From contig OY759724.1 in the NCBI GenBank assembly GCA_963662715.1, positions 332,670 through 396,669 on the forward strand: a stretch of DNA of 64,000 nucleotides, given 5' to 3'. Both the position numbers and the translations under genes were made by a program. Within the stretch, counting starts at the first letter, position 1, and every line of letters begins with the position of its first letter. This DNA is from Candidatus Omnitrophota bacterium (GTDB taxonomy: Bacteria > Omnitrophota > Gorgyraeia > Zapsychrales > JANLHA01). Positions 1-64,000 of this stretch are shown here, piece by piece. The notes under the pieces are model-generated. The model had not been told where the DNA came from. It searched no databases and saw nothing but the letters and a program-made list of their open reading frames with translations.

Positions 1-606
1 TCAAAAGAATTAAAATTTAATAAAGATAGGCGATATAGTGTAATGTCACATATCTCATCATAGTTAAAGCTGACAACGGCATCGCCTTGTTGAAGCTCCT
101 TAAACACAGACGAATGATAAGCACAATATCCACTTTTTATAGAGCGATAACACCATTCATATATTGCCCTCTGAATAAAAGTCATCAGGTTTCTGGGGTT
201 CCCTTCAATCATCAAATGCGGCTTTTCAATAAAATATTGAAATATTATTTTGGTAAGAGAAATATCTTCGGCGGAGGTTAAGTATTCTTTCAAGATAGGG
301 TCGGTTTCTGCTAAAACTTCGAGACTGTTGATAATTTTGCACCGATTTTCTAGGGAGGGGAAAACGACTTCTGGTTCGACAACTCGTGCGATATGCTCTA
401 CAGCACAGAGTAGTGTGTAAAATTTCTCTATATCGGTGGTTGTTTCTGTTCGTTGAATTAACTCAGTATAGGCAATGCGGACATTGTCAAGATTGCCGTA
501 ATTAAACAGGGTATAAAAATCTTTAAGTAATGGCGGCTTAAAAGAGGGATTGATTGTTGAGGCCCCATAAGTGGCCCCTGCTCCGATAATGATAATCTTT
601 CGCATG
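1..606 (-). CDS. SIR2-like (SIR2_2-type) protein, N-terminal 202 aa. The gene runs off the window edge and is not in the ORF track; ATG at 606..604.
   Basis: Hand translation of the reverse strand: MRKIIIIGAGATYGASTINPSFKPPLLKDFYTLFNYGNL...VVSFNYDEICDITLYR. The GAG motif near the N-terminus and a TTNYD-like 'SFNYDE' motif match the SIR2_2 pattern seen in ThsA and in the neighbouring 679-aa protein. The segment is AT-rich relative to the rest of the window. Confidence 0.5.
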
Positions 607-674
607 TTTAATAATTTTTAGTTTTCTCCATAAGAAATCCCTAAAACACTCACTTGGCGTTAAAATTCTAAACA

Positions 675-1622
675 TTAGTTTGTCACAACATTACGTTCAT
701 TTTTGCTTAAAAAATCAAGAGTTCTTAAATATTTATTCTTTATCCTTTCTTCAGTTTGGTTTCTTTGCATAGACAAAAGAGCCTTACGGCAAGGTTTTTG
801 CCCTTCTGTCGAGGGGCTATTCCCAATTATAAATGCAGGTAAGTTAATATAATCTGCCTCACTTTTAACTGTATATTTTTTAAGTGGAATTGGATAATAC
901 GCATAATTTAAACGTTCATCAGCAGGCAAACCAAGTTCACCCAATCTTTTAACGGCTGTTTCAGTTAACATAAAACCAATCCAATCTTGCAATTCGCTAA
1001 ACATATTAGCTTCATTTAGGGCTGCACCAAAGTACAAGCCACTTTCGTCGTCGGCGTAAAACTCTCCAAAGGACATGCTGCCTCGAACAGGAATCTTCTT
1101 TTTAATAAGTGACACAAAGAAATAACGGATAAATGAGTCTATTGCTCGATAGGCCAAATCAGTATCATCAATAGTGTAAATGATAAAAGAATCCGAGAAT
1201 GTTATCTTTTTGAGTAAATGGCTATCAAAAGAATCTTTCTTAAAATGGTCAATGCTGTCCGCATACACTTCAAATACTTTTGTCCAATATGATGTGTTAA
1301 TCAAATCTTTGATGCCTAATAAATCTAAATACGCAACCCAACGATTGATATTAACGTAAGATTTCAGAGCAACTCCTTCTAGGCCTTTTTTGCGCTTAGG
1401 GACAGACTCCCTTTTCATCCATAAATCAAACTCCTCGCTTGTTAACCCCATCCATTCTGCAATACTTTTCCCCATCCCATCTAAACCTTGTTGATACGCC
1501 AAGCGAAATGCTCCCCGGGCTTCGTCTTCATTCTTAAAATGCCCATTCTTTTGCCAGAATTTTGCTGTGCTAACACCCCATCCACCGATTTCGATATTTT
1601 GTTTCATTCCACGCTGGTTCAT
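675..1622 (-). CDS. Hypothetical protein, 315 aa, no recognisable motif. Lies between two SIR2-like genes.
   Basis: Long ORF co-oriented with both SIR2-like flanking genes, 69 bp and 230 bp away. AT-rich like the rest of the island. I see no family signature. Confidence 0.55.
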   Translation of the reverse strand: MNQRGMKQNIEIGGWGVSTAKFWQKNGHFKNEDEARGAFRLAYQQGLDGMGKSIAEWMGLTSEEFDLWMKRESVPKRKKGLEGVALKSYVNINRWVAYLDLLGIKDLINTSYWTKVFEVYADSIDHFKKDSFDSHLLKKITFSDSFIIYTIDDTDLAYRAIDSFIRYFFVSLIKKKIPVRGSMSFGEFYADDESGLYFGAALNEANMFSELQDWIGFMLTETAVKRLGELGLPADERLNYAYYPIPLKKYTVKSEADYINLPAFIIGNSPSTEGQKPCRKALLSMQRNQTEERIKNKYLRTLDFLSKNERNVVTN

Positions 1623-1851
1623 ATAGAAGGCCCGTAAATAGATTCACTTCCTCATTTTAGTTACTAAGAATGTATCTTCTCCAAAAACTCCCCCAAAGTC
1701 CTCAAATAGTGACCCCATCGGTCAGCCATAGGTTTTATAAGATGAGTTTTCATAGTAGACTGATTATACGTGAGATGGGTGGATAAATCAATAAGGAGGT
1801 CTTTAAGAAAAACAGGCAAATCCACCAATTATTCATTTTGAACTTACGGGA

Positions 1852-3891
1852 TTATTCAACAACATTCTTTATATTTTCTGCGCGATCCCAGCATTCTATC
1901 GCTTCGCGATTCTTGCCCAAAGCGTAGTAAGTATTTCCTAAATTCGTAAGCCACATTTTCTCACCAGTCCTATCATCAATATTCCTTACTACCCGTAATG
2001 CCTGTTCATAATATTCTATCGCTTCTGTATATTTACAAAGATCCTCACAGACAACTCCCAAATTACCAAGCCATGTCCCTTCAGTAGCCATATCGCCAAT
2101 ATCCCTTGCCATTTTTAATGCCTGCTTATAGCATTCTATAGCTTTATCATTCTCAGCAAGACTATTGTAGACAATCCCTAGACTACCAAGCCATATTGCT
2201 TCATTTGCTCTATCGCCAATATCTTTCGCTATTTTTAATGCCTGCTCATAGTATTCTATGGCGTCGTGGTACTTGCCCATACTATGGTAGACATTCCCCA
2301 AATTACCAAGTATCGCCCCTTCACTTGGTTTATTACCAATTTCCCGCATTATCTGTAATGCTTGTTCAAAATACTCTATTGCTTTGATAGACTCGTTAAG
2401 GCAATGACAAATTTTCCCCAGATTGCTAAGCTCTCTTCCTTCATTGACTTTATCACCAATCTTCCTGGATATTTTCAATCCCAGTTCATAATATTCCCTC
2501 GCTTTATGAAACTCGTTAAGTTCACAATAGGCATTTCCTAAATTGCTAAGTATCGCCCCTTCCTCAGGACAATGGCCAATCTTCTGTATTATTCGTAGTC
2601 CTCGGACATAATATTCTATAGCTTTGCGATATTCACTAAGACCAGAGTAGATAATTCCCAAATTACCAAGACACGACCCTTCTCCGGTCCTATCACCAAT
2701 ATCCCTTGCTATACGTAGTGCACGCTCGTAATAGATCATCGCTGACCTCAATTCTGAGATTGATATACAAATTGCTCCTAATATACACATTTTTTCAGCA
2801 GGAGATATCCGACTCACCCAACGTGTGATTTTATTCTTCCAAAGTATCTCCCGCTGGGCTATTTTTTTTTCATTAATTCCATCTAAATAAGACCCCTCAC
2901 AGTTAACATCATTCCAAAGCCGCGTAATCAACTCATTCGTGTTATATCCCAGTCTCACTCCTTCGAAATCTTTCAACGTGTTATGCACTTTATCAAAATG
3001 TTCCTCCCCCCTATGATTAACTCCCTGCAAACGCTCCGCTGATAATTTTTGAACCCAAGGAGCATCAGTTGTATGCTCCACATAAATCACTCTTTTAGCT
3101 TTTACTTTTACGGCTTGTATTTGTGGAACCAAATCAAAGGCGTCGGAGCAGCTATACCCGAGGATAAGAACGATTTTGTGTCCGCCAGTGGAGAACATCT
3201 GGTTGATAACGTGATTTCGTTGTACAGCTAACTTCTGACTAGCCACTTGCTTAAGTGTAATCGCAAGGTTCTTTTTATCATGAACACTGCCGTGAACTTT
3301 CACCAATTGGATGCCTTTACCATTCCACTCGATTCTTTCAAGATCGTCCTCTCTGAAATATAGTGCATACCCAATCCCATCTTTTATCGATTCAAGTGCA
3401 AGAGCTTTTTCAATCAATTGGTCAAAATTTGTTGTCACTACAACCGTTATCTTTTGCTCTTTTAACAATCTAGCCAAAAAAATATGATTGGCGTTAGGCG
3501 TGACCGCATTGGGCTTCGGCTCATCTGCGTCATAAACTGTGTAGAGCAATTCTGCGTTGCCTCCATCATTCAACTTTTCGACAAATAGTTCAAATGGCAT
3601 CTTGTGGAATATTTTTCTAATCACTACTTCAGACATTCCTGTCGCTGCACTAATTTGGGTGATTAATTCCAGCTCTCTTTGGGCAGAACTCTTCTTGCCT
3701 TGCGTCATTTGATTGATTTCATTTATTCTTTCATCAGAAACATCATTCAACCGCAACAACATATACGGAACGAATTGAGCTATTACTGGCAGACCAGAAT
3801 TAAAAGAAATTCCTGCCCCACAAAAGACAACCAGTTCCTTTTTCTTTATTGCCATCGCTATTTCTGTTATGATTCCTTCTGTCTCATTCAT
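1852..3891 (-). CDS. SIR2-domain protein fused to about 10 TPR-like 40-aa repeats (679 aa)
   Basis: N-terminal LVVFCGAGISFNSGLP, then VVTTNFDQLIE and KVHGSV, are classic SIR2/SIR2_2 motifs. The C-terminal half is a run of ...AIEYYEQAL(K/R)IARDIGDRxGEGxxLGNLG... repeats. These show on the DNA as a roughly 120-bp periodicity across 1900..2800. Confidence 0.75.
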   Translation of the reverse strand: MNETEGIITEIAMAIKKKELVVFCGAGISFNSGLPVIAQFVPYMLLRLNDVSDERINEINQMTQGKKSSAQRELELITQISAATGMSEVVIRKIFHKMPFELFVEKLNDGGNAELLYTVYDADEPKPNAVTPNANHIFLARLLKEQKITVVVTTNFDQLIEKALALESIKDGIGYALYFREDDLERIEWNGKGIQLVKVHGSVHDKKNLAITLKQVASQKLAVQRNHVINQMFSTGGHKIVLILGYSCSDAFDLVPQIQAVKVKAKRVIYVEHTTDAPWVQKLSAERLQGVNHRGEEHFDKVHNTLKDFEGVRLGYNTNELITRLWNDVNCEGSYLDGINEKKIAQREILWKNKITRWVSRISPAEKMCILGAICISISELRSAMIYYERALRIARDIGDRTGEGSCLGNLGIIYSGLSEYRKAIEYYVRGLRIIQKIGHCPEEGAILSNLGNAYCELNEFHKAREYYELGLKISRKIGDKVNEGRELSNLGKICHCLNESIKAIEYFEQALQIMREIGNKPSEGAILGNLGNVYHSMGKYHDAIEYYEQALKIAKDIGDRANEAIWLGSLGIVYNSLAENDKAIECYKQALKMARDIGDMATEGTWLGNLGVVCEDLCKYTEAIEYYEQALRVVRNIDDRTGEKMWLTNLGNTYYALGKNREAIECWDRAENIKNVVE

Positions 3892-4216
3892 TTATGCTTT
3901 CCTTTTTCTGGTAACATCGAAAACTTTTTCCGTCTATTCCAAAATTTTTAAACCAGTTACCCAATTTCAACAATCCGTTTTAAGACGCTTTCCGTAGTCC
4001 TCCTGTAGCGCGTCCATCGCCCAGCCTATGATCCTCTTTTCAAGAAAAAAAATTGTTTGTTTTTATTCAGGCATCACTCATCATATTCTTTTTCATTCTT
4101 AGTAGTCTTTAAATGTTTGTTCTACTTTTAATAAAATTTTCTAAGTCTTTTGGATAAATCCTCCACTTGCCAATCTTTATTGCATTTAACCGTTTTGTCT
4201 AGATAAGGTCTCTTAT

Positions 4217-4276
4217 CTAGTCTTCGGTGACGCAGAGTTTTTCAACCACTTCTTTAACAGTGAGGTAGTTACGCAT
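4217..4276 (-). pseudogene. Remnant of an AlpA/excisionase-type HTH gene: 19 codons, then a stop
   Basis: The reverse strand reads ATG CGT AAC TAC CTC ACT GTT AAA GAA GTG GTT GAA AAA CTC TGC GTC ACC GAA GAC TAG, giving MRNYLTVKEVVEKLCVTED*. This is the typical start of phage/ICE excisionase-type HTH proteins (M..LLTVKEVAELLGVS), truncated. The surrounding 3892..5244 has no intact ORF. Confidence 0.25.
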
Positions 4277-5235
4277 GTCTTACATTGAGTTGACCTCGTT
4301 TTTTTGACAAATTTATCAAATTACTATTTATTCCTATTAAATTTTATTGTATGCTCGTTACTCTTATAAAGTCAATGGAATTCAAGTACTATATTGTTTT
4401 ATCTCTTCAAATTCCTGCATGAATTCTCTGAACCGTGCCAGTTGCAGACGTTCTTCATCTAGTCGTACTATGCAGTGAGTTTGCGTAGCGATAAGAATCT
4501 AAGGCTGACTGGATCATTCTTATTGCTTTTAAAAGAATCTTTAATCTGTTCGGGGAGAGCTAGTGTTCCGAGAATTCTTGCTATGCATGACTAGTCTTCT
4601 CCAGTGTAACCGCAAGTTCTCTAACGACGCTGTTTATGCCGTGTGCTTCTTTAATCCTCACGTAATATTCTGTTTTCTCAAGGGAAAACTATTCTAGGAG
4701 TCTTATGTGGGTTTGATACATATTTCAGACTCTTTTTTGATTGTATCAATGTGGCCTAAGTCTTCAGAGGGGGGCAGAGACGACAACACTACTTATGATT
4801 TTTATTAACGATGTAAAAAAAAATTCAACCCAATAGGTGCGTGACTGTGTGAAGAAACTTTTTTTGAGGTGCTGGATGAATTCAATCATATCTGATGGAG
4901 AAAGGAGTATCTTCCCTCCATCAGAAAATTGCTTTCCGTTTTGCGAAAAAACGACTTGTGTTACACAAGTACGCTGGTTGCAAAACGGGCACAACTGGGG
5001 TTAATCACTTCAGTAGAAACCGCACAGTTCTGAGCCATAATTACATGCTCTTTAACTTTCCTTAACATCTTAAAATTTACAAAATCACGGGAGGGAATCT
5101 ATTTCTATTCCACCACATTTCCACCACATAAAATCGATTCAAATTGAAAAAACGCGAATGTCATGGCTGACCATGGCTTGCAGTAACTTGTAATGTAAAT
5201 CATTGATTTATATAGAGAAATGATATTTTTGGCAC

Positions 5236-5264
5236 AAAATAATGGGGTATCTTGCGATACCCCA
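5236..5264 (-). terminator. Rho-independent terminator of ssrA
   Basis: Immediately after the tmRNA 3' end the minus strand reads GGGGTATC-GCAA-GATACCCC followed by ATTATTTTG. Confidence 0.5.
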
Positions 5265-5274
5265 AAACATAAAG

Positions 5275-5664
5275 TGGAGGTGCGGGGAATCGAACCCCGG
5301 TCCTTCAGCTGCTTTCCGTAAGCCTCTACATGCTTAGTCTGCCGTTTACAATCACCTGAAAATCTCCGGCAAACAGGATATCCTCAGGCTATCCTTCTTA
5401 AGTTTCGCCGTGGCCCCGAAGGCCCTGGCCACAGCTAGCCTGCTGAATGTCCTCTTAACAGCCCACAGGCCTGACGGTTAAAAGGGCCTCTCTTTTTTAT
5501 TAAGCGAGGACTGGTTCGCCAGCAAAAATCGGTTCTACGATTTCGTTGGCTTTAGCGAGAATAGATTCGCCATTTGTGTGTGCCCGGATGATTAACGAGG
5601 CCAACCAGGCATCCTCGGCATGCCACTTACAGTCTCTCAACTGAAGTCGAGACCAATCACCCCC
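5275..5664 (-). ncRNA. ssrA: tmRNA (transfer-messenger RNA, SsrA)
   Basis: The reverse complement starts GGGGGTGATTGGTCTCGAC and ends ...GGACCGGGGTTCGATTCCCCGCACCTCCA. That gives a 7-bp acceptor stem with a G3:U70 pair, a T-arm GGTTCGATTCC and discriminator A. The internal tag reading frame is ...GCC AAC GAA ATC GTA GAA CCG ATT TTT GCT GGC GAA CCA GTC CTC GCT TAA TAA. smpB lies immediately upstream on the same strand. Confidence 0.9.
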
Positions 5665-5693
5665 AAATCATGAACAATTCGAAAGTGTCTTTT

Positions 5694-5721
5694 ATTATAC
5701 AACAAAATATTTTTGAAACAA
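5694..5721 (-). promoter_or_regulatory. Putative sigma70-like ssrA promoter (-35 TTGTTT, 16-nt spacer, -10 TATAAT)
   Basis: The minus strand reads TTGTTTcaaaaatattttgttgTATAAT about 30 nt upstream of the mature tmRNA 5' end. tmRNA is processed from a precursor, so the longer distance is acceptable. Confidence 0.35.
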
Positions 5722-5760
5722 AATATTTGCTGACTCCCCTAATGTCATCCCTTCTTTTCA

Positions 5761-6222
5761 TCAGGTCTTACGCTTGACCACCTTTAACGACTGCCGCAAG
5801 GCCCGGTCAATGTCCCGCTTTTTCATGGCTTCCCTTTTATCATAAAGCCTTTTTCCGGTCCCTAAAGCCAGTTCCACCTTGACCAGGCCGCGGTTATTCA
5901 TATAAATTTTCGTCGGCACCAGGACCTTGCCCCGCTCTATCACCATAGAAGAAATTTTCTTTATCTCCCGCTTGTGCATCAACAGCCTTCTGGCGCGGTC
6001 AGGCTCTTCGTTCATATAGCTTGCTTCTTTATAAGGGTTGATATGCAGGCTGTAAAGGATCACTTCCCCGTTTTCGATCTTCGCAAAACTGTCTTTGAAG
6101 TTCACAAAACCCGCACGGACAGACTTCACTTCGCCCCCCTTCAACTCAATCCCGCATTCCCATGTCTGGGACAGGAAATAGTTATGATAAGCTTTTTTAT
6201 TTGTCGCCACAGGTTTTGCCAT
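5761..6222 (-). CDS. smpB: SsrA-binding protein SmpB
   Basis: 153 aa with strong similarity to SmpB (MAKPV...KKAYHNY...GIELKGGEVKS...LLMHKREI). Adjacent to ssrA. Confidence 0.9.
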   Translation of the reverse strand: MAKPVATNKKAYHNYFLSQTWECGIELKGGEVKSVRAGFVNFKDSFAKIENGEVILYSLHINPYKEASYMNEEPDRARRLLMHKREIKKISSMVIERGKVLVPTKIYMNNRGLVKVELALGTGKRLYDKREAMKKRDIDRALRQSLKVVKRKT

Positions 6223-6224
6223 AA

Positions 6225-7181
6225 TTAAGAGGGCCCCGCCAAAAAATTATAGATTGTTAAAACAAACGGGATTGTCAGAACACTCATAACAGACCCCCAA
6301 AAGATCCCCTGATTAACCAATTCGGAATCCACCTTAAAATAACGGGTCATCATGGATAAGGAAACGGCGCTGGGGACCGCGGCTTCGATAACAACAAGAA
6401 AACCAAAGCTGTACCCTATATGAAAAATCTTAACAACAGCCAAGGCCAGCAGCGGCAATACGATCAGTTTCCCGACAATAAGAAGAGAGATGTCTGCCTT
6501 CCGCCGCAGCTGAAGTTTTGTCTTGGCCAAGTTCCCCCCGACAACGATCATGGCCAAAGGAAGCGTGCAGCCGGAAAACATCTCCACCGGTTTTAATACT
6601 GTCTGCGGAATCCACCGGTGCCCCCCCAAGAAAATCAGGATCAATGTGCATATCGTCGTAATAAACGGCGGGTTCAGCAGCCGGGACCAGTAAATCTTCT
6701 TGTCATGCTCACTGGTCAGGAGCCAGACGCCGAGGGACCAGACGGCGAAATCAAACCCCATGATCAATAAAAAAATATTAACCGTCAGCTGATGCTGCAT
6801 TTTCCCCTCAAATAAAGACGCCACCAGCATTAAGGGAAAATACCCGTAATTCGCGAAACTCATCAGGGCCGTAAAATGATTTTTATTAGAGCACTGCGGA
6901 TGGAAAAGCAGAATGCCGCGGCTGACAACCCACCCGCTGAGAACCATCGCCAGACTCAAGGCAGGATACGCCCACCAGTTTGCGTATTCCTTAAAATCAA
7001 AATGCTGCGTGAGATGAAAAAAAATCATCTGCGGCAGAAACAGCTTAACCAGCAAGTTCGAAAGCGTATCCAAGCCCTGATCATCCAGGATAGCCCGCTT
7101 GACCAAAAAAAACCCCACACCCGCCATAAAAAGAATTTGCAGGGTCGCCAACAGTGTCGCCTGAAAAGTATCCATTAACAT
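6225..7181 (-). CDS. AEC-family (auxin efflux carrier / malate permease-like) membrane transporter
   Basis: 318-aa polytopic membrane protein with about 10 TM helices. The N-terminus MLMDTFQATLLATLQILFMAGVGFFLVKR is typical of the AEC/MleP family. Confidence 0.7.
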   Translation of the reverse strand: MLMDTFQATLLATLQILFMAGVGFFLVKRAILDDQGLDTLSNLLVKLFLPQMIFFHLTQHFDFKEYANWWAYPALSLAMVLSGWVVSRGILLFHPQCSNKNHFTALMSFANYGYFPLMLVASLFEGKMQHQLTVNIFLLIMGFDFAVWSLGVWLLTSEHDKKIYWSRLLNPPFITTICTLILIFLGGHRWIPQTVLKPVEMFSGCTLPLAMIVVGGNLAKTKLQLRRKADISLLIVGKLIVLPLLALAVVKIFHIGYSFGFLVVIEAAVPSAVSLSMMTRYFKVDSELVNQGIFWGSVMSVLTIPFVLTIYNFLAGPS

Positions 7182-7415
7182 AGTAAAGGATTATAACAAC
7201 TTAACCTGTATTGAGCAACGGATTATTGGTAAGAGGCGATATTGGCAGCATTTTCCGGGTCCTTTCTCGGACCGCGCTTAAAAGAAGGGAAAATATTGAC
7301 ATAATATCCTTAAACCGCTATACTTTGAGCTACGATTTCACGCTGTGTTTTTTCGGACTTGATTCCGGCACGAGGGAATGTTGCCGCTCTTAAGGCATTT
7401 ATTTTGATAGACATT

Positions 7416-7499
7416 GCCGAAGTGGCGAAATTGGTAGACGCGCACGTTTCAGGGGCGTGTGGCCTTACGGCCATGTGGGTTCGAGTCCCACCTTCGGCA
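7416..7499 (+). tRNA. tRNA-Leu (anticodon CAG), class II with long variable arm
   Basis: Manual fold: acceptor GCCGAAG/CTTCGGC, anticodon stem CACGT/GCGTG, loop TTCAGGG (U33, anticodon CAG), variable-arm hairpin GGCC-TTAC-GGCC, T-arm GTGGG-TTCGAGT-CCCAC, discriminator A. Total 84 nt. Confidence 0.9.
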
Positions 7500-7509
7500 C
7501 TTTATTCTT

Positions 7510-7560
7510 AAGGACACAAAACTTAATAATTCCGCTATTAAGTATTGTGTCCTTTTATTT
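7510..7560 (+). terminator. Rho-independent terminator after tRNA-Leu
   Basis: Long hairpin AAGGACACAAAACTTAATA / TATTAAGTATTGTGTCCTT with an ATTCCGC loop, followed by TTATTT. Confidence 0.55.
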
Positions 7561-7756
7561 ATCCTCTGGTTTTTCCCTTGCTGTCCGAAATTTTACGTAA
7601 TAAAATGAGGACTAATTCTGCCAATATGGCAGAAGATAAAAACACGGTAAAATCGTGGGGGACAACATCATTGACGGAGCCGACCGGGCACGCTTCACGC
7701 GGTGGATCGCCGACGCTACAGAACAACCCTTTTTACTAGAATTGGACGGATAAACC

Positions 7757-9190
7757 ATGGACCATACTCAAACTCAACTTCTGATCATCGGGGCCGGCCC
7801 CGGCGGATATGTCGCTGCCTTTCACGCCGCTGATTCCGGCCTGAATGTTACTTTAATTGACCGCGAAAAAAATCCCGGAGGCGTTTGCCTCTTCCGCGGC
7901 TGCATCCCTTCCAAAGCTTTACTGCATGTGGCGCGCATCCTTTCCGACGCCAGGGACGCCAAAGCGTTTGGGGTAGAATTCCGCGAACCGGATATTCATC
8001 CGGAAATTGTCCGCAAATGGAAGAACAGCGTCGTTGATAAATTGACCGGGGGGCTGGGGCAGCTGTCCCGGCAGAGAAACATCAACTTTATCCAGGGAGA
8101 AGCTGCTTTTCTTGATTCTCAAAATGTCGAAGTCAAAACAGCTGACGGCACGTTGTCTCAAATCCATTTCGACCATGCTATCATCGCGACCGGGTCTCAG
8201 CCTGTCACCCTTCCCTTTGCCCCTGAGTCGCCGCGGGTCATGGACTCCACGGCGGCTTTGGAATTAGCTGAAATCCCGCCGAGACTTCTTGTTATCGGCG
8301 GAGGATATATCGGACTGGAACTGGGGTCGGTTTATGCCGAACTGGGCAGCACGGTATCTGTCGTAGAAATGACGCCGCAGCTCCTTCCGGGAGTCGATCC
8401 GGACTTAAGCATGATCCTGAAAAAAAGGCTCCGGCTGAAATTCGAGGCCATCAAATGTCATACCCGGGTCACAGGACTGCAGGACACGGGGTCGGCCGTC
8501 GAGGTGACTTTCGAAGACGCCAAGGGGCAGACAAATTCCGATTCATACGACAAAGTCCTTATCGCCATCGGCCGCAAACCGGACGCCTCCTCCCTGCGGC
8601 TGGAAAAAACAAAAGTCCGATTAACAGACCGCGGGTTTATTCAAATCAATGCCCAGCGCCGGACAGACGACCCCGCTATTTACGCGATCGGGGATGTCGC
8701 CGGGAACCCTATGCTGGCGCATAAAGCGTCTCACGAAGCCCGGGTGGCGGTGGACGCGATCCTCGGGAAGAACACCGCTTTCTCCCCGCAGGCCATCCCG
8801 GCCGTGGTCTTTACCGATCCGGAAATTGCCTGGTGCGGCCTAACGCAAGCCCAGGTGCAGGATCAAGGCCCGGACATCAAAATTCTAAAATTCCCCTGGG
8901 CGGCTTCCGGACGGGCTGTCACGTTAAACCGCACTGACGGGTTGACAAAGATTATGACAGACGCCCGGACAGGCCGCATCCTTGGTGTGGCTCTCGTTGG
9001 GACCGGGGTCGGAGAAATGATCGCGGAAGGGGTTCTGGCTGTCGAGATGGGAGCGGTTGCCGAAGATCTTATGCTGAGCATCCATCCCCATCCGACGCTA
9101 TCGGAAACGATGATGGAAGCCGCCGAAAGTTTTTTCGGGCAGAGCATGCATATTTACAAGCCGCCCCGGAAAAAGCAGGACCTCATTTAA
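7757..9190 (+). CDS. lpdA: Dihydrolipoyl dehydrogenase (E3 component)
   Basis: 477 aa. FAD-binding GAGPGGY, the redox disulfide region CLFRGCIPSK, the NAD-binding GGGYIG and a C-terminal dimerisation domain. Confidence 0.9.
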   Translation: MDHTQTQLLIIGAGPGGYVAAFHAADSGLNVTLIDREKNPGGVCLFRGCIPSKALLHVARILSDARDAKAFGVEFREPDIHPEIVRKWKNSVVDKLTGGLGQLSRQRNINFIQGEAAFLDSQNVEVKTADGTLSQIHFDHAIIATGSQPVTLPFAPESPRVMDSTAALELAEIPPRLLVIGGGYIGLELGSVYAELGSTVSVVEMTPQLLPGVDPDLSMILKKRLRLKFEAIKCHTRVTGLQDTGSAVEVTFEDAKGQTNSDSYDKVLIAIGRKPDASSLRLEKTKVRLTDRGFIQINAQRRTDDPAIYAIGDVAGNPMLAHKASHEARVAVDAILGKNTAFSPQAIPAVVFTDPEIAWCGLTQAQVQDQGPDIKILKFPWAASGRAVTLNRTDGLTKIMTDARTGRILGVALVGTGVGEMIAEGVLAVEMGAVAEDLMLSIHPHPTLSETMMEAAESFFGQSMHIYKPPRKKQDLI

Positions 9191-10188
9191 TTTTCTTCTA
9201 TCCGGGTTAATAATTGCTTCAATTCCGGGCCGAAAATTTTTGAAAACTCGATAGAACCCAGCTGGTTCAGATGCTGGGAATTATAGAAATACTTTTCCTG
9301 CCGCGCCATTTCTGCCGAAGAGTAATCCATAAAAACAATGTCCCGGCCGTCACTCAGTTTTCTATAGATGGCTCTCACTTCATCCAAATTGACAACAAAC
9401 TCGTTGAACTGATAATAAACCGGGGCATAAACAAAAAACAGCCGGATACGTTTCTGCCGGCACAGCTGAACAAGCTCATTCAGAGCGGCCTTCCCCTCCT
9501 CGGTCATTTGCCCTTTAAGGCCTTGCGGATAAAGCCTTTTAACGGTTTTGACATCTTCCTCCTTATTCCAGTCTATGTTCACCGGGCAATAACCTTTGTA
9601 ACAGTCAACCGTATCTTCCCGGCCGGTCAACCCCTGGACCGCATCGACCGTAAAGTCATGACTTAACAGGGCAAAGCTGTATAAAGGGAAATACCTGGCT
9701 AAGATAAAATGTTTCGAAATCCCGGAAAGGGTTTGATAAATCTCTTTTTCGTTCAAATAAGGGATAAACTGTCCCGGATTATACGCCCGGGGCTTACGAA
9801 GGGTATTGCGTCCCACCACCTGAACAATAGCTTCCGGCGGGCGGTTGTATTTCAGGTAGACTTTTAACCGGGCCACCTGCAGGGCCAGGGAATTTCCCAG
9901 CAGGGCGATATTATAGACATCTTTATTCAGGTCCTCTTCCAGCAGAGAAACGTCCATGCCGGCTTGCGCCCGGGAAGCTCCAGTTATCAGGATGTCGGCA
10001 TTAATTTCTCCCCGGACAATACGGTTCCATTCCCCGAAATCGCCGCTTCTCCTCGCGTAAAACCCTTCCATCAAATAAGCCTGGACAGCCAGACTGAGGA
10101 TGACAAATATAACGGGAAAAGCGATCATGTCTCTTGCATTCTGATTCATGGCGTTAAAATTGGAAATAAATAAATTCGATCCCTTCAA
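9187..10188 (-). CDS. DltD/AlgJ-like membrane-anchored protein, the probable partner of the adjacent MBOAT acyltransferase
   Basis: 333 aa with an N-terminal TM helix and an extracytoplasmic domain. It overlaps the MBOAT gene's 3' end by 35 nt, which suggests translational coupling. An alternative start at M14 (10149) lies 4 nt after the MBOAT stop. The family assignment rests on context and weak resemblance. Confidence 0.4.
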   Translation of the reverse strand: MKGSNLFISNFNAMNQNARDMIAFPVIFVILSLAVQAYLMEGFYARRSGDFGEWNRIVRGEINADILITGASRAQAGMDVSLLEEDLNKDVYNIALLGNSLALQVARLKVYLKYNRPPEAIVQVVGRNTLRKPRAYNPGQFIPYLNEKEIYQTLSGISKHFILARYFPLYSFALLSHDFTVDAVQGLTGREDTVDCYKGYCPVNIDWNKEEDVKTVKRLYPQGLKGQMTEEGKAALNELVQLCRQKRIRLFFVYAPVYYQFNEFVVNLDEVRAIYRKLSDGRDIVFMDYSSAEMARQEKYFYNSQHLNQLGSIEFSKIFGPELKQLLTRIEEN

Positions 10189-11587
10189 ATTTCCCCAGAA
10201 AAATAATGCTGAAAAGTACCGCGTAATAAAAAATCCAGCGTGCGAACTTAGGCATCCTTAACGTCAGGTCTCTCAGCCGCCAGCGGCTCTGCAGCAAATG
10301 CACGATAATGAGCAGAGCTATCAAGGCCAAAGATACGGTAAAATCAAAAGTTTTATACGGGAAAGCGTCGTTGCCCCCCGGGCTGAACATATTTATTATA
10401 AGAGTTTTCACATCACGCAGCGACTGGGCTCTAAAAAATATCCATGAAAAAAGCACCAGGTGGTACGTGATGGCGATCCGAAGCATTTTGTACAGGGCCG
10501 GGACTCTCTCCAAATTCAGGAAAGACACCGCCCGGCGGCGCCAGCCTTCCGTCCAGACAGAAAAAAGCATATAAAATCCGTGAAGCGCCCCCCAGACAAC
10601 AAACGTCCAGTTCGCGCCGTGCCAAAGACCGCTGATAACAAAAACGAAAATAAGATTAAGGTACCACCGCTGTACCGGGACGCGGTTGCCGCCGAGAGGA
10701 ATGTACAAATAGTCCCGGAACCAGGTCGACAAAGAAATATGCCAGCGCCTCCAGAACTCGGCAATGGATACGGCAAAATAAGGGCGCCGGAAATTCTCCA
10801 TGATTTCAAAGCCCATGATCCTGGCGGCTCCGATAGCAATATCCGAATAGCCGGAGAAATCGCAATAAATTTGAAAAGCAAAAAACGTCGTGGCGATGTA
10901 AACCGTCGCGCCATGCCATTGCGCGGGATGCCCGTAAACAAAATTCACAAAAAAGGCCAAGCGGTCCGCGATGACGATCTTTTTAAAGAATCCCCATAAC
11001 ATAAGTTTCAGGCCGTCGCACATCCTGGGATAGTCGAAATCATGTTTTTTAAAAAACTGCGGCAACAAGTGGCCGGCCCGCTCAATCGGGCCTGCGACCA
11101 GCTGCGGGAAGAAAGATACGTATAAGGCAAAAACCCCTAAATGCCTTTGAGGCTCCAGTCTTTTACGGTAGACATCAATCGTATAGCTTAGCGTCTGAAA
11201 CGTATAAAAGGATATCCCTAAAGGAAGCAGGACATTCAGATGAGGGAGATACGCGGACAAACCGAGGGTCTTGAACAAGGCGTTAAAACTGGACGAGAAG
11301 AAATTAAAATATTTAAAAACCGCCAGAATGCCCAAATTCGTCATAAGGCTCAGGACAAGAAACATCCGGCGTTTCACAGGGTTTTCCGTCCGCCCCATCT
11401 GCCATCCGGCAGTGTAATCCACCAAGGTTGAAACCACCAGTAAAAGAACATACGGGATGTTCCAGAACATATAAAACACGTAACTCGCCAGAAGAAGCCA
11501 GGCCCAGCGGAAACGGAAAGGGAAAAGGAAATAAAGGGTAACAACGACAGGAAAAAATATTAAAAATTCTAGAGAATTAAAAAGCAT
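10154..11587 (-). CDS. MBOAT-family membrane-bound O-acyltransferase (AlgI/DltB/PatA-like)
   Basis: 477 aa, polytopic. Conserved MBOAT histidine region WRRWHISLSTWFRDYLYIPLGGNR and the C-terminal ...GLWHGANW motif. Confidence 0.8.
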   Translation of the reverse strand: MLFNSLEFLIFFPVVVTLYFLFPFRFRWAWLLLASYVFYMFWNIPYVLLLVVSTLVDYTAGWQMGRTENPVKRRMFLVLSLMTNLGILAVFKYFNFFSSSFNALFKTLGLSAYLPHLNVLLPLGISFYTFQTLSYTIDVYRKRLEPQRHLGVFALYVSFFPQLVAGPIERAGHLLPQFFKKHDFDYPRMCDGLKLMLWGFFKKIVIADRLAFFVNFVYGHPAQWHGATVYIATTFFAFQIYCDFSGYSDIAIGAARIMGFEIMENFRRPYFAVSIAEFWRRWHISLSTWFRDYLYIPLGGNRVPVQRWYLNLIFVFVISGLWHGANWTFVVWGALHGFYMLFSVWTEGWRRRAVSFLNLERVPALYKMLRIAITYHLVLFSWIFFRAQSLRDVKTLIINMFSPGGNDAFPYKTFDFTVSLALIALLIIVHLLQSRWRLRDLTLRMPKFARWIFYYAVLFSIIFLGKFEGIEFIYFQF

Positions 11588-11687
11588 GTGCGGGCTTGAT
11601 TATTGGTATTAGGTGTTTTGCAGAAGTCTCTCTATTTAGAAAATTATACCTTTCCTTCCTTGATTGGGGAAGGACATTCTTGGCTTT

Positions 11688-11732
11688 AAAAAAACGGGAC
11701 AGCATCCTTTTATTATAAAAATGCTGTCCCGT
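11688..11732 (-). terminator. Rho-independent terminator of the giant gene
   Basis: Perfect 12-bp inverted repeat ACGGGACAGCAT...ATGCTGTCCCGT. On the minus strand it is followed by TTTTTTT, and it lies 24 nt after the stop at 11756. Confidence 0.6.
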
Positions 11733-11755
11733 ATCTCTAAACAAACCTGATGTTT

Positions 11756-14700
11756 TTAATTATAATTCAGCATGCTGAGCTTATCATGTTCGTCATCGAA
11801 AAAGAACTGAATATCCGACTCCGCCGGTTCCTGCTGAGGCTTCCGGTCTGCGCCTTTTTCCGCCTCTGTGCCCCGGCCCCGGGTTGTCCCTCGGGCCGGA
11901 ACCGCATCCTCGGCACTCATGCCCAGCAGCATCGGCAGGTTGGGAATCGGCGTAATGTTGATAATAACCGGCAAGAACCCTTCTATATTCATATTCTGAA
12001 TCGGCTGTTGCTGAACAGGTAAAGGAACACCGCTTCCGTCCCGTCTGATCTGCAGGTTCAAAAGCGCCGGATTAAGATCGATACCACCAAGCGGCGAAGA
12101 AGTCGCCGGCGCGGCTCCTATATTCGCTGCCAGCCGTTGAACGGTATTGATAACCTGGCCCACGCCGCCCTTACTGTTCTTTTCTGTTCTCATAAGTTTG
12201 CTGAGGTCACGTTTCGCCTGTTTGGTCGAGATGCTGCCATCAGCGACAGAGACCAGAAGCTCCCTTGTCCCTTTATTTTTCAGATTAAATTTCGTCATAG
12301 CCTTGTCAACGGCTTCGATCGGAGAAGAAACGGCCGCGCTGGCGAGTTCAATGACTTCCGCTGTTGCCAACAGGTTTTGCACGGCAGATTCTTCATTTAC
12401 CCTGTCAAGGACTTCCGTAATGTCCCGGTCGACCCAATCTCCAGGTAATGTCACAGCAACATCAATCCCGGCCTCCTGCCATTGAAAAGCGACACCGGTT
12501 TCATCGGCCCTTACCCCGTCATAACGCAAAACCAAGTTTGCGCCTTCGACAAAAAAGTAGGTCCTCTTCCAAGGGAGGTCCTCCCCTTCATCAAATTCCG
12601 GCAAATTGGTTTTTACGGTCAGCTGTTCAGACAGCTTAAAGGGCACGGACAAATCGGTCAAACGTGTCTCCAGCTGACTCATGGTGTTGATCACAGATTC
12701 TAAGCGCGTCGCCTCTTCGATCGGGATGTCCCGGGCTAATTCAATCTGCAGCTCTTTGGCCGGGAGAATCTCTCCGACCTGCCGTAGAACATCCGCGACC
12801 TGATTCCGGACTGTCTCTAGCCTGGCGCGGTCCTTTTCCACCTCTATTTCAACCTGGGCCAAAAGCTGTTCGGCCTGGGTTAACAAGTCAGCCACCTTTT
12901 CTTTTTCATTCGCGGCAAACTGAATAGGAGAAGAGGCCCCCAACGACATGAAGTCAATTAACGGGAACCGTTCCGGACGCCCGGCATCAAGCATGAGCAG
13001 CTGCAAATCCCGGTTCTCATCCTCCGTCACCCGGACAGCCTCATTAAACACCCGGGCGGCCATAACTAATATTCTCTCAGCCAGAGCCCTGTCAACACCG
13101 TCAATTTCCATTAATTTATTTTCAGCTTCTGTTCTCCGGTCAGCCTTCTCTAATTCTATCGCCTCCTGGATGGCCTGGTAAGCATCGGCCGTCACAAGGT
13201 TATAGCCTAAGGCCAAACTGGCCGGAAGCAGCCTGAACATGGCCTCTCCGACAGGGTAAGCTCCGTCCATCAGCTTGATGCTGAGGATATGGGCGGCTTT
13301 GGCCAAAGGAGGATTCTGTTCAATAAAGACGATCTGATTGGCCAATAAAGCCCGCATAGCGGCATGAATCCAGCCGTTCTGGGCCCCGTTGACCTGCTTA
13401 TCAATATCCACGATTTGATTAATAAGCTGTACGTTCTCTTCGGCTAACCCAATCGTTGAGAGTATCGGGGAAGACACGCCTAAATTCGTATAATCCAAGA
13501 ACTCGATATACTTCGCCTCAACCCCGGTAAGAGCTACGGCAAAAGGCCCGTCTGTAGGAGTCCAGGTTAACAAGACATCCTGAAGAGCAAAAGGATTAGC
13601 ATACTCAAAATCCCCTTGTATTTCCCGGGATACCAGCACAGTTGCATCATCCGGAGCCCTTAATTCCAGACGTGTTGTACTATCAGGCTCATGGACATTA
13701 ACATACAAAACATTTCCGTCATGCTTGAATAAGATCCTTCTTGAAGCGCCCTGATTATTGTCAAGGTTCCGTCCCTCGCTGACCAGAGGCTCTCCCAGCA
13801 CGGCAAAATTCCCCAGCTGGCTTGCTGCTTCATAATTCTCAACTTCGTTATATTTCGTTCTTGCCCGCATCACGGCCGCCTGCCATTCCCCTGCCGAAGC
13901 AGCCGTCTCCAAGGCCTCGGCCAGGACAAACGGACTCTCTGACATCCAGTCGCCGGAAAGGGTTAATTCTTTTATATCCGTCTTGTCGTCCCTGGCGCGT
14001 AAAACAAGCCGGGTCGTCCCTTGTGTATGGTCCCGGTGAGCATAAAGGATACGTCCGTCATGCCCGAACAGGGCTCTCAAAGACGGGCCGTCATTTTCTG
14101 CCCAATTCTGTCCTTCCCGGACCATTGTTTTAACCGGAGAAGCAGCCAACAACGACTCTCCGATATAGGGGTCATGCTGAGCATGCAGGTCTCTGCCTGC
14201 CTCCATATTAGGGATTCCATTCTCGTCTGTCCTCAGCAAGGCAGCTCCCAGACCGGTTCCAGGCCCGATATAAAGAATGCGGGCATTGTCGATTCTTTGC
14301 CCGGACAACTCATATAATGCTGTGGCCCCGGCAAAAGCATCGTTCATCCACACCACGTTATAAGGTTCTCCTAATAAACCCTGCAACGTGCTGGCAGGGT
14401 TCACACCGAAAAATTGCGGGCGGTTGGGCCAGCTTTCTTGAGCGATAGCGCCATCAGCCTCTTTTTTCCCCGGATGCCCGACCCCGATTTCAAAGGAAAC
14501 CTCGTATTGTTCAGTCTCTAATTCATTCCGTAAAGTATTAATAAGAGGAAGCAGTGCGCTGTAATATTCTTCCGGTTGAACTTGTGCGATATCACGGTCT
14601 AATACAAACCGCTGCATCCCTCCTACAAATTGCACAAAATTTCCGTTTTCATCAAACTGGATCCCCTGCATCTTGGCAGAGGTCCCGCCCACATCAACAC

Positions 14701-17700
14701 CGATCACAACCTTGTTCCGTCTAAGGTCTTGATCAACCAGCAATGCTGCTCCTAATATCCCTGCTTCTTCCGCAACCATTTGATTTTCAGCTGAAAGGAT
14801 CGGCAGTATCGTAACGCCGGTTCCCAACACGCTTCGGATCTTCTGTTCCAGGATATTGCGGATAAAAGGATTATTGCTAATAGCCCCGCCGATCTCAATA
14901 ACGTTAATGCCTTTCCACTCATCTTCGATGGCTCTTAAAGCTTCTCCATCCTGACTCCGCAAGGCCCCTTCCATCAGCAGAGACGCAAACTGCGCATAAA
15001 CACCCCCGACAAATTCCAGCACCTGAGTGATAACATCTGCGGCCTCGGAATCGGGATAAGTTTGCAAGACCCAGCCCATAAACCTGGTATCCAGATTCCC
15101 CTGATATTCGGCCAACAGGTCCGTAAACAGGTCCTTGTTTTCCTTAAGGAGCTGTTCATTCACCTGGGCGAACATCCGGTTAATCGCCGTAGTCGAAGAA
15201 AGGTTCTCCGTTGTTAATCTTTCTGTTGTAAAAGACACCAGCACTTCACGCCCGTCCCGCAGGGAAATGGCTACAGGGATGGCTTCTAACGGCGAAGAAC
15301 CCAAGTTATTTTTTAAAGCGACAATATCTTTCACGGAATAGGGCTTCATGAAAATATCCGTAAAAAGGCCGCCTTTTAAACCTGTCGCGGCATCAACCTG
15401 CTGAAGCTCCTCCAGATTCGGGGCAAAACCCGTCGTGAGGATGATGGGGAGATCTCTTACCGCCCGGATCTCTCTGGCAAGTTGTTCGCCGGTCATCTGA
15501 GGCATGACGAAATCTGTCACCACCAGATCAATATCCGGATTCTCGTTAAACACTCTCAAGCCTTCTTCTCCGTTATCGGCGCGAATGACTTCCGCTTCGC
15601 CGAAAACCGCACCGAAGAGCTGCGCAGCCACATCTCCGACCATCTCTTCATCGTCCACAACAAGAATTTTCTTGATGGGCGTCGAAACCACGGCAGCAGT
15701 GGTGGTGGTAATTTTATCTTTTAAAGCGGTTAACTGCTCAAACTCATAAGGTTTATCCAGGACTTCATCAAATAATCCGCCCTTTAAACCGGTCGCTTCA
15801 TCCACGGCCGTTAATGTGTCGTCTATCGTCCCTGACAACAAGACAACCGGGACATTGTTTCCTGCGGCCCTCAACTCACGGGTGAACTGATCTCCGGTCA
15901 TAACAGGCATTTGCAAATCCGTTACAACCAGGTCAAAATCCCCGGACTCCCGGAAGGTCTGAAGGGCTTCCTGCCCGTTGTCTGCGGTAACGACTTCCAC
16001 GTCCCCGAACACGTCTTTCAAATCTTCGCTCACCAGGAGCAAAATGGATTTTGAATCATCGACCAGGAGGATCTTCTGAATCGGAGAAGCCACCGGGGCC
16101 GCTCTCAAGGAAGACTCTACCTGCGAGATAAACGCCTGCAAGTCTTCTGAATATTTGTTCGCCTGAATGATTCCCGACAATATTTCACTGACTTCTGTCT
16201 CTGTCGCCTGCGCGGCGGCAACATAAGCCCCTTCTATCTCAAAGAATACTTCGGCCACGATTTCCCCTGTCCTCCCATCATATAATTTATGAGAAATCTG
16301 GTTGGCCCCAGCAACCTCTTCCCCGATAACCATTACAGGGTTATTATCCCGCATAACCAATATGGTACGGGCAAAGGATTGCGGATGATAAGTCCGGATG
16401 ATACCCGTCTGCCCCTGGGCCATGGTCAACAATTCCAGCCCCGTTGTATCGATGACCGGGGATGAAGCAGGCGGCGTTGTCCTTACGAGCTCTAAGGCTC
16501 TAGCCGCATCCTCTTCCGTAATTCCAATCAAATCATTACGGAAAGAAACCCCGGCGCTTCTTTCTGCATCTTCCAAGCTCCCTGCCGTAAAATTGAACTT
16601 CCGCAGATCCTCCAGCCGAAAAGTAAAATACTGCGATATTTGGGCCGCTGTCGGAACCCGCCCTTGACTTGCTTCTATATCCATCCATTGCCGAAACAAC
16701 TCAATATCATCCCTATCCACCTCATATTCGCCCGTTACCATTCTCTCTATGGCAGCCGGCAACCCCGTCATCCATCCCCGATATCTCGGATGACTCAAGA
16801 TATACTTCTCTACCCCTACGGGCAGAAACGTTATGTCTTTTTCCGGGTCGGAGGAAAAATGCTCCCGGATATTCGTGGAGGATGTCCCGAACAAATTAAT
16901 ATGTCCTATCGGCCTTATAAATCCTCTTGCCATGTATTCCTTCATTTGAGCCACTTCCACCGGCATAGGCAGACTTTCAAATAATTCCCTGAAGTTGAAG
17001 GCCAACATCATGTCGATATTATTTCTTTGAAGATGGTCGGCCAACTCCTCTTTCATCCGGTCCATCTTTAAGACCGTATCCGGCTGAGGATGATCCCCGT
17101 CCATTTTAGGAGTCCTGTACCCATCGGTATCCATGTCGCTTGACGGGGCATAAACATGCATATGGTCCCCGCCGACCGCTGTATAGACCCACGTTGTCTT
17201 TCCTGTTCTGCCCCCGTTGATTTCAATCAGTTTCTTGTACTTCGTTTCGCCATCCGCCTCTGAACCGTTCAAAACTTTTGACAAGACAAGAAGTCCGTCA
17301 AAAAGATCCACCCATTCCTGCGCCATTTCATCGCGCTCCTCAAAAGTCGGGTTCAGCCCCTTCTTCTGCTTGCGGTAATCAAAGGCATGGTTGACGACAC
17401 CAACCTGGGAAATTTTCAATTGCGCCATGGCCCGCAAAACCGGTTCGAACTGGCCGAAATGCAGAGGATTCAACGCTGAGGCATAAACACCGACGATCGT
17501 ATCCCCGGTATCTGTTTCCTGCCCCGTAAACTCCGCGTCCTGTTCACTCCAGCGCACCTGCTGCAATTGCATCTCCCCGTTCATCATATGGACGCCGATT
17601 TCCCATAAAGATTCCTTCACCTTTCGTGTCCATTCACCGGCCAATTGCTCGTTTCGACCCGGTTCCTGACGCAGACTCCGCCTCACAAGATTATCAAAGA

Positions 17701-20476
17701 CCTGTTCCACGTCCACCCGGATCTCTTTGTTCACGTTCGGAAAAATGCTTTTGGCATATTCATATTCCTTAACCCGGTTCTCTTCATGCGTCCCTTGATT
17801 CGCGGTGTAGACCAAAGAACGCTCAAGCATCCGGTAAGGGTTCCCTTTTTCCTCTATCATGCGCCTGAACCCGCTTTCCATAACGATCTTCTTCCGTCCC
17901 GCCTCGACAACAAGGGCCATACCAAACGTGACATCTGTCCCGCTGTCGATTTCCTCTACCGTGGTAATATCGATCTGGCGTCTTTCTTTATTTAAAAAGT
18001 ACGTACGGATTTCACTCAGTTCTGCCAACTGAACTTCCCGGCGTTCCTGCCCGGCCTGTTCATAAGCCCATACCTGATTCAGAACTTCTCCCATACCCAT
18101 CCGCTGATTGTAGCTGTTGCCGAACATCACTCCGTCCCGGTACGGGATCCCGTCCGGGTTGATTCCGTCCTCTAATTCAACTAAAATATCTCTCCAATCC
18201 CGTTTCGTTTCATCACCGGCCCTGGCTTTCATCATCATAATCGGCGTAATACCATACCCGAAAAACTCATGGCTCGTTGTGCCTTCAGCTTCAGAATAAA
18301 CGCTCACCAACTGAAACAGGTCATCAAAATTTATTGTTCTGGTCCTTCCTGTCTCCGTCTCCACAACATTATCCTCTTTGGCGTGGATAAAATTCGCCAA
18401 TGAATCTTCCCGGATACTCCGCGGCGCCCCCAGCGGTGAGGAGACGGCCGTCTGATCAAGCAGCATGAGCTCGTCTTCGTCAAGCTGCTGCAGCAGGGCC
18501 GTTTCCGCATCTGACAGGGCCTGGGAAACCTCCGGCCCCTTTTGAAGAAGCTGTGTGGCGGCCTCTATTAAAACGCCCAACTGTTCCGGCACCTTGGCGA
18601 AAGTGTCGTCCGGCAACGCGTCGCTTCTTATCAAATGCAGCAAACTTAAAATCTTCCGCTCTCTTCGCAGTTCACTCCTGGCCACAGCCCGGTTTTCATC
18701 AGCCAGAGCTGACCGGTCTCCGTAATTTTGGGCCGCTTTCTCCAACCCGGCGATATCCTCTTGGTATAACTGCATAATTTCATCGGGAATGGTAACCGCA
18801 CCCCCACGCGCCCTCACAATAGTTTCCAAAGCTTCAAACACGTTCATCGGCGCTACGCCTGTCATCAACTCTTCCAAACGCCCTTCTTCCTGCGGCGCTA
18901 AGGTTGATTTAAGAATATCGGACATAATAAGGGCGAGACGCTTTGTTCTGGTTCTGGTAAAGGTCTTGGAAGCATATTCCAGCAAACGCCGGCTCTCCTC
19001 GGTCAGGTTCTGGAAAGATTCTATTTTCACCAGGTCATTAAGAGATACTCCCGCCTGAATCTTTTCGGCAATATCCGCACTCACGCGGCCGATCAGGGCC
19101 AACCCGTCGTCAACGGTGATCCGCTGGGCCGCGGCTGATGTGACATACCCCAGATACTGGCGGGCTAACTGCGTGTTCTGTTCGATCACATCGGCAAAAT
19201 TCGATATAGGGGAAGCCACAATAGCGCTCTGCGCCGACAATGTTTCAGAAGGGTTCTCCGCCAGGATAGCCGCCACCTGCACCACCGGGCTTGAAACACT
19301 CATCCCGGCATCGATCCTTGCTCTTAAAGGAGACGACGGCGGGACATTACGCAGTTCGACGGACGTGATCGAGCTGGAGACCTCGGAAGCATCAACCCCG
19401 CCGGAAAAATATTTTCGCGGGATGACTTTTTTCGTCGACATATCATAATCTTCCCGGATATAGTCATAAACGCCTTTTTTAAATGCCGCCAGGTACTGTT
19501 CATAAATTTTCTGTTTAATTTCCTTGTCGTTAACGTCCACGCCTTTCACCTTGCCTTTGTTGACATAGACTTGTCCAAGGAGACTCGCTCTTAAATTCTC
19601 TTTATACCAGGTCGCTAAAATCAGGGAATTGAAAATCTGCCGCAGATTAGCAAAATTCTTGCCCTCATTGACTTCCTTTTCTATTTCCGGCAACAAAACT
19701 TCCCGGACAACATCCGAAGAAACCTTGCTAAGAGTCTTTACATAATCCTGGGTGATCTTTGTGGTTCCTAATTTTTTATTATCCAGGTTCCTTTCCAAAG
19801 CTAAGTAATCCTCTTCCAGCATAACTTTCAGATGACTGTCAACCACAAAAGCGCTGCCGTTATGCTCAACAACCAAGGCGTCTTCCGGGATAATCCATAT
19901 TTTGTTGAACGTATTGATCGGAATATTTGTCGTACCATATTCTTTTTGTGCGCGGTCATAGACTCTTTGCCAAAATTCCTGGCCGAGATCATCTTCCGGA
20001 TAGATCATCGAGGCCGTTAACTGCTTCAGCATATAGTCCTGAGCCAGGAGGTCGCGGCCCATTTCTGTCATGCTGAAACCTTCGGGAACAATACGGTCGC
20101 TTTCATAAGGAGAAAGGTTAACCCACAAATCTTTTTCCGGGATCGTCAGGGCGGCGAGAAAATATTTAATGAGTTTGCTGGATTCTGCTTCGAGTTCTTC
20201 TCCGGTCAATTGGTCGTTTCCGGAATCGATAATAAAATCGAATTTTAAAGGATTTTCCGGGTCGATCTTCACCCCCTTCAAACAGGCCGGGGCATAAATA
20301 TCGCTTTTCATAACCATGGCCCCGGGCATCGGCAGATCCAAAACCGTCGGGGCTGGATCAGCCGCGGATACCGGCGCGGGTGGAATGATGAGGCTTATCA
20401 GAAATGAATAACTGATAAACGAGACTAAAATACGATACGACCAATGATCACGACTATTCCGGAAATAGTTAAACAT
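11756..20476 (-). CDS. Giant (2906 aa) multidomain protein. It has an N-terminal signal peptide or anchor, a TagD-like cytidylyltransferase module, an ASKHA/ROK-like kinase module, two receiver domains, an internal duplication and recurrent SSP junction motifs.
   Basis: Uninterrupted 8.7-kb ORF with a strong RBS (AGGAGGG, 11 nt upstream of the ATG at 20476). N-terminus: MFNYFRNSRDHW-[ILVSFISYSFLISLII]-PPAPVSA|ADP. aa ~993-1050 GVYASALNPLHFGQF...VGVVNHAFDYRKQKKG aligns with TagD TYGTFDLLHWGH...VVAISTDEFNLQKQKK. aa ~1860-2100 carries IGGAISN...AGILGAALL, then VVIGVDVGGTSAK and ILYIGPGTGLGAALL (ROK/ASKHA motifs). aa 1466-1588 and 1601-1723 are two REC domains with the DD, D, T and K residues all present. 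Confidence 0.85.
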   Translation of the reverse strand: MFNYFRNSRDHWSYRILVSFISYSFLISLIIPPAPVSAADPAPTVLDLPMPGAMVMKSDIYAPACLKGVKIDPENPLKFDFIIDSGNDQLTGEELEAESSKLIKYFLAALTIPEKDLWVNLSPYESDRIVPEGFSMTEMGRDLLAQDYMLKQLTASMIYPEDDLGQEFWQRVYDRAQKEYGTTNIPINTFNKIWIIPEDALVVEHNGSAFVVDSHLKVMLEEDYLALERNLDNKKLGTTKITQDYVKTLSKVSSDVVREVLLPEIEKEVNEGKNFANLRQIFNSLILATWYKENLRASLLGQVYVNKGKVKGVDVNDKEIKQKIYEQYLAAFKKGVYDYIREDYDMSTKKVIPRKYFSGGVDASEVSSSITSVELRNVPPSSPLRARIDAGMSVSSPVVQVAAILAENPSETLSAQSAIVASPISNFADVIEQNTQLARQYLGYVTSAAAQRITVDDGLALIGRVSADIAEKIQAGVSLNDLVKIESFQNLTEESRRLLEYASKTFTRTRTKRLALIMSDILKSTLAPQEEGRLEELMTGVAPMNVFEALETIVRARGGAVTIPDEIMQLYQEDIAGLEKAAQNYGDRSALADENRAVARSELRRERKILSLLHLIRSDALPDDTFAKVPEQLGVLIEAATQLLQKGPEVSQALSDAETALLQQLDEDELMLLDQTAVSSPLGAPRSIREDSLANFIHAKEDNVVETETGRTRTINFDDLFQLVSVYSEAEGTTSHEFFGYGITPIMMMKARAGDETKRDWRDILVELEDGINPDGIPYRDGVMFGNSYNQRMGMGEVLNQVWAYEQAGQERREVQLAELSEIRTYFLNKERRQIDITTVEEIDSGTDVTFGMALVVEAGRKKIVMESGFRRMIEEKGNPYRMLERSLVYTANQGTHEENRVKEYEYAKSIFPNVNKEIRVDVEQVFDNLVRRSLRQEPGRNEQLAGEWTRKVKESLWEIGVHMMNGEMQLQQVRWSEQDAEFTGQETDTGDTIVGVYASALNPLHFGQFEPVLRAMAQLKISQVGVVNHAFDYRKQKKGLNPTFEERDEMAQEWVDLFDGLLVLSKVLNGSEADGETKYKKLIEINGGRTGKTTWVYTAVGGDHMHVYAPSSDMDTDGYRTPKMDGDHPQPDTVLKMDRMKEELADHLQRNNIDMMLAFNFRELFESLPMPVEVAQMKEYMARGFIRPIGHINLFGTSSTNIREHFSSDPEKDITFLPVGVEKYILSHPRYRGWMTGLPAAIERMVTGEYEVDRDDIELFRQWMDIEASQGRVPTAAQISQYFTFRLEDLRKFNFTAGSLEDAERSAGVSFRNDLIGITEEDAARALELVRTTPPASSPVIDTTGLELLTMAQGQTGIIRTYHPQSFARTILVMRDNNPVMVIGEEVAGANQISHKLYDGRTGEIVAEVFFEIEGAYVAAAQATETEVSEILSGIIQANKYSEDLQAFISQVESSLRAAPVASPIQKILLVDDSKSILLLVSEDLKDVFGDVEVVTADNGQEALQTFRESGDFDLVVTDLQMPVMTGDQFTRELRAAGNNVPVVLLSGTIDDTLTAVDEATGLKGGLFDEVLDKPYEFEQLTALKDKITTTTAAVVSTPIKKILVVDDEEMVGDVAAQLFGAVFGEAEVIRADNGEEGLRVFNENPDIDLVVTDFVMPQMTGEQLAREIRAVRDLPIILTTGFAPNLEELQQVDAATGLKGGLFTDIFMKPYSVKDIVALKNNLGSSPLEAIPVAISLRDGREVLVSFTTERLTTENLSSTTAINRMFAQVNEQLLKENKDLFTDLLAEYQGNLDTRFMGWVLQTYPDSEAADVITQVLEFVGGVYAQFASLLMEGALRSQDGEALRAIEDEWKGINVIEIGGAISNNPFIRNILEQKIRSVLGTGVTILPILSAENQMVAEEAGILGAALLVDQDLRRNKVVIGVDVGGTSAKMQGIQFDENGNFVQFVGGMQRFVLDRDIAQVQPEEYYSALLPLINTLRNELETEQYEVSFEIGVGHPGKKEADGAIAQESWPNRPQFFGVNPASTLQGLLGEPYNVVWMNDAFAGATALYELSGQRIDNARILYIGPGTGLGAALLRTDENGIPNMEAGRDLHAQHDPYIGESLLAASPVKTMVREGQNWAENDGPSLRALFGHDGRILYAHRDHTQGTTRLVLRARDDKTDIKELTLSGDWMSESPFVLAEALETAASAGEWQAAVMRARTKYNEVENYEAASQLGNFAVLGEPLVSEGRNLDNNQGASRRILFKHDGNVLYVNVHEPDSTTRLELRAPDDATVLVSREIQGDFEYANPFALQDVLLTWTPTDGPFAVALTGVEAKYIEFLDYTNLGVSSPILSTIGLAEENVQLINQIVDIDKQVNGAQNGWIHAAMRALLANQIVFIEQNPPLAKAAHILSIKLMDGAYPVGEAMFRLLPASLALGYNLVTADAYQAIQEAIELEKADRRTEAENKLMEIDGVDRALAERILVMAARVFNEAVRVTEDENRDLQLLMLDAGRPERFPLIDFMSLGASSPIQFAANEKEKVADLLTQAEQLLAQVEIEVEKDRARLETVRNQVADVLRQVGEILPAKELQIELARDIPIEEATRLESVINTMSQLETRLTDLSVPFKLSEQLTVKTNLPEFDEGEDLPWKRTYFFVEGANLVLRYDGVRADETGVAFQWQEAGIDVAVTLPGDWVDRDITEVLDRVNEESAVQNLLATAEVIELASAAVSSPIEAVDKAMTKFNLKNKGTRELLVSVADGSISTKQAKRDLSKLMRTEKNSKGGVGQVINTVQRLAANIGAAPATSSPLGGIDLNPALLNLQIRRDGSGVPLPVQQQPIQNMNIEGFLPVIINITPIPNLPMLLGMSAEDAVPARGTTRGRGTEAEKGADRKPQQEPAESDIQFFFDDEHDKLSMLNYN

Positions 20477-20701
20477 AATACAGTTCCCTCCTGGATTTTG
20501 GTAAAAAAATAGACTTTCTTATGAATTTACATAGAATTCTTGGGACAGGGAGATTTTTTGAAAGGGTATATAAAATATATCATGTATAAAGGGGAAACAC
20601 AAGAAAAGTTTATTATATAACATATTTATTTCCTTATATTTAAGAACTTGCCCAGGCCGTTTCCAAAAATTAGGGCACATAAAGGATAAAATAAGTCATA
20701 T

Positions 20702-21175
20702 TTACTGTGATTCCGGAGAAATATCCGTAATGTGAAATTCCGCTGTAAGCCCTTCCTCTAACTGATTTTGAGACGACTGTCCGGCATTAACCTCCAAAAC
20801 ATACAGGGCTTTTTGCGCAGGCGGGTAAACAGGACAGGGCGACGACTGGCACGGGGGGACGTTTTCTTCAATATGAACAATCCTCCGGTTATGATCCAGC
20901 CAGATGATATCTAGAGGAATATACGTATCTTTCATCCAGAAAGCATAGGCTCTTCGTTCCGGAAAAATAAAAAGCATCCCTTTCCCCGGCTCCAGGCTGG
21001 TGCGGAATTGCAGGCCTTGCGTCCTTTGTTCCTGAGTTAAAGCTAACTCGACTTCATAACACGTATCTGAGAAGCATACACTGTTGTTTTTGCTGACTTT
21101 TTTCTGACAGGAAGCAATAAAAAACAGCAGAAAAAAGGCCAGGCAGAAAAATCTGATATTTTTAGGCATCATCAC
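20702..21175 (-). CDS. DUF192-domain lipoprotein
   Basis: 157 aa. Lipoprotein-type signal FFIASC. The core ...QGLQFRTSLEPGKGMLFIF...AFWMKDTYIPLDIIWLD matches the DUF192 (COG1430) signature. Confidence 0.7.
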   Translation of the reverse strand: MMMPKNIRFFCLAFFLLFFIASCQKKVSKNNSVCFSDTCYEVELALTQEQRTQGLQFRTSLEPGKGMLFIFPERRAYAFWMKDTYIPLDIIWLDHNRRIVHIEENVPPCQSSPCPVYPPAQKALYVLEVNAGQSSQNQLEEGLTAEFHITDISPESQ

Positions 21176-21957
21176 AATTCATTTCCCGTGAGGTTCAAAT
21201 AATCCTTGAAGCGGAGCGCCCCGGTGATTTCCTTATGAACAATCCCCACGCGCTCGGAAAGATACGGATGCGTACGGAAATAATTGATCTGCTGGGCAGG
21301 TGCCCGGTCCTGTTCTTTTTTGAGGATATCCAGCATCGTTATCATTTCCTCGGCATCATAGCCTGCCTTCTTCATATATTTCACGGCCAGCCGGTCGGCT
21401 TCAAATTCATCACGCCGGGAATAGGCGAAAAAAACACTCGTATAGACGGCATTAACGCCCACAATGGCATCCGCATCCTGCGAGGCGATGGCCAAAGCCT
21501 GCAGAATGGTATACCCGTAAGCGCTCTGCATCCGTTTGATGCCGTGGCGGGCCGTAATATGGCCTAACTCATGCGCAATAACCCCGGCCAATTGATCATC
21601 ATTCTCCACCTTATCCATAAGGCCTTTAAAAACATAAATATACCCTCCGGGCAGACTCACGGCATTGATTTTATCCTCATCAATCACGCGGATCGTGTAA
21701 ACCACGTCTTTCCGGTCGACAACCGGAATTAAGCTCTCAAGAATTTTCTGAACCCGCGCATTGACATCGATGTCCTCGTTAATTTTATAGTTGCGTTCAA
21801 TTTGCCGGGCCACAGAATCCCCGATACGCACTTCTTTCTCCGTCCCGTAAATCAGCCGTTCCTCGCGCCCGGTCGCTAGATTATATTCCGAGGAACAGCC
21901 CCACAGGTTCAACAGGGACATCAGCATGACCAGCAAACAACCATGTCGCCTACTCAT
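21172..21957 (-). CDS. M48-family zinc metalloprotease (HtpX/BepA-like), lipoprotein. Start moved to M26 of the track ORF.
   Basis: HELGHITARH (HExxH) motif and an E-x-x-A-D-like downstream region. The ATG at 21957..21955 overlaps the maf stop as ATGA and yields an N-terminus MSRRHGCLLVMLMSLLNLWGCSS with a lipobox. The track ORF's 25-codon upstream extension (to 22032) runs inside maf. Confidence 0.75.
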   Translation of the reverse strand: MSRRHGCLLVMLMSLLNLWGCSSEYNLATGREERLIYGTEKEVRIGDSVARQIERNYKINEDIDVNARVQKILESLIPVVDRKDVVYTIRVIDEDKINAVSLPGGYIYVFKGLMDKVENDDQLAGVIAHELGHITARHGIKRMQSAYGYTILQALAIASQDADAIVGVNAVYTSVFFAYSRRDEFEADRLAVKYMKKAGYDAEEMITMLDILKKEQDRAPAQQINYFRTHPYLSERVGIVHKEITGALRFKDYLNLTGNEL

Positions 21958-22559
21958 AATACCGTTACTCCGCATTTCTTGAGCATGCCCCGTAACATGG
22001 CCAAAGGCAACCCGATGACGTTTGTGTAGCATCCTTCAACACGGTTAATAAACAGCGCGCCCCGGCCCTCAATATTATACCCGCCGGCTTTATCCAGAGG
22101 AAATATCTTACGATGATACCGCCGGATTTCCTGATCTGACAACGGCTGCATATAGACTTTGGTTTTTTCATAGCCGACAAATTCCCGGTTCCCGGCAACA
22201 TCAATGACAGCCACACCCGTGTAGACCCAGTGCGGATGCCGGCACAAGAATCTCAGGACACTTTCAGCTTCTTTAAGATTTCCGGGTTTGCCGATAAGAC
22301 CTTTATGCCGTTGGTAAACAACCGTATCCGCCGCAATGATACAGCCTTTCCGAAACCGGGCGGCCACATCTCTCGCTTTTAAACAGGCGTTGTGTTTAAC
22401 AAGCCTGCTGCAGGAATTTCTCACCTGATGGTCCTCCTGCACGGCGCTGGGACACACGGTAAACTTCAGCCCCAGTTGACGGAGAAGGGCTTTACGGCGT
22501 TGAGACGCCGAAGCTAGAATAATGGATGGCATTGTCGGCATGATGAAAAGATAGCCCAA
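21954..22559 (-). CDS. maf: Maf-like nucleoside-triphosphate pyrophosphatase (septum formation protein Maf)
   Basis: 201 aa. IILASASQRRKALLRQLGL...IIAADTVV... is typical of Maf. Confidence 0.85.
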   Translation of the reverse strand: MGYLFIMPTMPSIILASASQRRKALLRQLGLKFTVCPSAVQEDHQVRNSCSRLVKHNACLKARDVAARFRKGCIIAADTVVYQRHKGLIGKPGNLKEAESVLRFLCRHPHWVYTGVAVIDVAGNREFVGYEKTKVYMQPLSDQEIRRYHRKIFPLDKAGGYNIEGRGALFINRVEGCYTNVIGLPLAMLRGMLKKCGVTVL

Positions 22560-22572
22560 AAGAAAAAAACAA

Positions 22573-23139
22573 TCAGTTCGTCTTTAAAAAATCCTCGGCT
22601 GTAAAAATAGACACCAGATCACAGCCTCTGTCTGCGAGGGCTTCCCGGGCGCCTTCCTGGCGGTCAACGATACATACGGCCTTCACGGCCTTGAACCCTG
22701 ACCGAGACAATACATCCAAAGACTGTAAAAAGGCTTTTCCTGTTGTTGCGACATCGTCCACGAGCAGACAACGGGCGCCTTCCGGCAGCAACGGGCCTTC
22801 GATCTGCTGTTGTTTGCCATGCGACTTGGGGACTTTTCTGATGATAAATGTTTTAAGCGGTTTCTGGTCCTGGAAAGCCAGCACATTAAGGGCCCCGAGC
22901 AAAGGATCGGCACCTAAGGTGGGGCCGCCGATGGCATCAAAGGTTTCTTCCTGAGCCAAAGCCCAGATCACCCTGGCCGTATAATAGGCTCCGGCCGAAG
23001 AAAGCGTCACCCGCCTGGCATCAATGTAGTAATCACTTTCCTTCCCGGAAGATAAAATAATCTTTTCCCGGAAGAAAGCCTGGTCTTTAAGAATTTCAAA
23101 CAGCTTCTCCCGGTCTGTCTTTGTCGTGTTTATTGACAC
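22573..23139 (-). CDS. pyrE: Orotate phosphoribosyltransferase
   Basis: 188 aa. PRTase motif LLVDDVATTGKA and the OPRTase N-terminal hood region. Confidence 0.85.
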   Translation of the reverse strand: MSINTTKTDREKLFEILKDQAFFREKIILSSGKESDYYIDARRVTLSSAGAYYTARVIWALAQEETFDAIGGPTLGADPLLGALNVLAFQDQKPLKTFIIRKVPKSHGKQQQIEGPLLPEGARCLLVDDVATTGKAFLQSLDVLSRSGFKAVKAVCIVDRQEGAREALADRGCDLVSIFTAEDFLKTN

Positions 23140-23305
23140 ATTCCTGTCCTTTCCCTAAAAGATTAAGGATTTCCCGGCATCACGGCGAACCGATTTCCGG
23201 AACTTCCAAACGGCGCCGTCTGATTTCATTTTATACCTGACAACTTGAAAAACCGCTTATTCATAAAAACATGCCTTAAATAGCCTGCTCTGTTTTTTGC
23301 ACGGC

Positions 23306-23530
23306 ATCTGACCACACGATCTTTTTTCCTGCGAGATGAGCGCCCTGTTTTTTCAGGTGCGTCGATCTCAGCCCTTTCTTTGCTTTCTGCGGGATGACCG
23401 GGCACTTTTCAGAACTGCACGATCCTAGCTTTTTCCTGCGAGATAAGCACCCTCTTCTTCAGGTGCGTCAATCGCAGCTTTCTTTCTGCGAGATGAGCGC
23501 CCTGTTTTTTTAGGTGCGCTCAATCGCAGC
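23306..23530. repeat. Three tandem copies, plus one degenerate partial, of a ~45-bp imperfect hairpin element in the pyrE/comF divergent intergenic region
   Basis: Copies at 23328..23372 (cctgcgagatgagcgccctgttttttcaggtgcgtcgatctcagc), 23435..23478 (cctgcgagataagcaccctcttcttcaggtgcgtcaatcgcagc) and 23485..23530 (tctgcgagatgagcgccctgtttttttaggtgcgctcaatcgcagc). Each folds as CTGCGAGATGAGCGCCCTG-[T-rich loop]-CAGGTGCGCTCA(A)TCGCAG. Copies 2 and 3 abut each other. Copy 1 is separated from copy 2 by a degenerate partial copy. Confidence 0.6.
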
Positions 23531-23605
23531 AAATAGTTATTATACGTTGTTTCCCCCCTCTATTCAAGCCGATTCCCCTTTCAAAACACATCACCACACC
23601 CATCA

Positions 23606-24388
23606 ATGAGTGAACCTGTCCCCGCGTTTGACCGCAAAGCTCCCTTGTGCTACAATCGCCTCATGATCAGGGAGTTTTCTTCGGCCCTGCTTGATTTGAT
23701 TTTCCCCCCCGTCTGTATTCATTGCCGGTCTCCCCTTTCACCATCAAGCAGCACATTCCAGTTATGCCCTGTCTGCAGAGCACAGGTTCTGCTGACCCGG
23801 CCCCCTTTCTGTCTCCGATGTTCCCGGACCATCACCGATATATCTTCCGTATTTTGTCCTGTCTGCCGGAAACAAAAACATGATTTTGATCAGGCTGTCA
23901 GCTGTTGCCAATATAATGAAGTCATGAAAAATCTGCTCCACTTGTTTAAATATCATCATAAAACCGCGTTAAAACATTTTTTTTGCAGCTGCATATACCT
24001 TTTCCTGCAAAGGTATTCCATATCCCTGCAGACCTTCGACTGTATTGTTCCCGTGCCTTTACATCCGGCCCGCTTCAGAGAAAGAGGCTATAACCAATCT
24101 CTTCTTATCGCTCAAGAGCTTTCCCGGAATCACAACATTGTCCTGTCGGCCCACAATCTGCTCCGCACACGTAACACTAAGAGTCAAACAGCGTTAAGTA
24201 TAAAAGAACGCTGGACAAATATTCAGAGCGCCTTTACAATAAAATGTCCTTTTACGTATAAAGGCAAAAATGTGCTGATTATAGACGACCTGTTAACAAC
24301 CGGAGCCACGACATCAGAAATAGCGAAAACTCTCAAAAATGACGGGGCCAAGAAAGTGGCCGTTCTGACATTAGCCATTGCCTCTTAA
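23606..24388 (+). CDS. comF: ComF-family protein (double zinc ribbon + phosphoribosyltransferase domain)
   Basis: 260 aa. N-terminal Cys pairs (CIHC...CPVC, CLRC...CPVC) and a C-terminal PRTase motif LIIDDLLTTGAT. The true start may be M20 (MIREF...). Confidence 0.75.
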   Translation: MSEPVPAFDRKAPLCYNRLMIREFSSALLDLIFPPVCIHCRSPLSPSSSTFQLCPVCRAQVLLTRPPFCLRCSRTITDISSVFCPVCRKQKHDFDQAVSCCQYNEVMKNLLHLFKYHHKTALKHFFCSCIYLFLQRYSISLQTFDCIVPVPLHPARFRERGYNQSLLIAQELSRNHNIVLSAHNLLRTRNTKSQTALSIKERWTNIQSAFTIKCPFTYKGKNVLIIDDLLTTGATTSEIAKTLKNDGAKKVAVLTLAIAS

Positions 24389-24524
24389 GTGTTCTCCTGT
24401 TTCCTTTAATATATATTTTAACAAAAGGCCTGAAGGCAATTACAGCACTCTCAAGGAACATTGAACCGTATCCTAGAAAAGGCCAACTACCTCAATATTT
24501 ATTTAGCCAAGCTGGCCACCTCTC

Positions 24525-25616
24525 ATGAGAATATTAAGAAATTATGTCCTTAACGAATGCGTTGTCCCTTTTTTCCTGGCCCTGGGTGTGCTCACCTGCG
24601 TTTTTCTGCTGGGTAATCTCATTCAACTCACTCATCTGGTGATCAACAAAGGGGTAAGTCTTTTAACGGTCAGCCGCGTGTTCCTGCTGTATATCCCTGT
24701 TTTGTTAGGGTACACTCTTCCTATCGCCTGTCTGGTGGCTGTCATTCTGGGCTTCAGCCGCTTGTCCTCCGACAATGAAATTCTGGCGATGAGGGCCAGC
24801 GGGATAATTCTCAGACGGTTATTCATCCCGCTTTTCGTTGTCGGGGTGGTCCTTTCCCTCGTTATGTTTATTCTGAATGACCGCCTCATCCCTTATGCCC
24901 ACCATGAACAGCGGAAATTATTAAAAGACCTCGGGGCCAAAAATCCCACCGCCCTGCTCGAGCCGGGGGTGTTTATCCACGCTTTTGAAGGCCAGATTCT
25001 TTTCATTCATAAAATTGAAGACAACCGCCTTCACAATATAACCATTTATCAGCCGCAGCCGGACGGCAAACCGACCCGTACGATCATCGCCAGCCGGGGA
25101 GAATTCTCCCGCGTTCCGGGGAAAAAGCAGATTATCCTCAAGCTGGTCAACGGGACGTCAGACGAACCTGACATGAAAAATCCCAACAACTTCTATAAGC
25201 TTAATTTCAACACGCTTTTTGTTACTTTGGACATGGACCAGTCCGACCAGAAACTTGACAAAAAGGCCAAAAGCATGTCTTTGAAGGAACTGAAAGAGGA
25301 AGCGTACCGTTTGGAGAAATTGCTCGTTGACACATCACGCCTGAAAACAGAGTATTACGCTAAAATCACCTGGTCATTCGCTCCGCTCGTGTTCGTGACC
25401 CTGGGCTTTCCCCTGGCCGTTATAACGAATAAACGGGAAAAGTCCGCCAATGTTATTATTGCAATCCTGGCCGCCGCTGTTTATTACCTCATGACCTTAG
25501 GATGCGAGGCCTTAAGCATCGAGAATATTGTACCGCCCGGAATTATTATGTGGGTGCCGAACATTATCGGAGGAGCCGTTACGCTTGTCTTAAATTACCG
25601 GTTAGGAAAACTTTAA
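24525..25616 (+). CDS. lptF: LptF/LptG-family LPS export permease (YjgP/YjgQ)
   Basis: 363 aa with 6 TM helices and a central periplasmic beta-jellyroll domain. The N-terminus MRILRNYVLNE...FFLAL is typical. The paralog immediately downstream gives the usual lptFG pair. Confidence 0.7.
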   Translation: MRILRNYVLNECVVPFFLALGVLTCVFLLGNLIQLTHLVINKGVSLLTVSRVFLLYIPVLLGYTLPIACLVAVILGFSRLSSDNEILAMRASGIILRRLFIPLFVVGVVLSLVMFILNDRLIPYAHHEQRKLLKDLGAKNPTALLEPGVFIHAFEGQILFIHKIEDNRLHNITIYQPQPDGKPTRTIIASRGEFSRVPGKKQIILKLVNGTSDEPDMKNPNNFYKLNFNTLFVTLDMDQSDQKLDKKAKSMSLKELKEEAYRLEKLLVDTSRLKTEYYAKITWSFAPLVFVTLGFPLAVITNKREKSANVIIAILAAAVYYLMTLGCEALSIENIVPPGIIMWVPNIIGGAVTLVLNYRLGKL

Positions 25617-25637
25617 TATTCATTTTATTATTCCATT

Positions 25638-26753
25638 ATGCGCATTATCGACCGCTATATTATCAAATCTGTCATCTTTGTCTTCATCGTCACGTTTTTT
25701 ACTTTCGGCCTGCTTTTTGTCCTGATCGACTCTGCCAGCAACCTCGATGAATTCATCGAACAGCAGGTGCCGATTCAAATACTGTTCCAGTATTATCTGG
25801 CGTACCTTCCCGTGGTGCTCGTTCAAACAACACCCATGGCTTTATTAATTTCCGTTCTTTTGACGTACTCCGCGCTGAACAGCCATAATGAAATCGTCGT
25901 CCTGAGAACGAGCGGAATGAACTTTTGGCAGATCACAAAGCCTGTTCTGGCCTTTGTGCTCGTGATGGCGGCCGTTGTTTTCTTTATTAATGAACGCTAT
26001 ATCCCGCAGTCGGAAGAAAAAACGAAAAAAATCAAAAATGACAACCTCATCCTGGAAGTGGACCGGAAGAAGAAAAACTTTTCCAAGATTAAAAATCTGA
26101 CATTTTACGGCTTAAAAAACCGTCTCTACTTTATCGATACGTTTGATCCCGATCCGGACTCGTCGTATGAACTGGAAGGACTGACAATCATCGAGTATGA
26201 CCAGGACCAGAACATCGAAGAGAAAATCGTCGCTTTAAAAGGCTCCTGGACGGGGATAGCCTGGAAATGTTATCAGTGTCATATCACGCATTTTCCTAAA
26301 GATCCGCAAAGCACAATAAAAGTCAAAGTCTATGAAGACAAGCTGCTTGATATCAAAGAAACCCCGGAAGATTTTCTTAATCAACGGCTGACGATCAACG
26401 CCATGAACATTAAACAACTGACCGATTACGTGACGCGTTTTACAAACAGCGGGGCCAAGAGGGCTCTGAACAACTTAAAAGTGGACCTGTATCAGAAATA
26501 TTCCTTCCCGCTGACAAACGTTATCATCATCCTCGTCGGTCTGCCCTTTGCCCTTACGACAGGACGGCGGAAAGCCCAGACATTCACTTCTCTGGGGATT
26601 GCGATCGCTATAGGCTTTCTTTATTATGTGACAAACGCGGTCGGGCTGGCGCTGGGGAAGGGCGGATTGTTCCCGCCGATTGTGTCGGCCTGGCTGGCTC
26701 CCGTCCTCTTTACGGGGATCGCCTTTTATCTCATCAAGTACAAATTCCGTTGA
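25638..26753 (+). CDS. lptG: LptG/LptF-family LPS export permease
   Basis: 371 aa. MRIIDRYIIKSV... with the same topology as the upstream paralog. Confidence 0.7.
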   Translation: MRIIDRYIIKSVIFVFIVTFFTFGLLFVLIDSASNLDEFIEQQVPIQILFQYYLAYLPVVLVQTTPMALLISVLLTYSALNSHNEIVVLRTSGMNFWQITKPVLAFVLVMAAVVFFINERYIPQSEEKTKKIKNDNLILEVDRKKKNFSKIKNLTFYGLKNRLYFIDTFDPDPDSSYELEGLTIIEYDQDQNIEEKIVALKGSWTGIAWKCYQCHITHFPKDPQSTIKVKVYEDKLLDIKETPEDFLNQRLTINAMNIKQLTDYVTRFTNSGAKRALNNLKVDLYQKYSFPLTNVIIILVGLPFALTTGRRKAQTFTSLGIAIAIGFLYYVTNAVGLALGKGGLFPPIVSAWLAPVLFTGIAFYLIKYKFR

Positions 26754-26783
26754 CCTCTTCAACTCTTTTTAAGACAGCAAGGC

Positions 26784-27965
26784 TCAGTTCTTATAAACCC
26801 GGGGGAGCCGGTTGCCCAAACTGCAGACAATTTCATAATTGATCGTTCCGGCATGTTCCGCCAGCTCATCAGCCGAAATCATTTCTCTTTTATCTTTCCC
26901 TAAAATGACAACTTCCTGACCGACCTTGGCGGAAGGCACCCGGGAGATATCGACGACAATCTGGTCCATCGTAACGCGTCCCAGGATGGGGCATCTCCGG
27001 CCGTTCAGCAGGACCGAAGATTTATTGGACAAACTCCTTAGATATCCGTCGCTGTAACCGATCGGCAGCGTGGCGGCCAGCAGATCTTTCGGGGCAACAA
27101 AGGTGTGGCCGTAACTGATCCCCTGCCCCTTCATGATCTTCTTAAGGAAAATAATCCGGGCTTTCACGCTCATCGCCGGCTGCAGTCTGACTTTGTCCGC
27201 CAGGCGTTTATCCGAATACAGCCCGTACAACATAATGCCCGGTCGGACGAGATTAAAAATAACCGTCTGATAGTCGATCAGCCCCGCGCTGTTGGCGGCA
27301 TGGACGTACGGGACAACCAGCCCCTGCTGATCCAGCTTTTTGACAAGATCATATATCTGCTTGACCTGCAAAGTCGTATAATCAGCATTGCAGTCCGCCA
27401 AAGGGAAATGCGTATAAAGCCCCTTGACGGATACGTGGGACAACTTCATCACGTCCTTAATAAAACTTTCCGCGCCCCTGTGCCAGACCCCCAAACGCCC
27501 CATCCCCGTATCGACGGGGATATGGATATCCGCCTTCCGCCCGATGCGCTTTGCATAGGTATTCAAAGACGTCGCCAGGGAAAGCGTACAGACCGTGGGG
27601 GTCAAATTGTAATCCACAATATCCTTGACTTGCGACGGCAGAGACGTTTCCAACAAAAGGATCTTTTTCTTAATGCCGTTTTTCCGCAGACAGATGCCCT
27701 CCGCGACATCCGAAACCCCGAAAAATTCCACTTTAAGACGATTAAGAGTATTCGCCACCTTAATCATCCCGTGACCGTAAGCATCCGCTTTGATGACGGT
27801 CAAAACTTCCGGGAAGCGTATTTTCTTTCTTCCCTTTCGCGGATACGGAAGAAGCTCCACCTGCCGGGCCTGCACCATCTTGCTGATCTGCTGAAAATTA
27901 TAACGGATCGCTTTTAAATCTACTTCCACCCAGGACAAATAATTATGTGCTTTTCGGGGACTCAC
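26784..27965 (-). CDS. alr: Alanine racemase
   Basis: 393 aa. PLP-lysine motif VIKADAYGHG and a C-terminal beta domain. Confidence 0.9.
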   Translation of the reverse strand: MSPRKAHNYLSWVEVDLKAIRYNFQQISKMVQARQVELLPYPRKGRKKIRFPEVLTVIKADAYGHGMIKVANTLNRLKVEFFGVSDVAEGICLRKNGIKKKILLLETSLPSQVKDIVDYNLTPTVCTLSLATSLNTYAKRIGRKADIHIPVDTGMGRLGVWHRGAESFIKDVMKLSHVSVKGLYTHFPLADCNADYTTLQVKQIYDLVKKLDQQGLVVPYVHAANSAGLIDYQTVIFNLVRPGIMLYGLYSDKRLADKVRLQPAMSVKARIIFLKKIMKGQGISYGHTFVAPKDLLAATLPIGYSDGYLRSLSNKSSVLLNGRRCPILGRVTMDQIVVDISRVPSAKVGQEVVILGKDKREMISADELAEHAGTINYEIVCSLGNRLPRVYKN

Positions 27966-27968
27966 TGG

Positions 27969-28694
27969 TCACCTCCTCACTTGACAGTTCTCCGGATATA
28001 GATATAAAGGGACCAGCGCATTCAGGTTATCTCCTGGTCCCTGTTTTAACCGTTCCAGCGCCAAAGGCAGCATTTTCTCCGCACGGGGAGCCCAGAAACG
28101 TTCTTCAGCAAAATGGCATGCATAAGCATGTCGGGAGGAATCTTTGTTTCTCTTAAATTCTTTAATAGGATTTGCGTATAATTTTAAGCCGTCTCCGGTA
28201 AAAAGCGTTTCTCCTTTAAGACGAGATAAAAAATCGTCAATGGCCGTCAACCTGTAAGGAGACTGCCTTTTCATGCCGTCCGGGGTGATTTTATAAAGAC
28301 AGGCATAAACAAGACCCCGCCGGGCGTCCACAACTGTCGCGATATAAGGACATTGAGCGGCCTCCGCAACATTCATGGCGATGACATCCAGGCTCGGGAT
28401 CCCGATGACCGGTTTCCCGGTGGCAAAGCCGAAAGCTTTTATGGTCGCTAACCCGACCCTGAGGCTCGTGAAAGACCCCGGGCCTAAACCGACTCCGAAC
28501 CCGTCGATATCCTCAAAACGGACATCCGCCAGCCGGAGGATACGCTTCATACAAGGGATAATGGACGAAGAAAGGATTTTGTCAAGCTGCACATTGCGAT
28601 AGCGGATAATGCGTCCCGCACGGCTCACCGCCACGCTGAAAACTTTTGTCGACGTATCAATAAGCAATAAGTATTGAGATGTCATCATGCTCAC
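27969..28694 (-). CDS. tsaB: tRNA t6A37 biosynthesis protein TsaB (YeaZ)
   Basis: 241 aa. N-terminal LLIDTSTKVFSVAV... ASKHA fold, adjacent to tsaE. Confidence 0.85.
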   Translation of the reverse strand: MSMMTSQYLLLIDTSTKVFSVAVSRAGRIIRYRNVQLDKILSSSIIPCMKRILRLADVRFEDIDGFGVGLGPGSFTSLRVGLATIKAFGFATGKPVIGIPSLDVIAMNVAEAAQCPYIATVVDARRGLVYACLYKITPDGMKRQSPYRLTAIDDFLSRLKGETLFTGDGLKLYANPIKEFKRNKDSSRHAYACHFAEERFWAPRAEKMLPLALERLKQGPGDNLNALVPLYLYPENCQVRR

Positions 28695-29206
28695 ACCGGC
28701 CTCTGCCCGTTCGGACCGGGAACAGGCTTTCTCTTTTTACAAGAATTAAGGGCTTCCAGCACCCGGATATACGGGTCTTGTCCGGCCGAAAGGACAATAC
28801 GCCTTCGGTCCTTCCCCTGCACCTGAAAATCCAGACGCAGGAATTCCTGAGGCAAAAGAACGCCAAAGCGTTCGGACCATTCCACGACAGAAATGCCGGT
28901 CCCGTAAAGAAAATCATCATAGCCTATGGCCGCGATATCCTCAGGATGTTCCAGACGATAAAAATCAAAATGATACAAAGTCCGCTTCCCCTCATAAATA
29001 TTCAGCAAAACAAACGTGGGACTATGCACCTGCCGGGGATCAAGCCCCATGCCCCGGGCCAGCCCTTTCACAAAAGTTGTCTTGCCGCTGCCCAAATCCC
29101 CGAATAAACAGACAATGTTCCCGGGCTTTAATCTCGCAGCAAGTCTTTGCCCCAACTCTTGCGTCTCTTCCGGTGAGTAGGTCAACATGGTTACGGTTGT
29201 CTTCAT
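28691..29206 (-). CDS. tsaE: tRNA t6A37 biosynthesis ATPase TsaE (YjeE)
   Basis: 171 aa. Walker A LFGDLGSGKTTFVKGLARG. Overlaps tsaB by 4 nt. Confidence 0.85.
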   Translation of the reverse strand: MKTTVTMLTYSPEETQELGQRLAARLKPGNIVCLFGDLGSGKTTFVKGLARGMGLDPRQVHSPTFVLLNIYEGKRTLYHFDFYRLEHPEDIAAIGYDDFLYGTGISVVEWSERFGVLLPQEFLRLDFQVQGKDRRRIVLSAGQDPYIRVLEALNSCKKRKPVPGPNGQRPV

Positions 29207-29304
29207 GGCGTTAAAATCAGCTTCCGTTTGATACGCGCCCGGGCGTCCTTAAATATCTTTATCATCCTTCACCGGGACATTTTCGCGCATTCAGCCCGTT
29301 TCTG

Positions 29305-30213
29305 TCAAAAGTGCCGGAACCCGCCCGGCTTCACAGGTGTTTTCCGGCCTTTTCGATCCAGTAATGTGACTGTTCCCCGTCCGGGGACAATCTCTCCCAC
29401 AGGGAAGAACTGCAGCCCGCCCGTGCGCAGAGTTTTTAAGCGCCGGGCTTTGCCGGCCGGCAGAGTGAACAACAGTTCAAAGTCCTCCCCGTCGTACAAG
29501 GCATGACGCAGTTTCGCTTTTTCTGCTAAAGGGATACTCTCTTTCCATAAACAGGCACCGACCCGGCTTTGATGAAGAATATGGCTCAAATCGGCCATAA
29601 ACCCGTCTGATATGTCTATCATGGATGTGGGCTTCAATCCCTGCCGCAGCAGAAACTGCGCTTCGGCAAGCCGGGGGACAAAACAAAGGTCCTTGCCGCT
29701 TTTCCAGGCGCGGCCGAGCGGTCCGGTCACAAAAATAACATCCCCTTTCCCGGCCCCTTTGCGGCAGACAATGTCTTTCTTCCGTGCGGTGCCTAAAAGA
29801 GAAATGTTGATCACAAGCCGGCGACTTTTGACCGTATCTCCCCCCACGATACGGACATGAAACTTGTTCGCACTCTGGATGATGCCGCGGTACAGAGCGT
29901 CCATAAAGGCAACCGTCTTGCCGGGAGCAACCCCGAGTGAAACGAGGGCATACTGCGGCATACCGCCCATGGCCGCAATATCGCTGACATTACAGGCCAA
30001 GGCTTTGTATCCTATCCGCTGCGGCGGGGTCTGCGTCTTGAAATGGACGCCCTCCACAAACATATCTGTTGTCAAGAGGACCTGTTTCCCCCTGATCTCC
30101 CGGACAACCGCCGTATCATCTCCTATGGGAGTCAGCACAGATGCGTCCGGAGGGATCAGCCTTCTGATTCGGTCAATAAATTCAAATTCACCAAGGTCAC
30201 GTAATGGTTTCAT
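29305..30213 (-). CDS. thiL: Thiamine-monophosphate kinase. Start taken at M47 of the track ORF.
   Basis: ...LGEFEFIDRIRRL...IGDDTAVV... AIR-synthase-related fold. The track ORF extends 46 codons upstream into the mtnA 3' end. M47 (MKPLRDLGEFEFI) matches the canonical ThiL N-terminus and sits 17 nt after the mtnA stop. Confidence 0.8.
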   Translation of the reverse strand: MKPLRDLGEFEFIDRIRRLIPPDASVLTPIGDDTAVVREIRGKQVLLTTDMFVEGVHFKTQTPPQRIGYKALACNVSDIAAMGGMPQYALVSLGVAPGKTVAFMDALYRGIIQSANKFHVRIVGGDTVKSRRLVINISLLGTARKKDIVCRKGAGKGDVIFVTGPLGRAWKSGKDLCFVPRLAEAQFLLRQGLKPTSMIDISDGFMADLSHILHQSRVGACLWKESIPLAEKAKLRHALYDGEDFELLFTLPAGKARRLKTLRTGGLQFFPVGEIVPGRGTVTLLDRKGRKTPVKPGGFRHF

Positions 30214-30229
30214 GTCGGGTCTGACGGCA

Positions 30230-31291
30230 TTAAATTCCGCAGCCTGTGCGTTTTTTCCCTGAAATTCTTTTGATTTGACGCACAAAGGGCGGCCGGATAA
30301 CTCCGTGTTCTGTAATAATGGCGGAAATATGCTTGTGGTCCGTGACATCAAAAGCAGGGTTATAGACTTTGACCTGGCGGGGAGCGGTCAGCTGACCGTT
30401 AAATCCCAAGACCTCTGTTTTGTCGCGCTGTTCAATCGGGATCCCCCGGCCTGTCTTGAGGGACAGGTCAAATGTCGACTCAGGCGCCACAACATAAAAA
30501 GGGATTTTATGATAACGTGCTAAAACGGCAAGGCTGTAGGTCCCGATCTTGTTGGCCGTGTCCCCGTTCGCCGCGATCCGGTCGGCGCCGGTAAAGATGG
30601 CGGCAATCTTTTTATCCCGCATGACTGTGGCCGCCATGCTGTCACAGATCAGCGTCGTATCAATCTTTTCTTTCAAAAGCTCCCAGGTCGTTAAGCGGGC
30701 GCCCTGCAGAAGCGGCCGGGTCTCACAGGAGAAAACTTTAAATGTTTTCCCCTGCTCTTTCGCGGCGTAAAAAACGCCTAAAGCCGTACCGTAATCCACT
30801 GTGGCTAAAGCTCCCGCGTTGCAGATGGTCATGACAGACTGTCCGTCACGAATCAAAGCCGCCCCGTAATGCCCCATCCTTCGGCAGACCCGGCGGTCTT
30901 CCTCAAAAACACGGAACGCCTCCTCCTTCAGCCGTTTCTTCAGCTCATCAACAGAAGCCTCCGGATAATCGCTGACAATTTCTTTCATGCGGTCCAAAAC
31001 ATGAAAAAGGTTCACCGCCGTCGGGCGGGACGAGCCGATATAATCACTGATTTTATGAATATGCTGGACAAATTTATCTTTATCCTGCCCCCGATAGTCC
31101 GCGGTCCCCAGCAAGACGCCAAAACCCGCGGCAACACCCAAAGCCGGCGCCCCCCGGACGCTTAAACAGCGGATAGCGTTCCATAAAGTCTGCAGGTCAT
31201 GACAGTGAATATATTTAATGCGGTGAGGCAGCAATGTCTGATCGATCAACTGAATATGGTTTTTCGTCCACTTAATCGTTGCTATAGCCAT
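30230..31291 (-). CDS. mtnA: Methylthioribose-1-phosphate isomerase (eIF-2B alpha/beta/delta family)
   Basis: 353 aa. MAIATIKWTKNHIQLIDQTLLP...GAPALGVAAGFG matches MtnA. Confidence 0.8.
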   Translation of the reverse strand: MAIATIKWTKNHIQLIDQTLLPHRIKYIHCHDLQTLWNAIRCLSVRGAPALGVAAGFGVLLGTADYRGQDKDKFVQHIHKISDYIGSSRPTAVNLFHVLDRMKEIVSDYPEASVDELKKRLKEEAFRVFEEDRRVCRRMGHYGAALIRDGQSVMTICNAGALATVDYGTALGVFYAAKEQGKTFKVFSCETRPLLQGARLTTWELLKEKIDTTLICDSMAATVMRDKKIAAIFTGADRIAANGDTANKIGTYSLAVLARYHKIPFYVVAPESTFDLSLKTGRGIPIEQRDKTEVLGFNGQLTAPRQVKVYNPAFDVTDHKHISAIITEHGVIRPPFVRQIKRISGKKRTGCGI

Positions 31292-31337
31292 GTGTTCTCC
31301 TTACGTCTGTACATCAGCAATATTGACGGACAAAAGA

Positions 31338-32852
31338 TTATTGCTCTGATGACGGGGTCTCTATCCTCGGGAATAAAGCTGCGTGTTCTTTTAATTCCGT
31401 ACCGGGGGTAAGACTCCCCCACGAAAGGGGTGCCTCACGGGCATTCAGAATATCGAGAATCTGTTCAGACTTGGTAGGGATAACCGGCCGCAGTAGAACC
31501 GCAGAAAACCGTAACGCTTCCGTCGCTGTATAAAGAACCGTCCCGGCCTTGGCCTTATCCGTCTTAGCGACTTTCCAGGGAGCCGAGGCTTCCAGGTATT
31601 TGTTGACCTGCCGGATAAGTTTCAGGATCTCCTCGATAGCCTCATGGATTTTTAACTGATTCACGGATACTGTGACCTGTTCCGGGAGCCGGACAGCCGT
31701 GTCTTTCACCGCATTTTCCTCCGGACCCGGATCGCAATATTCCGGCACGCGTCTGTCGAAGTGTTTTCCCAGCAGACCGCTGACCCGGTTCAGAAGATTC
31801 CCGAAATCATTGGCCAGGTCGCTGTTATACCTTTTCATAAAAGAATCAAACGTGAAGTTCGCATCCTGGCCCAGGACCATTTCCCGCATAAGGTAATATC
31901 TCACGGCATCCACGCCGTACTGCTCTATAAGGTCCAGGGGGTTGACGATATTCCCCAGGGACTTGCTCATTTTGGTCTCGCCCATCAGCCACCAGCCATG
32001 GGCTAAAATCGTTTTGGGCAGAGGAAGATTAAGGGAAAAAAGCATAGTCGACCAGTAGACAGCATGCGTTGTAATGATATCCTTCCCGATCAGGTGAAGA
32101 TCGGCCGGCCACCAGGACTGGAACCGCTCTTCCCGGTCGCCGTACCCCGGGGCCGTGACATAATTCAGCAGCGCATCAAACCAGACATACGTCACATAAT
32201 CCTTGTCAAACGGAAGTTCGATCCCCCAGCTTAACCTTGTTTTCGGACGCGAAATGCACAGGTCGCCGAGGGGCTGACGCAAAAATCCCAGGATTTCGTT
32301 CTTCCGTGATTCCGGCTGAATGAACTCCGGATGCTCCGCGATGTAATCGACAAGCTGCTGCTGGTATTTTCCCATACGGAAAAACCAGTTGCGCTCCTTG
32401 AGTTTCTTGACGTCACGGAAAGCTCCGGAATCCTTCTCGGATTCCGTGATGAATCTTTCCTCGGAGACTGAATACCACCCTTCGTATTCATCCATATAAA
32501 TATCCCCGGAATCATAGACCTTCCGCAGGACATCCTGAACAACCTTAACATGTCTTTCCTGCGTCGTACGGATAAAATCATCGAATTGAATGTTTAATTT
32601 CTCCCATAGCTGAAGAAACCGGGGGGCCAAATCATCGCAGTGGTCCTGGGGAAGGAATTCCCGGGCTTCCGCGGCCTGCTGGACTTTCTGTCCGTGTTCA
32701 TCCAGGCCTGTCAGAAAGAAAACATCATGGCCCTGGGCGCGATGAAACCGGGCCAAGACATCAGCCAAAATCGTCGTATAAGCATGCCCGATATGCGGCT
32801 TATCATTCACATAATATATGGGTGTTGTTAAGTAGAACTTATTCCTGTTCAT
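31338..32852 (-). CDS. metG: Methionyl-tRNA synthetase (short form)
   Basis: 504 aa. HIGH motif (PHIGHAYT) and KMSKS (KMSKSLGN). Confidence 0.9.
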   Translation of the reverse strand: MNRNKFYLTTPIYYVNDKPHIGHAYTTILADVLARFHRAQGHDVFFLTGLDEHGQKVQQAAEAREFLPQDHCDDLAPRFLQLWEKLNIQFDDFIRTTQERHVKVVQDVLRKVYDSGDIYMDEYEGWYSVSEERFITESEKDSGAFRDVKKLKERNWFFRMGKYQQQLVDYIAEHPEFIQPESRKNEILGFLRQPLGDLCISRPKTRLSWGIELPFDKDYVTYVWFDALLNYVTAPGYGDREERFQSWWPADLHLIGKDIITTHAVYWSTMLFSLNLPLPKTILAHGWWLMGETKMSKSLGNIVNPLDLIEQYGVDAVRYYLMREMVLGQDANFTFDSFMKRYNSDLANDFGNLLNRVSGLLGKHFDRRVPEYCDPGPEENAVKDTAVRLPEQVTVSVNQLKIHEAIEEILKLIRQVNKYLEASAPWKVAKTDKAKAGTVLYTATEALRFSAVLLRPVIPTKSEQILDILNAREAPLSWGSLTPGTELKEHAALFPRIETPSSEQ

Positions 32853-33636
32853 TATTATAAACGACCTTGGTAAACTTTCCCTCTCCCAGATCCACCAGGA
32901 CGGTCCGTTTGAGGATATTCACGTCTTTCACCTTGCCTTTGCCTTCCGGAGTGGTCACCTTTTCTCCGAGATGAGGAAGGTTCTTCACAAGTTCCCGGTA
33001 CACGATAAACTCATAGGCCATACAGCATTTAATACGGCCGCAGACTCCCGAAATACGCGAAGGGTTCAGAGGCAAAGCCTGCTCCTTAGCCATTTTGATG
33101 GACAACGGATGAAACCACCGCATATAAGACGAACAGCATAAGGCCCGGCCGCAAACGCCGTAACCGCCGACCATCTTAGCCCGGTCCCTGACCCCGATCT
33201 GCTTCAGTTCAATACGGACCCGGAAAATCTTCGCCAAGTCCTTGACCAAACCCCGGAAGTCAACCCGCCCCTCTGCCGTGAAGAAGAAAATAATCTTGCT
33301 GCAGTCGAACGTATACTCGGCATTAACCAGCTGCATATCGAGCCTCCGTTCATTGATCTTGCGGATACAGGAATTTAAAGCGTCTTTGACCTTAATACGG
33401 TTGTTCTTAATCTGATTCTGGTCCCCTTCCGTGACTTTCCGGATAATTTTACCGGAGACCGGTTCGTTCTTATGCCCCCTCTTGCCCGGTTCCAGCAGGC
33501 AGACAACCTTCCCGAACTCCGTGCCTCTTTCCACTTCAACGATAATATAATCTCCTCTTTGACAATCCATATTATTCCGGTCAAAATAAAACACTGACCG
33601 GAAATCACCGACAATAACTTCAACTATTTGATCCAT
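32839..33636 (-). CDS. ricT: PSP1 C-terminal domain protein (RicT/YaaT-like)
   Basis: 265 aa. The Cys-rich ...GYGVCGRALCCSSY...GVCGRIKCCMAYE is typical of YaaT/PSP1. The holB-ricT-metG synteny matches the Bacillus-type arrangement. Confidence 0.75.
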   Translation of the reverse strand: MDQIVEVIVGDFRSVFYFDRNNMDCQRGDYIIVEVERGTEFGKVVCLLEPGKRGHKNEPVSGKIIRKVTEGDQNQIKNNRIKVKDALNSCIRKINERRLDMQLVNAEYTFDCSKIIFFFTAEGRVDFRGLVKDLAKIFRVRIELKQIGVRDRAKMVGGYGVCGRALCCSSYMRWFHPLSIKMAKEQALPLNPSRISGVCGRIKCCMAYEFIVYRELVKNLPHLGEKVTTPEGKGKVKDVNILKRTVLVDLGEGKFTKVVYNNEQE

Positions 33637-34598
33637 ATTTTATCCCTCAGTAGGTTAAAAGCGATTTTCACATTCAAATTCTCATTCAACAGCCTCTTTG
33701 TCTGCACAATTTCATCAATAATAGCAAATAACTGATCAAATGTATACTCTTGTTTCACCCGCTCTAAATCCTCAATCCGGTCTACATGCGCCACGCGCGC
33801 AGCTTCGACCCCCTGTTTGACCAAAACCAGGTCACGGAACCAGCTTAAGAGGACATCCAAGGACTCATGAATCCGGTCTTTATCTGATAATAAATTCTTC
33901 ATGTAAGGCTCGTTATGCCTCACAAAGATAATGTTATCAATCACGTCATTTTTCGTCTGCAGAAACCCCTGTTCCTGCAGTATCCTGGCTTTACCGGCAC
34001 AGCCTTCACTATAAAAAGCCAAAAAATGGGCAGATTCTTCGTCATGATCGTCATGGTCTATGAGGTCCCGGGCCAGGGAGGTCTGGGAAAGAGGGGAAAA
34101 ATTCATCATGTGGCAGCGGGACTTCACCGTGCTTAAAAGTCGCTCGGGGACGGCTGACGTTAAAATAAACAGGCTGTCCGAAGCCGGTTCCTCCAAGGTT
34201 TTTAAAACAGCATTGCTTCCTTCTATACTCAGAAGTTCGACATCTTTGATAATATAAACCTTTTTCTTGGCCTCAAAAGGCCTGAGCTGACTTCTGGCGA
34301 TCATGTCACGGATCTGGGCAATCTTCATAGCTTGCCTGTTATCGGAGGAAAGGGTTGTGACATCCGGGTGATTGCCGGTATTGATCTTATGGCAGGCCGG
34401 ACAGTTTTCACAGGGGGCAGAATCTTCTTCGGCCCGATGTTCACAGTTAATATATTTGGCCACTGTCAAAGCTGTCTCAACTTTCCCGGAGGCATGCGGG
34501 CCGACAAAAAGATACGCATGAGCCAAACGTTTTCTTTGAGACAGCTGTATGAACCGCTGAAGGATTGTCTGATTAACAAAAACTTGCTGAAGACTCAT
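33624..34598 (-). CDS. holB: DNA polymerase III delta' subunit
   Basis: 324 aa. LAHAYLFVGPHASGK AAA+ region and a CxxC zinc module (CENCPAC). Confidence 0.8.
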   Translation of the reverse strand: MSLQQVFVNQTILQRFIQLSQRKRLAHAYLFVGPHASGKVETALTVAKYINCEHRAEEDSAPCENCPACHKINTGNHPDVTTLSSDNRQAMKIAQIRDMIARSQLRPFEAKKKVYIIKDVELLSIEGSNAVLKTLEEPASDSLFILTSAVPERLLSTVKSRCHMMNFSPLSQTSLARDLIDHDDHDEESAHFLAFYSEGCAGKARILQEQGFLQTKNDVIDNIIFVRHNEPYMKNLLSDKDRIHESLDVLLSWFRDLVLVKQGVEAARVAHVDRIEDLERVKQEYTFDQLFAIIDEIVQTKRLLNENLNVKIAFNLLRDKIWIK

Positions 34599-34700
34599 AA
34601 TTTTTTAGGGTAGTGAACCAGGCCACCGCTGAATCCGTCCGAGATGTCCATTCTGATATAAATCCAGGTTTTATTCGACGGCAAGCAAAAAGGAAGGGGG

Positions 34701-35330
34701 TTAAAGTCCTAACAATTGCTCCACATCTTTTCTGACTAAAGAATATATTTCTTCTTTTGTTTTAGTGACCTTAATGACCTTGATTCTATGACTTTCTTCC
34801 TGTGCTATTTTTAAATAACCTCTCCGGACCCGGTTGTGATAATTCAACGACCGCAGTTCGATCCGGTCCTTATTCCGGCCTGTTCGTGCCAAGCCTTTCT
34901 CTGTTTCAATATCAAATAAAAACGTTAAATTCGGCTGCAGGCCCTGGGTGGCGACCCGGCCGACGTCTTTGATAAAATCAATATCCACGCCGTACCCGTA
35001 CCCCTGATAAGCCAGCGTTGAATCCAGGAACCGGTCACAGAGGACAATCGTCCCCTGCTTCAGAGCCGGAAGGATCACCTCTTCTACGAGTTGGGAGCGG
35101 GCAGCCATATACAGCAGGGTCTCGCATTCTTTCGTCATCCGCGTATTCCGGACATCAAGCAGAATGCGCCGGATGGCTTCACTGATCTTAACGCCTCCGG
35201 GTTCCCGAAGATGCAGGACATTTTTATTTTTCTCCTGTAAATACTTGCAGATCAGCGCGGCCTGGGTGCTTTTTCCGGAACCTTCCGAGCCCTCAAAGGT
35301 AATAAACACGCCTTTCATTCTCTTCTCCAC
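34701..35330 (-). CDS. tmk: Thymidylate kinase
   Basis: 209 aa. P-loop ITFEGSEGSGKSTQ and a DRF-like DRFLDSTLAYQG motif. Confidence 0.9.
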   Translation of the reverse strand: MEKRMKGVFITFEGSEGSGKSTQAALICKYLQEKNKNVLHLREPGGVKISEAIRRILLDVRNTRMTKECETLLYMAARSQLVEEVILPALKQGTIVLCDRFLDSTLAYQGYGYGVDIDFIKDVGRVATQGLQPNLTFLFDIETEKGLARTGRNKDRIELRSLNYHNRVRRGYLKIAQEESHRIKVIKVTKTKEEIYSLVRKDVEQLLGL

Positions 35331-36712
35331 CGTTGTCCTTGAGGGGTATCTTCGACAATGATCCCTTTTTGCTTTAATATGTCACGAATCTCGTCTGACC
35401 GCCTGAAATCCTTTTTCTGCCGCGCGGTTTCCCGCTCCGTCAAGTATTGCTGAATTTCCGCATCGGTCTGCCCGGAAGATTGCGACGGCTCGGACAAACC
35501 GAAAACCTCCCGGCAAAAATGCCTGATGAGTTGATCGGCATGATACAGCATGAAAGAAGCCGTCCTCCGGTCCTTGTGCTTGTTGGCCTCCGTGACCAGT
35601 TCAAACAAGCAGCCCAAGGCTTTGGGGGTGTTAAAATCATCATCCATAGCCTGGATAAACGATTGTCTATACTGATCAAGAATATCCTGCGTATCAGGGT
35701 TGCCCTCCAGTCCGGACGGATCAATGCTCCCGGCTTCCTGCGCCAGGATGGCGAATCTCTGCAGAGATTTGTGGGCGTCCTGAAGCTTATCGTCAGAGAA
35801 ATCAATCGGACTGGCATAATGAGACGACAGGAAAAACAGTTTTAAATCATCGGGAGCATATTTCCGCACAGCTTCCTGCACCGTAATAAAGTTCCCAAGG
35901 GACTTGGCCATCTTCTGGCCGTTAATCGTTAACAGGCCGTGATGAATCCAGTATTTCGCAAAAGGCTGCCGGGTCAGAGCCTCTGCCTGGGCGATCTCAT
36001 TCTCATGATGAGGGAAGATCAAATCCCGCCCCCCGGCATGAATATCCAAAGTTTTACAGTTTAAATGCTTCAGACTCATACAGGAACATTCGATATGCCA
36101 TCCCGGCCGGCCGTCTCCCCACGGACTGCTCCAGGAAGGTTCTCCTTCTTTCGAGCGTTTCCATAAGGCAAAATCCAACGGGTCCTGTTTCTTATCGTCT
36201 TTCTCGATCCTCACCCCTTCCAGCATCTTTTCAACGCTTTGGCCGGAAAGTTTTCCGTATGCGCTAAATTTTCTTACGGAAAAGTAGACGTCGCCTTCAA
36301 CCGTATAGGCAAACCCCTTCTCCATAAGCCCTTGAATGTGCTGAATCATCTCCGGGATATTCTCCGTGGCTTTGGGCTCCATATCCGCCCGGCCGACACC
36401 CAAAACATCCAAATCCCGGTAATATTTCCCGATGTTCTCCTCGGATACCCGTTGACTGGAGACCCCCAACTCATTGGCCTTGCGGATGATCTTGTCATCT
36501 ATATCCGTGATATTACGGACGAAACGAACATCGTATCCCCTATACTTTAAATAGCGGCGGATAACGTCAAAAACATATAAACTCCGGGCATGGCCGATAT
36601 GGCACTGATCATAAACCGTGACACCGCAGGAGTACATCCGGATGATTTTATCCTCCAAAGGGATCAGCGGCTCTTTCTTCTTAGTCAACGAATTATATAT
36701 TTGAATACTCAT
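35315..36712 (-). CDS. cysS: Cysteinyl-tRNA synthetase
   Basis: 465 aa. HIGH (CHIGHARS) and KMSKS (KMAKSLGN), with Zn-binding Cys residues. Confidence 0.9.
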   Translation of the reverse strand: MSIQIYNSLTKKKEPLIPLEDKIIRMYSCGVTVYDQCHIGHARSLYVFDVIRRYLKYRGYDVRFVRNITDIDDKIIRKANELGVSSQRVSEENIGKYYRDLDVLGVGRADMEPKATENIPEMIQHIQGLMEKGFAYTVEGDVYFSVRKFSAYGKLSGQSVEKMLEGVRIEKDDKKQDPLDFALWKRSKEGEPSWSSPWGDGRPGWHIECSCMSLKHLNCKTLDIHAGGRDLIFPHHENEIAQAEALTRQPFAKYWIHHGLLTINGQKMAKSLGNFITVQEAVRKYAPDDLKLFFLSSHYASPIDFSDDKLQDAHKSLQRFAILAQEAGSIDPSGLEGNPDTQDILDQYRQSFIQAMDDDFNTPKALGCLFELVTEANKHKDRRTASFMLYHADQLIRHFCREVFGLSEPSQSSGQTDAEIQQYLTERETARQKKDFRRSDEIRDILKQKGIIVEDTPQGQRWRRE

Positions 36713-36771
36713 GGTCTGTCCTGATAAAAATAAATGGTTAACTTTTTCCTGACAAGCAAACCTGGCGGTCG

Positions 36772-37476
36772 TCAGGCATCCTTTTGGGTTTTGGAAGAAG
36801 AATTTTGCTTCTCCAAAGACTTTAATCTCTTCTCCAAATGATTGACCTGCTGCATGACTGGGTCCAGAATGTGTATATGATCCATCATATTATCAATCTT
36901 TTTTCCGTCCTGTTTGGTAATGCGCCCCGGGACGCCGACAATCGTCGTGTTGGGCGGAACATCTTTGATGACGACGGCATTGGCGCCGACATAAGCATTG
37001 GAGCCCACGCGGATATTCCCCAGCACTTTGGCACCGGCTCCGATGACGATGTTGTCCCCCAAGGTCGGATGCCGCTTCCCGGTTTCTTTCCCGGTCCCGC
37101 CCAAGGTCACACCTTGAAATAAAGTCACATTATTGCCGATAATCGTTGTCTCTCCGATGACCACCCCCATCCCGTGATCAATAAAAAGCCCCTGGCCGAT
37201 CTTAGCTCCCGGATGGATCTCAATGCCGGTCAGACTCCGGCCTATCTGGGAAAGCAGTCTCGGAAATAAAGGCACGCCTTTGGTCCAAAGCCAGCGCGAT
37301 ATGCGGTAAATCATCACCGCATGCAGGCCGGGATAAAGCAGAAGAATTTCCAGCGTGCTTTTCGCGGCCGGGTCACGTTCCTTGCTGGCCTGGATTTCTT
37401 TGGAGAAAAAAACAGACAGCAGTAAAAACACCGAAAAGACAAAAAGAACTATCATTATAAGTATCATATTGGGCAC
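36772..37476 (-). CDS. cysE: Serine O-acetyltransferase (with an unusual hydrophobic N-terminal extension)
   Basis: 234 aa. [32 protein letters not shown], then a hexapeptide-repeat LbH domain. The first ~25 residues, [24 protein letters not shown], look like a TM helix. Confidence 0.8.
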
Positions 37477-37566
37477 CTGTTCATACGTTCACGATGATGA
37501 CACCAGTCCGGGTCTTTTTCCCCGTCCAGGAACAACAGGATCAATCCGTCCTGTTCCTTTATCTCG

Positions 37567-38061
37567 TTATTTTTGTATAAGTTCCGGCTTCATTAACAGC
37601 ACTGTGGCAAAAGCCGCTATCCCTTCCTTACGGCCCATAGGCCCCATACCTTCATGGGTCGTCGCTTTGATGTTCACGGCCGGCACCGCAACATCAAGAA
37701 CCGATGCTATGCCGGCCTTCATTTCTTCTTTATAATTTTTCAGTTTAGGTTCCTCCGCGATAACCACCGCGTCAACATTGCCGACAACATATCCCTCTTC
37801 CTGCACAAGGGCGCAAACCTGCCGCAATAATTTCAAGCTGGAAATGCCTTTATACTGCGGGTCCGTGTCAGGGAAATGTTCCCCGATATCCCCTTTTCCT
37901 AACGCCCCCAGAAGAGCGTCACAGAGGGCATGCAGGAGCACGTCAGCGTCAGAGTGTCCTTCCAATCCCAAGGTGTACGGAATTTCGACGCCGCCCAGGA
38001 ACAGAGGCCTCCCGTCCGCAAAACGATGGACATCATACCCCAATCCTGTCTTATAATTCAT
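37567..38061 (-). CDS. ispF: 2-C-methyl-D-erythritol 2,4-cyclodiphosphate synthase
   Basis: 164 aa. GLGYDVHRF...HSDADV... are the signature motifs. Confidence 0.9.
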   Translation of the reverse strand: MNYKTGLGYDVHRFADGRPLFLGGVEIPYTLGLEGHSDADVLLHALCDALLGALGKGDIGEHFPDTDPQYKGISSLKLLRQVCALVQEEGYVVGNVDAVVIAEEPKLKNYKEEMKAGIASVLDVAVPAVNIKATTHEGMGPMGRKEGIAAFATVLLMKPELIQK

Positions 38062-38116
38062 CGGTCATCCTATCTTATCCCTGCAAAAACAAGGCATCAA
38101 TCTTCTCATCAAAACT

Positions 38117-38800
38117 CTAATGAACCTGCTTCAACAAAAGCTCCCCCAGCAAAAGGTCTTCCGGGGAAGTAATTTTAATATTAGAATAATCACCGCGCAC
38201 GACTTTTACTTTAATGCCGTAACGCTCAACCAGGGAGGCATCATCCGTGACACACAAATCATCCGTCTGGGCATGGGCTTTCACGATAATATCCTTTGAA
38301 AAGACCTGCGGAGTCTGCACCTCCCATAGCTGTGACCGATCCAGCGTCTCCTCCACCGTGAGATCCTTCATTCTCACTTTTTTTATCGTCGGCTTGACCG
38401 GAACGCCCACAATCACAGCCTGCTCATCATAGCAAATACGCAGGCATTCTTCAACTAACCGTTGCGTGATCAGGGGCCTGGCCGCATCATGGATCAGGAC
38501 GAACCTGGTGTCCTCATCGATCTCCCGGATCCCCTTCTTAACGGATTCGCACCGGGTTTTTCCTCCGGGAACAACTATGGACACTTTTTTCAGGCCGCTC
38601 TTTTTGACCAGATCCCGGCATCTTTCAACCCAGTCGGCTCTGGTCAAAATAATAACACTGTCAACAAAAGAAGACCTTTCAAAGACCTCCAGAGAATACA
38701 GCAATAAAGGTTTATCCTGCAAACGCACAAAAGGCTTGGGAATATCCGTTTTTAAACGCACACCGTCTCCGGCCGCGGCGAGAATAACTTGTGTTTTCAT
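38117..38800 (-). CDS. ispD: 2-C-methyl-D-erythritol 4-phosphate cytidylyltransferase
   Basis: 227 aa. ILAAAGDGVRL (GxG nucleotidyltransferase) and LIHDAARP. Confidence 0.85.
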   Translation of the reverse strand: MKTQVILAAAGDGVRLKTDIPKPFVRLQDKPLLLYSLEVFERSSFVDSVIILTRADWVERCRDLVKKSGLKKVSIVVPGGKTRCESVKKGIREIDEDTRFVLIHDAARPLITQRLVEECLRICYDEQAVIVGVPVKPTIKKVRMKDLTVEETLDRSQLWEVQTPQVFSKDIIVKAHAQTDDLCVTDDASLVERYGIKVKVVRGDYSNIKITSPEDLLLGELLLKQVH

Positions 38801-38830
38801 ACAGTCTTTAAACAGTTTCCTATGTGAATT

Positions 38831-39826
38831 CTAGTTCATCTTTGCAAAAATCATCCGGCCGCTTTGCGTCTGCAGAACCGACGTCACCTGAACAGTCACG
38901 ACTTTCCCGATCAGTTTCCGGGCCTCGCTGACAACGATCATCACGCCTTCTTCCGTATAGGCGACCGCCTGATCAGGCTCTTTTCCTTCCCGGATAAGAC
39001 GGACCTGCAGTTCATCGCCGGGGAAAACAACCGGTTTGATCGCATGAACAAGTTCATGCAGGTTCAAAGTGATAACCCCCTGAATGGCGGCCATACGGCT
39101 GAGGTTATAATCTGTCGTGCATATCTTGGCATCCAGGATCTTGGCCAAACGGACAATTTTGGAATCAACGTCTTCTTCCTGAGGCACGTCTTCCTCATGA
39201 ATGATCAGGCCGAAAGAAGAGTCCTTTTGTATGCTGCGCAAAATCTCCAAGCCGCGGCGTCCCCGTTTATGTTTCAGGGGATCCTGAGAGTCGGCCACGC
39301 GGTGCAGTTCCTGCAGGACAAAACGTGGGACGACGATCCTGCCGACAAAAAAATTCGTTTTATAAATCTCTTTAATCCTGCCGTCGATAATGGCGCTTGT
39401 ATCCAGCAAGACGATCCGCTCTTCCATATCCTGCCGTTTAAACCGCACGTAAGGGATAATAAGGTTGAATTCGTCTTTTCCCCGGAGGGCCATGACAGCC
39501 CCTAAATAGGAAAAAATCAAAGTAAAGGCCACCCGGGACACAGACTGAACAAACTCCCCTAAAGGCAGAAGGGAAAGGATATCGGAAACCAGCTTGGCCA
39601 TAAAGACCCCTAACAGCAAGCCGAACACCATGCTGGACAGGCCCCTGACCGAGACCCGGCGCAGGCTGATCTCCAATAAAATTAATGCCAGGCCCGTGCC
39701 AAACCCCAGACAGACCCCCCAGAAGGGATAGAAAGCGATAGACCCGATATAGAAACCAATTAATGTGCTGATAATCAGAAAAAAGACGCGAATGAATAGT
39801 AGAGTCATATTGTCTCCTTCAAACAA
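38831..39826 (-). CDS. yacL: PIN + TRAM domain membrane protein (YacL-like)
   Basis: 331 aa. Four N-terminal TM helices, a central PIN domain (VLLDTSAIIDGRI) and a C-terminal TRAM-like beta domain. Its position between radA and ispD is as in Bacillus. Confidence 0.75.
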   Translation of the reverse strand: MFEGDNMTLLFIRVFFLIISTLIGFYIGSIAFYPFWGVCLGFGTGLALILLEISLRRVSVRGLSSMVFGLLLGVFMAKLVSDILSLLPLGEFVQSVSRVAFTLIFSYLGAVMALRGKDEFNLIIPYVRFKRQDMEERIVLLDTSAIIDGRIKEIYKTNFFVGRIVVPRFVLQELHRVADSQDPLKHKRGRRGLEILRSIQKDSSFGLIIHEEDVPQEEDVDSKIVRLAKILDAKICTTDYNLSRMAAIQGVITLNLHELVHAIKPVVFPGDELQVRLIREGKEPDQAVAYTEEGVMIVVSEARKLIGKVVTVQVTSVLQTQSGRMIFAKMN

Positions 39827-39839
39827 CGGACATGTCTAT

Positions 39840-41213
39840 TTATGAAATAGTTTCCAGTACGTCTAAAGCATCTTTAACATAACTGACGGGAAGCAAAGTC
39901 ATATCCTGACTTATCGTCCCGGCCCCTGCTTGTATATTCGTCCGCGGGAGGACGCACTTCTTAAAGCCCAGCTTCTCCGCCTCTTTCACGCGCAAAACAA
40001 CCTGCGAAATACTCCTTACCTCCGAAGATAATCCGACTTCTCCCAAAACAACAGTATCCGCAGGAACCCGTTTATCCGTCAGCGCCGAAGCCACGGCCAA
40101 AACCACGCCTAAATCGGCCGCGGGATCCATGATTTTAAAACCCCCGGCAATATTTAAAAAAATATCCTTATCCTGCAGATTCAGGCCCAAACGTTTATCC
40201 AAGACCGCGACCAGCAAAGCCAAACGGTTCGTGTCGAAACCATGGGTCTTATGGCGGACAACGCCGAAATTCGACCGGCTGACCAGTCCCTGAACTTCGA
40301 TTAAAAACGGCCGGGTTCCTTCCAGGACCGAGACAACCACCGAACCGGAAGCGTGGGATGGACGCTCCGACAAAAAGATCTCTGACGGGTTCATCACCTC
40401 CTTTAACCCTTGTGATGTCATTTCAAAGACACCCAGCTCATTGGTTGAACCGAAACGGTTCTTAACGGTTCGCAACACCCGGTAGGTCATATACCGCTCC
40501 CCTTCGAAATAAAGAACCGTGTCGACAATATGCTCCAGAACCCGGGGCCCGGCAATCGTGCCTTCTTTTGTAACATGTCCGATGATAAATAACGCCATTC
40601 CCAAAGATTTTGCCAGATGCGTCAATATCGATGCACATTCCCTGACCTGGGCAACACTGCCCGGGCTCGAACCCAGTTCGGGGGAATACATCACCTGAAT
40701 CGAATCTATGACCAGGACCTGCGGTTTCAATGTTTTGACATGCCCCTTAATCTGATCCAGGTCAATCTGGTTAACAATATAAACGGATTCCGGGACAGTT
40801 TCCCCTAAACGGTCTGCCCGCATCTTGGTCTGTTTAATGGATTCCTCTCCGGAGACATACAAAACTTTGAATCCCTTCTGCCCCAAATGACACATAACCT
40901 GTAATGTCAGCGTGGACTTTCCGATGCCCGGGTCTCCGCCGATCAGGGTGACCGCCCCCGGGACAAGCCCTCCGCCTAAGACCCGGTCGAATTCCGGAAG
41001 CCCGGTGACCCAGCGGGGGTCCTGTTCGGACTGGACATCCTTTAAAAGCACCGGGGTCTCCGACAAGACCGGCCTGTCCCGGCCCGCCGGGGCCGAAGCA
41101 GGCACAAACTCTTCAACGTAGGAATTCCAACTTTGGCATGCCGGACATTTCCCCATCCAGCGCGGTGACTGGGCACCGCAATCCTGGCAAATGTATGTTG
41201 TCTTAGTTTTCAT
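39840..41213 (-). CDS. radA: DNA repair protein RadA (Sms)
   Basis: 457 aa. N-terminal C4 zinc finger (CQDCGAQ...CPACQ), a RecA-like ATPase (GGDPGIGKST) and a Lon-like C-terminal domain. Confidence 0.9.
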   Translation of the reverse strand: MKTKTTYICQDCGAQSPRWMGKCPACQSWNSYVEEFVPASAPAGRDRPVLSETPVLLKDVQSEQDPRWVTGLPEFDRVLGGGLVPGAVTLIGGDPGIGKSTLTLQVMCHLGQKGFKVLYVSGEESIKQTKMRADRLGETVPESVYIVNQIDLDQIKGHVKTLKPQVLVIDSIQVMYSPELGSSPGSVAQVRECASILTHLAKSLGMALFIIGHVTKEGTIAGPRVLEHIVDTVLYFEGERYMTYRVLRTVKNRFGSTNELGVFEMTSQGLKEVMNPSEIFLSERPSHASGSVVVSVLEGTRPFLIEVQGLVSRSNFGVVRHKTHGFDTNRLALLVAVLDKRLGLNLQDKDIFLNIAGGFKIMDPAADLGVVLAVASALTDKRVPADTVVLGEVGLSSEVRSISQVVLRVKEAEKLGFKKCVLPRTNIQAGAGTISQDMTLLPVSYVKDALDVLETIS

Positions 41214-41304
41214 AGATAATAAGAAAGGAACGTCGTTTCACTTTTATCAAGCAAAAGACTCCCGGCACAGGTGTTGAATCCTATCTTATGAAGGCGAGCT
41301 GCAT

Positions 41305-43731
41305 TTATGAAGCTGACTCAAAATGAAGATAATCGTTATTCCGAAGGACTTTAATTTTACTGCCTTCTTTGAATTGACCGGCAATAATCTCTTCCGCGAG
41401 AGGATCTTCCAGGTAACGCTGAATCGTTCTTTTCAAAGGTCTCGCTCCGAAGACCGGATCAAACCCTTTTTCGATCAGAAAGTTCGTGGCATCCTTGGTC
41501 AACTCTATGGCAATCCCCTGCTCGTCCAGACGTTTAGCCACCTCATGAATTTCGATCTCTACGATTTCAACCAGGTTTTCCTTGGTCAATTGTCGGAAAA
41601 CAATAATGTCATCTATGCGGTTCAGGAATTCCGGTTTAAAGACCCTTTTGACCTCTTCCAGCAAACGGGCCTTCATATCTTCATAGGATGCGTTCTCTGT
41701 TTGGGCCAGGAAACCGAGAGCGCCTTTGGAACGCAACATATCAGCCCCCACATTCGACGTCATAATAATAATCGTGTTCCGGAAATCGACTTTCCGCCCC
41801 AGGCTGTCCGTCAGACGGCCTTCCTCGAAGACCTGAAGCAGAATATTAAAGACATCCGGATGGGCCTTCTCAATTTCATCAAGCAGAATAACAGAGTACG
41901 GTTTCCGGCGGACTTTCTCGGTCAGCTGCCCCCCCTCTTCATATCCCACATATCCCGGAGGAGCTCCGATAAGCCGGGACACGTTAAACTTGTCCATGTA
42001 TTCCGACATATCTATCTGGATCAGGGCATCGGCATCGCCGAACATATATTCTGTCAGAACGCGCGCCAAATGCGTCTTGCCGACTCCGGTGGGGCCGAGA
42101 AAAACAAACGACCCGATCGGCCGGCGGGGGTTCTTGATTCCGGCCCGGGACCGGCGGACGGCCCGGGAAATAGCTCCGATCGCTTCTTCCTGTCCGACAA
42201 CAAATTTCTTGATCTGGCTGTCCATGCTCAGCAGCTTTTCGCTCTCCTTCTGCTCAAGCCTCACCAGAGGAATCTTCGTCCACTGGGAAATGACTTTCGC
42301 GATATCCTCTTCCCCTAACGTGATCGTCACATTATCCCTTTTCTGGGACCATTCGGCCCGCACCTTATCCAGATTTTCCCTGACATTCCGTTCCTGGTCC
42401 CGCATATGAGCAGCTTTTTCAAAATCCTGGCTCTTGATAAACGCTTCTTTTTCTTTTCTTAACTGTTCGATCTGAGACTCCAGCTCTTTGATGTCAGCCG
42501 GGACTTCCATCGCATGCAGCCGCGCCCGCGCCCCGGCTTCGTCCAGGATATCAACCGCTTTGTCCGGAAGGGCCCGGCCGGAGATATAACGTTCGGATAA
42601 ACGGACCGCCGCCTCCAGGGCCTCATCGGAAAATTTCACCCGGTGATGAGCCTCATATTTATCCCGCAAGCCCTGCAGAATCAGAATCGCTTCGTCCACC
42701 GAGGGGGGGTTAACGATAATCGTCTGAAAACGCCGCTCCAACGCCGCGTCTTTTTCGATATGTTTACGGTATTCATCCAGAGTCGTCGCTCCGATACACT
42801 GTATCTCTCCCCGGGCCAAAGCCGGTTTAAGAATATTCGCGGCGTCAATGGCGCCTTCCGCGGCACCTGCTCCCACCAAAGTATGAAGTTCGTCCACAAA
42901 AAGGATAATCTTCCCGGAACGCTTAATCTCATCCATGATCGCTTTAATGCGTTCTTCAAACTGTCCCCGGTACTTCGTGCCGGCAATCATCAAAGCCAGA
43001 TCCAGGACCACGATATTTTTATCCCGCAAAATTTCCGGGACATCCCCGGCGACAATCAGCTGGGCAAGGCCTTCGACAATCGCGGTCTTTCCGACCCCCG
43101 CTTCTCCCAGCAGGACCGGGTTGTTTTTCGTGCGGCGGCTTAAAATCTGCACGATGCGCTCGATTTCTTCCGACCGGCCGATGACCGGATCCAGTTTCCC
43201 CTCTTTGGCTAACTTGTTTAAGTTACGGCCATAGGCATCAATGGCCGGGGTCTTGCCGGTCTTGCCCTGCTCCTGCACGCTGAACCCCGGGATCCCGGAG
43301 CCGAGAAGCTCCATGACTTCGTTGCGTAATTTGCTCAAATCCAAGCCCAGGTTCAGGAGAACGCGGTAAGCCATCCCTTCGCCTTCCTTGACCAGCCCCA
43401 GCAACAAATGTTCTGTCCCGATATAATTATGTCCTAAAGCCCGCGCTTCTTCGGCGGAAAGCTCCAAAGCCTTTTTGGACCTGGGGGTGAAAGGGATGTC
43501 CCCCAGCACCTGCGTCTGGGGACCGGGCTGCACCAGTTTTTCAACTTCAATACGGATGGTTTCAAGATCCAGGCCGAGTTTCTGCAATACGGCCGCAGCC
43601 ACCCCCTCCCCTTCCCGGATAAGGCCTAATAATAAATGCTCCGTCCCGATGTAATCATGATTAAACCGTCGGGCTTCTTCTTTTGCATAAACAATGACTT
43701 TCCTGGCTCTTTCAGTAAATCTATTAAACAT
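41305..43731 (-). CDS. clpC: ATP-dependent Clp protease ATP-binding subunit ClpC
   Basis: 808 aa. Duplicated Clp_N repeats, two AAA+ modules ([15 protein letters not shown]; [12 protein letters not shown]) and a UVR-type linker. Confidence 0.9.
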
Positions 43732-44784
43732 CTAAACTCCTCCCAATTTTTCTCTAATTAAACTGGCTCTACGGATATCTCTTGCCGATGCTGATAATTT
43801 CCGCCCTTCGATCTTCTGCAGATGGGCGGGTTGAATAAGAATAAGCAACTCATTCATCGTGCAGCGGTCAATATTCTTGACCAATCCCAGGTCTATCCCC
43901 AGCCGTACCAGCGACAGCAGTTCAATCGTTTCCTGGCTGGAAATAATGTGGGCATTCTTTAATACCCCCAAAGACCGGAAAATTTTATCTTCCAGCATAG
44001 GTTTGTTTTGCAGAATCAAAGCCTGCCGGGCCTGCTCTTCCTGTTCGATAACCTGGCGGATCAGGCCGTTAATATTTTGAATAATGTCCACCTCGCTGTG
44101 CCCCAGGGAAACCTGATTGGAGATCTGATAAAAGTTACCCCTGGCCTGAGTCCCTTCTCCGTAAAAACCCCGGGAAGCAAAACTCAGCTTAGCAATAGCC
44201 GTTAAAACTTTATTAATCTGCTTGGTCATAACGAGCGCCGGGAGATGCAGCATGACGGACCCCCGCATGGCGGTTCCCGTGTTGGTCGGACACGCTGTCA
44301 AATACCCCCAATGCTGCAGAAACGCAAACGGCAAAATCTTCGACAAGTTGTCGTCGATCATGTCGATAATCTTCCACGTCTCATGCAAGTTCAGCCCCGA
44401 CTGCATGACCTGGATACGCAGGTGGTCCTCCTCATTAATCATCACAGACAAAATTTCCTCCTGCGAGATGATAAGGGCCTTCCCTTCGGTGTTAGAAGAA
44501 TGTTCATGACTCATGAGATGCCGCTCAATCAGGAACTGCCGGTCAATATTGTCCAGCTCGTTCATCTGAAATAATGTCGATTTCTTGAAATAGTCGATTT
44601 TCTTCGTGGCCTCCTGGACAGAAGACAACACATTGACCAAATCCTTTTTATGCGCTTTATTCGGGAAGGGAACGCTTAATAAATTGCGGGCTAACCGTAT
44701 CCGGGAAGACATGACAATGTTTGAATACGGCCCCGTACCTTTAAGCCACTGACCGCTCTGGTAAATCAAATCATTTAATTTCAT
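43732..44784 (-). CDS. mcsB: Protein arginine kinase McsB
   Basis: 350 aa. ATP:guanido phosphotransferase core ...CPTNTGTAMRGSVMLHLPAL.... Adjacent to mcsA and clpC. Confidence 0.85.
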   Translation of the reverse strand: MKLNDLIYQSGQWLKGTGPYSNIVMSSRIRLARNLLSVPFPNKAHKKDLVNVLSSVQEATKKIDYFKKSTLFQMNELDNIDRQFLIERHLMSHEHSSNTEGKALIISQEEILSVMINEEDHLRIQVMQSGLNLHETWKIIDMIDDNLSKILPFAFLQHWGYLTACPTNTGTAMRGSVMLHLPALVMTKQINKVLTAIAKLSFASRGFYGEGTQARGNFYQISNQVSLGHSEVDIIQNINGLIRQVIEQEEQARQALILQNKPMLEDKIFRSLGVLKNAHIISSQETIELLSLVRLGIDLGLVKNIDRCTMNELLILIQPAHLQKIEGRKLSASARDIRRASLIREKLGGV

Positions 44785-45290
44785 TTATTATCTTCTTTCC
44801 TTTTCGTCTCTAAAGCACGGATCTTGTCCCTTAATTCTGCGGCCTGTTCAAAATGCTCCTGTTCAATCGCCTGCTGTAACTGCTGTTTAAGATCCTGGAT
44901 GTTCTCCGTCTTCTTGACGCTTTTAACCTGAACGTTTCCCGGGCTCTTGCCGTGATGACGGTTGGAGCCGTGAATCCTTTTCAGCAGACCGCCCAGCTGG
45001 TCCTGAAAGGCCGTATAACACTCGCTGCACCCCAGTCGGCCGAATTTCTTAAAATCCTCATAACTCAACTGGCACGAGGGGCAGACCGACTTGACCTTTT
45101 CATAGTCCTTGACCTGTTTGCCAAAATCGGCCAATCCTGCCAGCAGGTCAGATAGGCCGAACTGTTGCTCCATCTGCACGCTTTTCTCGCGGGCGCATTC
45201 CTCGCACAAGTGCATCTCGAGCATTTGTTCATCAACGATCTCCGTCAAATGGACCGTCGCTTTTTTCTTTCCGCATAAATCACAGATCAT
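44781..45290 (-). CDS. mcsA: McsA (protein arginine kinase activator; zinc-ribbon + UVR motif)
   Basis: 169 aa. Two CxxC pairs at the N-terminus (CDLCGKKKA...CEEC), a second zinc module (CPSCQ...CSECY) and a C-terminal UVR-like helix (...QAAELRDKIRALE). Confidence 0.8.
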   Translation of the reverse strand: MICDLCGKKKATVHLTEIVDEQMLEMHLCEECAREKSVQMEQQFGLSDLLAGLADFGKQVKDYEKVKSVCPSCQLSYEDFKKFGRLGCSECYTAFQDQLGGLLKRIHGSNRHHGKSPGNVQVKSVKKTENIQDLKQQLQQAIEQEHFEQAAELRDKIRALETKRKEDNK

Positions 45291-45347
45291 AATTCATCCT
45301 CGATTATAAATTTTCGTATTCCTCTGCTATGGACAGGAAATATATTG

Positions 45348-46211
45348 TTAATATTTTACGCCGTCCTGCGCCGTTGCCTGCTTAAACTGCTGAATGAGAT
45401 TCCGGGTAAACTGCCCCGGGGTTCCGCTGGCTATCGAGCGGCCGTCAACTTTGACAATGGGAATAATCTCCGCGGCCGTGCCTGTCAGGAAGCATTCGTC
45501 GGCATTATAAATTTCATGCCGGGTCAGGAAACCCTCCCGCGTTTTCACACTGTTTTTTTCTGCCAGCTCCAGGACCACATCCCGGGTAATTCCTTTTAAA
45601 CGTCCGGTCGACGGGGTGGATAACACTCCGTTTTTAACGATAAAAATATTGTCCCCCGTACATTCGGCCACATACCCCTGGTTATCCAGCATAATGGCCT
45701 CACAGAATCCTGCCGTATTCGCCTCAATCTTAGCGAGAATGTTATTAAGATAATTCAACGACTTGAGTTGCGGATTAAGCGCCTCGGGATGGTTCCGCAA
45801 AGTCGGCACCGTAATGATAGCCATTCCGTTGGCGTACAGCTCATCGGGATATAAGGTGATTTTATCCGTAATGATAATCACGCCCGGGGTTCCGAAACAT
45901 TTCTTAGGATCCAGCCCGAGGTCCCCTTCTCCCCGGGTAATAATGACGCGGATATAGGCATCGTCGAGTTTGTTCTGATTAAGCGTATCCACAATGGCCT
46001 GGATCATCTCTTCCTTTGTCAAAGGGATGTCAATCAACAAAGTGTGCGCCGTTTCATACAAACGATCGATGTGCTCCTGCAGGCGGAAGACCAGCCTCTT
46101 GTAGGAGCGGATACCTTCAAAAGCGCCGTCACCGTAAAGGAAACCGTGGTCAAACACAGAAACCTTCGCTTCCTCCTTATTCACAAAACGTCCATTAAGA
46201 TAAATTTTCAT
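45348..46211 (-). CDS. ilvE: Branched-chain amino acid aminotransferase (class IV PLP enzyme)
   Basis: 287 aa. ...EAKVSVFDHGFLYGDGAFEGIRSY..., AYIRVIITRG and FLTGTAAEIIPIVKVDG parallel E. coli IlvE. Confidence 0.8.
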   Translation of the reverse strand: MKIYLNGRFVNKEEAKVSVFDHGFLYGDGAFEGIRSYKRLVFRLQEHIDRLYETAHTLLIDIPLTKEEMIQAIVDTLNQNKLDDAYIRVIITRGEGDLGLDPKKCFGTPGVIIITDKITLYPDELYANGMAIITVPTLRNHPEALNPQLKSLNYLNNILAKIEANTAGFCEAIMLDNQGYVAECTGDNIFIVKNGVLSTPSTGRLKGITRDVVLELAEKNSVKTREGFLTRHEIYNADECFLTGTAAEIIPIVKVDGRSIASGTPGQFTRNLIQQFKQATAQDGVKY

Positions 46212-46256
46212 TTTTGTTTCACCTCGTCATTGCATTGGATCATTAATTAGAAAACT

Positions 46257-46934
46257 CTATGTATCTATAAACCGGCCGTCCCGCATGGACAGAACCTTGC
46301 GGGAACGCGAAGCGATCTGCGAATCGTGGGTCACGATAATCAGTGTAAGTTTTTTTTGTTTATTAAACTCTTCCAGCAAACGGATAATTTCCGCTCCGCT
46401 TTCTGAATCCAGATTGCCCGTGGGCTCATCGCATAAAAGGATTCTAGGGGCGTTCATAAGGGATCTCGCGATAGCCACCCGCTGCTGCTCCCCCCCTGAC
46501 AATTCATTGGGACGGTGCTCCAGACGATGCGCCAACCCGACCCGTTCCAGGAGATCCTGGCCGCGGGTTCTTAAAGATGCCATGTCACGGGATGCCTTCA
46601 GGACCATAGCCGGCAATATGACGTTCTCCAAAGCAGAGAATTCCGGCAACAGATGATAAAACTGAAAAATAAATCCGACCTTTTGATTCCTTATTTTGGC
46701 CCGGGCCTTGTCATTCAAACGATAGATATCCTCTCCATCGATGATCACTTCGCCGCTGCTGGGCTTGTCCAGCCCTCCCAGGATATGAAGCAATGTGGAC
46801 TTCCCTGCCCCCGATGGGCCAACAATGGCCAGAAAATCGCCTTCCTGGACACTTAAGGTTACCCCTTTAAGAACGGTCAGGCTGCTGGACGGCTGTTCGT
46901 ACTGCTTCCGGACATTGTTGACATGAAGTATCAT
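46257..46934 (-). CDS. lolD: Lipoprotein-release ABC transporter ATP-binding protein
   Basis: 225 aa. Walker A GPSGAGKST, ABC signature LSGGEQQRVAIAR, Walker B LLCDEPTG. Paired with an FtsX/MacB-type permease. Confidence 0.75.
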   Translation of the reverse strand: MILHVNNVRKQYEQPSSSLTVLKGVTLSVQEGDFLAIVGPSGAGKSTLLHILGGLDKPSSGEVIIDGEDIYRLNDKARAKIRNQKVGFIFQFYHLLPEFSALENVILPAMVLKASRDMASLRTRGQDLLERVGLAHRLEHRPNELSGGEQQRVAIARSLMNAPRILLCDEPTGNLDSESGAEIIRLLEEFNKQKKLTLIIVTHDSQIASRSRKVLSMRDGRFIDT

Positions 46935-46986
46935 TTAATTATAACGATCTTTCTCGGAATCCGCTATTTGAATATTGAAATATTTA

Positions 46987-48180
46987 TTACTCATAACGCA
47001 GGGCTTCCACAGGCTGCAATTTGGCCGCCTTCGCTGACGGATAAATCGAGGCAAAATAACTGATCAGCTGGGCCGCCACAACAATCGCGAGAATATCAAA
47101 AAGCTGCAGCTCCACCGGGACATGATCAATAGAATAAATATCGGCCGGCACCTTGATGTACGTCCGCAAAATATAGCTCACGGCACATCCACCCACGAGC
47201 CCTAAAAAAGTGCCTGTCGTGCCGATATAAACCCCCATTTTCGTGAATATCTGCCGGATACTCTTCTTAGGAACACCGATGGACTGCAAAATACCGATAT
47301 CATGAATCTTGCTCATCACGGTCACAATGAGCGTACTGATAATATTAAACGACGCCACCAGGACCATTAAAGTGAGAACAATGAAAAGGCCCCATTTCTC
47401 AAGGAAAAGCGCCTCAAAAAGGTTGCGGTTCAGATCAATCCAGGTCTTCACAATAAAACTATAGCCGAGCTTTTCATAAATCGCTTTTTGCACCTCTTCT
47501 GCCTTATGAGGGTTGTCCAGTCTGAGCCCGAGCCCGCTGATCTTATTTTCCGGGAAATTAAAAATCGTCTGAGCCTTTTTTAAATGCACCAGGACCAGGT
47601 TCATATCATAATCCACCATACCCGTATCAAAAATCCCGGCAATCGTCAGCTCATATTTCCAGCCCTGTCCGGCGATACCTGACCCCGGGGCGATCAGGCT
47701 CAATTTATCACCGATAGAATACCCCGCGTACCGGGCCAGTTCGCGGCCGATAATAATCCCGTCCTCGTTCAGCTGGGACAAACGCCCCTCTTTCAAATAC
47801 TCTTCAACTTTTGTGACCTGCCCTTCGTTCTCGGGAGAGATGCCCCGGATAACAAGCCCGATAGCGTTGCCTTCCAGGTCGAGAAAAACATTTCCCTGGA
47901 TATAAGGAGCAACCCCTTTAACCCCCTCAATCGAAACCAGCCGGTCGATATATTGCTCGTAATTCTTGATCCCGGTTTCCCGCTCAACGGCAATGTGCGG
48001 GGATGACCCGATGATCTTTTCCCGCAGATTATTGCCAAACCCTGTCATCACACCCGTGACCACGATCAAAGCCATCACGCCCAAAGCCACACCCGCAATA
48101 GAGATAAACGTCAAAAAGGAGAGGAATCCTCCCTTGCGGCGCATTAAATAGCGGTAACTGATCCAGCTGACATAATTCAT
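46987..48180 (-). CDS. lolE: Lipoprotein-release permease LolC/LolE (FtsX-like with MacB-type periplasmic domain)
   Basis: 397 aa. MNYVSWISYRYLMRRKGGFLSF... Four TM helices and a large periplasmic loop. Confidence 0.75.
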   Translation of the reverse strand: MNYVSWISYRYLMRRKGGFLSFLTFISIAGVALGVMALIVVTGVMTGFGNNLREKIIGSSPHIAVERETGIKNYEQYIDRLVSIEGVKGVAPYIQGNVFLDLEGNAIGLVIRGISPENEGQVTKVEEYLKEGRLSQLNEDGIIIGRELARYAGYSIGDKLSLIAPGSGIAGQGWKYELTIAGIFDTGMVDYDMNLVLVHLKKAQTIFNFPENKISGLGLRLDNPHKAEEVQKAIYEKLGYSFIVKTWIDLNRNLFEALFLEKWGLFIVLTLMVLVASFNIISTLIVTVMSKIHDIGILQSIGVPKKSIRQIFTKMGVYIGTTGTFLGLVGGCAVSYILRTYIKVPADIYSIDHVPVELQLFDILAIVVAAQLISYFASIYPSAKAAKLQPVEALRYE

Positions 48181-48223
48181 AATTTTAATAATCCTGTATT
48201 CTTATGCCCACGGCAGAGCCTGT

Positions 48224-49753
48224 TCAAGAATCCTTTTCCAGAGCTCGATCCTGTTTTGCGCATTCTTCTCCGCCGGATTCTCCGGGTTCCTTTTCTGCGC
48301 AGGCGACAGGCTTCAGCAGCGGGAACAAGATAACGTCTCTGATCGAGGGCGCGTCCGTTAAAAGCATCACCAGCCGGTCCACGCCGATACCCAGCCCTCC
48401 GGCCGGCGGCATACCGTACTCAAGAGCTTGAATGAAATCATCATCGATACACCGCAGTCCTGTTTCGACATCATCGTCCAAATCCGCCAGTAATCTTCTC
48501 TTCTGTTCCTGGGGATCATTCAGCTCGGAATAGGCGTTCCCAACCTCCAGGCCGGCGATAAAACATTCAAACCGCTGGGATATTTCCGGCTTGTCAGGAC
48601 ATGTCTTGGCCAAAGGACAAAGAAACGTAAAGTAATCCGTAAAAAACACCGGATTCATGGTCGCATCTTCTTCCAGGAGATCTTCCACAATCTTCATAAC
48701 CGCGGAACGGGTCAGGACCTGAATCTTGAGTTTATCGCCTTTGACGGTTTTGACTTTCTCCAGCATCGTCTGGGCGTCGTCTTTGGGGTCAATGTCAAAC
48801 TTCTTCTTAACGATGTCAGCGAAGGACCGTCTTTCCCACGGTGGGGTAAAATCAATATCTTTGCCCTGATAGACGATGCGGTAGGACCCGCAGACTTCTT
48901 TGACCAGACCGGACACCAAGTCCTCCATCAAGGCCATCATGTCGGTATAATCAGCGTAAGACTGATAGACTTCCAGCATCGTAAACTCCGGGTTATGACG
49001 GGTCGAAATCCCTTCATTGCGGAAATTGCGGTTTATTTCGTAGACACGCTCCAGGCCGCCGACCAGCAAACGCTTCAAATAAAGCTCCGGGGCGATTCGC
49101 AAAAACACTTCCATATCATAAGTGTTGTGCTTGCTTTTAAAAGGGCGCCCACGCGCTCCTCCGGCGAGAGGCTGCAGCATCGGGGTTTCCACTTCCAGGA
49201 ATCCGCGCTGATCCAGATAAGCCCGGATAAAACTGACGATGAAACTCCTTTTAATAAACAGTTCGCGTACAGGCTGGTTGACGATGAGATCGACATACCT
49301 TTGCCGATAGCGTATCTCGGTATCTTTTAACCCGTGCCATTTCTCCGGCAGGGACATAATGGATTTGGATAAAACCGTCAAGGTTTTAATTCGGACGCTT
49401 TTTTCTCCGGTTTTTGTAAGAAACAGCGTTCCGGTAACTCCGATGATATCCCCGATATCCAACAGCTTGGCGACTTCAAATGCCTCCGGGCCGATATGAT
49501 CCGCCTTGACAAAAAGCTGGATCTTTCCGCTCTGATCCATCAGGTCCGCGAACATGACTTTTCCATGCTTGCGTTTGGCCATAAGACGTCCTGCTAAAAG
49601 AACGTCCTTCTCCTCGGTAAAACTATCCAGAACAGGCTGGATTTTCTGGACTGCCGCAAACCGCTCTCCATAAGGGACGACTTTTAACTCATTCATTTTA
49701 TTAAGCTTGTCAATTCTTACCTTTTTGATCTCTTCAATTTCCATGACAGACAT
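48224..49753 (-). CDS. lysS: Lysyl-tRNA synthetase (class II)
   Basis: 509 aa. An N-terminal OB anticodon-binding domain and class II motifs (...FRNEGISTRHNPEFTMLE..., GGLGIGVDRLVM). Confidence 0.9.
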   Translation of the reverse strand: MSVMEIEEIKKVRIDKLNKMNELKVVPYGERFAAVQKIQPVLDSFTEEKDVLLAGRLMAKRKHGKVMFADLMDQSGKIQLFVKADHIGPEAFEVAKLLDIGDIIGVTGTLFLTKTGEKSVRIKTLTVLSKSIMSLPEKWHGLKDTEIRYRQRYVDLIVNQPVRELFIKRSFIVSFIRAYLDQRGFLEVETPMLQPLAGGARGRPFKSKHNTYDMEVFLRIAPELYLKRLLVGGLERVYEINRNFRNEGISTRHNPEFTMLEVYQSYADYTDMMALMEDLVSGLVKEVCGSYRIVYQGKDIDFTPPWERRSFADIVKKKFDIDPKDDAQTMLEKVKTVKGDKLKIQVLTRSAVMKIVEDLLEEDATMNPVFFTDYFTFLCPLAKTCPDKPEISQRFECFIAGLEVGNAYSELNDPQEQKRRLLADLDDDVETGLRCIDDDFIQALEYGMPPAGGLGIGVDRLVMLLTDAPSIRDVILFPLLKPVACAEKEPGESGGEECAKQDRALEKDS

Positions 49754-49970
49754 GCCCTTTCTTTATAAATAATATGAAAATTATATAGAAAATAAATATC
49801 AGTGTCAATCAAAAGGCTCGAATACCTGAGGGCCTTGATGTCTCCAACAGTCCTTAACCTTGCGGGAGCAAAAAAATGCTCCAGGACCAAAAGAGGGAAC
49901 CTTAAAATGATCTTCAGAATATCTCTTAGGCGCCCGGACAGAATTGAGCCTAAAGAATCAACGGGAAGAA

Positions 49971-50789
49971 TTATGGGGTCGCTACGATACAGACTTCCGA
50001 TTTATTGGCTAATTGAACGGTTTTCAATTGATCAATAATGATGGTTTTATGCGCTTCCACAGCCAAGCATTTTGCTTTAACCTGGCTCATGTGCTTGATC
50101 GTTCTGGGGCCGATAACAGGCACATCAAAACGGAAATCCTGTTCGGGCTTGCTCATTTTAACGACAACGGCCCCCTCTTTTGCGATCCGCCCGCCCCTGA
50201 GGATGCACTGATCGGTGCCTTCCATGGCCTCTATGGCGACAATGGCTTTATCTTTGATAACGACCGTCTGCCCGACGTCCAATCCCCCCATGGATTTGGC
50301 AATATTTTTTCCGAAAGAAATATCATCCAGCTCATTCAGGGTCGGGCCTCTGCGCGTTAACGTCCCCTTCGGGGCCAGATATTTCTTCAACAAAAATGTT
50401 GAATCCATCAGTTCCAGTCCTTTCTGATGGAGTTTCTCCGCCACGGCAGAAAAAATCGTATCCGCTTTTCTGTCATGAATGGCCTGGAATATCTCCTGGA
50501 ACTCCTGATCCAACTGGAGGCTCGAATCGAACAGATTCTTCGGATGAACTTGTCCGGCCATAATAATGTTTTTGACTCCCTGGGCCACAAAATAATCAAA
50601 TAAAGCCGCTAATTGGCCGGCGTGAAACCACTGCAGTTTCGAAACCAGAAAGGGCAGAAGCCACGTGGTGTCTCCCTTGATGCCTGCCGCAATCACTTCA
50701 ATATCCTGATCCCTGGCCGCCCGGGCAAAAAGCAACGGGAAACGGCCGTTACCGGCAATAAGTCCTATTTTATGAATTTTATCTGGCAT
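49971..50789 (-). CDS. lpxI: UDP-2,3-diacylglucosamine hydrolase LpxI (DUF1009)
   Basis: 272 aa. KIGLIAGNGRFPLLFARAARD at the N-terminus and ...FDVPVIGPRTIKHM...LAVEA... at the C-terminus resemble Caulobacter-type LpxI. It lies directly downstream of lpxA. Confidence 0.6.
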   Translation of the reverse strand: MPDKIHKIGLIAGNGRFPLLFARAARDQDIEVIAAGIKGDTTWLLPFLVSKLQWFHAGQLAALFDYFVAQGVKNIIMAGQVHPKNLFDSSLQLDQEFQEIFQAIHDRKADTIFSAVAEKLHQKGLELMDSTFLLKKYLAPKGTLTRRGPTLNELDDISFGKNIAKSMGGLDVGQTVVIKDKAIVAIEAMEGTDQCILRGGRIAKEGAVVVKMSKPEQDFRFDVPVIGPRTIKHMSQVKAKCLAVEAHKTIIIDQLKTVQLANKSEVCIVATP

Positions 50790-50856
50790 GAAAAAAGCGT
50801 TAATTAGATGACACGCGTTCTCTTTTCGCTTGCGAGAGACAATACCCGTCTGTTCT

Positions 50857-51642
50857 TCAACTGCACAATCCGCGTTTTGTCGTCTTGGCGAAAAAAATCA
50901 AGTGTTCCAGCTCCGGTGAAGGCGGAAAATCTTTCTCAATTTGTTCGATCGCGTGTGTCTTCGTTAACCCGGAGCGAAAAAGGCATTTGAACACTTTCTT
51001 CAAGACTTTAATCACATCAGGAGAGACATTAGCCCGTCTTAAACCGACAAGGTTAACATTAAAAACTCTGGCTGGATGACCGTCACACATAGAAAACGGG
51101 GGGATATCCTGGACAACCTTTGAGCATCCGCCGATGATAGAAAGGCGTCCCAGGCGGACGAATTGATGCACAGCACTTAAACCGCCGACGACAGCGTTAT
51201 CTTCCAACGTGACATGCCCGGCCAAAGTCCCGGCGTTGGCCATGACACAGTTATTACCCACCACACAGTCATGGGCCACGTGTGAGTAGGCCATAAACAA
51301 ATTGTTGTTTCCGATAATCGTTTGTCCGCCCCCCTCGACTGTCCCGGGGTTAATCGTCACATACTCACGGATCGTGTTATTATTGCCTATAAGCAAGGAG
51401 ACATCATCGGTGTCCTTAAATTTCTTATCCTGCGGAGGACTTCCCACCACGGCACCGGAAAAAACATGGCACTCCTGGCCGATGGTTGTTTGCCCGTCCA
51501 AAATAGCATGAGCCTCTATTCTGGTTCTGTCCCCCACGACAACTTTCGGGCCAATGACAACATATGGCCCGACGGAAACATCTTCTCCTATTTTAGCATT
51601 CGGATGAATAACAGCTGTTTTATGCACCTTTGTATGATCCAT
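50857..51642 (-). CDS. lpxA: Acyl-ACP--UDP-GlcNAc O-acyltransferase
   Basis: 261 aa. Left-handed beta-helix hexapeptide repeats throughout and a C-terminal LpxA helical domain (...RVFNVNLVGLRRANVSPD...). Confidence 0.9.
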   Translation of the reverse strand: MDHTKVHKTAVIHPNAKIGEDVSVGPYVVIGPKVVVGDRTRIEAHAILDGQTTIGQECHVFSGAVVGSPPQDKKFKDTDDVSLLIGNNNTIREYVTINPGTVEGGGQTIIGNNNLFMAYSHVAHDCVVGNNCVMANAGTLAGHVTLEDNAVVGGLSAVHQFVRLGRLSIIGGCSKVVQDIPPFSMCDGHPARVFNVNLVGLRRANVSPDVIKVLKKVFKCLFRSGLTKTHAIEQIEKDFPPSPELEHLIFFAKTTKRGLCS

Positions 51643-51802
51643 ACCTTTAATAACCTATTCCGTATTTCATGAGTTAAACCTAAAAATTTTTACTCACATG
51701 CATTGTTTATCTTAAAGCACCGGCCTCACACTTCGCAGGCCTCCAAGCTTCCCCAAATCTATCGCACAAAGTCAAATCCACCTTTTTATAATAAAGCTTA
51801 AT

Positions 51803-53161
51803 TCAGGACACTGCTCCGGCAAGAAGAAACTTCTCATCCAAGAATGAAAAAATCATCTCTGCTTCCGCAACAACTTCACTCCCGACTTTTGTGACACCGC
51901 GTAAAGCAGCCGTTCGGGAACGGTCTCTGATAACCTCAATTTCCATGCGGAGCTGGTCCCCCGGATTCACAAGCTTACGAAATTTAACTTTGTCTGTCGC
52001 CATAAACAAGGCGACTTTGCCGCGGTGCATCTCGTTGGTCATCATCAAGATACCCCCGACCTGGGCCATGGCTTCGATCATCAGAACACCCGGCATAACA
52101 GGACGGGTCGGAAAATGCCCCGTGAAGAAATTATCGTTGATAGTCACATTTTTGATGCCGACGGCCCGCCGGCCGCTCTGCAGTTCGACAATACGGTCGA
52201 CCAGCAGGAAAGGATACCGGTGCGGGAGGATTTTTAAAATAGCCTGGATATCCAGTTCTGACTGAGAGCCGAATTGCGTCAACGGGGCCGCGCCCCCTGT
52301 TTTGGCGTACCTGATATGCTGCTTACTGATCTTCCGGAGCAATTCCACGTTCAGGGTATGGCCGCTGCGCATCGCAAAAACATGCCCCTTGACGGGCCTC
52401 CCGAGAAGATACAAGTCGCCGATCAAATCCAGGACTTTATGCCTGGCGAATTCGTCCTGAAAACGCACCTCGTTCTGAATAACACCTTTCTTCCCCACGA
52501 CAAGGGTATTATCATAGTTGGCCCCTTTCCCCAAGCCGCTCGCCTGCAGTTCAGAGGCCTCATCCTCCAGACAAAATGTGCGCGACGGGGCGATATCCTT
52601 CTCAAACGTATCGCGGTTGATCACCCTGCTGAAAAACTGCGCCTGTAAAAGAGGATGATCATAATTAAGCGCGTAGGAAATTTTCAGTTCATCGGCCGGA
52701 ACGATTAAAATGGAAGCCCCGTTATTGCTAACGTTCAAAGGTTCTTTTACTGCAATATACTCCCGCGGCTCCTCTTGGACATCGACTCCGACACGTTTAA
52801 TCTCTTCCAAGAAGTCAATGCCACTGCCGTCTAGGCCGGGCAATTCATTCCCGTTGATCTCAATCAAAATATTATCGATTTCATAACCGAACAACGCGGC
52901 CATGAAATGCTCCACCGTGTGTATGACAACATCATTTCTCCGGATGGACGTGCACCGCGGCACCGTATTATCGATAAACACATTTTCCAGGGCCGGCAGA
53001 ATCACCGGCTGTCCCGGCAAATCCGTGCGTTTAAACATGATCCCGCTATTAACGTCGGCAGGCCGGAGACGGGCCTTCACGTGATTTCCCGTATGCAGCC
53101 CTCGCCCCTCTAAAACAATCTCGTTTTTAAGTGTCTTCTGTTTTGGACTCATTCTGATCAT
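51803..53161 (-). CDS. lpxC-fabZ: Bifunctional UDP-3-O-acyl-GlcNAc deacetylase / 3-hydroxyacyl-ACP dehydratase (LpxC-FabZ fusion)
   Basis: N-terminal LpxC (...KQKTLKNEIVLEGRGLHTGNHV..., HTLNVELL) runs directly into a FabZ hot-dog domain (...LPHRYPFLLVDRIVEL...GHFP..PVMPGVLMIEAMAQ). The track ORF starts at 53218. M20 (53161) or M23 (53152) fits the LpxC N-terminus and clears the lpxD stop. Confidence 0.85.
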   Translation of the reverse strand: MIRMSPKQKTLKNEIVLEGRGLHTGNHVKARLRPADVNSGIMFKRTDLPGQPVILPALENVFIDNTVPRCTSIRRNDVVIHTVEHFMAALFGYEIDNILIEINGNELPGLDGSGIDFLEEIKRVGVDVQEEPREYIAVKEPLNVSNNGASILIVPADELKISYALNYDHPLLQAQFFSRVINRDTFEKDIAPSRTFCLEDEASELQASGLGKGANYDNTLVVGKKGVIQNEVRFQDEFARHKVLDLIGDLYLLGRPVKGHVFAMRSGHTLNVELLRKISKQHIRYAKTGGAAPLTQFGSQSELDIQAILKILPHRYPFLLVDRIVELQSGRRAVGIKNVTINDNFFTGHFPTRPVMPGVLMIEAMAQVGGILMMTNEMHRGKVALFMATDKVKFRKLVNPGDQLRMEIEVIRDRSRTAALRGVTKVGSEVVAEAEMIFSFLDEKFLLAGAVS

Positions 53162-54230
53162 CTCTTGATGGACATTCCTTCCCTTCCTTTCGTTCGGACA
53201 GGGAGAGAATCTGTTCACTTAATTTTTCAATTTTATTCTGCAATTCATTTATTCTTTTAATATAAACCGGCAAACGCTGCACATAGGCATTGATACGCTT
53301 TGCCGTTTGATGCGGCTTAGCGGGGTAACCGGAGACGACCGTATGAGGAGGGACAGAGCCCACAACACCCGCCTGGGCGGCGACAACGGCTCCTTCGCCG
53401 ATTGTCAAATGCCCTGCCAGGCCGGCCTGTCCGGCCAACACAACACGATCCTCGATAATATCGCTTCCCGAGATGCCGACTTGAGCAATGATGATACAGT
53501 TTTCCCCGATACGGACATTATGCGCTATCTGGACGAGGTTATCAATCTTCGTCCCCTTACCGATGACCGTTTTATCAAACCGCGCCCTGTCTATTGTCAC
53601 GTTGGAGCCGATTTCGACATCATCGCAAATTTCCACGATCCCTATTTGCGGGATCTTTTCATGCCGTCCCTCAATGTTCACAAAGCCAAAACCATCAGAT
53701 CCGATGACTGTCCCGCAATGAATAATAACCCGATGCCCGATCACCACCCGCTCCCGGACAGAGACATGGGCATAAAGGCAGCAGTCCTGCCCTATAACGC
53801 TATGGTGTCCGATAAAGCAATGGCTGCCGATTATTGTGTTGGCTTCGATCTTCACGCCGTTTTCCACGACAGCATAAGGTCCGATACTGACATTTCCTCC
53901 CAGAGAGACATCCTCGGCGATAATCGCCGTCGGATGAATCCCGGTCTGAACCTGAGGCTGTTCCGGGATAAACAGAGGAACGATCCTGGAAAAAGCCAGA
54001 GAAGGATTGGAGGTATGAATCAGAGTTTTACCTTCTGCCTCAAACCCTTCCGGGCAGATAATCGCCGAAGCCTTGGTCTTGGCCACAAGTGAGGAATATT
54101 TCGAATTGGCAACGAACGTTATGTCTCCGGGCTGTGCTTCTTTAATACCCGAGAGACTTTTAATTTCAGTGTTTCCGTCTCCGGAAATTCTCCCTTGTAT
54201 CTCTTCTGCTATTTCATATACTGTGATCAT
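53127..54230 (-). CDS. lpxD: UDP-3-O-acylglucosamine N-acyltransferase
   Basis: 367 aa. N-terminal MITVYEIAEEIQGRI..., an extended LbH hexapeptide-repeat region and a C-terminal coiled coil. Confidence 0.9.
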   Translation of the reverse strand: MITVYEIAEEIQGRISGDGNTEIKSLSGIKEAQPGDITFVANSKYSSLVAKTKASAIICPEGFEAEGKTLIHTSNPSLAFSRIVPLFIPEQPQVQTGIHPTAIIAEDVSLGGNVSIGPYAVVENGVKIEANTIIGSHCFIGHHSVIGQDCCLYAHVSVRERVVIGHRVIIHCGTVIGSDGFGFVNIEGRHEKIPQIGIVEICDDVEIGSNVTIDRARFDKTVIGKGTKIDNLVQIAHNVRIGENCIIIAQVGISGSDIIEDRVVLAGQAGLAGHLTIGEGAVVAAQAGVVGSVPPHTVVSGYPAKPHQTAKRINAYVQRLPVYIKRINELQNKIEKLSEQILSLSERKEGKECPSRDDQNESKTEDT

Positions 54231-54431
54231 CTACGCCCCGTCAACCCACTTCGTCATTTTAATCAAACAAATGGAACCTTCCAAAACCCCTCGGCAGCAT
54301 GCTGCGGGGTATCCGGGCAGGGCTTGCAAGCCCTCTGAGTATTTTCAACCTAAACCCAGCAAGCTGGGCGTATTGACTCCCAGAGAATAAATACGCTGCG
54401 CCGCCCCGCACCCTATTTCTCAAAAACAACC

Positions 54432-54953
54432 CTATTCTTTGCCCTGATAGTTTTCATTAAGAATCGTCAGAACCTGCTCGGTAATATCAAGGGTCTCGTC
54501 ACCGTAAATAAGAACACGGTCATTCAAGATCAGGTCGTATTTTTCTTTCTTGGCAAAATCGCTTACAGTTTTTTCAATCTCCAACAGTATTTCACGGATT
54601 TTTTCATCCCGTTGTTTGGCCAGATCCGTTCTCTTGGATTGATCAAATTCCAGGAGGTCTCTTTTCATGTCTTCTATCTCTGCCTGAAGTTTTTCCTTCT
54701 CCTCCGCCTTCATCAAAGCCAATTTACTCGTAGATTCCTGAATCTTCGTCAATTTCTGCTCCCGAATCTCCTCGTACCCTTTATGATCTTTTTCTAAAAC
54801 AGCATCATACTCTTTTGTTTTTTCGTAACTGTCGAAAAGCTTACTCAAGTCCAAAAAGGCCACTTTACGTTCAATTCCCTGTGCTTGCGCAGACAAACTT
54901 AAAAAGAAAACACATGTCAAAGTTAGCACAAAATACTTTATCCTCTTCATCAT
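54432..54953 (-). CDS. skp: Periplasmic chaperone Skp/OmpH
   Basis: 173 aa. A signal peptide, then a coiled-coil-rich OmpH-like sequence (KVAFLDLSKLFDSYEKTKEY...). Located between bamA and lpxD as usual. Confidence 0.75.
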   Translation of the reverse strand: MMKRIKYFVLTLTCVFFLSLSAQAQGIERKVAFLDLSKLFDSYEKTKEYDAVLEKDHKGYEEIREQKLTKIQESTSKLALMKAEEKEKLQAEIEDMKRDLLEFDQSKRTDLAKQRDEKIREILLEIEKTVSDFAKKEKYDLILNDRVLIYGDETLDITEQVLTILNENYQGKE

Positions 54954-55023
54954 TTACCTCCTTAGTATTCCTGGTTCATGCCCAAAGATTAATACAGCTG
55001 TTGATATTAATTCTTTCGTCCTT

Positions 55024-57426
55024 CTAAAAACCTCGACTCACGCTGAAATAAAATTTTCCGGAACGCTTTTCTTCTCCCGGTTCAGAGTTCAAAGGATAAC
55101 CGTAATCCAAATTGATCGGCCCCACCGGCGTCTTGACTCTTAATCCCATTCCGGTCCCGGATTTAAATCCCCCGGAAGCAAAATCCTGCACTTTAGGCCA
55201 TACATTGCCGATGTCGAAAAACACAGCCAATTTAACAAAGTCGATAACCGGGATGACATATTCAACATTTCCGACGAGCAGACTTTCTCCTCCGATGGGA
55301 TCATTGGTCAAAGAATCAATCGGCCCGACCTTTCTTTCATCGTAACCCCGAATGCTCCGGGATCCTCCCGCAAAAAACCGTTCAAAAATCGGCACGCTGC
55401 CGGAGCCCCCATAAGCCTCGACCATTCCGGCCCGCACCCGGAACTCCACCACAGATTTGAATGACAAAGGGATATAATAACTCCCCCGGGACACGAAACG
55501 ATAAAAATCCTTTGTCCCCCCCAGAATGCCCCCGGCGACATCGGCAGACTGGCTCAGGAACCAGCCGCTTGTAGGGCTGAAAACGTTATCCCGTCTGTCA
55601 TAGGAAACGGTTGTCCCCATACTGCTGACCGTATTTTCTCCTTCCTCGGCCAGCAAATCAGCGGACACGTCTTCATCAAAATTATCAATCGTGATCTTTT
55701 CTCTCTTATACGTAACATTTCCGCTGAGATATTCCGTCAGCTGTTTGCCCAAGCGGACATCCCCCCCTATTCTCTTTTCGTCGTAAGCATACCCGACATC
55801 TCTTTCGCGGTCCCGTTCCGTCCTGTAAGCGTCAAATCCCGCCGAAATCGGATGATTAAAAAGCCAGGGCTCGGTAAAACTCAGGCGCGTATTGCTGCGG
55901 GTCGATCCTGTTTCGGCCCGCAAGGAAAGATGTTGTCCTCCTCCGGTAAAAGTGGGCCATTCCGTAAAATCAAAATTCTTTTGTTCTATTTCAACAAAAC
56001 CGACAAACTGATCGACCGTGCTGTATCCCCCGCCAAAACTTAAAGATCCGGTCTTGGCTTCTTTAACCTGAACAACCAAATTTTTCTCTTCCGGCAGAAC
56101 CGTATCTTCAATGTCATAATTCACTTCTTCAAAATATCCCAAGTTCGACAATCGCTGCTTGCTGCGTCTCAGTTTTGTCCCGTCAAACTGATCTCCCGGG
56201 AAAAGACGGAGTTCCCGGCGGATCACGACGTCTCTCGTCCGTTCATTTCCCTGAATCTTTATTTCCTTGACGTAGGCCAACGCCCCTTCATCCACATCCA
56301 ACCTGATTTCAACCTTTCCTGATATCGGATTAAGGGAAGAGGACTCCTTAACACTGGCAAAGATATATCCGGCGTCAAAATACTTAATTCTGATATTTGA
56401 CAAATCGACCGACAACTTTTCCCGGCTGAAAACACCGCCGATCTGTATTTCCGTCATACTGTCTAAAAGTTCCTCGCTCGTAAGAATGCTGTTGCCGGAG
56501 AACATGACATCCTCGACAAAATACTGTTTTCCTTCCTCAATATCGATCCTCACCACGAGCAGAGACTCATCAATCTTAATATATTCAAACTTGGCGGTTG
56601 CATCAATAAAACCTTCCTTCTCATAGAAAGCTTTGATCCTTTCTAAATCCTCTTCCAGGACATCCTCTTTCAAATAGCCGGAAGTAAACAGCGAATCCGG
56701 ACGGGATTTTATGACCTTCATAATCCGCTTATCAGGATAATACCGGTTTCCCTGGATCAATATCTTCTTAATCTTCACGCGCGTCCCCTCTTTAATAATA
56801 AAATGAAGGGTCGCCTTGTTTGTTAATTCATCGACCTTTGTCTCAGTATCTATCGAGACACTGGTCAACCCCTTTTTGATGTAGAGGTCTTCCACCAGCC
56901 GAATATCGTCATTTAACGTCTTCCGGTCCAAAAATTTCCCTTCCTGAGTCCGCATTTTTTTCACAAGAGCTTTGGGCTTGAAATATTTCAGCCGGGAAAA
57001 CGTGACTTTTTCTATAATGGGCTTTTCTTGTACGTAGAAGACAACTTTAAATCCGCCCCGATAATCCTGTTTATCAACACTTACATCAGAAAAATATCCT
57101 GTATTATAGAGCCTTTTCAGATCATCGCTGATGATATGCTGACTGTACTCCTCATCAACGCGGGATTTAATCTTAAAAAGAATCGTCGTAGTGCTTATTG
57201 TCTTATTACCCTTAATTTCAATGCCTTTTATCACCTTTTTCTTGCTCTTTAATAAAGAGGAATCCGATGAGGAAGGGCCCGATTCCCAGTGCTCCATTAA
57301 GTCATCGGCAGCAAAGAGTTGAGTCCCTGGCAGGCAACTGCAGAAAATACAGACAGCTGATAATAATACTACTAAAAATACTCTATACATGCCCTTGATT
57401 ATAGGGGGTAAGCTTTTCTGTGTCAA
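55024..57426 (-). CDS. bamA: Outer membrane protein assembly factor BamA
   Basis: 800 aa. A signal peptide, five POTRA-like repeats and a C-terminal 16-strand barrel ending ...FYFSVSRGF. Confidence 0.9.
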   Translation of the reverse strand: MTQKSLPPIIKGMYRVFLVVLLSAVCIFCSCLPGTQLFAADDLMEHWESGPSSSDSSLLKSKKKVIKGIEIKGNKTISTTTILFKIKSRVDEEYSQHIISDDLKRLYNTGYFSDVSVDKQDYRGGFKVVFYVQEKPIIEKVTFSRLKYFKPKALVKKMRTQEGKFLDRKTLNDDIRLVEDLYIKKGLTSVSIDTETKVDELTNKATLHFIIKEGTRVKIKKILIQGNRYYPDKRIMKVIKSRPDSLFTSGYLKEDVLEEDLERIKAFYEKEGFIDATAKFEYIKIDESLLVVRIDIEEGKQYFVEDVMFSGNSILTSEELLDSMTEIQIGGVFSREKLSVDLSNIRIKYFDAGYIFASVKESSSLNPISGKVEIRLDVDEGALAYVKEIKIQGNERTRDVVIRRELRLFPGDQFDGTKLRRSKQRLSNLGYFEEVNYDIEDTVLPEEKNLVVQVKEAKTGSLSFGGGYSTVDQFVGFVEIEQKNFDFTEWPTFTGGGQHLSLRAETGSTRSNTRLSFTEPWLFNHPISAGFDAYRTERDRERDVGYAYDEKRIGGDVRLGKQLTEYLSGNVTYKREKITIDNFDEDVSADLLAEEGENTVSSMGTTVSYDRRDNVFSPTSGWFLSQSADVAGGILGGTKDFYRFVSRGSYYIPLSFKSVVEFRVRAGMVEAYGGSGSVPIFERFFAGGSRSIRGYDERKVGPIDSLTNDPIGGESLLVGNVEYVIPVIDFVKLAVFFDIGNVWPKVQDFASGGFKSGTGMGLRVKTPVGPINLDYGYPLNSEPGEEKRSGKFYFSVSRGF

Positions 57427-58754
57427 TCAACATATGCAAGATTTTCGAATCTCATATATTCTTTTATAAAAGAAAGCTTTATGGTGCCGACCGGTCCATT
57501 GCGTTGCTTGGCAATGATAACCTCAGCAACCCCTCTATTCTCCTCTGTAGGATTATAATACTCCTCACGCATTAAAAGACACACCAAATCAGCGTCCTGT
57601 TCTATCGCCCCTGATTCTCTCAGGTCGGACAATTGCGGCCGATGATCCTGCCGGCTTTCGACAGCCCGCGACAGCTGGCTTAAAGCGATAATGGGAACTC
57701 CCAGCTCCCGTGCCAGCGCTTTGATAGATCTGGATATTTCAGAAATTTCTTGTTGCCGGCTTTCGGTTTTCATCGTGCCCCGCATCAACTGCAAATAATC
57801 TACGATAATCAGCTGAATATCATGATGGGACTTCAGCCTTCTTGCCTTCGCCCGTAATTCCAGGGCTGAAATAGCCGGCGTGTCGTCAATGAATATTTTA
57901 GAAGTGGACAGTTTTCCCGCGGCAGACGTCAATTTCGGCCAGTCAGAGGGTGATAAAAACCCTGACCGGACCTTATGAGCATCGACCCGGGCCTGGGAAC
58001 AAAGCATACGCTGCACCAGCTGTTCTTTGGACATTTCCAGGCTAAAAAAGGCAACACCTTTCTTCTGATCAATACCGATATGCTCCATAATGGAGGCGGC
58101 CAAAGCACTTTTCCCCATGGAAGGCCTGCCGGCCATAATGATCAGATCCGCCGGCTGCAAGCCGGATGTCATGCGGTCAAATTCCGTGAAGGCTGTCGGC
58201 AATCCTGTGACATGCTCTTTTCTTTGATAAAGACTGTCAATCTTCTCAATGCTGGATTTTACGAGTTCTTTAATATGCACCGACTGCTGCCGGTGCTTTA
58301 AGTCTGAAATTTCAAAGATAAGTTGTTCCGCCTTGTCGACGATCTGGCCCACATTCCCTTTGTTCTCATAACAATAATTAACGATCTGGGTGGCATTCTT
58401 GATAAGCTGACGTAAAATACCCCGCTCTTTGACGATCTGGGCATAGTGTTCGACATTCGCGGCCGTGGGAACCATATCAATCAGCATGGACAGATACGGA
58501 ATACCCCCGACGGAATCAATGACACCGTCATTTTTAAGCTTATCCGAAAGAGTTACGAGGTCGACGTTCTTGCGGTTATTGTATAAATCAAGAATGGCGG
58601 AATAAATCTGGCTGTGGGTGTTTTCGTAGAACCAGGATTCGTCCAGAATCTCTAAAGCCGTACCGATGGCCTCATCGTCTATCATCATAGCACCCAGAAC
58701 CGATTTTTCGGCCTCGAGATTTTGGGGAGGGATCATTATTTCTTCGCTACCCAT
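57423..58754 (-). CDS. dnaB: Replicative DNA helicase DnaB
   Basis: 443 aa. An N-terminal DnaB domain (PPQNLEAEKSVLGAMM), Walker A GRPSMGKSA and an arginine-finger region. Confidence 0.9.
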   Translation of the reverse strand: MGSEEIMIPPQNLEAEKSVLGAMMIDDEAIGTALEILDESWFYENTHSQIYSAILDLYNNRKNVDLVTLSDKLKNDGVIDSVGGIPYLSMLIDMVPTAANVEHYAQIVKERGILRQLIKNATQIVNYCYENKGNVGQIVDKAEQLIFEISDLKHRQQSVHIKELVKSSIEKIDSLYQRKEHVTGLPTAFTEFDRMTSGLQPADLIIMAGRPSMGKSALAASIMEHIGIDQKKGVAFFSLEMSKEQLVQRMLCSQARVDAHKVRSGFLSPSDWPKLTSAAGKLSTSKIFIDDTPAISALELRAKARRLKSHHDIQLIIVDYLQLMRGTMKTESRQQEISEISRSIKALARELGVPIIALSQLSRAVESRQDHRPQLSDLRESGAIEQDADLVCLLMREEYYNPTEENRGVAEVIIAKQRNGPVGTIKLSFIKEYMRFENLAYVD

Positions 58755-59179
58755 ACGCGTATCTTCGCCGTTACCTGTGGATGCAGTTTAATCCCGACTT
58801 CGTAAATACCGAGATCTTCGATAGCCTGCTCAATGATGATTTTCTTTTTGTCAATATCAAATCCTTCCACATCCAAGGCCCGGACAATATCTATTTCCGT
58901 AACAGAGCCGTACAATTTATCTAAATCATTGACTTCGACCGTAACCGTGCAGGACACTTTGCTCAACTTCTCGGCCAATGCCTCGGCTTCCCGGAGGGCC
59001 CGTTCATTCTCAGCTTCTTGTTTAGCTTTTTGTTTTTCTATTCTCTTCAAATTAGCAGCCGTTGCCACATAAGCGATCTTTTGCGGAATCAAAAAATTCC
59101 GGGCATAACCATCCTTAACGTTAACGACGTCTCCGATTTTTCCAAGTTTACGCACATCTTGACATAATATCACTTCCAT
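58736..59179 (-). CDS. rplI: 50S ribosomal protein L9. Start taken at M16 of the track ORF.
   Basis: MEVILCQDVRKLGKIGDVVNVKDGYARNFLIPQ is the canonical L9 N-terminus, preceded by GAGAGGG. The 15-codon upstream extension in the track ORF is probably spurious. Confidence 0.85.
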   Translation of the reverse strand: MEVILCQDVRKLGKIGDVVNVKDGYARNFLIPQKIAYVATAANLKRIEKQKAKQEAENERALREAEALAEKLSKVSCTVTVEVNDLDKLYGSVTEIDIVRALDVEGFDIDKKKIIIEQAIEDLGIYEVGIKLHPQVTAKIRVWVAKK

Positions 59180-59242
59180 GGATTTACCCTCTCTTCGTTT
59201 AAACTTTAACCGGCCCGAAAACACAAAAACATCGTTTCGAAA

Positions 59243-59497
59243 TTATCGTCTCTTCGAACTGCCGACCGATATTAACCCTAAATATCTTGCCCGTTTGACA
59301 GCTTGGGTCAGATCCCGCTGATCCTTACCTTTAATACCGGTAATCCGCCGGGAAAGGAGCTTCCCTCGGTCTGTCAGATACCTCTGCAACAGTGATAAAT
59401 TTTTATAATCGATCTTTGCATCTTTGGGCAGGACATATTTCGATGTCCGTTTCTTCAGCGTCCTTTTGGGACCCATTCTAGTCATTCTTCGCTTCAA
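59243..59497 (-). CDS. rpsR: 30S ribosomal protein S18
   Basis: 84 aa. ...IDYKNLSLLQRYLTDRGKLLSRRITGI... Confidence 0.9.
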   Translation of the reverse strand: MKRRMTRMGPKRTLKKRTSKYVLPKDAKIDYKNLSLLQRYLTDRGKLLSRRITGIKGKDQRDLTQAVKRARYLGLISVGSSKRR

Positions 59498-59655
59498 TTG
59501 ATACCTCCCTTATAACCTTTATTCTTGTTAATGCCCCACATGACGATCCCCGGGCAACAACCTAAAAACACTCCCTGCCAAAACCGCACAAGAAACAGTA
59601 CGGATGTTATTCCTCCCGCAACACATCAACAAACGGCATAATCGCTCATAATCCA

Positions 59656-60111
59656 TTACTCATCCCAGGCGATATCTTCCGGACTGATGCTGTCATCAAA
59701 CGCCGCCCCCGTTGATGCGGCAAGTCCTTCCATCGCCCGCACAGGTTCGGCCTCTCCTGTCGCATCCACCCGCCCCGGGGAAAATTTCCCCAAGAACTGC
59801 ACTCTTTCAGCCCGCACGTCGATGGTGCTGCGTTTCTGTCCATCTGTCGTCTCCCAGGAACGAGATTGCAGAACCCCTTCAACAAAAATCGGACTGCCTT
59901 TCTGCAAATATTGACAGCAGGCCTCTGCCTGTTTATCCCAAACAGTGACGGTCAAAAAACAAACATCTTCTTTCAACTCTCCTGACTTATCACGAAACCG
60001 GCGATTCACAGCGACACCCAAGTTAGCCACAGCTACCCCGGCAGGAGTATACCTTAATTCCGGATCTCGAGTTAAGTTCCCAATTAAGAAGACCTTGTTC
60101 AAATTCGCCAT
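59656..60111 (-). CDS. ssb: Single-stranded DNA-binding protein
   Basis: 151 aa. MANLNKVFLIGNLTRDPELRYTPAGVAVANL OB fold, an acidic C-terminal tail DDSISPEDIAWDE, and a position between rpsF and rpsR. Confidence 0.9.
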   Translation of the reverse strand: MANLNKVFLIGNLTRDPELRYTPAGVAVANLGVAVNRRFRDKSGELKEDVCFLTVTVWDKQAEACCQYLQKGSPIFVEGVLQSRSWETTDGQKRSTIDVRAERVQFLGKFSPGRVDATGEAEPVRAMEGLAASTGAAFDDSISPEDIAWDE

Positions 60112-60182
60112 TTCACCCTCCTCAACAATAGTGTTTAACGTTAACCATAAAATTTACTCAACACTGACTCCGCGCTCCTCTC

Positions 60183-60467
60183 CTAAACTTTAACAATGAG
60201 AGAACGCAGAACTTTTTCGTTAATTTTTAAAAGTTGTCTTATTTTGACGAGAGAGGATCGGGGACTTTCAAAATTTATTAAATAATACGTCCCTTCGGTC
60301 CGTTTCTTCATACGAAATGAAAATTTCTGTTTATCCAGCCAGACCTGACTGTTAATAACCTGTCCGTCGCATTTCCCTATCGTATCACAGACTTCCTTAT
60401 TGACTTTTTCTTTTTCTTCCTGTAGAAGTGTAGCATCAACAATCACCACGAGTTCGTATTTATCCAT
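60183..60467 (-). CDS. rpsF: 30S ribosomal protein S6
   Basis: 94 aa. MDKYELVVIVDATL... Confidence 0.9.
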   Translation of the reverse strand: MDKYELVVIVDATLLQEEKEKVNKEVCDTIGKCDGQVINSQVWLDKQKFSFRMKKRTEGTYYLINFESPRSSLVKIRQLLKINEKVLRSLIVKV

Positions 60468-61086
60468 TTCCTTTCCTTTTGTTAAATTGACTCATAACCT
60501 TGCTTATATCTTCTTTTAACCATAATTCACAGCATGCGATTCCTTTTTTAACAAATATCTCCAGATCTTTTTTCTCCTCCTGGCTAAACTCTGACAGGAC
60601 ATAATCGGCGGCTTCCCAACCTGCCGGCGGGGCTCCGACCCCCATCCTTAACCTGACAAAAGCCTCAGAACTCAAGTGCTGGATAACAGAAGAAAGCCCG
60701 TTGTGCCCGCCGTCGCTCCCCTGGGGTCTTAAACGGCATTGTCCGAACGGCAGATGAAAATCATCACACACAATTAAAATCCGCTCCGAAGGGACCTGAT
60801 AATAAGACGACAGGCTCTTTACGGCTACGCCCGACTGATTCATAAAAGTCAGCGGCATGAGCAATAGACATTTCTTGTCAAAAACCGCCCCCTCAGCCAC
60901 CAGACCTTTACAGACCCGGCTCGGTTTAAACGTCATATGATGATCACGGGCCAAAGCCTCTAAAACCATGAATCCCAGATTATGCCGCGTCCTGGAATAC
61001 TCTGCTCCGGGGTTCCCTAATCCAACAATAATCATACGATGATCTTCAGTCAATCCTTTATACGTCCGTAATGGGTCTTCAGACAA
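60460..61086 (-). CDS. pth: Peptidyl-tRNA hydrolase
   Basis: ...MIIVGLGNPGAEYSRTRHNLGF... The true start may be M18 (61035), giving the canonical MIIVGLGNPG N-terminus. Confidence 0.85.
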   Translation of the reverse strand: MSEDPLRTYKGLTEDHRMIIVGLGNPGAEYSRTRHNLGFMVLEALARDHHMTFKPSRVCKGLVAEGAVFDKKCLLLMPLTFMNQSGVAVKSLSSYYQVPSERILIVCDDFHLPFGQCRLRPQGSDGGHNGLSSVIQHLSSEAFVRLRMGVGAPPAGWEAADYVLSEFSQEEKKDLEIFVKKGIACCELWLKEDISKVMSQFNKRKGNG

Positions 61087-61100
61087 AAAATTATTTTCAA

Positions 61101-61784
61101 TTAGGACTTATCCGAGGCCGCATCCTTGCCTTCTGCCGGTTCGGCTTTCTTCTCCTTGATAACTTCCGGCTCTGTCTGTTCTGCGCCAGCCTCCCCTTCT
61201 TCTGCCTCCTCTTTCATCGGAGGCACAACGGTACAGACAATCGCTTCCGGGTCATGTTCTGTCCGAACCCCTTCCGGCAGGACAACATCTTTGACATAAA
61301 TGCTGTCACTGATTCCTAAGGCCGAGACATCAATATCAATATGCTGAGGGATATTCATGGGCAAACAGATAACATCCAGTTCCCACAGGTGATGTTCCAA
61401 AGAGCCGTGATCTTTCTTAACCCCGGGAGCTTCCCCTTTGGTTTGAATCCCCACCTTAACTTCTATTTCCTGGGTCAAAGAAATGATATTGAAATCCACA
61501 TGCAGGATCTCATCGGAAACAGGGTCCCGCTGCTCCTCCTTGATAATGGCTGGATAGTCTTTCACAGCCGTATCGCCGTCAAAAATATTCAAGTGAAAAA
61601 CAACGCTCTCCCCGGCGTGGGAACGGAGAATTTTCTCAAATATTTTCTTATCCATTTTTACAGGCAGAGGTTCTGCGTCCTTACCATAAATGATTGCGGG
61701 GATACATGCCTGTCTGCGGACCTGCTTAATATGCTGTCCGCCGATTTCCTTGCGGGCTTGAACATCTAATTTAATCTCTTCCAT
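61101..61784 (-). CDS. rplY: 50S ribosomal protein L25 / general stress protein Ctc
   Basis: 227 aa. An L25 beta-barrel N-terminal domain, a Ctc-type C-terminal domain and an acidic tail. Confidence 0.85.
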   Translation of the reverse strand: MEEIKLDVQARKEIGGQHIKQVRRQACIPAIIYGKDAEPLPVKMDKKIFEKILRSHAGESVVFHLNIFDGDTAVKDYPAIIKEEQRDPVSDEILHVDFNIISLTQEIEVKVGIQTKGEAPGVKKDHGSLEHHLWELDVICLPMNIPQHIDIDVSALGISDSIYVKDVVLPEGVRTEHDPEAIVCTVVPPMKEEAEEGEAGAEQTEPEVIKEKKAEPAEGKDAASDKS

Positions 61785-61835
61785 TTTACTTGACCTGCCT
61801 TTTCTTGATTATTATTCTTTAAAACCTCAACATTT

Positions 61836-62789
61836 TTAATGCCGGGTATGTTCAAACAAACAACTCACCGACTCTTCATTATGAATCCGCTGTATGGCTT
61901 CAGCCAATAACGGAGCAATGGTTATAACTTTAATCTTCGGATTCTCCGCCGTCTTCTTGAACGGGATGCTGTCGGTAATAAGAACCTCCTCCAGGACATC
62001 GCATTGCTGAATCCTCTGCAAGGCGTTCCCCGAAAGCACGCCATGGCTGATGGCCGCGCAAACGCTCAGGACGCCCTTTTTTTTCAGAGCCTCCGCCGCC
62101 TCAACCAGGGATCCTGCCGTGGCCACAATGTCATCCACGAGAATAGCAACTCTGTCTTTCACTGATCCCAGAATATGCATCACTTCGGTCTTCTCCGGAC
62201 TCGTACGTCTCTTATCGATTACGGCCAAACCCGCGTTAAGGTTTTTCGCATAGGCCCGGGCCATCTTCAAACTCCCGACATCAGGAGACACAACGACAAT
62301 TTTATGATCCGACTTCTTTTTCTGAATAGTGTCGCACAAGGTATTAATGGCATATAAATGGTCCACGGGAATATCAAAAAAACCCTGAATCTGGCTCGCA
62401 TGCAAATCCATGGACAAAACCCGGTTCGCCCCGGCCGCATTCAGCAGATTCGCGACCAACTTGGCCGTAATAGGCACCCGCGGCTGATCTTTTCTGTCCT
62501 GGCGGGCATACCCGTAATACGGCATCACGGCGGTGATCCTTTTCGCCGAAGCCCGACGGGCAGCATCCATCATGACGAGCAACTCCATTAAATTATCATT
62601 TGTCGGAGGACATGTCGGCTGGATAATAAAAACATCCTTGCCCCGGACATTGTCCTTAATCTGAATCCGGACCTCTCCTTCACTGAAACGGCCGACGAAG
62701 ACATCCGCCAAAGGGGCTTTCAGACATTTACAGATTGCTTTTGCAAGTTCGGGATTGGCGTTGCCGCTAAAGACCGCCATGCCGTTCAT
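61836..62789 (-). CDS. prs: Ribose-phosphate pyrophosphokinase
   Basis: 317 aa. MAVFSGNANPELAK..., PRPP-binding VLSVCAAISHGV..DDIVATAGS. Confidence 0.9.
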   Translation of the reverse strand: MNGMAVFSGNANPELAKAICKCLKAPLADVFVGRFSEGEVRIQIKDNVRGKDVFIIQPTCPPTNDNLMELLVMMDAARRASAKRITAVMPYYGYARQDRKDQPRVPITAKLVANLLNAAGANRVLSMDLHASQIQGFFDIPVDHLYAINTLCDTIQKKKSDHKIVVVSPDVGSLKMARAYAKNLNAGLAVIDKRRTSPEKTEVMHILGSVKDRVAILVDDIVATAGSLVEAAEALKKKGVLSVCAAISHGVLSGNALQRIQQCDVLEEVLITDSIPFKKTAENPKIKVITIAPLLAEAIQRIHNEESVSCLFEHTRH

Positions 62790-62821
62790 AAAGTTCTCCT
62801 CTCATTGTAAAAAGACACCGG

Positions 62822-64000
62822 TTATCCTTTCTTCTTATTGACAATCCGCCCCGGGACTCCCACGACGACACTCTTCGGGGGGATTTTTTTCCCTCGGGTT
62901 ACAACACACCCGGCGCCGGTCATCGCCTTTGCGCCAAGCTGAACAGGTGCCACCAGAATGGAATCCGATCCCACAAAAGCATGATTCCCCACATAAGTTT
63001 TGTTTTTGTTTTTCCCGTCATAGTTGGCGGTAACGACCCCGGCTCCGATATTGACATGATGGCCGATTCTGGCGTCCCCGAGAAAACTGAAATGTTTCAT
63101 AAAACAATGCTCTCCCAGGACAGAACGGGAAACCTCCGCAAAATTTCCGATCTCGACATTCTTCCCGATTCTTGTTCCCGGACGTATTCTTGCAAAAGGG
63201 CCAATAACGCAGCCGGAACCTATCGAAACATTTTCTTCAATGAATGTGCAGGGCCGGATGACCGTATCTTTTCCGATCCGGACATCAGCGTTAATATACG
63301 TCGTCCGGGGATCAACAATCGTCACCCCGGAAGCCATGAGTTTCTTTAAAATCCGCTGACGTAATATCGCCCCGGCCACAGCCATATCTTCCCGGGAATT
63401 AATGCCCAATCCTTCTGAGGGTTCCGGAGTCTCAACGGTTTCTATGCCGGCGCCCTGTCCCGATAAAATAGCAATGACATCCGTCAAATAATATTCTTTC
63501 TTGCGTTTATTCAAAGATACTTTTCGAATGGCCTGGAAAAGGATGTCCTTCTTAAAACAATATACCCCGACATTGATTTCTCCTATGGCTTTTTCGGCAG
63601 GCGTGGCGTCCTTTTCTTCTCTGATGGCCACCACTTTCCCGCGGTCGTCACGGATAATCCGGCCATAGCCAAAACTGTTTCCGACCTTCGCCGTCAGGAA
63701 CGTACAGTCCGCTTTTTGGGCCTGATGCCGGCGCACCAACCTTTTAACCGTATCCCGCCGGAGCAGAGGAGTATCCCCGCAGAGGATCAGGATGTCGCCA
63801 TGATAATTCCGGAAAAAACGTTCCCCCTGCCGCACAGCGTCCGCTGTCCCCAAAAGCTTCTTCTGTTCGTAAACACCGATATCCTCACCCAACGTTTTCT
63901 GGATCCGGGGCATTTGATGACCTAAAACGACATAAGTTTTCAAAGAACCTATCGCTTTGACGATATCGAGGACATATTGAATAAGGGGTTTCCCGCATAA
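62822..64000 (-). CDS. glmU: Bifunctional GlmU (GlcNAc-1-P uridyltransferase / GlcN-1-P acetyltransferase), N-terminus beyond the window edge
   Basis: The reading frame stays open upstream of the track's TTG 'start' at 63943 through to position 64000 (...CGKPLIQYVLDIVKAIGSLKTYVVLGHQ...), aligning with GlmU LAGKPMVQHVID.... The C-terminal LbH acetyltransferase domain is present. Confidence 0.85.
   Translation of the reverse strand, partial: LCGKPLIQYVLDIVKAIGSLKTYVVLGHQMPRIQKTLGEDIGVYEQKKLLGTADAVRQGERFFRNYHGDILILCGDTPLLRRDTVKRLVRRHQAQKADCTFLTAKVGNSFGYGRIIRDDRGKVVAIREEKDATPAEKAIGEINVGVYCFKKDILFQAIRKVSLNKRKKEYYLTDVIAILSGQGAGIETVETPEPSEGLGINSREDMAVAGAILRQRILKKLMASGVTIVDPRTTYINADVRIGKDTVIRPCTFIEENVSIGSGCVIGPFARIRPGTRIGKNVEIGNFAEVSRSVLGEHCFMKHFSFLGDARIGHHVNIGAGVVTANYDGKNKNKTYVGNHAFVGSDSILVAPVQLGAKAMTGAGCVVTRGKKIPPKSVVVGVPGRIVNKKKG

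Follow-up and report, generated by a model that had tools for sequence, protein, structure and literature searches.

Positions 1..5271 of the window (the whole stretch of 64,000 nt that was analysed) are probably the ssrA-proximal end of an acquired and partly decayed defence island, in which three co-oriented genes of independent families stand side by side and do not form a dedicated system. In the order of transcription, all on the minus strand, the genes encode a 679-aa fusion of a SIR2 domain with TPR repeats (SIR2-TPR), a 315-aa protein that can be described as having a class III nucleotidyl-cyclase fold, and a 377-aa stand-alone SIR2 protein (SIR2-377) that is cut by the window edge. 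Among the effectors of abortive infection, SIR2 NADases form a major class. What is reported below on domain identities, folds, composition and mosaic neighbourhoods was observed, whereas the NADase activity, the phage trigger and any regulatory role of the cyclase-fold protein are inferred.

Composition and surroundings of the segment

The GC content of 1..5271 is 0.378 compared to 0.487 for 5272..64000, where 1-kb windows have a standard deviation of 0.028 and a minimum of 0.409. The GC3 values of the three segment genes are 0.34-0.36 (about 0.35), whereas smpB (6222..5761, minus strand) and the next two genes, a 318-aa ORF and a 477-aa ORF that was called lpd-like, have values of 0.61-0.63 (upwards of about 0.61). 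The claim of an earlier note on this DNA that the segment has lower GC than the flanking core genes is therefore borne out. The tmRNA gene (ssrA) was located at 5272..5664 on the minus strand using ARAGORN and corresponds to Rfam family RF00023 with 173 bits. Its 3' end (5272) points into the AT-rich segment, and the terminator scan gave a terminator-like hairpin beside it (5264..5243). The same note had placed the segment directly 3' of ssrA; the orientation holds, but 1.4 kb separate the tmRNA 3' end from the nearest intact gene of the island. In this gap, the only recognisable mobile-element remnant is a broken HTH_17 (AlpA/excisionase-type) gene at 4121..4267 on the minus strand, seen by six-frame translation and Pfam (E 1e-7; 32.5 bits with stops masked, compared to a cut-off of 27) and carrying two in-frame stops. 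Composition together with this pseudogene supports a foreign origin of the segment. As for an ssrA-linked island, the foreign composition agrees with that suggestion, and the integrase and the repeat of the tmRNA 3' end that were looked for are not visible within the window: 3892..5271 has no integrase remnant, and the 64 kb have no direct repeat of the tmRNA 3' end, the far island border being outside the window. The evidence for a tmRNA-linked genomic island is circumstantial, and an integrase, a second att site or a HerA-type partner could lie beyond position 1.

Two SIR2 proteins of different architecture

SIR2-TPR (3891..1852, minus strand) was identified from the ORF call and from Pfam matches to SIR2_2 and TPR. 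Its SIR2_2 domain (PF13289) covers aa ~15-260 (nt 3849..3112) with 46.7 bits, compared to a curated cut-off of 24.5. All three motifs that had been named from the sequence were located, namely FCGAGIS at 23-29, TTNFD at 153-157 with the catalytic N155 and D157, and KVHGS at 198-202 with the catalytic H200, and so the full SIR2 motif set is present as had been claimed. The TPR array covers aa ~360-679 (nt 2814..1855) and matches Pfam TPR_12 with 196 bits; the estimate of about 10 repeats was too high, since eight units were counted, each of exactly 40 residues. There are at least 197 homologues, mostly of 570-700 aa, and most of them list both the SIR2_2 and the TPR Pfam domains. The contexts of three inspected homologues are unrelated, and none of them includes a cyclase-fold gene. 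A full-text literature search found nothing on SIR2-TPR, and the architecture appears uncharacterised.

The closest known likeness in layout is to DSR1 and DSR2, which also have an N-terminal SIR2_2 domain (GAG loop, Asn/Asp and His) followed by helical repeats in one polypeptide, occur in defence islands, and have an expected logic in which a sensor releases the NADase. However, DSR1 and DSR2 have about 1000-1250 aa compared to 679 aa, and the C-terminal part of SIR2-TPR consists of eight canonical 40-residue TPR units in place of the DSR-specific region. The PADLOC Dsr1 model matches only aa 149-249, within the SIR2 part (E 3.9e-5), and not the full length, while the NCBIfam Dsr1 model scores 21 bits, its cut-off being 1400. 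By analogy with DSR1, DSR2 and other SIR2 defence proteins, SIR2-TPR would be a single-chain sensor-effector whose TPR array keeps the SIR2 domain inactive. Binding of a phage-derived protein or peptide to the array would release the SIR2 domain, and abortion of the infection would follow from its hydrolysis of NAD+; both the NAD+ hydrolysis and the phage trigger are predicted activities.

The edge gene occupies 605..1 on the minus strand with its first 201 codons. These 201 residues are 100% identical to residues 1-201 of a 377-aa protein (P0150), which was found by an exhaustive HMMER search; a word-index homologue search with the 201-aa fragment found none. The fragment alone has no Pfam, PADLOC or NCBIfam match. 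The invariant motifs of the family are GAGA (8-11), NYD (181-183) and HGS (227-229), of which GAGA and NYD are within the window, and HGS with the catalytic His and the rest of the gene are beyond its edge. PADLOC SIR2 models match 18 of the 18 aligned family members (E 4.4e-9 for P0150), and Pfam SIR2_2 matches six of the 18, not including P0150. The AlphaFold2 model of SIR2-377 (pLDDT 90.7) has only the SIR2 fold, and its best Foldseek match is the SIR2 protein of E. coli SIR2-HerA, also known as Nezha (E 5.5e-9, probability 1.0). Because of the motifs, the PADLOC SIR2 matches and the SIR2-HerA-like fold, we consider the second SIR2 of the segment to be real, in agreement with the earlier assignment of the partial gene from its motif pattern.

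SIR2-377 and the SIR2 protein of SIR2-HerA are similar in size (about 380-400 aa); their sequence identity is about 13-15%, and the profile match to PDB 8w9l is weak (E 0.0047). No HerA-type ATPase was found within the window, which ends inside SIR2-377, or beside the relatives in three loci (L151, L068 and L071). AbiH, the lactococcal abortive-infection protein, is also a single-gene protein of similar size, but the Pfam match of PF14253 to SIR2-377 and two relatives is weak, with 21 bits and below the cut-off of 30.9. Relatives of SIR2-377 occur solo; one of them adjoins a nuo operon, and a putative transposase gene interrupts another one. This solo family appears uncharacterised. SIR2-377 itself is probably a stand-alone NADase of the SIR2-HerA type and the second SIR2 of the segment; the relatives that were inspected occur without HerA. 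A further possibility, that the edge ORF represents the beginning of the STAND protein encoded after the cyclase-fold gene in two other loci (L001 and L002), was rejected because the two show no similarity.

A portable gene with a cyclase-like fold

The 315-aa protein (675..1622, minus strand) has no Pfam, NCBIfam or PADLOC match, with PADLOC searched to E <= 0.1, and is outside all catalogued families, in line with the previous description of a protein of no recognisable family. The structure prediction that had been proposed for it gave a class III (adenylate-cyclase-type) fold. Profile searches of the family against PDB gave no match, and the identity came from the fold comparison alone. 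In the model, the cyclase-fold domain covers aa ~90-265 (nt 1355..828) and is followed by two C-terminal helices. It is preceded by an extension of about 85 residues that forms a helical domain, conserved at aa ~19-75 (nt 1568..1398) and of moderate model confidence (pLDDT ~57-73). We read this N-terminal domain as possibly HTH-like from its sequence. The possibility that it is a module of the effector-associated-domain type, present in adjacent proteins as well, was rejected, since the domain HMM matches its own family only.

The features expected of class III cyclases were in part found. In addition to the fold, the two metal-binding Asp residues and the phosphate-binding Arg are present as D100 (LDLLG), D144 (FSDSF) and R180 (PVRG); D144 and R180 are invariant and D100 is near-invariant in the family alignment (A1). 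In canonical class III cyclases, the helix that follows the G-x-x-V motif carries an Asn/Arg pair for transition-state stabilisation. This pair is not conserved here: its positions, 203 and 207 in the 315-aa protein, vary in the alignment and are N203 and M207 in the protein itself. The protein also differs from class III cyclases in its additional N-terminal domain and C-terminal helical pair, and no Pfam, PADLOC or PDB cyclase profile matches it; its likeness to these enzymes and to Pycsar PycC is one of fold only.

The nearest relative of the gene, in locus L060, has 92.5% DNA identity over block 680..1733 (blastn). The block reaches from the stop codon to 111 bp 5' of the start codon, with no identity beyond, and so includes a leader of 111 bp (1623..1733, minus strand). 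The neighbours in L060 are entirely different, with Avs3 upstream and genes for a 368-aa protein, a 181-aa protein and a 389-aa SIR2 protein (SIR2-389) downstream. The gene moves as a cassette between defence clusters, with its leader included. Since the shared block stops exactly at the stop codon, the downstream partner was not co-inherited with the 315-aa gene. A promoter scan gave a promoter-like TTGATT-17-TATAAT just upstream of the block (1791..1763, minus strand). The leader showed no unusual fold (z = -1.3) and no Rfam match. Small ORFs of 54 aa (1828..1664 in the window) and 53 aa (L060) were called at the leader; they are probably not genes, because their C-terminal peptides over the shared DNA do not match.

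Relatives of the protein can be divided into a long form, to which it belongs, and a short form. All long-form members with readable context are inside defence clusters (type I RM, STAND, Avs3, DSR1 or SIR2), and these contexts comprise only four independent architectures. In four of the four, an NADase gene of the same orientation follows downstream at a distance of one to three genes. Besides SIR2-377 in the window, these are a split DSR1 following the cyclase-fold gene (PADLOC Dsr1 2e-74 and 7.5e-113), SIR2-389 in the above locus with Avs3 (2.6e-206), and DUF4062 in a locus with the order hsdRMS, cyclase-fold gene, nSTAND5 NTPase and DUF4062. DUF4062 was reported as a TIR-like NADase (bioRxiv 10.64898/2026.05.01.722283). 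The short-form relatives (54 genomes) have no conserved neighbour, their 147 neighbours giving 164 Pfam families with no more than three members each, and defence genes beside them are few, with PADLOC matches at a small number of type I RM loci only. All-against-all clustering of the 147 neighbours together with Pfam and PADLOC revealed no conserved partner of the cyclase-fold genes. The literature search on cyclase-like genes of defence islands yielded no specific result.

One system or independent genes

The earlier note had not recognised the trio as any of Thoeris, DSR1/2, SIR2-HerA or pAgo-SIR2, and this assessment stands, the set as seen within the window matching none of them. The idea that the three genes work as one new defence system, in which the cyclase-fold protein links the TPR sensor-NADase to the second NADase, is highly improbable. 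Although co-orientation and low GC are common to the three genes and no strong terminator separates them, each family occurs elsewhere without the other two, and the combination is absent from about 150 related loci retrieved via any of the three proteins. No cyclase-fold gene was found near the relatives of SIR2-TPR or SIR2-377, and no SIR2-377 relative near other cyclase-fold genes. Moreover, the gap between SIR2-TPR and the 315-aa gene is 229 bp and contains the promoter-like site, and the nearest relative of the 315-aa gene has other flanking genes on either side.

From the 315-aa gene to SIR2-377 there are 69 bp, in which no terminator is predicted. Together with the NADases downstream in all four architectures, this could mean functional coupling beyond adjacency. 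One form of such coupling is a Pycsar- or Thoeris-like pair, in which a nucleotide messenger made by the 315-aa protein switches on SIR2-377, with SIR2-TPR as a separate neighbour. We regard this pair as unlikely. No PADLOC Pycsar or other model matches the 315-aa protein, whose transition-state residues vary, and neither SIR2 protein has a match to the cNMP-binding domain of Pycsar effectors. Thoeris ThsA is also a SIR2 NADase effector, and its PADLOC models weakly match the SIR2 core (E 1e-10), but none of the three proteins has a SLOG or TIR match, and the cyclase fold is unrelated to TIR. The partner NADases of the long form are mutually unrelated, as are the surrounding modules, and have no ligand-binding or receptor domain in common. 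SIR2-377 consists of the SIR2 fold only, its relatives occur without the cyclase-fold gene, and the end of the shared block at the stop codon also argues against a co-inherited pair. Somewhat less likely still is a role outside defence for the 315-aa protein, as a cyclase-like housekeeping or signalling protein encoded by chance in variable regions, with only the two SIR2 genes being defensive. The short-form contexts and the finding of only two cyclase-fold relatives in viral contigs are in favour of it; the defence setting of every readable long-form member and the transfer of the gene between defence clusters are against it.

For the independent genes that we prefer, the 315-aa protein would be a portable gene product with its own leader, combining a helical domain with a cyclase-homology domain. 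It most likely serves the downstream genes as an NTP-binding regulator or sensor; if not, it may be a defence gene in its own right, and a dedicated second-messenger synthase is less likely. At least the DSR1 module is known to work alone, and because of this and the partner NADases having no common receptor domain, the 315-aa protein probably acts partner-independently. It is quite unlikely, at about the level of the housekeeping role, that the long-form family, with an N-terminal adaptor domain before its cyclase-homology domain, is a new and portable nucleotide-producing or NTP-sensing front-end that triggers or licenses unrelated NADase effectors. If true, it would plug into stand-alone SIR2, DSR1 and STAND with DUF4062, and its signalling logic would be unlike that of CBASS, Pycsar, Thoeris or type III CRISPR.

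If SIR2-TPR and SIR2-377 work alone, they would be compact sensor-effector proteins with mappable triggers. The cyclase-fold protein is the more unusual item, as it escapes Pfam, NCBIfam and PADLOC, has cassette mobility and occurs in its long form among defence genes. If it regulates or signals to downstream genes, it would represent a new control layer in defence islands, and such a regulatory gene could serve as a marker in the search for more NADase systems. Should it be no more than a neighbour, the region would be a mosaic defence island of the ordinary kind. A cyclase-like ATP-binding domain is also present in STAND/TPR transcription regulators (e.g. PDB 6yii), where it is fused with a LuxR-type HTH in one chain, unlike the cyclase-fold protein here, which is encoded by a separate small gene beside STAND or TPR proteins.

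Composition and layout of the probable island

Our best reading of the region is a decayed, mosaic defence island, of which the window shows the ssrA-proximal part. In this reading it carries two autonomous, so far uncharacterised SIR2 NADase genes and an uncatalogued, portable cyclase-fold gene that, in its long form, goes along with NADase modules. On the minus strand, smpB (6222..5761) and the tmRNA gene (5664..5272, ARAGORN) are followed by the 679-aa ORF of SIR2-TPR (3891..1852), the 315-aa ORF with the cyclase fold (1622..675) and an edge ORF, the start of SIR2-377, which begins at 605 and continues past the window edge. The segment 1..5271 is clearly foreign in composition, because its GC content is 0.378 compared to 0.487 in the other 58.7 kb (1-kb windows there have a standard deviation of 0.028 and a minimum of 0.409), and because third-position GC is 0.34-0.36 in the SIR2-TPR, 315-aa and SIR2-377 genes and 0.61-0.63 in smpB and in the two genes beyond it (a 318-aa ORF and a 477-aa ORF that we take to be lpd-like). 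The lower GC relative to flanking core genes, as claimed in the earlier note, was therefore borne out. The 1.4 kb between the tmRNA gene and the 679-aa ORF hold no intact gene. In 3892..5271 a single remnant can be recognised. It lies at about 4267..4121 on the minus strand and is an HTH_17 (AlpA/excisionase-type) gene interrupted by two in-frame stops (stop-masked translation, Pfam E 1e-7). Searches for an integrase remnant in 3892..5271 and for a repeat of the tmRNA 3' end across all 64 kb were negative; any far border of the island would fall outside the window, past position 1.

The tmRNA (5272..5664, minus strand) has a long tag peptide of 23 residues as predicted by ARAGORN, GESILAKANEIVEPIFAGEPVLA, and a terminator-like hairpin (5264..5243) lies immediately 3' of it. 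Outside the island, GC falls below 0.42 in just two 1-kb windows, at about 19772-20771 (0.413) and 56272-57271 (0.409). By far the largest ORF of the window encodes 2906 aa (11756..20476, minus strand).

Two SIR2 proteins

The presence of two SIR2-type proteins next to an uncatalogued 315-aa protein was confirmed. SIR2-TPR scores 46.7 bits against Pfam SIR2_2 (cut-off 24.5), and the SIR2 motifs first named for it are present at residues 23-29, 153-157 and 198-202. The TPR array is also real (up to 196 bits against Pfam TPR families), but the C-terminal half of the protein consists of eight units of exactly 40 residues each and not of about 10 repeats as first estimated. Matches to the ThsA and pAgo-associated SIR2 models are weak. 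SIR2-TPR may be likened to DSR1 and DSR2 in its mode of working, but it does not come out as a DSR protein; its match to Dsr1 models is limited to the SIR2 core and is far under threshold. Using the first 400 residues as query, we found 197 homologues, mostly of 570-700 aa with SIR2_2 and TPR, and the architecture is therefore a widespread unit. In all three contigs inspected SIR2-TPR is alone amid unrelated genes. One relative adjoins an MNT/HEPN toxin-antitoxin pair and another adjoins HD/HIT/TCAD9 genes. A full-text search found no paper on SIR2-TPR.

The 201 visible residues of the edge ORF had no match in Pfam, PADLOC, NCBIfam or a word-index search. An exhaustive HMMER search recovered the native protein in full (P0150, 377 aa), whose residues 1-201 are identical to the edge ORF, together with 53 relatives. 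Across 18 aligned members, GAGA (8-11), NYD (181-183) and HGS (227-229) are invariant; all 18 match PADLOC SIR2 models, six match Pfam SIR2_2 and three weakly match AbiH. The best match of the AlphaFold2 model (pLDDT 90.7) is the SIR2 subunit of E. coli SIR2-HerA (Foldseek E 5.5e-9). Despite this resemblance, there is no HerA in evidence for SIR2-377; no HerA gene was seen adjoining the relatives inspected, namely those of L068, L071 and the locus of P0151. The relatives occur alone: P0151 (45% identical) sits between a nuo operon and unrelated genes, and that of L071 is solo. In L068 (1808..4801), a 549-aa opposite-strand ORF, which looks like a transposase, splits the relative into separate N-terminal and C-terminal ORFs.

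The 315-aa protein and its neighbours

The SIR2 genes add new members, or variants, to a familiar class; what could prove to be new is the cyclase-fold gene. The sequence of its protein matches nothing in Pfam, NCBIfam, PADLOC or the PDB, and the one hit is to a PHROG family of unknown function (E 7e-9). Structurally it belongs to the class III cyclase superfamily, with GGDEF and Cas10 palm domains scoring lower against the predicted model; it does not belong to Pycsar. We found 28 homologues. What sets long forms (about 315-325 aa) apart from short forms (about 225-260 aa) is an additional N-terminal domain of some 85 residues. The alignment shows no variation at F142-S143-D144, P178, R180 and G181, and hardly any at D100 and G103. 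We take D100 (D-x-x-G) and D144 (S-D replacing G-D) to be the two metal-binding aspartates of the class III pattern, and R180 to be its phosphate-binding arginine. In class III cyclases an Asn/Arg pair stabilises the transition state, and this pair is not conserved in the family. Judging from these motifs, the protein therefore likely binds NTP, whereas cyclase catalysis is uncertain.

The N-terminal domain also occurs alone in P0025-P0027, proteins of 185-208 aa, and is therefore a mobile module. It has no Pfam model and conserves GHF+NEDEARGAF+LA.QQ.LDGMG ... WMG.T..E; in one of these proteins it comes after a stretch that, in our reading, resembles a Fis-type HTH. Longer relatives of the cyclase-fold protein (445-447 aa) with extra N-terminal regions are encoded in L046 (9416..10753) and L033 (9458..10801). 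The copy in L046 comes from a Methanosarcina MAG and lies amid type I restriction-modification genes with an N6-methylase-like gene three genes upstream; the 992-aa gene downstream clusters with proteins of about 1050 aa from two other loci and is probably hsdR.

The earlier note had implied that the trio is a novel three-gene system. The genes do not appear to form one unit, since the 315-aa gene has other neighbours where its closest relative lies and the families were not found near one another in the related loci. This relative, P0029 (MAG GCA_030153525.1 and three other contigs), has 92.5% DNA identity to the window only over 680..1733, which is the gene up to its stop codon plus 111 bp upstream. 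At its locus, L060, a 2150-aa Avs3 lies upstream (PADLOC Avs3a E 2.6e-206), and genes of a 368-aa protein, a 181-aa protein and SIR2-389 are tightly packed downstream. Other long forms (57% identical) are placed in two different ways. In L001-L005 and L149 the gene is flanked by hsdS and by a 1270-aa nSTAND5 NTPase, after which comes a DUF4062 protein; in L148 it immediately precedes a DSR1 that is split into a 303-aa SIR2 and a 1075-aa remainder. The partner proteins have no homology to one another or to the SIR2 proteins of the window. Searched with the cyclase-fold HMM, the surroundings of the SIR2-TPR and SIR2-377 relatives gave no member of that family; the SIR2-377 HMM, applied around the other cyclase-fold genes, matched only the distant SIR2-389 of L060. 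Short forms have no conserved neighbour across 54 genomic loci; 147 flanking proteins correspond to 164 Pfam families of at most three members each, with few type I RM genes. Two relatives, and no more, turned up on viral contigs.

The RNA fold of the conserved leader of the 315-aa gene is not out of the ordinary (z -1.3), and the leader matches nothing in Rfam. Its small ORFs (54 aa here, 53 aa in L060) are probably not genes; as we read them, their C-terminal peptides over the shared DNA do not match.

NADase-type genes downstream of the long form

In all four independent long-form architectures a co-oriented NADase-type gene lies one to three genes downstream of the cyclase-fold gene, a pattern that is post hoc with n = 4. 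It is the next gene for SIR2-377 in this window and for the SIR2 part of DSR1 in L148, the second for DUF4062 in L001/L002 (the L149 contig ends before this position), and the third for SIR2-389 in L060. The gene that directly follows the long-form gene is 2-69 bp away. DUF4062 has been reported to be a TIR-like NADase (bioRxiv 10.64898/2026.05.01.722283).

Mainly because of this pattern, a functional link is not to be dismissed. Such a link could be a classical second-messenger relay from the cyclase-fold protein to its NADase partners, but these partners have no common receptor domain and the transition-state residues are unconserved. DSR1 is moreover known to act as a single gene, so that the DSR1 module, at least, needs no cyclase-fold gene. 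A partner-independent role of the 315-aa protein would fit better than a relay: the protein may regulate the downstream genes, sense NTP or act autonomously in defence.

The split DSR1 of L148 (6704..10839) consists of two overlapping genes, with the long-form gene 50 bp upstream; both parts match PADLOC Dsr1 (303-aa, E 2e-74, model 6-283; 1075-aa, E 7.5e-113, model 513-1225). The nSTAND_NTPase5 and DUF4062 genes of L001-L005 and L149 recur together, downstream of hsdRMS and of the cyclase-fold gene, as a module that appears to be uncatalogued. Its STAND protein has no PADLOC match, and its DUF4062 protein matches the PADLOC candidate PDC-S60 (E 3e-21).

Follow-up and report, generated by a model that had tools for sequence, protein, structure and literature searches.

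A very large family of Omnitrophota proteins, probably exported, in which a constant head and tail enclose exchangeable cytoplasm-type modules

A single gene at 11756..20476 on the minus strand of the window (the whole 64,000-nt stretch of DNA analysed here) encodes a protein of 2906 amino acids that, judged by sequence comparison, belongs to a very large, previously undescribed family found almost only in Omnitrophota. Its members begin with a signal peptide and a conserved head, end close to a conserved tail, and carry between the two a changing series of enzymes and signalling domains, set off from one another by short junction motifs. I propose, with confidence a little better than even, that these are Sec-exported proteins of head, cargo and tail, whose cargo enzymes would be active outside the cytoplasm of the cell that makes them, and whose junction motifs would serve as recognition sites or hinges.

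The gene and its family

The sequence-only reading described one unbroken frame of 8.7 kb with a strong ribosome-binding site and a terminator of its own, and named an assembly artefact as something that would count against it. The analysis confirms the frame, which 2906 random codons would leave free of stops with a chance of about 3e-61, as well as both signals. A Shine-Dalgarno AGGAGG, read directly at 20487..20492 (minus strand), stands 10 nt 5' of the ATG (20476-20474) at the end of an AT-rich gap of about 225 nt, and an intrinsic terminator, a 16-bp stem and then TTTTTTT, lies just past the stop codon at 11694..11732 (minus strand). A public contig of 3.36 Mb encodes the identical 2906-aa protein, two other MAGs hold syntenic orthologues of the gene (loci L001 and L002), and head and tail, the two ends that define the family, are intact. 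Against this, the notion of an assembly artefact, a fused gene call or a decaying pseudogene deserves next to no credence. The gene contains no tandem DNA repeat, its flanks are housekeeping genes throughout the window, and its product is a 323-kDa acidic protein (pI 4.67).

The same reading took the protein to be of a kind it did not recognise; seen from the sequence alone, its membership in a family was out of reach. A profile of the head finds 8341 cluster representatives, always with the head at residues 1-36x. There are at least 599 copies of the family in species genomes, nearly all labelled Omnitrophota, and a genome holds 4-7 or more of them. Members number in the thousands and range from 0.7 to 5 kaa in length. 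Homologue searches gave 1888 hits whose resemblance is confined to the tail and the head, the latter 50-63% identical, with different enzymes in the middle. The 2906-aa protein has the family's defining marks: a head after the signal peptide, the tail, and a near absence of cysteine.

The head occupies aa 39-362 (19391..20362, minus strand) and is N-terminal in 119/119 of the retrieved homologues, the set within which heads, tails and cassettes were compared. It is about 320 residues long, with 58 invariant columns in the family alignment, and its motifs LNLPxPG, WVNLSPYE, TEMGRDLLAQDYxLKQ, NTFNKVWIxP, FANLRQ and IPRKYFSGG are all present here; the 2906-aa protein scores 617.5 bits against the head profile over residues 1-364. 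No Pfam or NCBIfam model matches the head at E<=10. A Foldseek search of the PDB with a structural model, predicted to be mixed alpha/beta, gives at best E 0.037 and TM 0.11, and BFVD gives nothing; the model is of medium confidence (pLDDT 65.7), so the missing fold match is weak evidence.

The tail lies at aa 2797-2852 (11921..12088, minus strand), reads GGIDLNPALLNLQIRRDGSGVPLP..QQPI..MNIEGFLPVIINITPIPNLPMLLG, and is found in about 115/119 homologues. It spans some 56 residues with the pattern GGIDLNP...GFxPVIINxTP...LLG (also GGI[DN]L...G[F]xPVIIN...LLG), directly preceded in this protein by the junction motif SSPL. A variable charged extension, delimited by family comparison, follows at aa 2853-2906 (11759..11920, minus strand); in the family at large 10-90 variable residues come after the tail, which thus does not sit at the extreme C-terminus. 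Neither Pfam nor NCBIfam matches the tail. The idea that it is an autonomous domain was dropped after AF2 predicted 45 tails as essentially coil (pTM 0.21). Searched as a single sequence the tail finds 2 matches, and searched as a profile mostly fragments at contig ends. A head-less ORF of at most 242 aa, at locus L079, carries a tail.

Cassettes and junction motifs

Homologue searches, which the sequence-only reading had suggested as a way of learning which modules are conserved, gave a clear answer among the 119 homologues: the ends are conserved and the middle is exchangeable. The orthologue at L001 has 2058 aa and that at L002 has 2049; both lack the two modules called M6 and M7 below, and have unrelated cassettes where M2 and M3 stand. 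Cassettes come, go and change their order at the junction motifs, and they do so even where the orthologues are syntenic.

In the 2906-aa protein the junction motif is [SA][ST]P[ILV], present at 13 sites where shuffling leads one to expect 0.5. All 13 fall within 12089..19336 on the minus strand: at aa 381 (19325-19336), 395 (19283-19294), 421 (19205-19216), 679 (18431-18442), 1338 (16454-16465), 1463 (16079-16090), 1598 (15674-15685), 1727 (15287-15298), 2112 (14132-14143), 2335 (13463-13474), 2515 (12923-12934), 2717 (12317-12328) and 2793 (12089-12100). One sits at every module border, among them the border that immediately follows the head region and the one that leads into the tail, and 41% of homology-block ends lie within 12 aa of a motif, 4.5-fold more than the 9% expected. 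One might imagine that the motif marks a site of recombination in the DNA, an idea rejected because the 13 copies differ in their Ser, Pro, Ile, Leu and Val codons and form no tandem DNA repeat. Since the codons differ from copy to copy, the constraint is at the level of protein. The type of motif is specific to lineage (DAAM, ESPDAA or ADPAA elsewhere) and follows the genome, not the paralogue: paralogues on the same contig share a type even when their heads are only about 60% identical. About 60% of family members have no recurrent 4-mer.

The modules so bounded are acidic (pI 4.1-5.0), as the sequence-only reading had said of what it called linker regions; the acidity stands, and the linkers turn out to be bounded by the recurring motif. 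M1 (aa 381-678; 18443..19336, minus strand) opens with three close motifs, at aa 381, 395 and 421, and is a spacer rich in Ala, Leu and Glu with no assigned function, whose sub-modules come in swapped order in homologue P0002. Rich in the same residues are M8 (aa 2335-2514) and M9 (aa 2515-2716), together at 12329..13474 (minus strand), which recur in P0002-P0006 in differing order. M3 (aa 1338-1462; 16091..16465, minus strand) has no counterpart among the 119 homologues and no Pfam match. M7 (aa 2112-2334; 13475..14143, minus strand) is an internal duplication of a unit of about 105 aa (BLOSUM62 local self-alignment score 159), and neither Pfam nor NCBIfam matches it.

Two modules are receiver domains beyond question, as had been claimed from the sequence alone. 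PF00072 matches aa 1469-1584 and about 1603-1720 (E 4.9e-29; 101 bits, cut-off 30.2), and both copies keep the catalytic DD, acceptor D, S/T and K: in receiver 1 (aa 1463-1597; 15686..16090, minus strand) DD 1473-1474, Asp 1520 (TDL), S1548 and K1575; in receiver 2 (aa 1598-1726; 15299..15685, minus strand) DD 1608-1609, Asp 1655 (TDF), T1682 and K1711. No output domain, such as one binding DNA, was matched in the protein, and no kinase gene was found in the flanks.

The other two assignments made from the sequence alone hold only at the level of superfamily, with matches below threshold. M2 (aa 679-1337; 16466..18442, minus strand) has an unassigned N-terminal part and then a nucleotidyltransferase core at aa ~993-1245. 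Called a HIGH-motif cytidylyltransferase, it weakly resembles NadD instead: it scores E 0.0077 against TIGR00482 (16.3 bits, curated cut-off 112), and in a profile search of the PDB 9/17 of its matches are NadD, the best at E 0.012. By phmmer against the PDB, M2 has no match. SSTNIR is present at aa 1199, but at aa 1006 the (H/T)xGH of NadD is replaced by HFGQ. Some homologues of the cassette, which is placed elsewhere in P0007-P0010, P0012, P0025 and P0038, retain HxGH, and the replacement may mean that the copy in this protein is inactive. M6 (aa 1727-2111; 14144..15298, minus strand) is with weak to moderate support an ASKHA/ROK-like sugar kinase. Its motifs DVGGT (1928) and GTGLG (2073) agree with the superfamily, while its scores fall short: E 3.7e-4 against the polyphosphate glucokinase model NF045942 (20 bits, cut-off 250), E 0.005 against PF02685 (16.3 bits, cut-off 22.1), E 0.009 against PF01968, and E~0.7 for weak glucokinase matches by phmmer against the PDB. 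The ASKHA C-terminal subdomain was not found in its usual place and a similar segment precedes the kinase motifs, but a circularly permuted M6 scored no better, with a faint match to the C-terminal part of Hexokinase_2 (E 0.25). In the family as a whole, most cassettes are enzymes of sugar phosphates, glycolysis, gluconeogenesis and glycogen, and signalling domains occur alongside them.

As for what the protein is not, no TPS domain, RTX nonapeptide (GGxGxD), CPD, LPXTG or PEP-CTERM was found in it, nor any Pfam match to adhesins, T9SS or autotransporters (E<=1-10). This agrees with the absence of LPXTG, T9SS CTD, autotransporter and RTX features noted from the sequence alone. The further claim that the protein is no adhesin, toxin or NRPS is right about the classical features, but the protein may still have a toxin-like or effector-like role.

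Signal peptide and cysteine content

The N-terminus is as the sequence-only reading described it. A signal peptide at aa 1-38 (20363..20476, minus strand), assigned from the sequence and from family conservation, has an n-region with K and R, a hydrophobic core at aa 16-34, PP as helix breaker, and the border VSA|AD. No stretch of the protein other than this core (Kyte-Doolittle 1.99) looks like a TM segment. Across the family, the n- and h-regions, the PP pair and the cleavage site (A|Q in the family consensus) are conserved and resemble a signal peptide for Sec and SPase I. By inspection the cleavage site lacks a lipobox Cys, no RRxFLK stands beside the h-region and there is no G|FxxxE, which sets aside lipoprotein, Tat and prepilin signals respectively. 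The sequence-only reading was right to see a paradox in modules of cytoplasmic type that follow an export signal.

Cysteine gives independent support to the idea of export. It makes up 1.6% of the first 40 residues of family members, a normal level, and 0.026% of their mature bodies, a drop of about 50-fold that begins past residue 40; neighbouring genes have 1.2-1.3%. The 2906-aa protein has one cysteine, C65. Sulphur economy is an unlikely cause, because methionine is at a normal 2.7%. Where cysteine survives, it does so in particular places: a CxDDxxGxxxC pair in the C-terminal extension of 10/166 other members, and, in P0020 and P0086, the SCTTN active site of the GAPDH cassette, which keeps no cysteine elsewhere. 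That the purge spares the catalytic residue speaks for a real export of active enzymes. Genomes of the same kind also encode a stand-alone PGI, AMP-ligase and 1096-aa enzyme with 4-12 cysteines where the aligned cassettes have 0, and these counterparts suggest that the cassettes are not the housekeeping copies. On this pattern, the family's enzymes probably act beyond the cytoplasm of the cell that makes them.

Possible functions and comparison with known systems

In the model proposed here, Sec would translocate the protein and the signal peptide would be cut after VSA. Head and tail, the constant parts, would then serve as handles by which the protein is targeted, anchored or secreted further by machinery encoded elsewhere in the genome; beside the family genes, at 78 loci, there is no conserved secretion system, protease, PilZ or other partner. 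The cargo would act outside the cytoplasm, most likely in the zone of contact with a host or prey cell or inside that cell, and the junction motifs would be recognised by a genome-encoded factor acting in trans, most simply a processing protease, or would act as hinges. A point against export is that a kinase, a nucleotidyltransferase and receivers (and elsewhere PGK, PPDK and hexokinase) need ATP or NTP and phosphodonors, and one would not expect to find these in the periplasm or the medium. It is for this reason that the contact zone or the interior of prey is favoured, as the phosphorylated substrates, nucleotides and phosphodonors would be available only there. A predatory or epibiotic lifestyle has been described for Omnitrophota, with predator RNA inside dead prey (PMC13153191). 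The export model may be carried further, to a delivery throughout this nanobacterial phylum of cysteine-purged, active enzymes, processed at their junctions, that act inside prey or host cells, or where such cells are breached, and reroute their sugar-phosphate and nucleotide pools to the benefit of the nanobacterium. This is speculative and on balance unlikely, but if true the family would consist of metabolic effector polyproteins, for which no counterpart is known. The only neighbour to recur beside family genes is a generic OmpR-type regulator, at 14/78 loci.

Could the protein instead remain inside the cell? [quoted passage not shown] Cargo of cytoplasmic type that depends on ATP, with intact receivers, would be at home there, and Nielsen & Lui read giants that have only TM helices in this way (10.64898/2026.06.07.730766). 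Yet the positive charges N-terminal to the helix predict an orientation with N in and C out, no second hydrophobic segment returns the chain, the SPase I site PP...A|Q is conserved, cysteine falls about 50-fold past residue 40 and not before it, and stand-alone cytoplasmic paralogues containing cysteine exist. I judge the scaffold improbable. The view that enzyme folds are reused on the surface for binding, as pseudoenzymes or moonlighting adhesins whose catalysis is irrelevant, draws on the HFGQ of the NadD-like module and on the many cassettes far below curated family thresholds. Surface glycolytic enzymes do serve as adhesins in other bacteria. But indifference to catalysis sits badly with GAPDH cassettes that keep one cysteine and keep it in the active site, with intact catalytic residues in the receivers and phosphate motifs in the ASKHA module, and with the HxGH retained by some homologues of the NadD-like cassette, and I consider this very unlikely.

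Other alternatives accept that the protein leaves the cell and differ over how, or what becomes of it. If secretion followed the type I logic of LapA and the RTX adhesins, the unstructured tail would be the secretion signal and the head a retention plug in an outer-membrane channel. A giant, acidic (pI 4.67), cysteine-free protein with a conserved N-terminal domain and a conserved C-terminal segment predicted to have no fold of its own would suit that scheme, but its Sec signal and SPase I site are canonical and conserved, it has no RTX repeats, variable residues (10-90) come after the tail, and no ABC, MFP or TolC genes lie nearby, in the window or at family loci; the scheme has very little to recommend it. 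The last possibility is compatible with the export model and can sharpen it: once the protein has left the cytoplasm, a protease particular to the lineage would cut it at each junction motif (SSP[VIL] here, DAAM and others elsewhere), freeing head, enzymes and tail. Motifs at every module border, also after the head region and before the tail, constraint on the protein and not the DNA, a type that tracks genome rather than paralogue, and homology blocks that end at motifs are all what such processing would produce, and West-Roberts et al. suggested post-translational cleavage of giant proteins (10.1101/2023.11.21.568195). No protease is linked to the genes at 78 loci, however, the majority of members (~60%) have no recurrent 4-mer, a site containing proline is unusual for most endopeptidases, and hinges, sites of modification or traces left by cassette exchange would explain the motifs equally well. 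Processing of this kind is somewhat unlikely, though well short of far-fetched.

Long exported multi-enzyme proteins of Omnitrophota are, as a general kind, already noted in the two preprints just cited, where glycolytic domains of giant proteins are predicted to be extracellular (10.1101/2023.11.21.568195; 10.64898/2026.06.07.730766). Those giants (multi-enzyme clusters, Archaeovorins) come from the same phylum, commonly begin with a signal peptide and, like the 2906-aa protein, tile cytoplasm-type enzymes of sugar metabolism, receivers and ROK kinases. They differ in length, for which West-Roberts et al. set a minimum of 30,000 aa and Nielsen & Lui one of 10,000 aa, and in having many TM helices and SecA-DEAD, C39, S8 peptidase or dockerin domains, against one hydrophobic segment and none of those domains here. 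The accessible portions of the preprints do not describe the head-cargo-tail family, and for the Omnitrophota giants neither mentions head, tail, junction motifs or cysteine purge. Both preprints leave it undecided whether the predicted extracellular location of the glycolytic domains is real or an error of topology prediction. The roughly 50-fold depletion of cysteine, the catalytic cysteine kept and the stand-alone paralogues with cysteine argue that export is real and the enzymes active. The family offers a good handle on the question, with its thousands of members of expressible size and its defined head, tail and motifs. If the export model is confirmed, it would bring to light a new way in which ultra-small predatory or epibiotic bacteria put housekeeping enzymes to work beyond their cytoplasm, and two large orphan domains would be added to the catalogues of protein families.

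Better-known systems offer partial likenesses. MARTX toxins also flank exchangeable cassettes, varying between strains, with conserved N- and C-terminal regions and free them by cleavage between domains, but the Omnitrophota protein has no MARTX repeats, cysteine protease domain or T1SS signal logic, carries central metabolism rather than toxins, and by Pfam shows no relationship of sequence or fold to MARTX. TpsA proteins (FHA/CdiA) likewise combine a Sec signal and a conserved N-terminal domain of about 300 aa with great length, little cysteine and variable distal parts; here there is no Haemagg_act/TPS match in Pfam and no TpsB-like neighbour, and the head is predicted not to be a beta-helix. 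T1SS RTX adhesins (LapA, MpIBP) are giant, acidic and cysteine-free, with an N-terminal retention module, an unstructured C-terminal signal and a short protease site, whereas this protein has a canonical Sec signal, neither RTX nor Ig-like repeats, and a tail that stops short of the C-terminus. Compared with response regulators, its receivers are bona fide but lie within an exported 323-kDa chain with no DNA-binding output domain. And compared with NadD and the ROK sugar kinases, its modules score far below curated cut-offs while keeping the signatures H-x-G-Q and SSTxIR in the one case and DxGGT and GTGxG in the other.

The gene and its modules

The gene is not an artefact, and the sequence-only reading described it correctly. 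As that reading had it, one uninterrupted ORF of 8.7 kb, stop-free from 11756 to 20476 on the minus strand, encodes a protein of 2906 aa; without selection, the chance of 2906 codons free of stops is about 3e-61. The idea that it arose in assembly is ruled out by the open frame, by a public 3.36-Mb contig that encodes an identical protein, and by syntenic orthologues at two related loci (L001 and L002), where the gene is likewise flanked by an M48 peptidase upstream and an MBOAT protein downstream. The strong ribosome binding site and the gene's own terminator, also claimed earlier, are found on the minus strand: AGGAGG lies 10 nt 5' of the ATG, preceded by an AT-rich spacer of about 225 nt, and a 16-bp stem with a T-run (11732-11694) lies 3' of the stop codon. 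This arrangement makes a monocistronic unit plausible.

The product (323 kDa, pI 4.67) has only one strongly hydrophobic segment, at aa 16-34. A motif search of the protein found no LPXTG or RTX, as had been stated, and no PEP-CTERM; no tandem DNA repeat was found in the gene. The domains named in the sequence-only reading all hold at the level of superfamily, but only the two receivers pass curated thresholds, while the nucleotidyltransferase and the ASKHA kinase do not. The receivers (aa 1463-1597 and 1598-1726) are the only significant Pfam matches (E 4.9e-29), and both retain the acidic pair, the acceptor Asp (D1520, D1655), S/T and K. Module M2 (aa 679-1337) contains a nucleotidyltransferase related to NadD (TIGR00482, E 0.0077). 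A profile of eight M2 sequences finds NadD chains in 9 of its 17 PDB matches (best E 0.012), covering the N-terminal H-x-G-H/Q and C-terminal SSTxIR motifs; the protein itself has HFGQ, and two homologues keep HxGH. Module M6 (14144-15298, aa 1727-2111) carries the ASKHA phosphate motifs DVGGT and GTGLG, with sub-threshold matches to polyphosphate glucokinase, allose kinase, glucokinase and Hydantoinase_A. The C-terminal subdomain is missing from its customary place. A segment resembling it (IEIGGAIS...GILGAALL) precedes the N-terminal DVGGT, an order that could reflect circular permutation or the remnant of a tandem kinase. In M7 (13475-14143, aa 2112-2334) a unit of about 105 aa is duplicated (LFxHDGxxLY...TTRLxLRAxDD...GD), for which no database match was found. 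M1 (aa 381-678), M3 (1338-1462), M8 (2335-2514) and M9 (2515-2716) are modules without assigned function.

Constant ends and exchangeable cargo

Ordinary as the protein is among Omnitrophota, its family is large and uncatalogued, with a biology that is probably unusual. A homologue search returned 1888 proteins, the named ones labelled Candidatus Omnitrophota or Omnitrophica. Local alignment of 119 listed relatives finds residues ~1-365 common to all 119 and residues ~2797-2860 common to about 115, with almost nothing of the sequence between them shared. The head proper (aa 39-362) is 50-63% identical across the family, ends in IPRKYFSGG and has 58 invariant columns in an alignment of 29 sequences; its predicted structure is of medium confidence only. 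Searched exhaustively against 1.84 billion representatives, the head profile matches 8341 proteins at E<=1e-3, of which 6663 also reach E<=1e-30. The match begins at the N-terminus in 150 of 150 listed profile matches, in proteins of 420-5312 aa. Species-representative genomes hold at least 599 copies. The best 78 loci are labelled Omnitrophota or, in third-party bins, 'uncultured Planctomycetales' or 'bacterium', and a single MAG may account for 4-7 of these loci or more.

The tail has the consensus GGIDLNPALLDLQIKRDGNGVPLP..QQPI..M.IEGF.PVIIN.TP..NLPxLLG, followed by a variable charged extension. No Pfam or NCBIfam model matches head or tail, even at E<=10, and a full-text literature search for GGIDL/GGIDF gave no match. 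A model of the tail by itself comes out as essentially coil (pTM 0.21), which makes it look less like a domain than like an extended segment for recognition or partner binding. At another locus (L079, 183-911) an ORF of at most 242 aa carries a typical tail (GGIDFDP...GFTPVIINIAPV...LGL) with neither head nor signal peptide, and 13 contigs have such an arrangement about 660 bp from the contig end. The tail may occur on small head-less proteins too, or assemblies may be breaking in a repeat.

What lies between the ends was surveyed from precomputed Pfam lists of the 119 relatives. The dominant cargo is central metabolism: phosphoglucomutase, UTP-glucose-1-P uridylyltransferase, glucose-6-P isomerase, PGK, GAPDH, enolase, TIM, aldolases, PPDK, PEPCK, isocitrate lyase/malate synthase, glycogen synthase, hexokinase and CofD. 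To these are added receiver, GGDEF, PP2C and RelA/SpoT-HD signalling domains and HEAT repeats. Catalytic residues are intact in several cassette types. One relative of 4729 aa (P0086) joins enolase, PPDK, GAPDH, TIM and PGK on one chain. Whole pathway segments on single chains are seen in P0086, P0090, P0049 and P0100/P0112; examples besides the string just given are PGM-UGPase-PGK-PGI and ICL-PEPCK-aldolase-malate synthase. M48 domains are cargo in P0018 and P0035.

Cassette turnover is directly visible among relatives. In the syntenic orthologues of the P0004 type (2049-2058 aa), the two receivers are joined directly to M8-M9-tail, M6 and M7 are missing, and unrelated sequence stands where M2 and M3 would be; in the relative P0002 the order is REC-M8-M6-M9. 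The borders are marked by a short motif, [SA][ST]P[ILV], present in 13 copies against 0.5 expected from shuffling. It is found at every module border: in the linker behind the head (aa 381, 395 and 421), ahead of each receiver (1463, 1598), flanking the kinase module (1727, 2112) and directly ahead of the tail (2793). Where members are rich in the motif, internal homology blocks tend to stop close to it: 41% of their ends are no more than 12 residues away from a copy, with 9% expected. The codons vary between copies, so the constraint is on protein, and one on DNA is rejected. The type of motif follows lineage (SSP[VIL] in 30 of 120 proteins, DAAM in 18 of 120, with ESPDAA, ADPAA and SSDGA besides), and about 60% of family proteins have no recurrent 4-mer. 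Paralogues on the same contig have a common type despite head identity of only about 60%, which points either to a trans-acting reader encoded in the genome (a protease, say, or an enzyme that modifies the motif) or to ongoing exchange of cassettes within the genome. That the motifs mark a polyprotein is attractive but unproven, and I consider it unlikely.

Cysteine loss, probable export and a proposed site of action

The N-terminus, read from the sequence as a textbook signal peptide or anchor, has the canonical layout: K/R, a hydrophobic core of about 17 residues, PP and small-x-small, with Ala at -1 and Gln at +1 near-invariant in the family. The Cys distribution offers independent, and more telling, support for export. 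The protein has one Cys in 2906 residues, and the mean over 120 relatives is 0.06%, against 1.33% in other genes of the window and 1.20% in non-family genes of the 78 related loci. In 166 complete members, Cys makes up 1.6% of the first 40 residues, 0.026% of the body and 0.39% of the C-terminal extension. Such poverty is to be expected once a protein is exported from a reducing cytoplasm, and it is typical among substrates that are moved through an envelope unfolded. Sulphur economy is unlikely to be the cause, because methionine is not depleted. In GAPDH-bearing members the only Cys outside the signal peptide is in the SCTTN active site, so selection purged what was dispensable and spared what was catalytic. 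Nor are the cassettes housekeeping copies. Stand-alone homologues from family-bearing genomes, lacking head and signal peptide (two PGIs, an AMP-dependent ligase and a 1096-aa enzyme), carry 4-12 Cys against none in the cassettes aligned to them, and identity between the two is only 24-43%. This makes the cassettes specialised paralogues of long standing. The protein very probably belongs to an exported, Cys-purged family. Ten of the 166 complete members, a sub-lineage (P0138, P0146, P0152, P0159, P0182, P0199, P0226 and others) with chains otherwise Cys-free, have a CxDDxxGxxxC pair downstream of the tail. The two Cys probably close a disulphide loop, which would fit an extracytoplasmic location.

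I propose that Sec exports the chain, the signal peptide being cut after VSA, and that the cargo would work outside the producer's cytoplasm. The roles I infer for head and tail are those of constant handles for targeting, anchoring or a secretion machinery encoded elsewhere, and the junction motif may serve as the site for the trans-acting reader. No partner gene linked to the family loci was found; the window is housekeeping throughout. Nearly all the cargo uses phosphorylated intermediates with nucleotides, and therefore the only coherent site would be a milieu with cytoplasmic metabolites, namely a prey or host cell, at its breach or inside it. The relative in culture lives as an epibiotic predator, and its RNA has been found in dead prey cells (PMC13153191), and release of prey cytosol is thought to accompany predation (PMC12583861). 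That this protein acts at or in prey is a tentative suggestion, with the odds somewhat against it.

Similar content, with PGM, receiver, ROK kinase and glycolytic enzymes, has been described in proteins of at least 30 kaa (West-Roberts et al., 10.1101/2023.11.21.568195) and of at least 10 kaa (Nielsen & Lui, 10.64898/2026.06.07.730766). Both groups weigh whether such proteins are truly extracellular, as predicted, and the sections consulted make no mention of head, tail, junction motifs or cysteine purge. The present protein resembles those giant Omnitrophota classes in type of cargo but falls outside them by size, TM and SecA/C39 criteria. Its likeness to MARTX toxins, TpsA exoproteins and T1SS adhesins is one of logic only; the domains that define each were sought in it and not found.

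Neighbouring features of the window

Directly upstream of the gene is the M48 metallopeptidase (21172-22032), whose signal resembles that of a lipoprotein (LWGC); it is syntenic in L001 and L002. On the other side, the MBOAT O-acyltransferase (10154-11587) overlaps a 333-aa ORF (9187-10188) that has an N-terminal hydrophobic segment and no Pfam match. The pair is syntenic in the same two loci and resembles an AlgI/DltB-type acyltransferase plus partner.

A tmRNA (5272-5664, minus strand) is adjoined by SmpB (5761-6222). On the 3' side of the tmRNA is a stretch with a GC content of 0.37-0.41, against about 0.49 elsewhere. It encodes a 679-aa SIR2_2+TPR protein (1852-3891), and a further ORF of 315 aa in it (675-1622) is unannotated. 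An island at ssrA would look like this, and it may be related to defence.

McsA, McsB and ClpC make up a protein-arginine-kinase quality control best known from Firmicutes. An operon of McsA-like (UVR), McsB (ATP:guanido phosphotransferase) and ClpC genes lies at 41305-45290, in what appears to be the genome of a diderm (LptF/LptG at 24525-26753).

What the first reader, a model, noticed from the sequence alone, without database searches (positions are those of the whole stretch)
14177..17509. TagD-like cytidylyltransferase module plus a permuted ASKHA/ROK kinase-like module inside the giant protein, pointing to sugar/polyol-phosphate nucleotide chemistry
aa ~993-1050 (GVYASALNPLHFGQFEPVLRAMAQLKISQVGVVNHAFDYRKQKKG) aligns motif-for-motif with glycerol-3-phosphate cytidylyltransferase TagD (GTFDLLHWGH...VVAISTDEFNLQKQKK). 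The first His of HxGH is retained and the second is replaced by Gln. Around aa 1860-2100 the C-terminal half-signature of ROK/BadF kinases (IGGAISN...AGILGAALL) precedes the N-terminal phosphate-1 motif (VVIGVDVGGTSAK) and the central GPGTGLGAALL motif. That order suggests a circularly permuted or duplicated ASKHA fold. A kinase plus a cytidylyltransferase is the logic of RfaE- or LicC/TarI-type activation pathways, here fused into a non-enzyme-like scaffold.
Basis: partly seen in the sequence, partly recalled or inferred. Interest (0 to 1): 0.6.

Follow-up and report, generated by a model that had tools for sequence, protein, structure and literature searches.

The report
NadD-like and permuted sugar-kinase modules
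Inside one 2,906-residue exported modular protein of an Omnitrophota bacterium sit a nucleotide-transferring enzyme module related to NAD-synthesis enzymes (not to TagD) and a sugar kinase whose two halves are in swapped order; both are real but divergent versions of known enzyme folds, and nothing shows that they work as a coupled pathway.

Summary

The "TagD-like" module (aa 960-1340) does belong to the HxGH nucleotidyltransferase superfamily, but its closest relatives are NadD/NMNAT adenylyltransferases:
- Family profile against the PDB: NadD E=1.7e-9; TagD is absent even at E<=10.
- hhalign: NadD 96.7% probability over 184 columns; TagD 18% over 14 columns.
- AlphaFold model pLDDT 95.8, and all 50 top PDB fold matches are NadD/NMNAT.
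- HxGQ replaces HxGH here and in about 20 of 65 relatives. The other motifs are kept.

The ASKHA module (aa 1727-2115) is a circularly permuted ROK/hexokinase-type sugar kinase:
- Its two halves match a non-permuted 398-aa family in swapped order (65.7 and 31.3 bits).
- The re-ordered sequence matches end to end (101.5 bits).
- All catalytic motifs are present.

The two modules are about 390 residues apart, separated by an unknown module and two intact receiver domains. None of the 64 relatives of the transferase module carries the kinase, so a coupled activation pathway is not supported. The protein belongs to a large Omnitrophota "carrier" family with conserved N- and C-terminal domains and interchangeable enzyme cargo. 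I rate it a new variant of a known kind.

The parts
11756..20476 (-). Single ORF of 2,906 aa: a modular protein with a signal-peptide-like N-terminus. It has 13 module junctions of the form [SAT][ST]P[IVL].
   Evidence: ORF list and translation. An identical 2,906-aa protein, P0005, is in the representative library. The junction motif occurs 13 times against 0.6 expected from shuffles.
19334..20476 (-). Conserved N-terminal 'carrier' domain (aa 1-381), beginning with a signal-peptide-like segment (aa 1-39).
   Evidence: Shared by 19 of the 64 relatives of the transferase module at E 1e-25 to 1e-156, and by at least 556 metagenome stretches. No Pfam, NCBIfam or PDB-sequence match. The signal peptide is inferred from the sequence only.
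17600..18439 (-). Conserved extension of unknown fold (aa 680-959) that precedes the transferase module.
   Evidence: Found directly upstream of the transferase module in 23 relatives. No Pfam or PDB match to a profile of 11 sequences.
16457..17599 (-). NadD/NMNAT-like nucleotidyltransferase module (aa 960-1340). The Rossmann-like core is at about aa 993-1235, followed by a helical tail.
   Evidence: 65 relatives, 13 of 26 short ones hitting PF01467. Profile against the PDB: NadD 1.7e-9 and NMNAT 3e-5. hhalign to B. subtilis NadD 96.7%. AlphaFold pLDDT 95.8, pTM 0.92. The top 50 Foldseek PDB matches are all NadD/NMNAT.
17450..17470 (-). NPLHFGQ (aa 1003-1009): the ATP-binding T/HxGH motif with the second His replaced by Gln (Q1009).
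   Evidence: Aligned to DPPHNGH of NadD. About 20 relatives have HxGQ and about 35 have HxGH.
16865..16885 (-). TSSTNIR (aa 1198-1204): the C-terminal ISSTxxR motif of the superfamily. The module also keeps DYRKQ (aa 1033-1037; nt 17366-17380) and GGDHMH (aa 1102-1107; nt 17156-17173).
   Evidence: Aligned to EVSSTMIRE of B. subtilis NadD. S and R are invariant, and R/K, D and H nearly invariant, in 40 family members.
16082..16465 (-). Module of unknown function (aa 1338-1465) between the transferase and the receiver domains.
   Evidence: No family hit and no relatives among the fetched proteins.
15677..16090 (-). Receiver domain 1 (aa 1463-1600) with the canonical residues DD (1473-1474), D1520, S1548 and K1575.
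   Evidence: Pfam Response_reg E=4.9e-29 with two stretches. Residues read from the sequence.
15290..15685 (-). Receiver domain 2 (aa 1598-1729) with the canonical residues DD (1608-1609), D1655, T1681/T1682 and K1711.
   Evidence: Pfam and NCBIfam. Residues read from the sequence.
14732..15289 (-). First part of the permuted ASKHA module (aa 1730-1915), equivalent to the C-terminal half of a normal sugar kinase. It holds the sugar-binding Glu (TTENLSS, E1757), the ADENOSINE motif IGGAISN (1862-1868) and the CONNECT-2 helix AGILGAAL (1905-1912).
   Evidence: Aligns to P0001 residues 214-387 and to HMM positions 229-390 of the non-permuted family.
14141..14731 (-). Second part of the permuted ASKHA module (aa 1916-2112), equivalent to the N-terminal half. 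It holds PHOSPHATE-1 GVDVGGTS (D1928, T1932), the catalytic base in MNDAFA (D2046), PHOSPHATE-2 GPGTGLG (2071-2077) and E2092...H2098.
   Evidence: Aligns to P0001 residues 22-182, to ROK glucokinase P0003 residues 63-139 and to HMM positions 20-193. Weak Pfam Glucokinase and NCBIfam sugar-kinase hits.
11759..12100 (-). Conserved C-terminal domain of the carrier family (aa 2793-2906; GGIDLNP...FLPVIINITP).
   Evidence: Shared by 18 relatives of the transferase module and by 41 of 80 metagenome family members.

Best explanation
The region is part of one gene for a 2,906-residue modular protein of an Omnitrophota bacterium. It is probably exported or membrane-anchored. The protein belongs to a large family in which a conserved N-terminal domain (behind a signal-peptide-like segment) and a short conserved C-terminal domain bracket interchangeable enzyme 'cargo' modules.

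Within the flagged coordinates the cargo is, in order:
1. A NadD/NMNAT-type HxGH-superfamily nucleotidyltransferase whose ATP-binding motif reads HxGQ.
2. A 125-residue module of unknown fold.
3. Two canonical receiver domains.
4. A circularly permuted ROK/hexokinase-type ASKHA sugar kinase. The chain starts after strand 3 of domain II, runs to the normal C-terminal helix, is joined by about 8 residues to the normal N-terminus, and ends after the PHOSPHATE-2 hairpin.

Shown: the fold and family assignments, the permutation, and the presence of the catalytic motifs.

Inferred:
- The transferase moves AMP from ATP onto a phosphorylated small molecule (a mononucleotide or similar), as NadD does, with Gln standing in for the second His.
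- The kinase phosphorylates a hexose.
- The receivers modulate the neighbouring modules.
- The two enzymes are independent cargo rather than a dedicated two-step pathway.
- The permutation arose by tandem duplication followed by loss of both outer halves.
For: Transferase:
- 65 relatives in an exhaustive HMM search. Their consensus is canonical (NPLHWGH ... D.RKP ... DGE ... G.DH.H ... ASST.IR).
- 13 of 26 short relatives hit PF01467.
- The family profile hits 20+ NadD/NMNAT structures (best 1.7e-9), PPAT only at 0.4, and no TagD.
- hhalign to NadD is full length at 96.7%.
- The AlphaFold model has pLDDT 95.8. The Foldseek top 50 are all NadD/NMNAT, with TM-score normalised to the target of 0.62-0.76.
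- The residues aligned with E. coli NadD Arg-46 and Asp-109 (K1036, D1104) are conserved (PMC1249556).

Kinase:
- Two collinear but swapped BLAST segments to the non-permuted P0001 and to a ROK glucokinase.
- The re-ordered sequence aligns end to end, 31% identical, including across the junction.
- The HMM test gives 101.5 bits in one hit when re-ordered, against 65.7 + 31.3 bits in swapped order for the natural sequence.
- The AlphaFold model (pLDDT 74) matches single-copy ROK kinases over only about 170-190 columns at about 4 A. It matches the tandem-duplicated 100-kDa hexokinases over about 400-430 columns, as expected for a permutant.
- P0001 sits beside a PMI-PMM fusion, a LacI-type regulator and mannanases.

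Carrier family and independence of the modules:
-.
- Multi-enzyme long proteins in Omnitrophota are reported, with REC, PGM/PMM and ROK kinases co-occurring (bioRxiv 10.64898/2026.06.07.730766; 10.1101/2023.11.21.568195).
Against: - No biochemical data exist, and substrates are inferred from distant relatives (13-16% identity to NadD structures).
- In E. coli NadD, changing the second His (H19A) leaves 0.62% activity (PMC1249556), so HxGQ may mean low or altered activity.
- The single-sequence score against the NCBIfam NadD models (about 18 bits) is far below their cut-offs, so this is not an orthologue of NadD.
- The kinase model has only moderate confidence (pTM 0.59). It was built from a hand-assembled alignment in which each relative was split into two rows. 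I could not run a non-sequential superposition.
- If the N-terminal segment is a cleaved signal peptide, the ATP-dependent modules would lie outside the cytoplasm, where ATP is scarce. The simple 'working enzymes' reading leaves this unexplained.
- The permuted kinase has not been found in any other protein, so its conservation cannot be assessed.
Confidence: 0.72

Rival explanations
1. One reading: the kinase and the nucleotidyltransferase form a fused two-step activation pathway. A sugar or polyol is phosphorylated and then converted to an NDP/CDP-activated donor, in the manner of RfaE/HldE or LicC/TarI.
For: - Both modules keep their catalytic motifs.
- HldE domain II shows that PF01467-type enzymes can adenylylate sugar-1-phosphates (my knowledge).
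- A relative (L003) carries a phosphohexomutase module immediately upstream of the same transferase module.
- Sugar-nucleotide enzymes recur in the family.
Against: - The transferase is NadD-like, not TagD-like.
- The modules are not adjacent.
- 0 of 64 relatives of the transferase carry the kinase.
- A kinase product (a 6-phosphate) would still need a mutase, which is absent from this protein.
- HldE uses a PfkB kinase, not an ASKHA kinase (my knowledge).
Confidence: 0.13
2. One or both modules are pseudo-enzymes: ligand-binding or scaffolding domains that keep the fold but not catalysis. For example, they could be nucleotide or sugar sensors wired to the two receiver domains, or binding modules displayed on the cell surface.
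For: - The second His of HxGH is replaced. H19A in E. coli NadD leaves 0.62% activity.
- The predicted export signal would put ATP-dependent domains where ATP is scarce (sequence).
- NMNAT is known to have a non-catalytic chaperone role (PDB 5z9r title).
Against: - Gln at this position is conserved in about 20 divergent relatives (25-69% identity), together with every other active-site motif. That argues for selection on a working site.
- Every ASKHA ATP- and sugar-binding motif and the catalytic Asp are intact.
- TrpRS works with TIGN in place of HIGH (my knowledge).
Confidence: 0.13
3. The resemblances are chance motif matches in a low-information giant ORF, or an assembly chimera.
For: Pfam and NCBIfam report nothing significant for either module from the single sequence.
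Against: - Profile, fold and shuffle tests are all strongly significant.
- The same 2,906-aa protein is present independently in the protein library.
- Relatives at 55-69% identity exist in other Omnitrophota genomes.
Confidence: 0.01

Closest known systems
NadD / NMNAT (nicotinate- or nicotinamide-mononucleotide adenylyltransferase; PF01467 clan, TIGR00482)
   Same: - Same Rossmann-like fold.
- Full-length profile alignment.
- N-terminal G-x-x-x-x-NP-x-H-x-G motif.
- Basic residue after strand 2, and the G-x-D motif.
- C-terminal SST-x-IR motif followed by 'LP..V..YI....RY'.
   Different: - The second His of HxGH is Gln.
- Only 13-16% identity to solved NadDs, far below the family cut-offs.
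- About 60 extra residues are inserted in the core and about 100 residues form a helical tail.
- It is always preceded by a 280-residue extension of unknown fold.
- It is embedded in a multi-module exported protein.
- It has family-specific motifs (D-x-RKP, DGE, G-x-DH-x-H, PDT).
- The substrate is unknown.
   Same: Same superfamily. HxGH and a Ser/Thr-rich C-terminal motif are shared.
   Different: - Only 14 columns align (hhalign probability 18%).
- Not among the PDB profile hits at E<=10.
- Not among the top 50 fold matches.
ROK / hexokinase-type ASKHA sugar kinases (PF00480, PF02685; e.g. polyphosphate/ATP-glucomannokinase 1WOQ, NagK, NanK, glucokinase)
   Same: - PHOSPHATE-1 (DVGGT), catalytic N-D, PHOSPHATE-2 (GPGTGLG) and ADENOSINE (GG) motifs.
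- C-terminal AG-x-LGAA helix.
- Sugar-binding Glu/His positions.
- Fold matches at about 4 A over each half.
   Different: - Circularly permuted: the new termini lie after strand 3 of domain II, and the old termini are joined.
- No cysteines, so the ROK zinc motif is absent.
- Below all Pfam and NCBIfam cut-offs.
- Embedded after two receiver domains.
P0001 family: 371-424-aa stand-alone 'predicted NBD/HSP70 family sugar kinases' from metagenomes
   Same: Closest relatives of the kinase module. They are 25-31% identical over the full length once the module is re-ordered.
   Different: - They have the normal order and are stand-alone.
- They are encoded next to a PMI-PMM fusion and mannan-degrading enzymes.
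Omnitrophota multi-enzyme long or giant proteins ('Archaeovorins'; the 'Module 2 sugar metabolism' set of REC + PGM/PMM + ROK kinase)
   Same: Same phylum. Both have a signal peptide, many cytoplasmic-type enzyme modules in one chain, and receiver domains together with a sugar kinase.
   Different: - Much shorter (2.9 kaa against 10-147 kaa).
- Defined N- and C-terminal carrier domains.
- Both enzyme modules here are invisible to Pfam, one because it is permuted and one because it is divergent. Pfam-based surveys would therefore miss them.

Membership tests
HxGH (HIGH) nucleotidyltransferase superfamily / PF01467 CTP_transf_like | Rossmann-like alpha/beta nucleotide-binding fold | tested here: met
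   AlphaFold model pLDDT 95.8. Foldseek gives 82 PDB matches at E<=0.001, and the top 50 are all NadD/NMNAT.
HxGH (HIGH) nucleotidyltransferase superfamily / PF01467 CTP_transf_like | T/HxGH ATP-binding motif | tested here: not met
   The window has H1006-F-G-Q1009: the first His and the Gly are kept and the second His is Gln. The wider family consensus is canonical HWGH.
HxGH (HIGH) nucleotidyltransferase superfamily / PF01467 CTP_transf_like | C-terminal ISxTxxR-type motif | tested here: met
   TSSTNIR at aa 1198-1204. S and R are invariant in 40 sequences.
HxGH (HIGH) nucleotidyltransferase superfamily / PF01467 CTP_transf_like | Pfam model match | tested here: inconclusive
   The window module gives no hit on its own, but 13 of 26 relatives hit PF01467, best at 2e-5.
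NadD / NMNAT | Full-length sequence-profile similarity to characterised NadD | tested here: met
   PDB profile search: 1yul 1.7e-9, 4rpi 5e-7, 1kam 5e-7. hhalign 96.7% over 184 columns (the NadD sequence was recalled from memory and agrees with the fragments printed).
NadD / NMNAT | Score above the curated equivalog cut-off (TIGR00482, PRK00071) | tested here: not met
   18.4 bits against a cut-off of 112, and 17 bits against 187. It is therefore not a NadD orthologue.
NadD / NMNAT | [quoted passage not shown] | tested here: inconclusive
   The Arg-46 equivalent is K1036 and the Asp-109 equivalent is D1104. Both are conserved. The His-19 equivalent is Q1009.
NadD / NMNAT | Adenylyl transfer to NaMN or NMN | not testable with these tools
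   Needs an enzyme assay.
TagD-type glycerol-3-phosphate cytidylyltransferase | Sequence or fold closer to TagD/CCT than to other superfamily branches | tested here: not met
   hhalign 18% probability over 14 columns. Absent from the PDB profile hits at E<=10 and from the top 50 fold matches.
ASKHA sugar kinases (ROK / glucokinase / hexokinase) | PHOSPHATE-1, PHOSPHATE-2 and ADENOSINE motifs and the catalytic Asp | tested here: met
   D1928/T1932, G2073-T-G, G1863-G and D2046, all aligned with the family-invariant columns.
ASKHA sugar kinases (ROK / glucokinase / hexokinase) | Two RNase-H-like domains in the canonical N-to-C order | tested here: not met
   The order is swapped. Fold matches cover half the model against single-copy kinases and the full length only against tandem hexokinases.
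ASKHA sugar kinases (ROK / glucokinase / hexokinase) | ROK zinc-binding CxCGxxGC motif | tested here: not met
   There is no cysteine in aa 1727-2115. The motif is also absent from the P0001 family but present in ROK P0003.
ASKHA sugar kinases (ROK / glucokinase / hexokinase) | Pfam or NCBIfam gathering score | tested here: not met
   Glucokinase 16.2 bits against a cut-off of 22.1. The NCBIfam sugar-kinase models score 14-20 bits.
RfaE/HldE-type bifunctional kinase-adenylyltransferase | A PfkB-family kinase fused directly to a PF01467 domain, with the pair conserved in relatives | tested here: not met
   The kinase is ASKHA. There are about 390 aa and two receiver domains in between. 0 of 64 relatives pair the two modules.
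Omnitrophota N-/C-terminal 'carrier' family (unnamed) | Conserved ~340-aa N-terminal domain after a signal-like segment, plus the ~65-aa C-terminal GGIDxNP domain | tested here: met

The most novel reading that the evidence does not exclude
The conserved N-terminal and C-terminal domains define a dedicated export, delivery or polyprotein system of Omnitrophota, with at least 556 loci in metagenomes. This system would carry interchangeable cytoplasmic-type enzymes out of the cell. The cargo includes this otherwise unseen circularly permuted sugar kinase and an HxGQ NadD-like transferase. The SSP[VIL] junctions would serve as processing sites, so the modules would be released or act in a host or prey cell where ATP is available.
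Probability: 0.15. Interest if true: 0.8.

Novelty: new variant of a known kind. Interest (0 to 1): 0.5.

Why it matters
1. I found no circularly permuted ASKHA sugar kinase described in the searchable literature. The only hit for 'ASKHA' plus 'circular permutation' mentions permutation only in general terms about how kinase fold groups are defined. It would be a clean natural example of permutation by duplication in a classic two-domain fold. It also shows why domain surveys miss such modules.

2. The HxGQ sub-family of NadD-like transferases (about 20 members) tests how essential the second His of the HIGH motif really is.

3. Published surveys of Omnitrophota long proteins rely on Pfam. Both modules here are Pfam-invisible, so the enzyme content of these proteins is probably under-counted.

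4. The carrier family with swappable cargo raises a question: what are ATP-dependent enzymes and receiver domains doing behind a signal peptide in ultra-small, possibly host-dependent bacteria?

Tried and rejected
- Single-sequence Pfam, NCBIfam and PDB searches of both modules gave only sub-threshold hits.
- The word-indexed homologue search found only 1 relative of the transferase and 3 of the kinase. The exhaustive HMM search was needed.
- TagD membership was rejected.
- The 280-aa extension before the transferase, aa 680-959, has no Pfam or PDB match even with an 11-sequence profile.
- The N-terminal carrier domain has no PDB sequence match.
- A first alignment with the relatives split into halves was mis-aligned. 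It was replaced after local MAFFT trials.
- The genome-collection scan with the 40-sequence alignment failed. With the 2-sequence alignment it gave 2 Omnitrophota loci only.
- The window protein is not on record in the contig index, so its source sample is unknown.
- About 1 Mb of related loci held no second permuted ASKHA module.

Full report
**What is there**

The flagged interval lies inside one uninterrupted ORF, 11756-20476 on the minus strand, encoding 2,906 aa. Residue n starts at nt 20476-3(n-1).

The protein is cut into modules by a tetrapeptide [SAT][ST]P[IVL]. It occurs 13 times against 0.6 expected from shuffles, and it falls at every module boundary.

From the single sequence, Pfam and NCBIfam recognise only two receiver domains: aa 1469-1584 and about 1603-1720, E=4.9e-29. 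Both receivers keep the acidic pair, the phospho-acceptor Asp, the Ser/Thr and the Lys.

**The nucleotidyltransferase module**

A word-indexed search found a single relative. It is a 1,157-aa protein of a Candidatus Omnitrophica MAG, 55% identical over aa 680-1340. It has the same N-terminal and C-terminal domains but nothing else.

An exhaustive HMM search of 1.84 billion representatives with that pair gave 65 proteins. One of them is the window protein itself (P0005).

The relatives' consensus is a canonical HxGH enzyme: AANPLHWGH ... G.D.RKP ... DGE ... YLVG.DH.H ... PDT..K ... ASST.IR. Thirteen of 26 short relatives hit PF01467.

Evidence placing the module with NadD/NMNAT rather than TagD:
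- A 40-sequence profile hits more than 20 NadD and NMNAT structures: P. aeruginosa NadD 1.7e-9, M. tuberculosis and B. subtilis NadD 5e-7, human NMNAT 3e-5.
- The same profile hits PPAT only at 0.4, and no TagD, CCT or ECT even at E<=10.
- hhalign of the profile to B. subtilis NadD aligns 184 columns covering residues 3-188 (probability 96.7%, E=4.4e-10).
- hhalign to TagD aligns only the 14 columns around HxGH (probability 18%). The NadD one agrees with the fragments printed.
- AlphaFold2 with this alignment gives pLDDT 95.8 and pTM 0.92.
- The 50 best Foldseek matches in the PDB are all NadD/NMNAT, with E about 1e-6 to 5e-5 and TM-score per target 0.62-0.76.

So the module is real, but it is NadD-like, not TagD-like.

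The His-to-Gln change is not decay. About 20 relatives at 25-69% identity share HxGQ and about 35 have HxGH, while all other motifs stay conserved. The residues aligned with E. coli NadD Arg-46 and Asp-109 (K1036, D1104) are retained. In E. coli, H19A leaves 0.62% activity (PMC1249556), so altered kinetics are plausible.

The module is always preceded by a 280-aa extension of unknown fold, found in 23 relatives and without any match.

**The kinase module**

BLAST of aa 1727-2115 against a 398-aa stand-alone protein (P0001) gives two segments in swapped order. Query 193-346 matches P0001 22-182, and query 8-179 matches P0001 214-387. The same is seen with a bona fide ROK glucokinase.

When the module is re-ordered (aa 1916-2110 followed by 1730-1915) it aligns end to end with the P0001 family at 31% identity, including across the junction.

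An HMM built only from eleven non-permuted relatives gives these results:

| Sequence tested | Result |
|---|---|
| Natural module | two domain hits, 65.7 and 31.3 bits, in swapped order |
| Re-ordered module | one hit of 101.5 bits |
| Best of 200 shuffles | 4.8 bits |

All ASKHA motifs align with family-invariant columns:
- PHOSPHATE-1: D1928, T1932.
- Catalytic Asp: D2046.
- PHOSPHATE-2: G2073-T-G.
- ADENOSINE: G1863-G.
- The C-terminal AG.LGAA helix.
- Sugar-binding positions E1757, E2092 and H2098.

There is no cysteine in the module, so the ROK zinc motif is absent.

The AlphaFold run used an alignment in which each relative was supplied as two rows. The model has moderate confidence, pLDDT 74.4 and pTM 0.59.

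Its secondary-structure order is the expected one: domain-II remainder, C-terminal helix, domain I, then the first three strands of domain II.

Foldseek finds only sugar kinases:
- Single-copy ROK kinases (1WOQ, NagK, NanK, AlsK) align over about 170-190 columns at about 4 A.
- The tandem-duplicated 100-kDa hexokinases align over about 400-430 columns, with a meaningless global rmsd. That is what a circular permutant should do.

P0001 is encoded between a LacI-type regulator and a PMI-PMM fusion, near GH5, GH113 and GH1 genes. This suggests a hexose or mannose kinase family.

**Are the two modules a pathway?**

They are about 390 residues apart, separated by an unknown module and the two receivers.
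- None of the 64 relatives of the transferase module contains the kinase.
- Of 80 further proteins sharing the N-terminal domain, one has the transferase and none has the kinase.

Cargo in relatives is very varied:
- In relatives of the transferase module: PGM/PMM, GT20, GT4, cytidylate and guanylate kinases, PPDK, GGDEF, PRK, APH and transaldolase.
- In other carrier-family members: HEAT repeats, receiver domains, PGM/PMM, UDPGP, M28, HPr, PP2C and GlcN6P isomerase.

One relative (L003, an Omnitrophota MAG) has a phosphohexomutase directly before the transferase module. So sugar-phosphate and nucleotide chemistry is a recurrent theme, but a fixed kinase-transferase pair is not.

**Context**

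The close relatives that could be traced to a genome record, P0004/L002 and L003, are both annotated as Candidatus Omnitrophota or Omnitrophica MAGs.

It has no Pfam, NCBIfam or PDB match.

Multi-enzyme long proteins of Omnitrophota are already described. They mostly carry signal peptides or TM anchors, and they show a co-occurring 'sugar metabolism' set that includes receiver domains, PGM/PMM and ROK kinases. The present protein is a small member of that phenomenon.

What is new here is the permutation of the kinase and the HxGQ NadD-like family, both of which Pfam-based surveys would miss.

Flanking genes are ordinary: MBOAT, DUF192, an M48 peptidase, Maf and LptF/G.

**Verdict**

The pathway interpretation is not supported as stated. 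This is a new variant of known kinds and moderately interesting. The main open question is why ATP-dependent modules sit behind an export signal.

Noticed in passing
window 19334-20476 (-) and 11759-12100 (-); loci L007-L086: The N-terminal ~340-aa domain and the C-terminal ~65-aa 'GGIDLNP...PVIINITP' domain define a very large uncharacterised family. It has at least 556 metagenome stretches, sometimes two genes per contig. The internal enzyme cargo is variable, and there is no Pfam, NCBIfam or PDB match.
   Followed up: partly
window 11756-20476 (-): aa 381, 395, 421, 679, 1338, 1463, 1598, 1727, 2112, 2335, 2515, 2717, 2793: The junction tetrapeptide [SAT][ST]P[IVL] (mostly SSPV/I/L) marks every module boundary: 13 observed against 0.6 expected. 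It is also present 5 times in the closest multi-module relative (P0006/L003) but absent from most other family members. It may be a processing or modification site.
   Followed up: partly
L003:6902-12922 (+): An Omnitrophota MAG protein of 2,006 aa carries a complete phosphoglucomutase/phosphomannomutase module directly upstream of the same HxGQ NadD-like module, between the same carrier domains.
   Followed up: partly
L004:6942-12159; L005: The closest non-permuted relatives of the kinase module (P0001 family) lie between a LacI-type regulator and a fused phosphomannose isomerase-phosphomannomutase. Nearby are GH5, GH113 and GH1 genes and a GDPGP1-like gene. This looks like a mannan/mannose-utilisation locus.
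   Followed up: partly
window 13466-14143 (-), aa 2112-2337: The module after the kinase contains an internal duplication: LFGHDGRILYAHRDH..TTRLVLRARDD and ILFKHDGNVLYVNVHE..TTRLELRAPDD. It has no family match. A similar unit may recur near aa 2640-2700.
   Followed up: no
window 9187-11587 (-): Immediately downstream of the giant gene, on the same strand, are an MBOAT-family O-acyltransferase (10154-11587) and an overlapping 333-aa ORF without any Pfam match (9187-10188). This could be an acylation pair.
   Followed up: no
window 1-6000: G+C is 0.37-0.41 here against about 0.46-0.52 in the rest of the window. This may be a foreign or differently constrained segment.
   Followed up: no
window 16082-16465 (-), aa 1338-1465: A 125-residue module lies between the transferase and the first receiver domain. 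It has no relatives among any of the fetched proteins and no family match.
   Followed up: no
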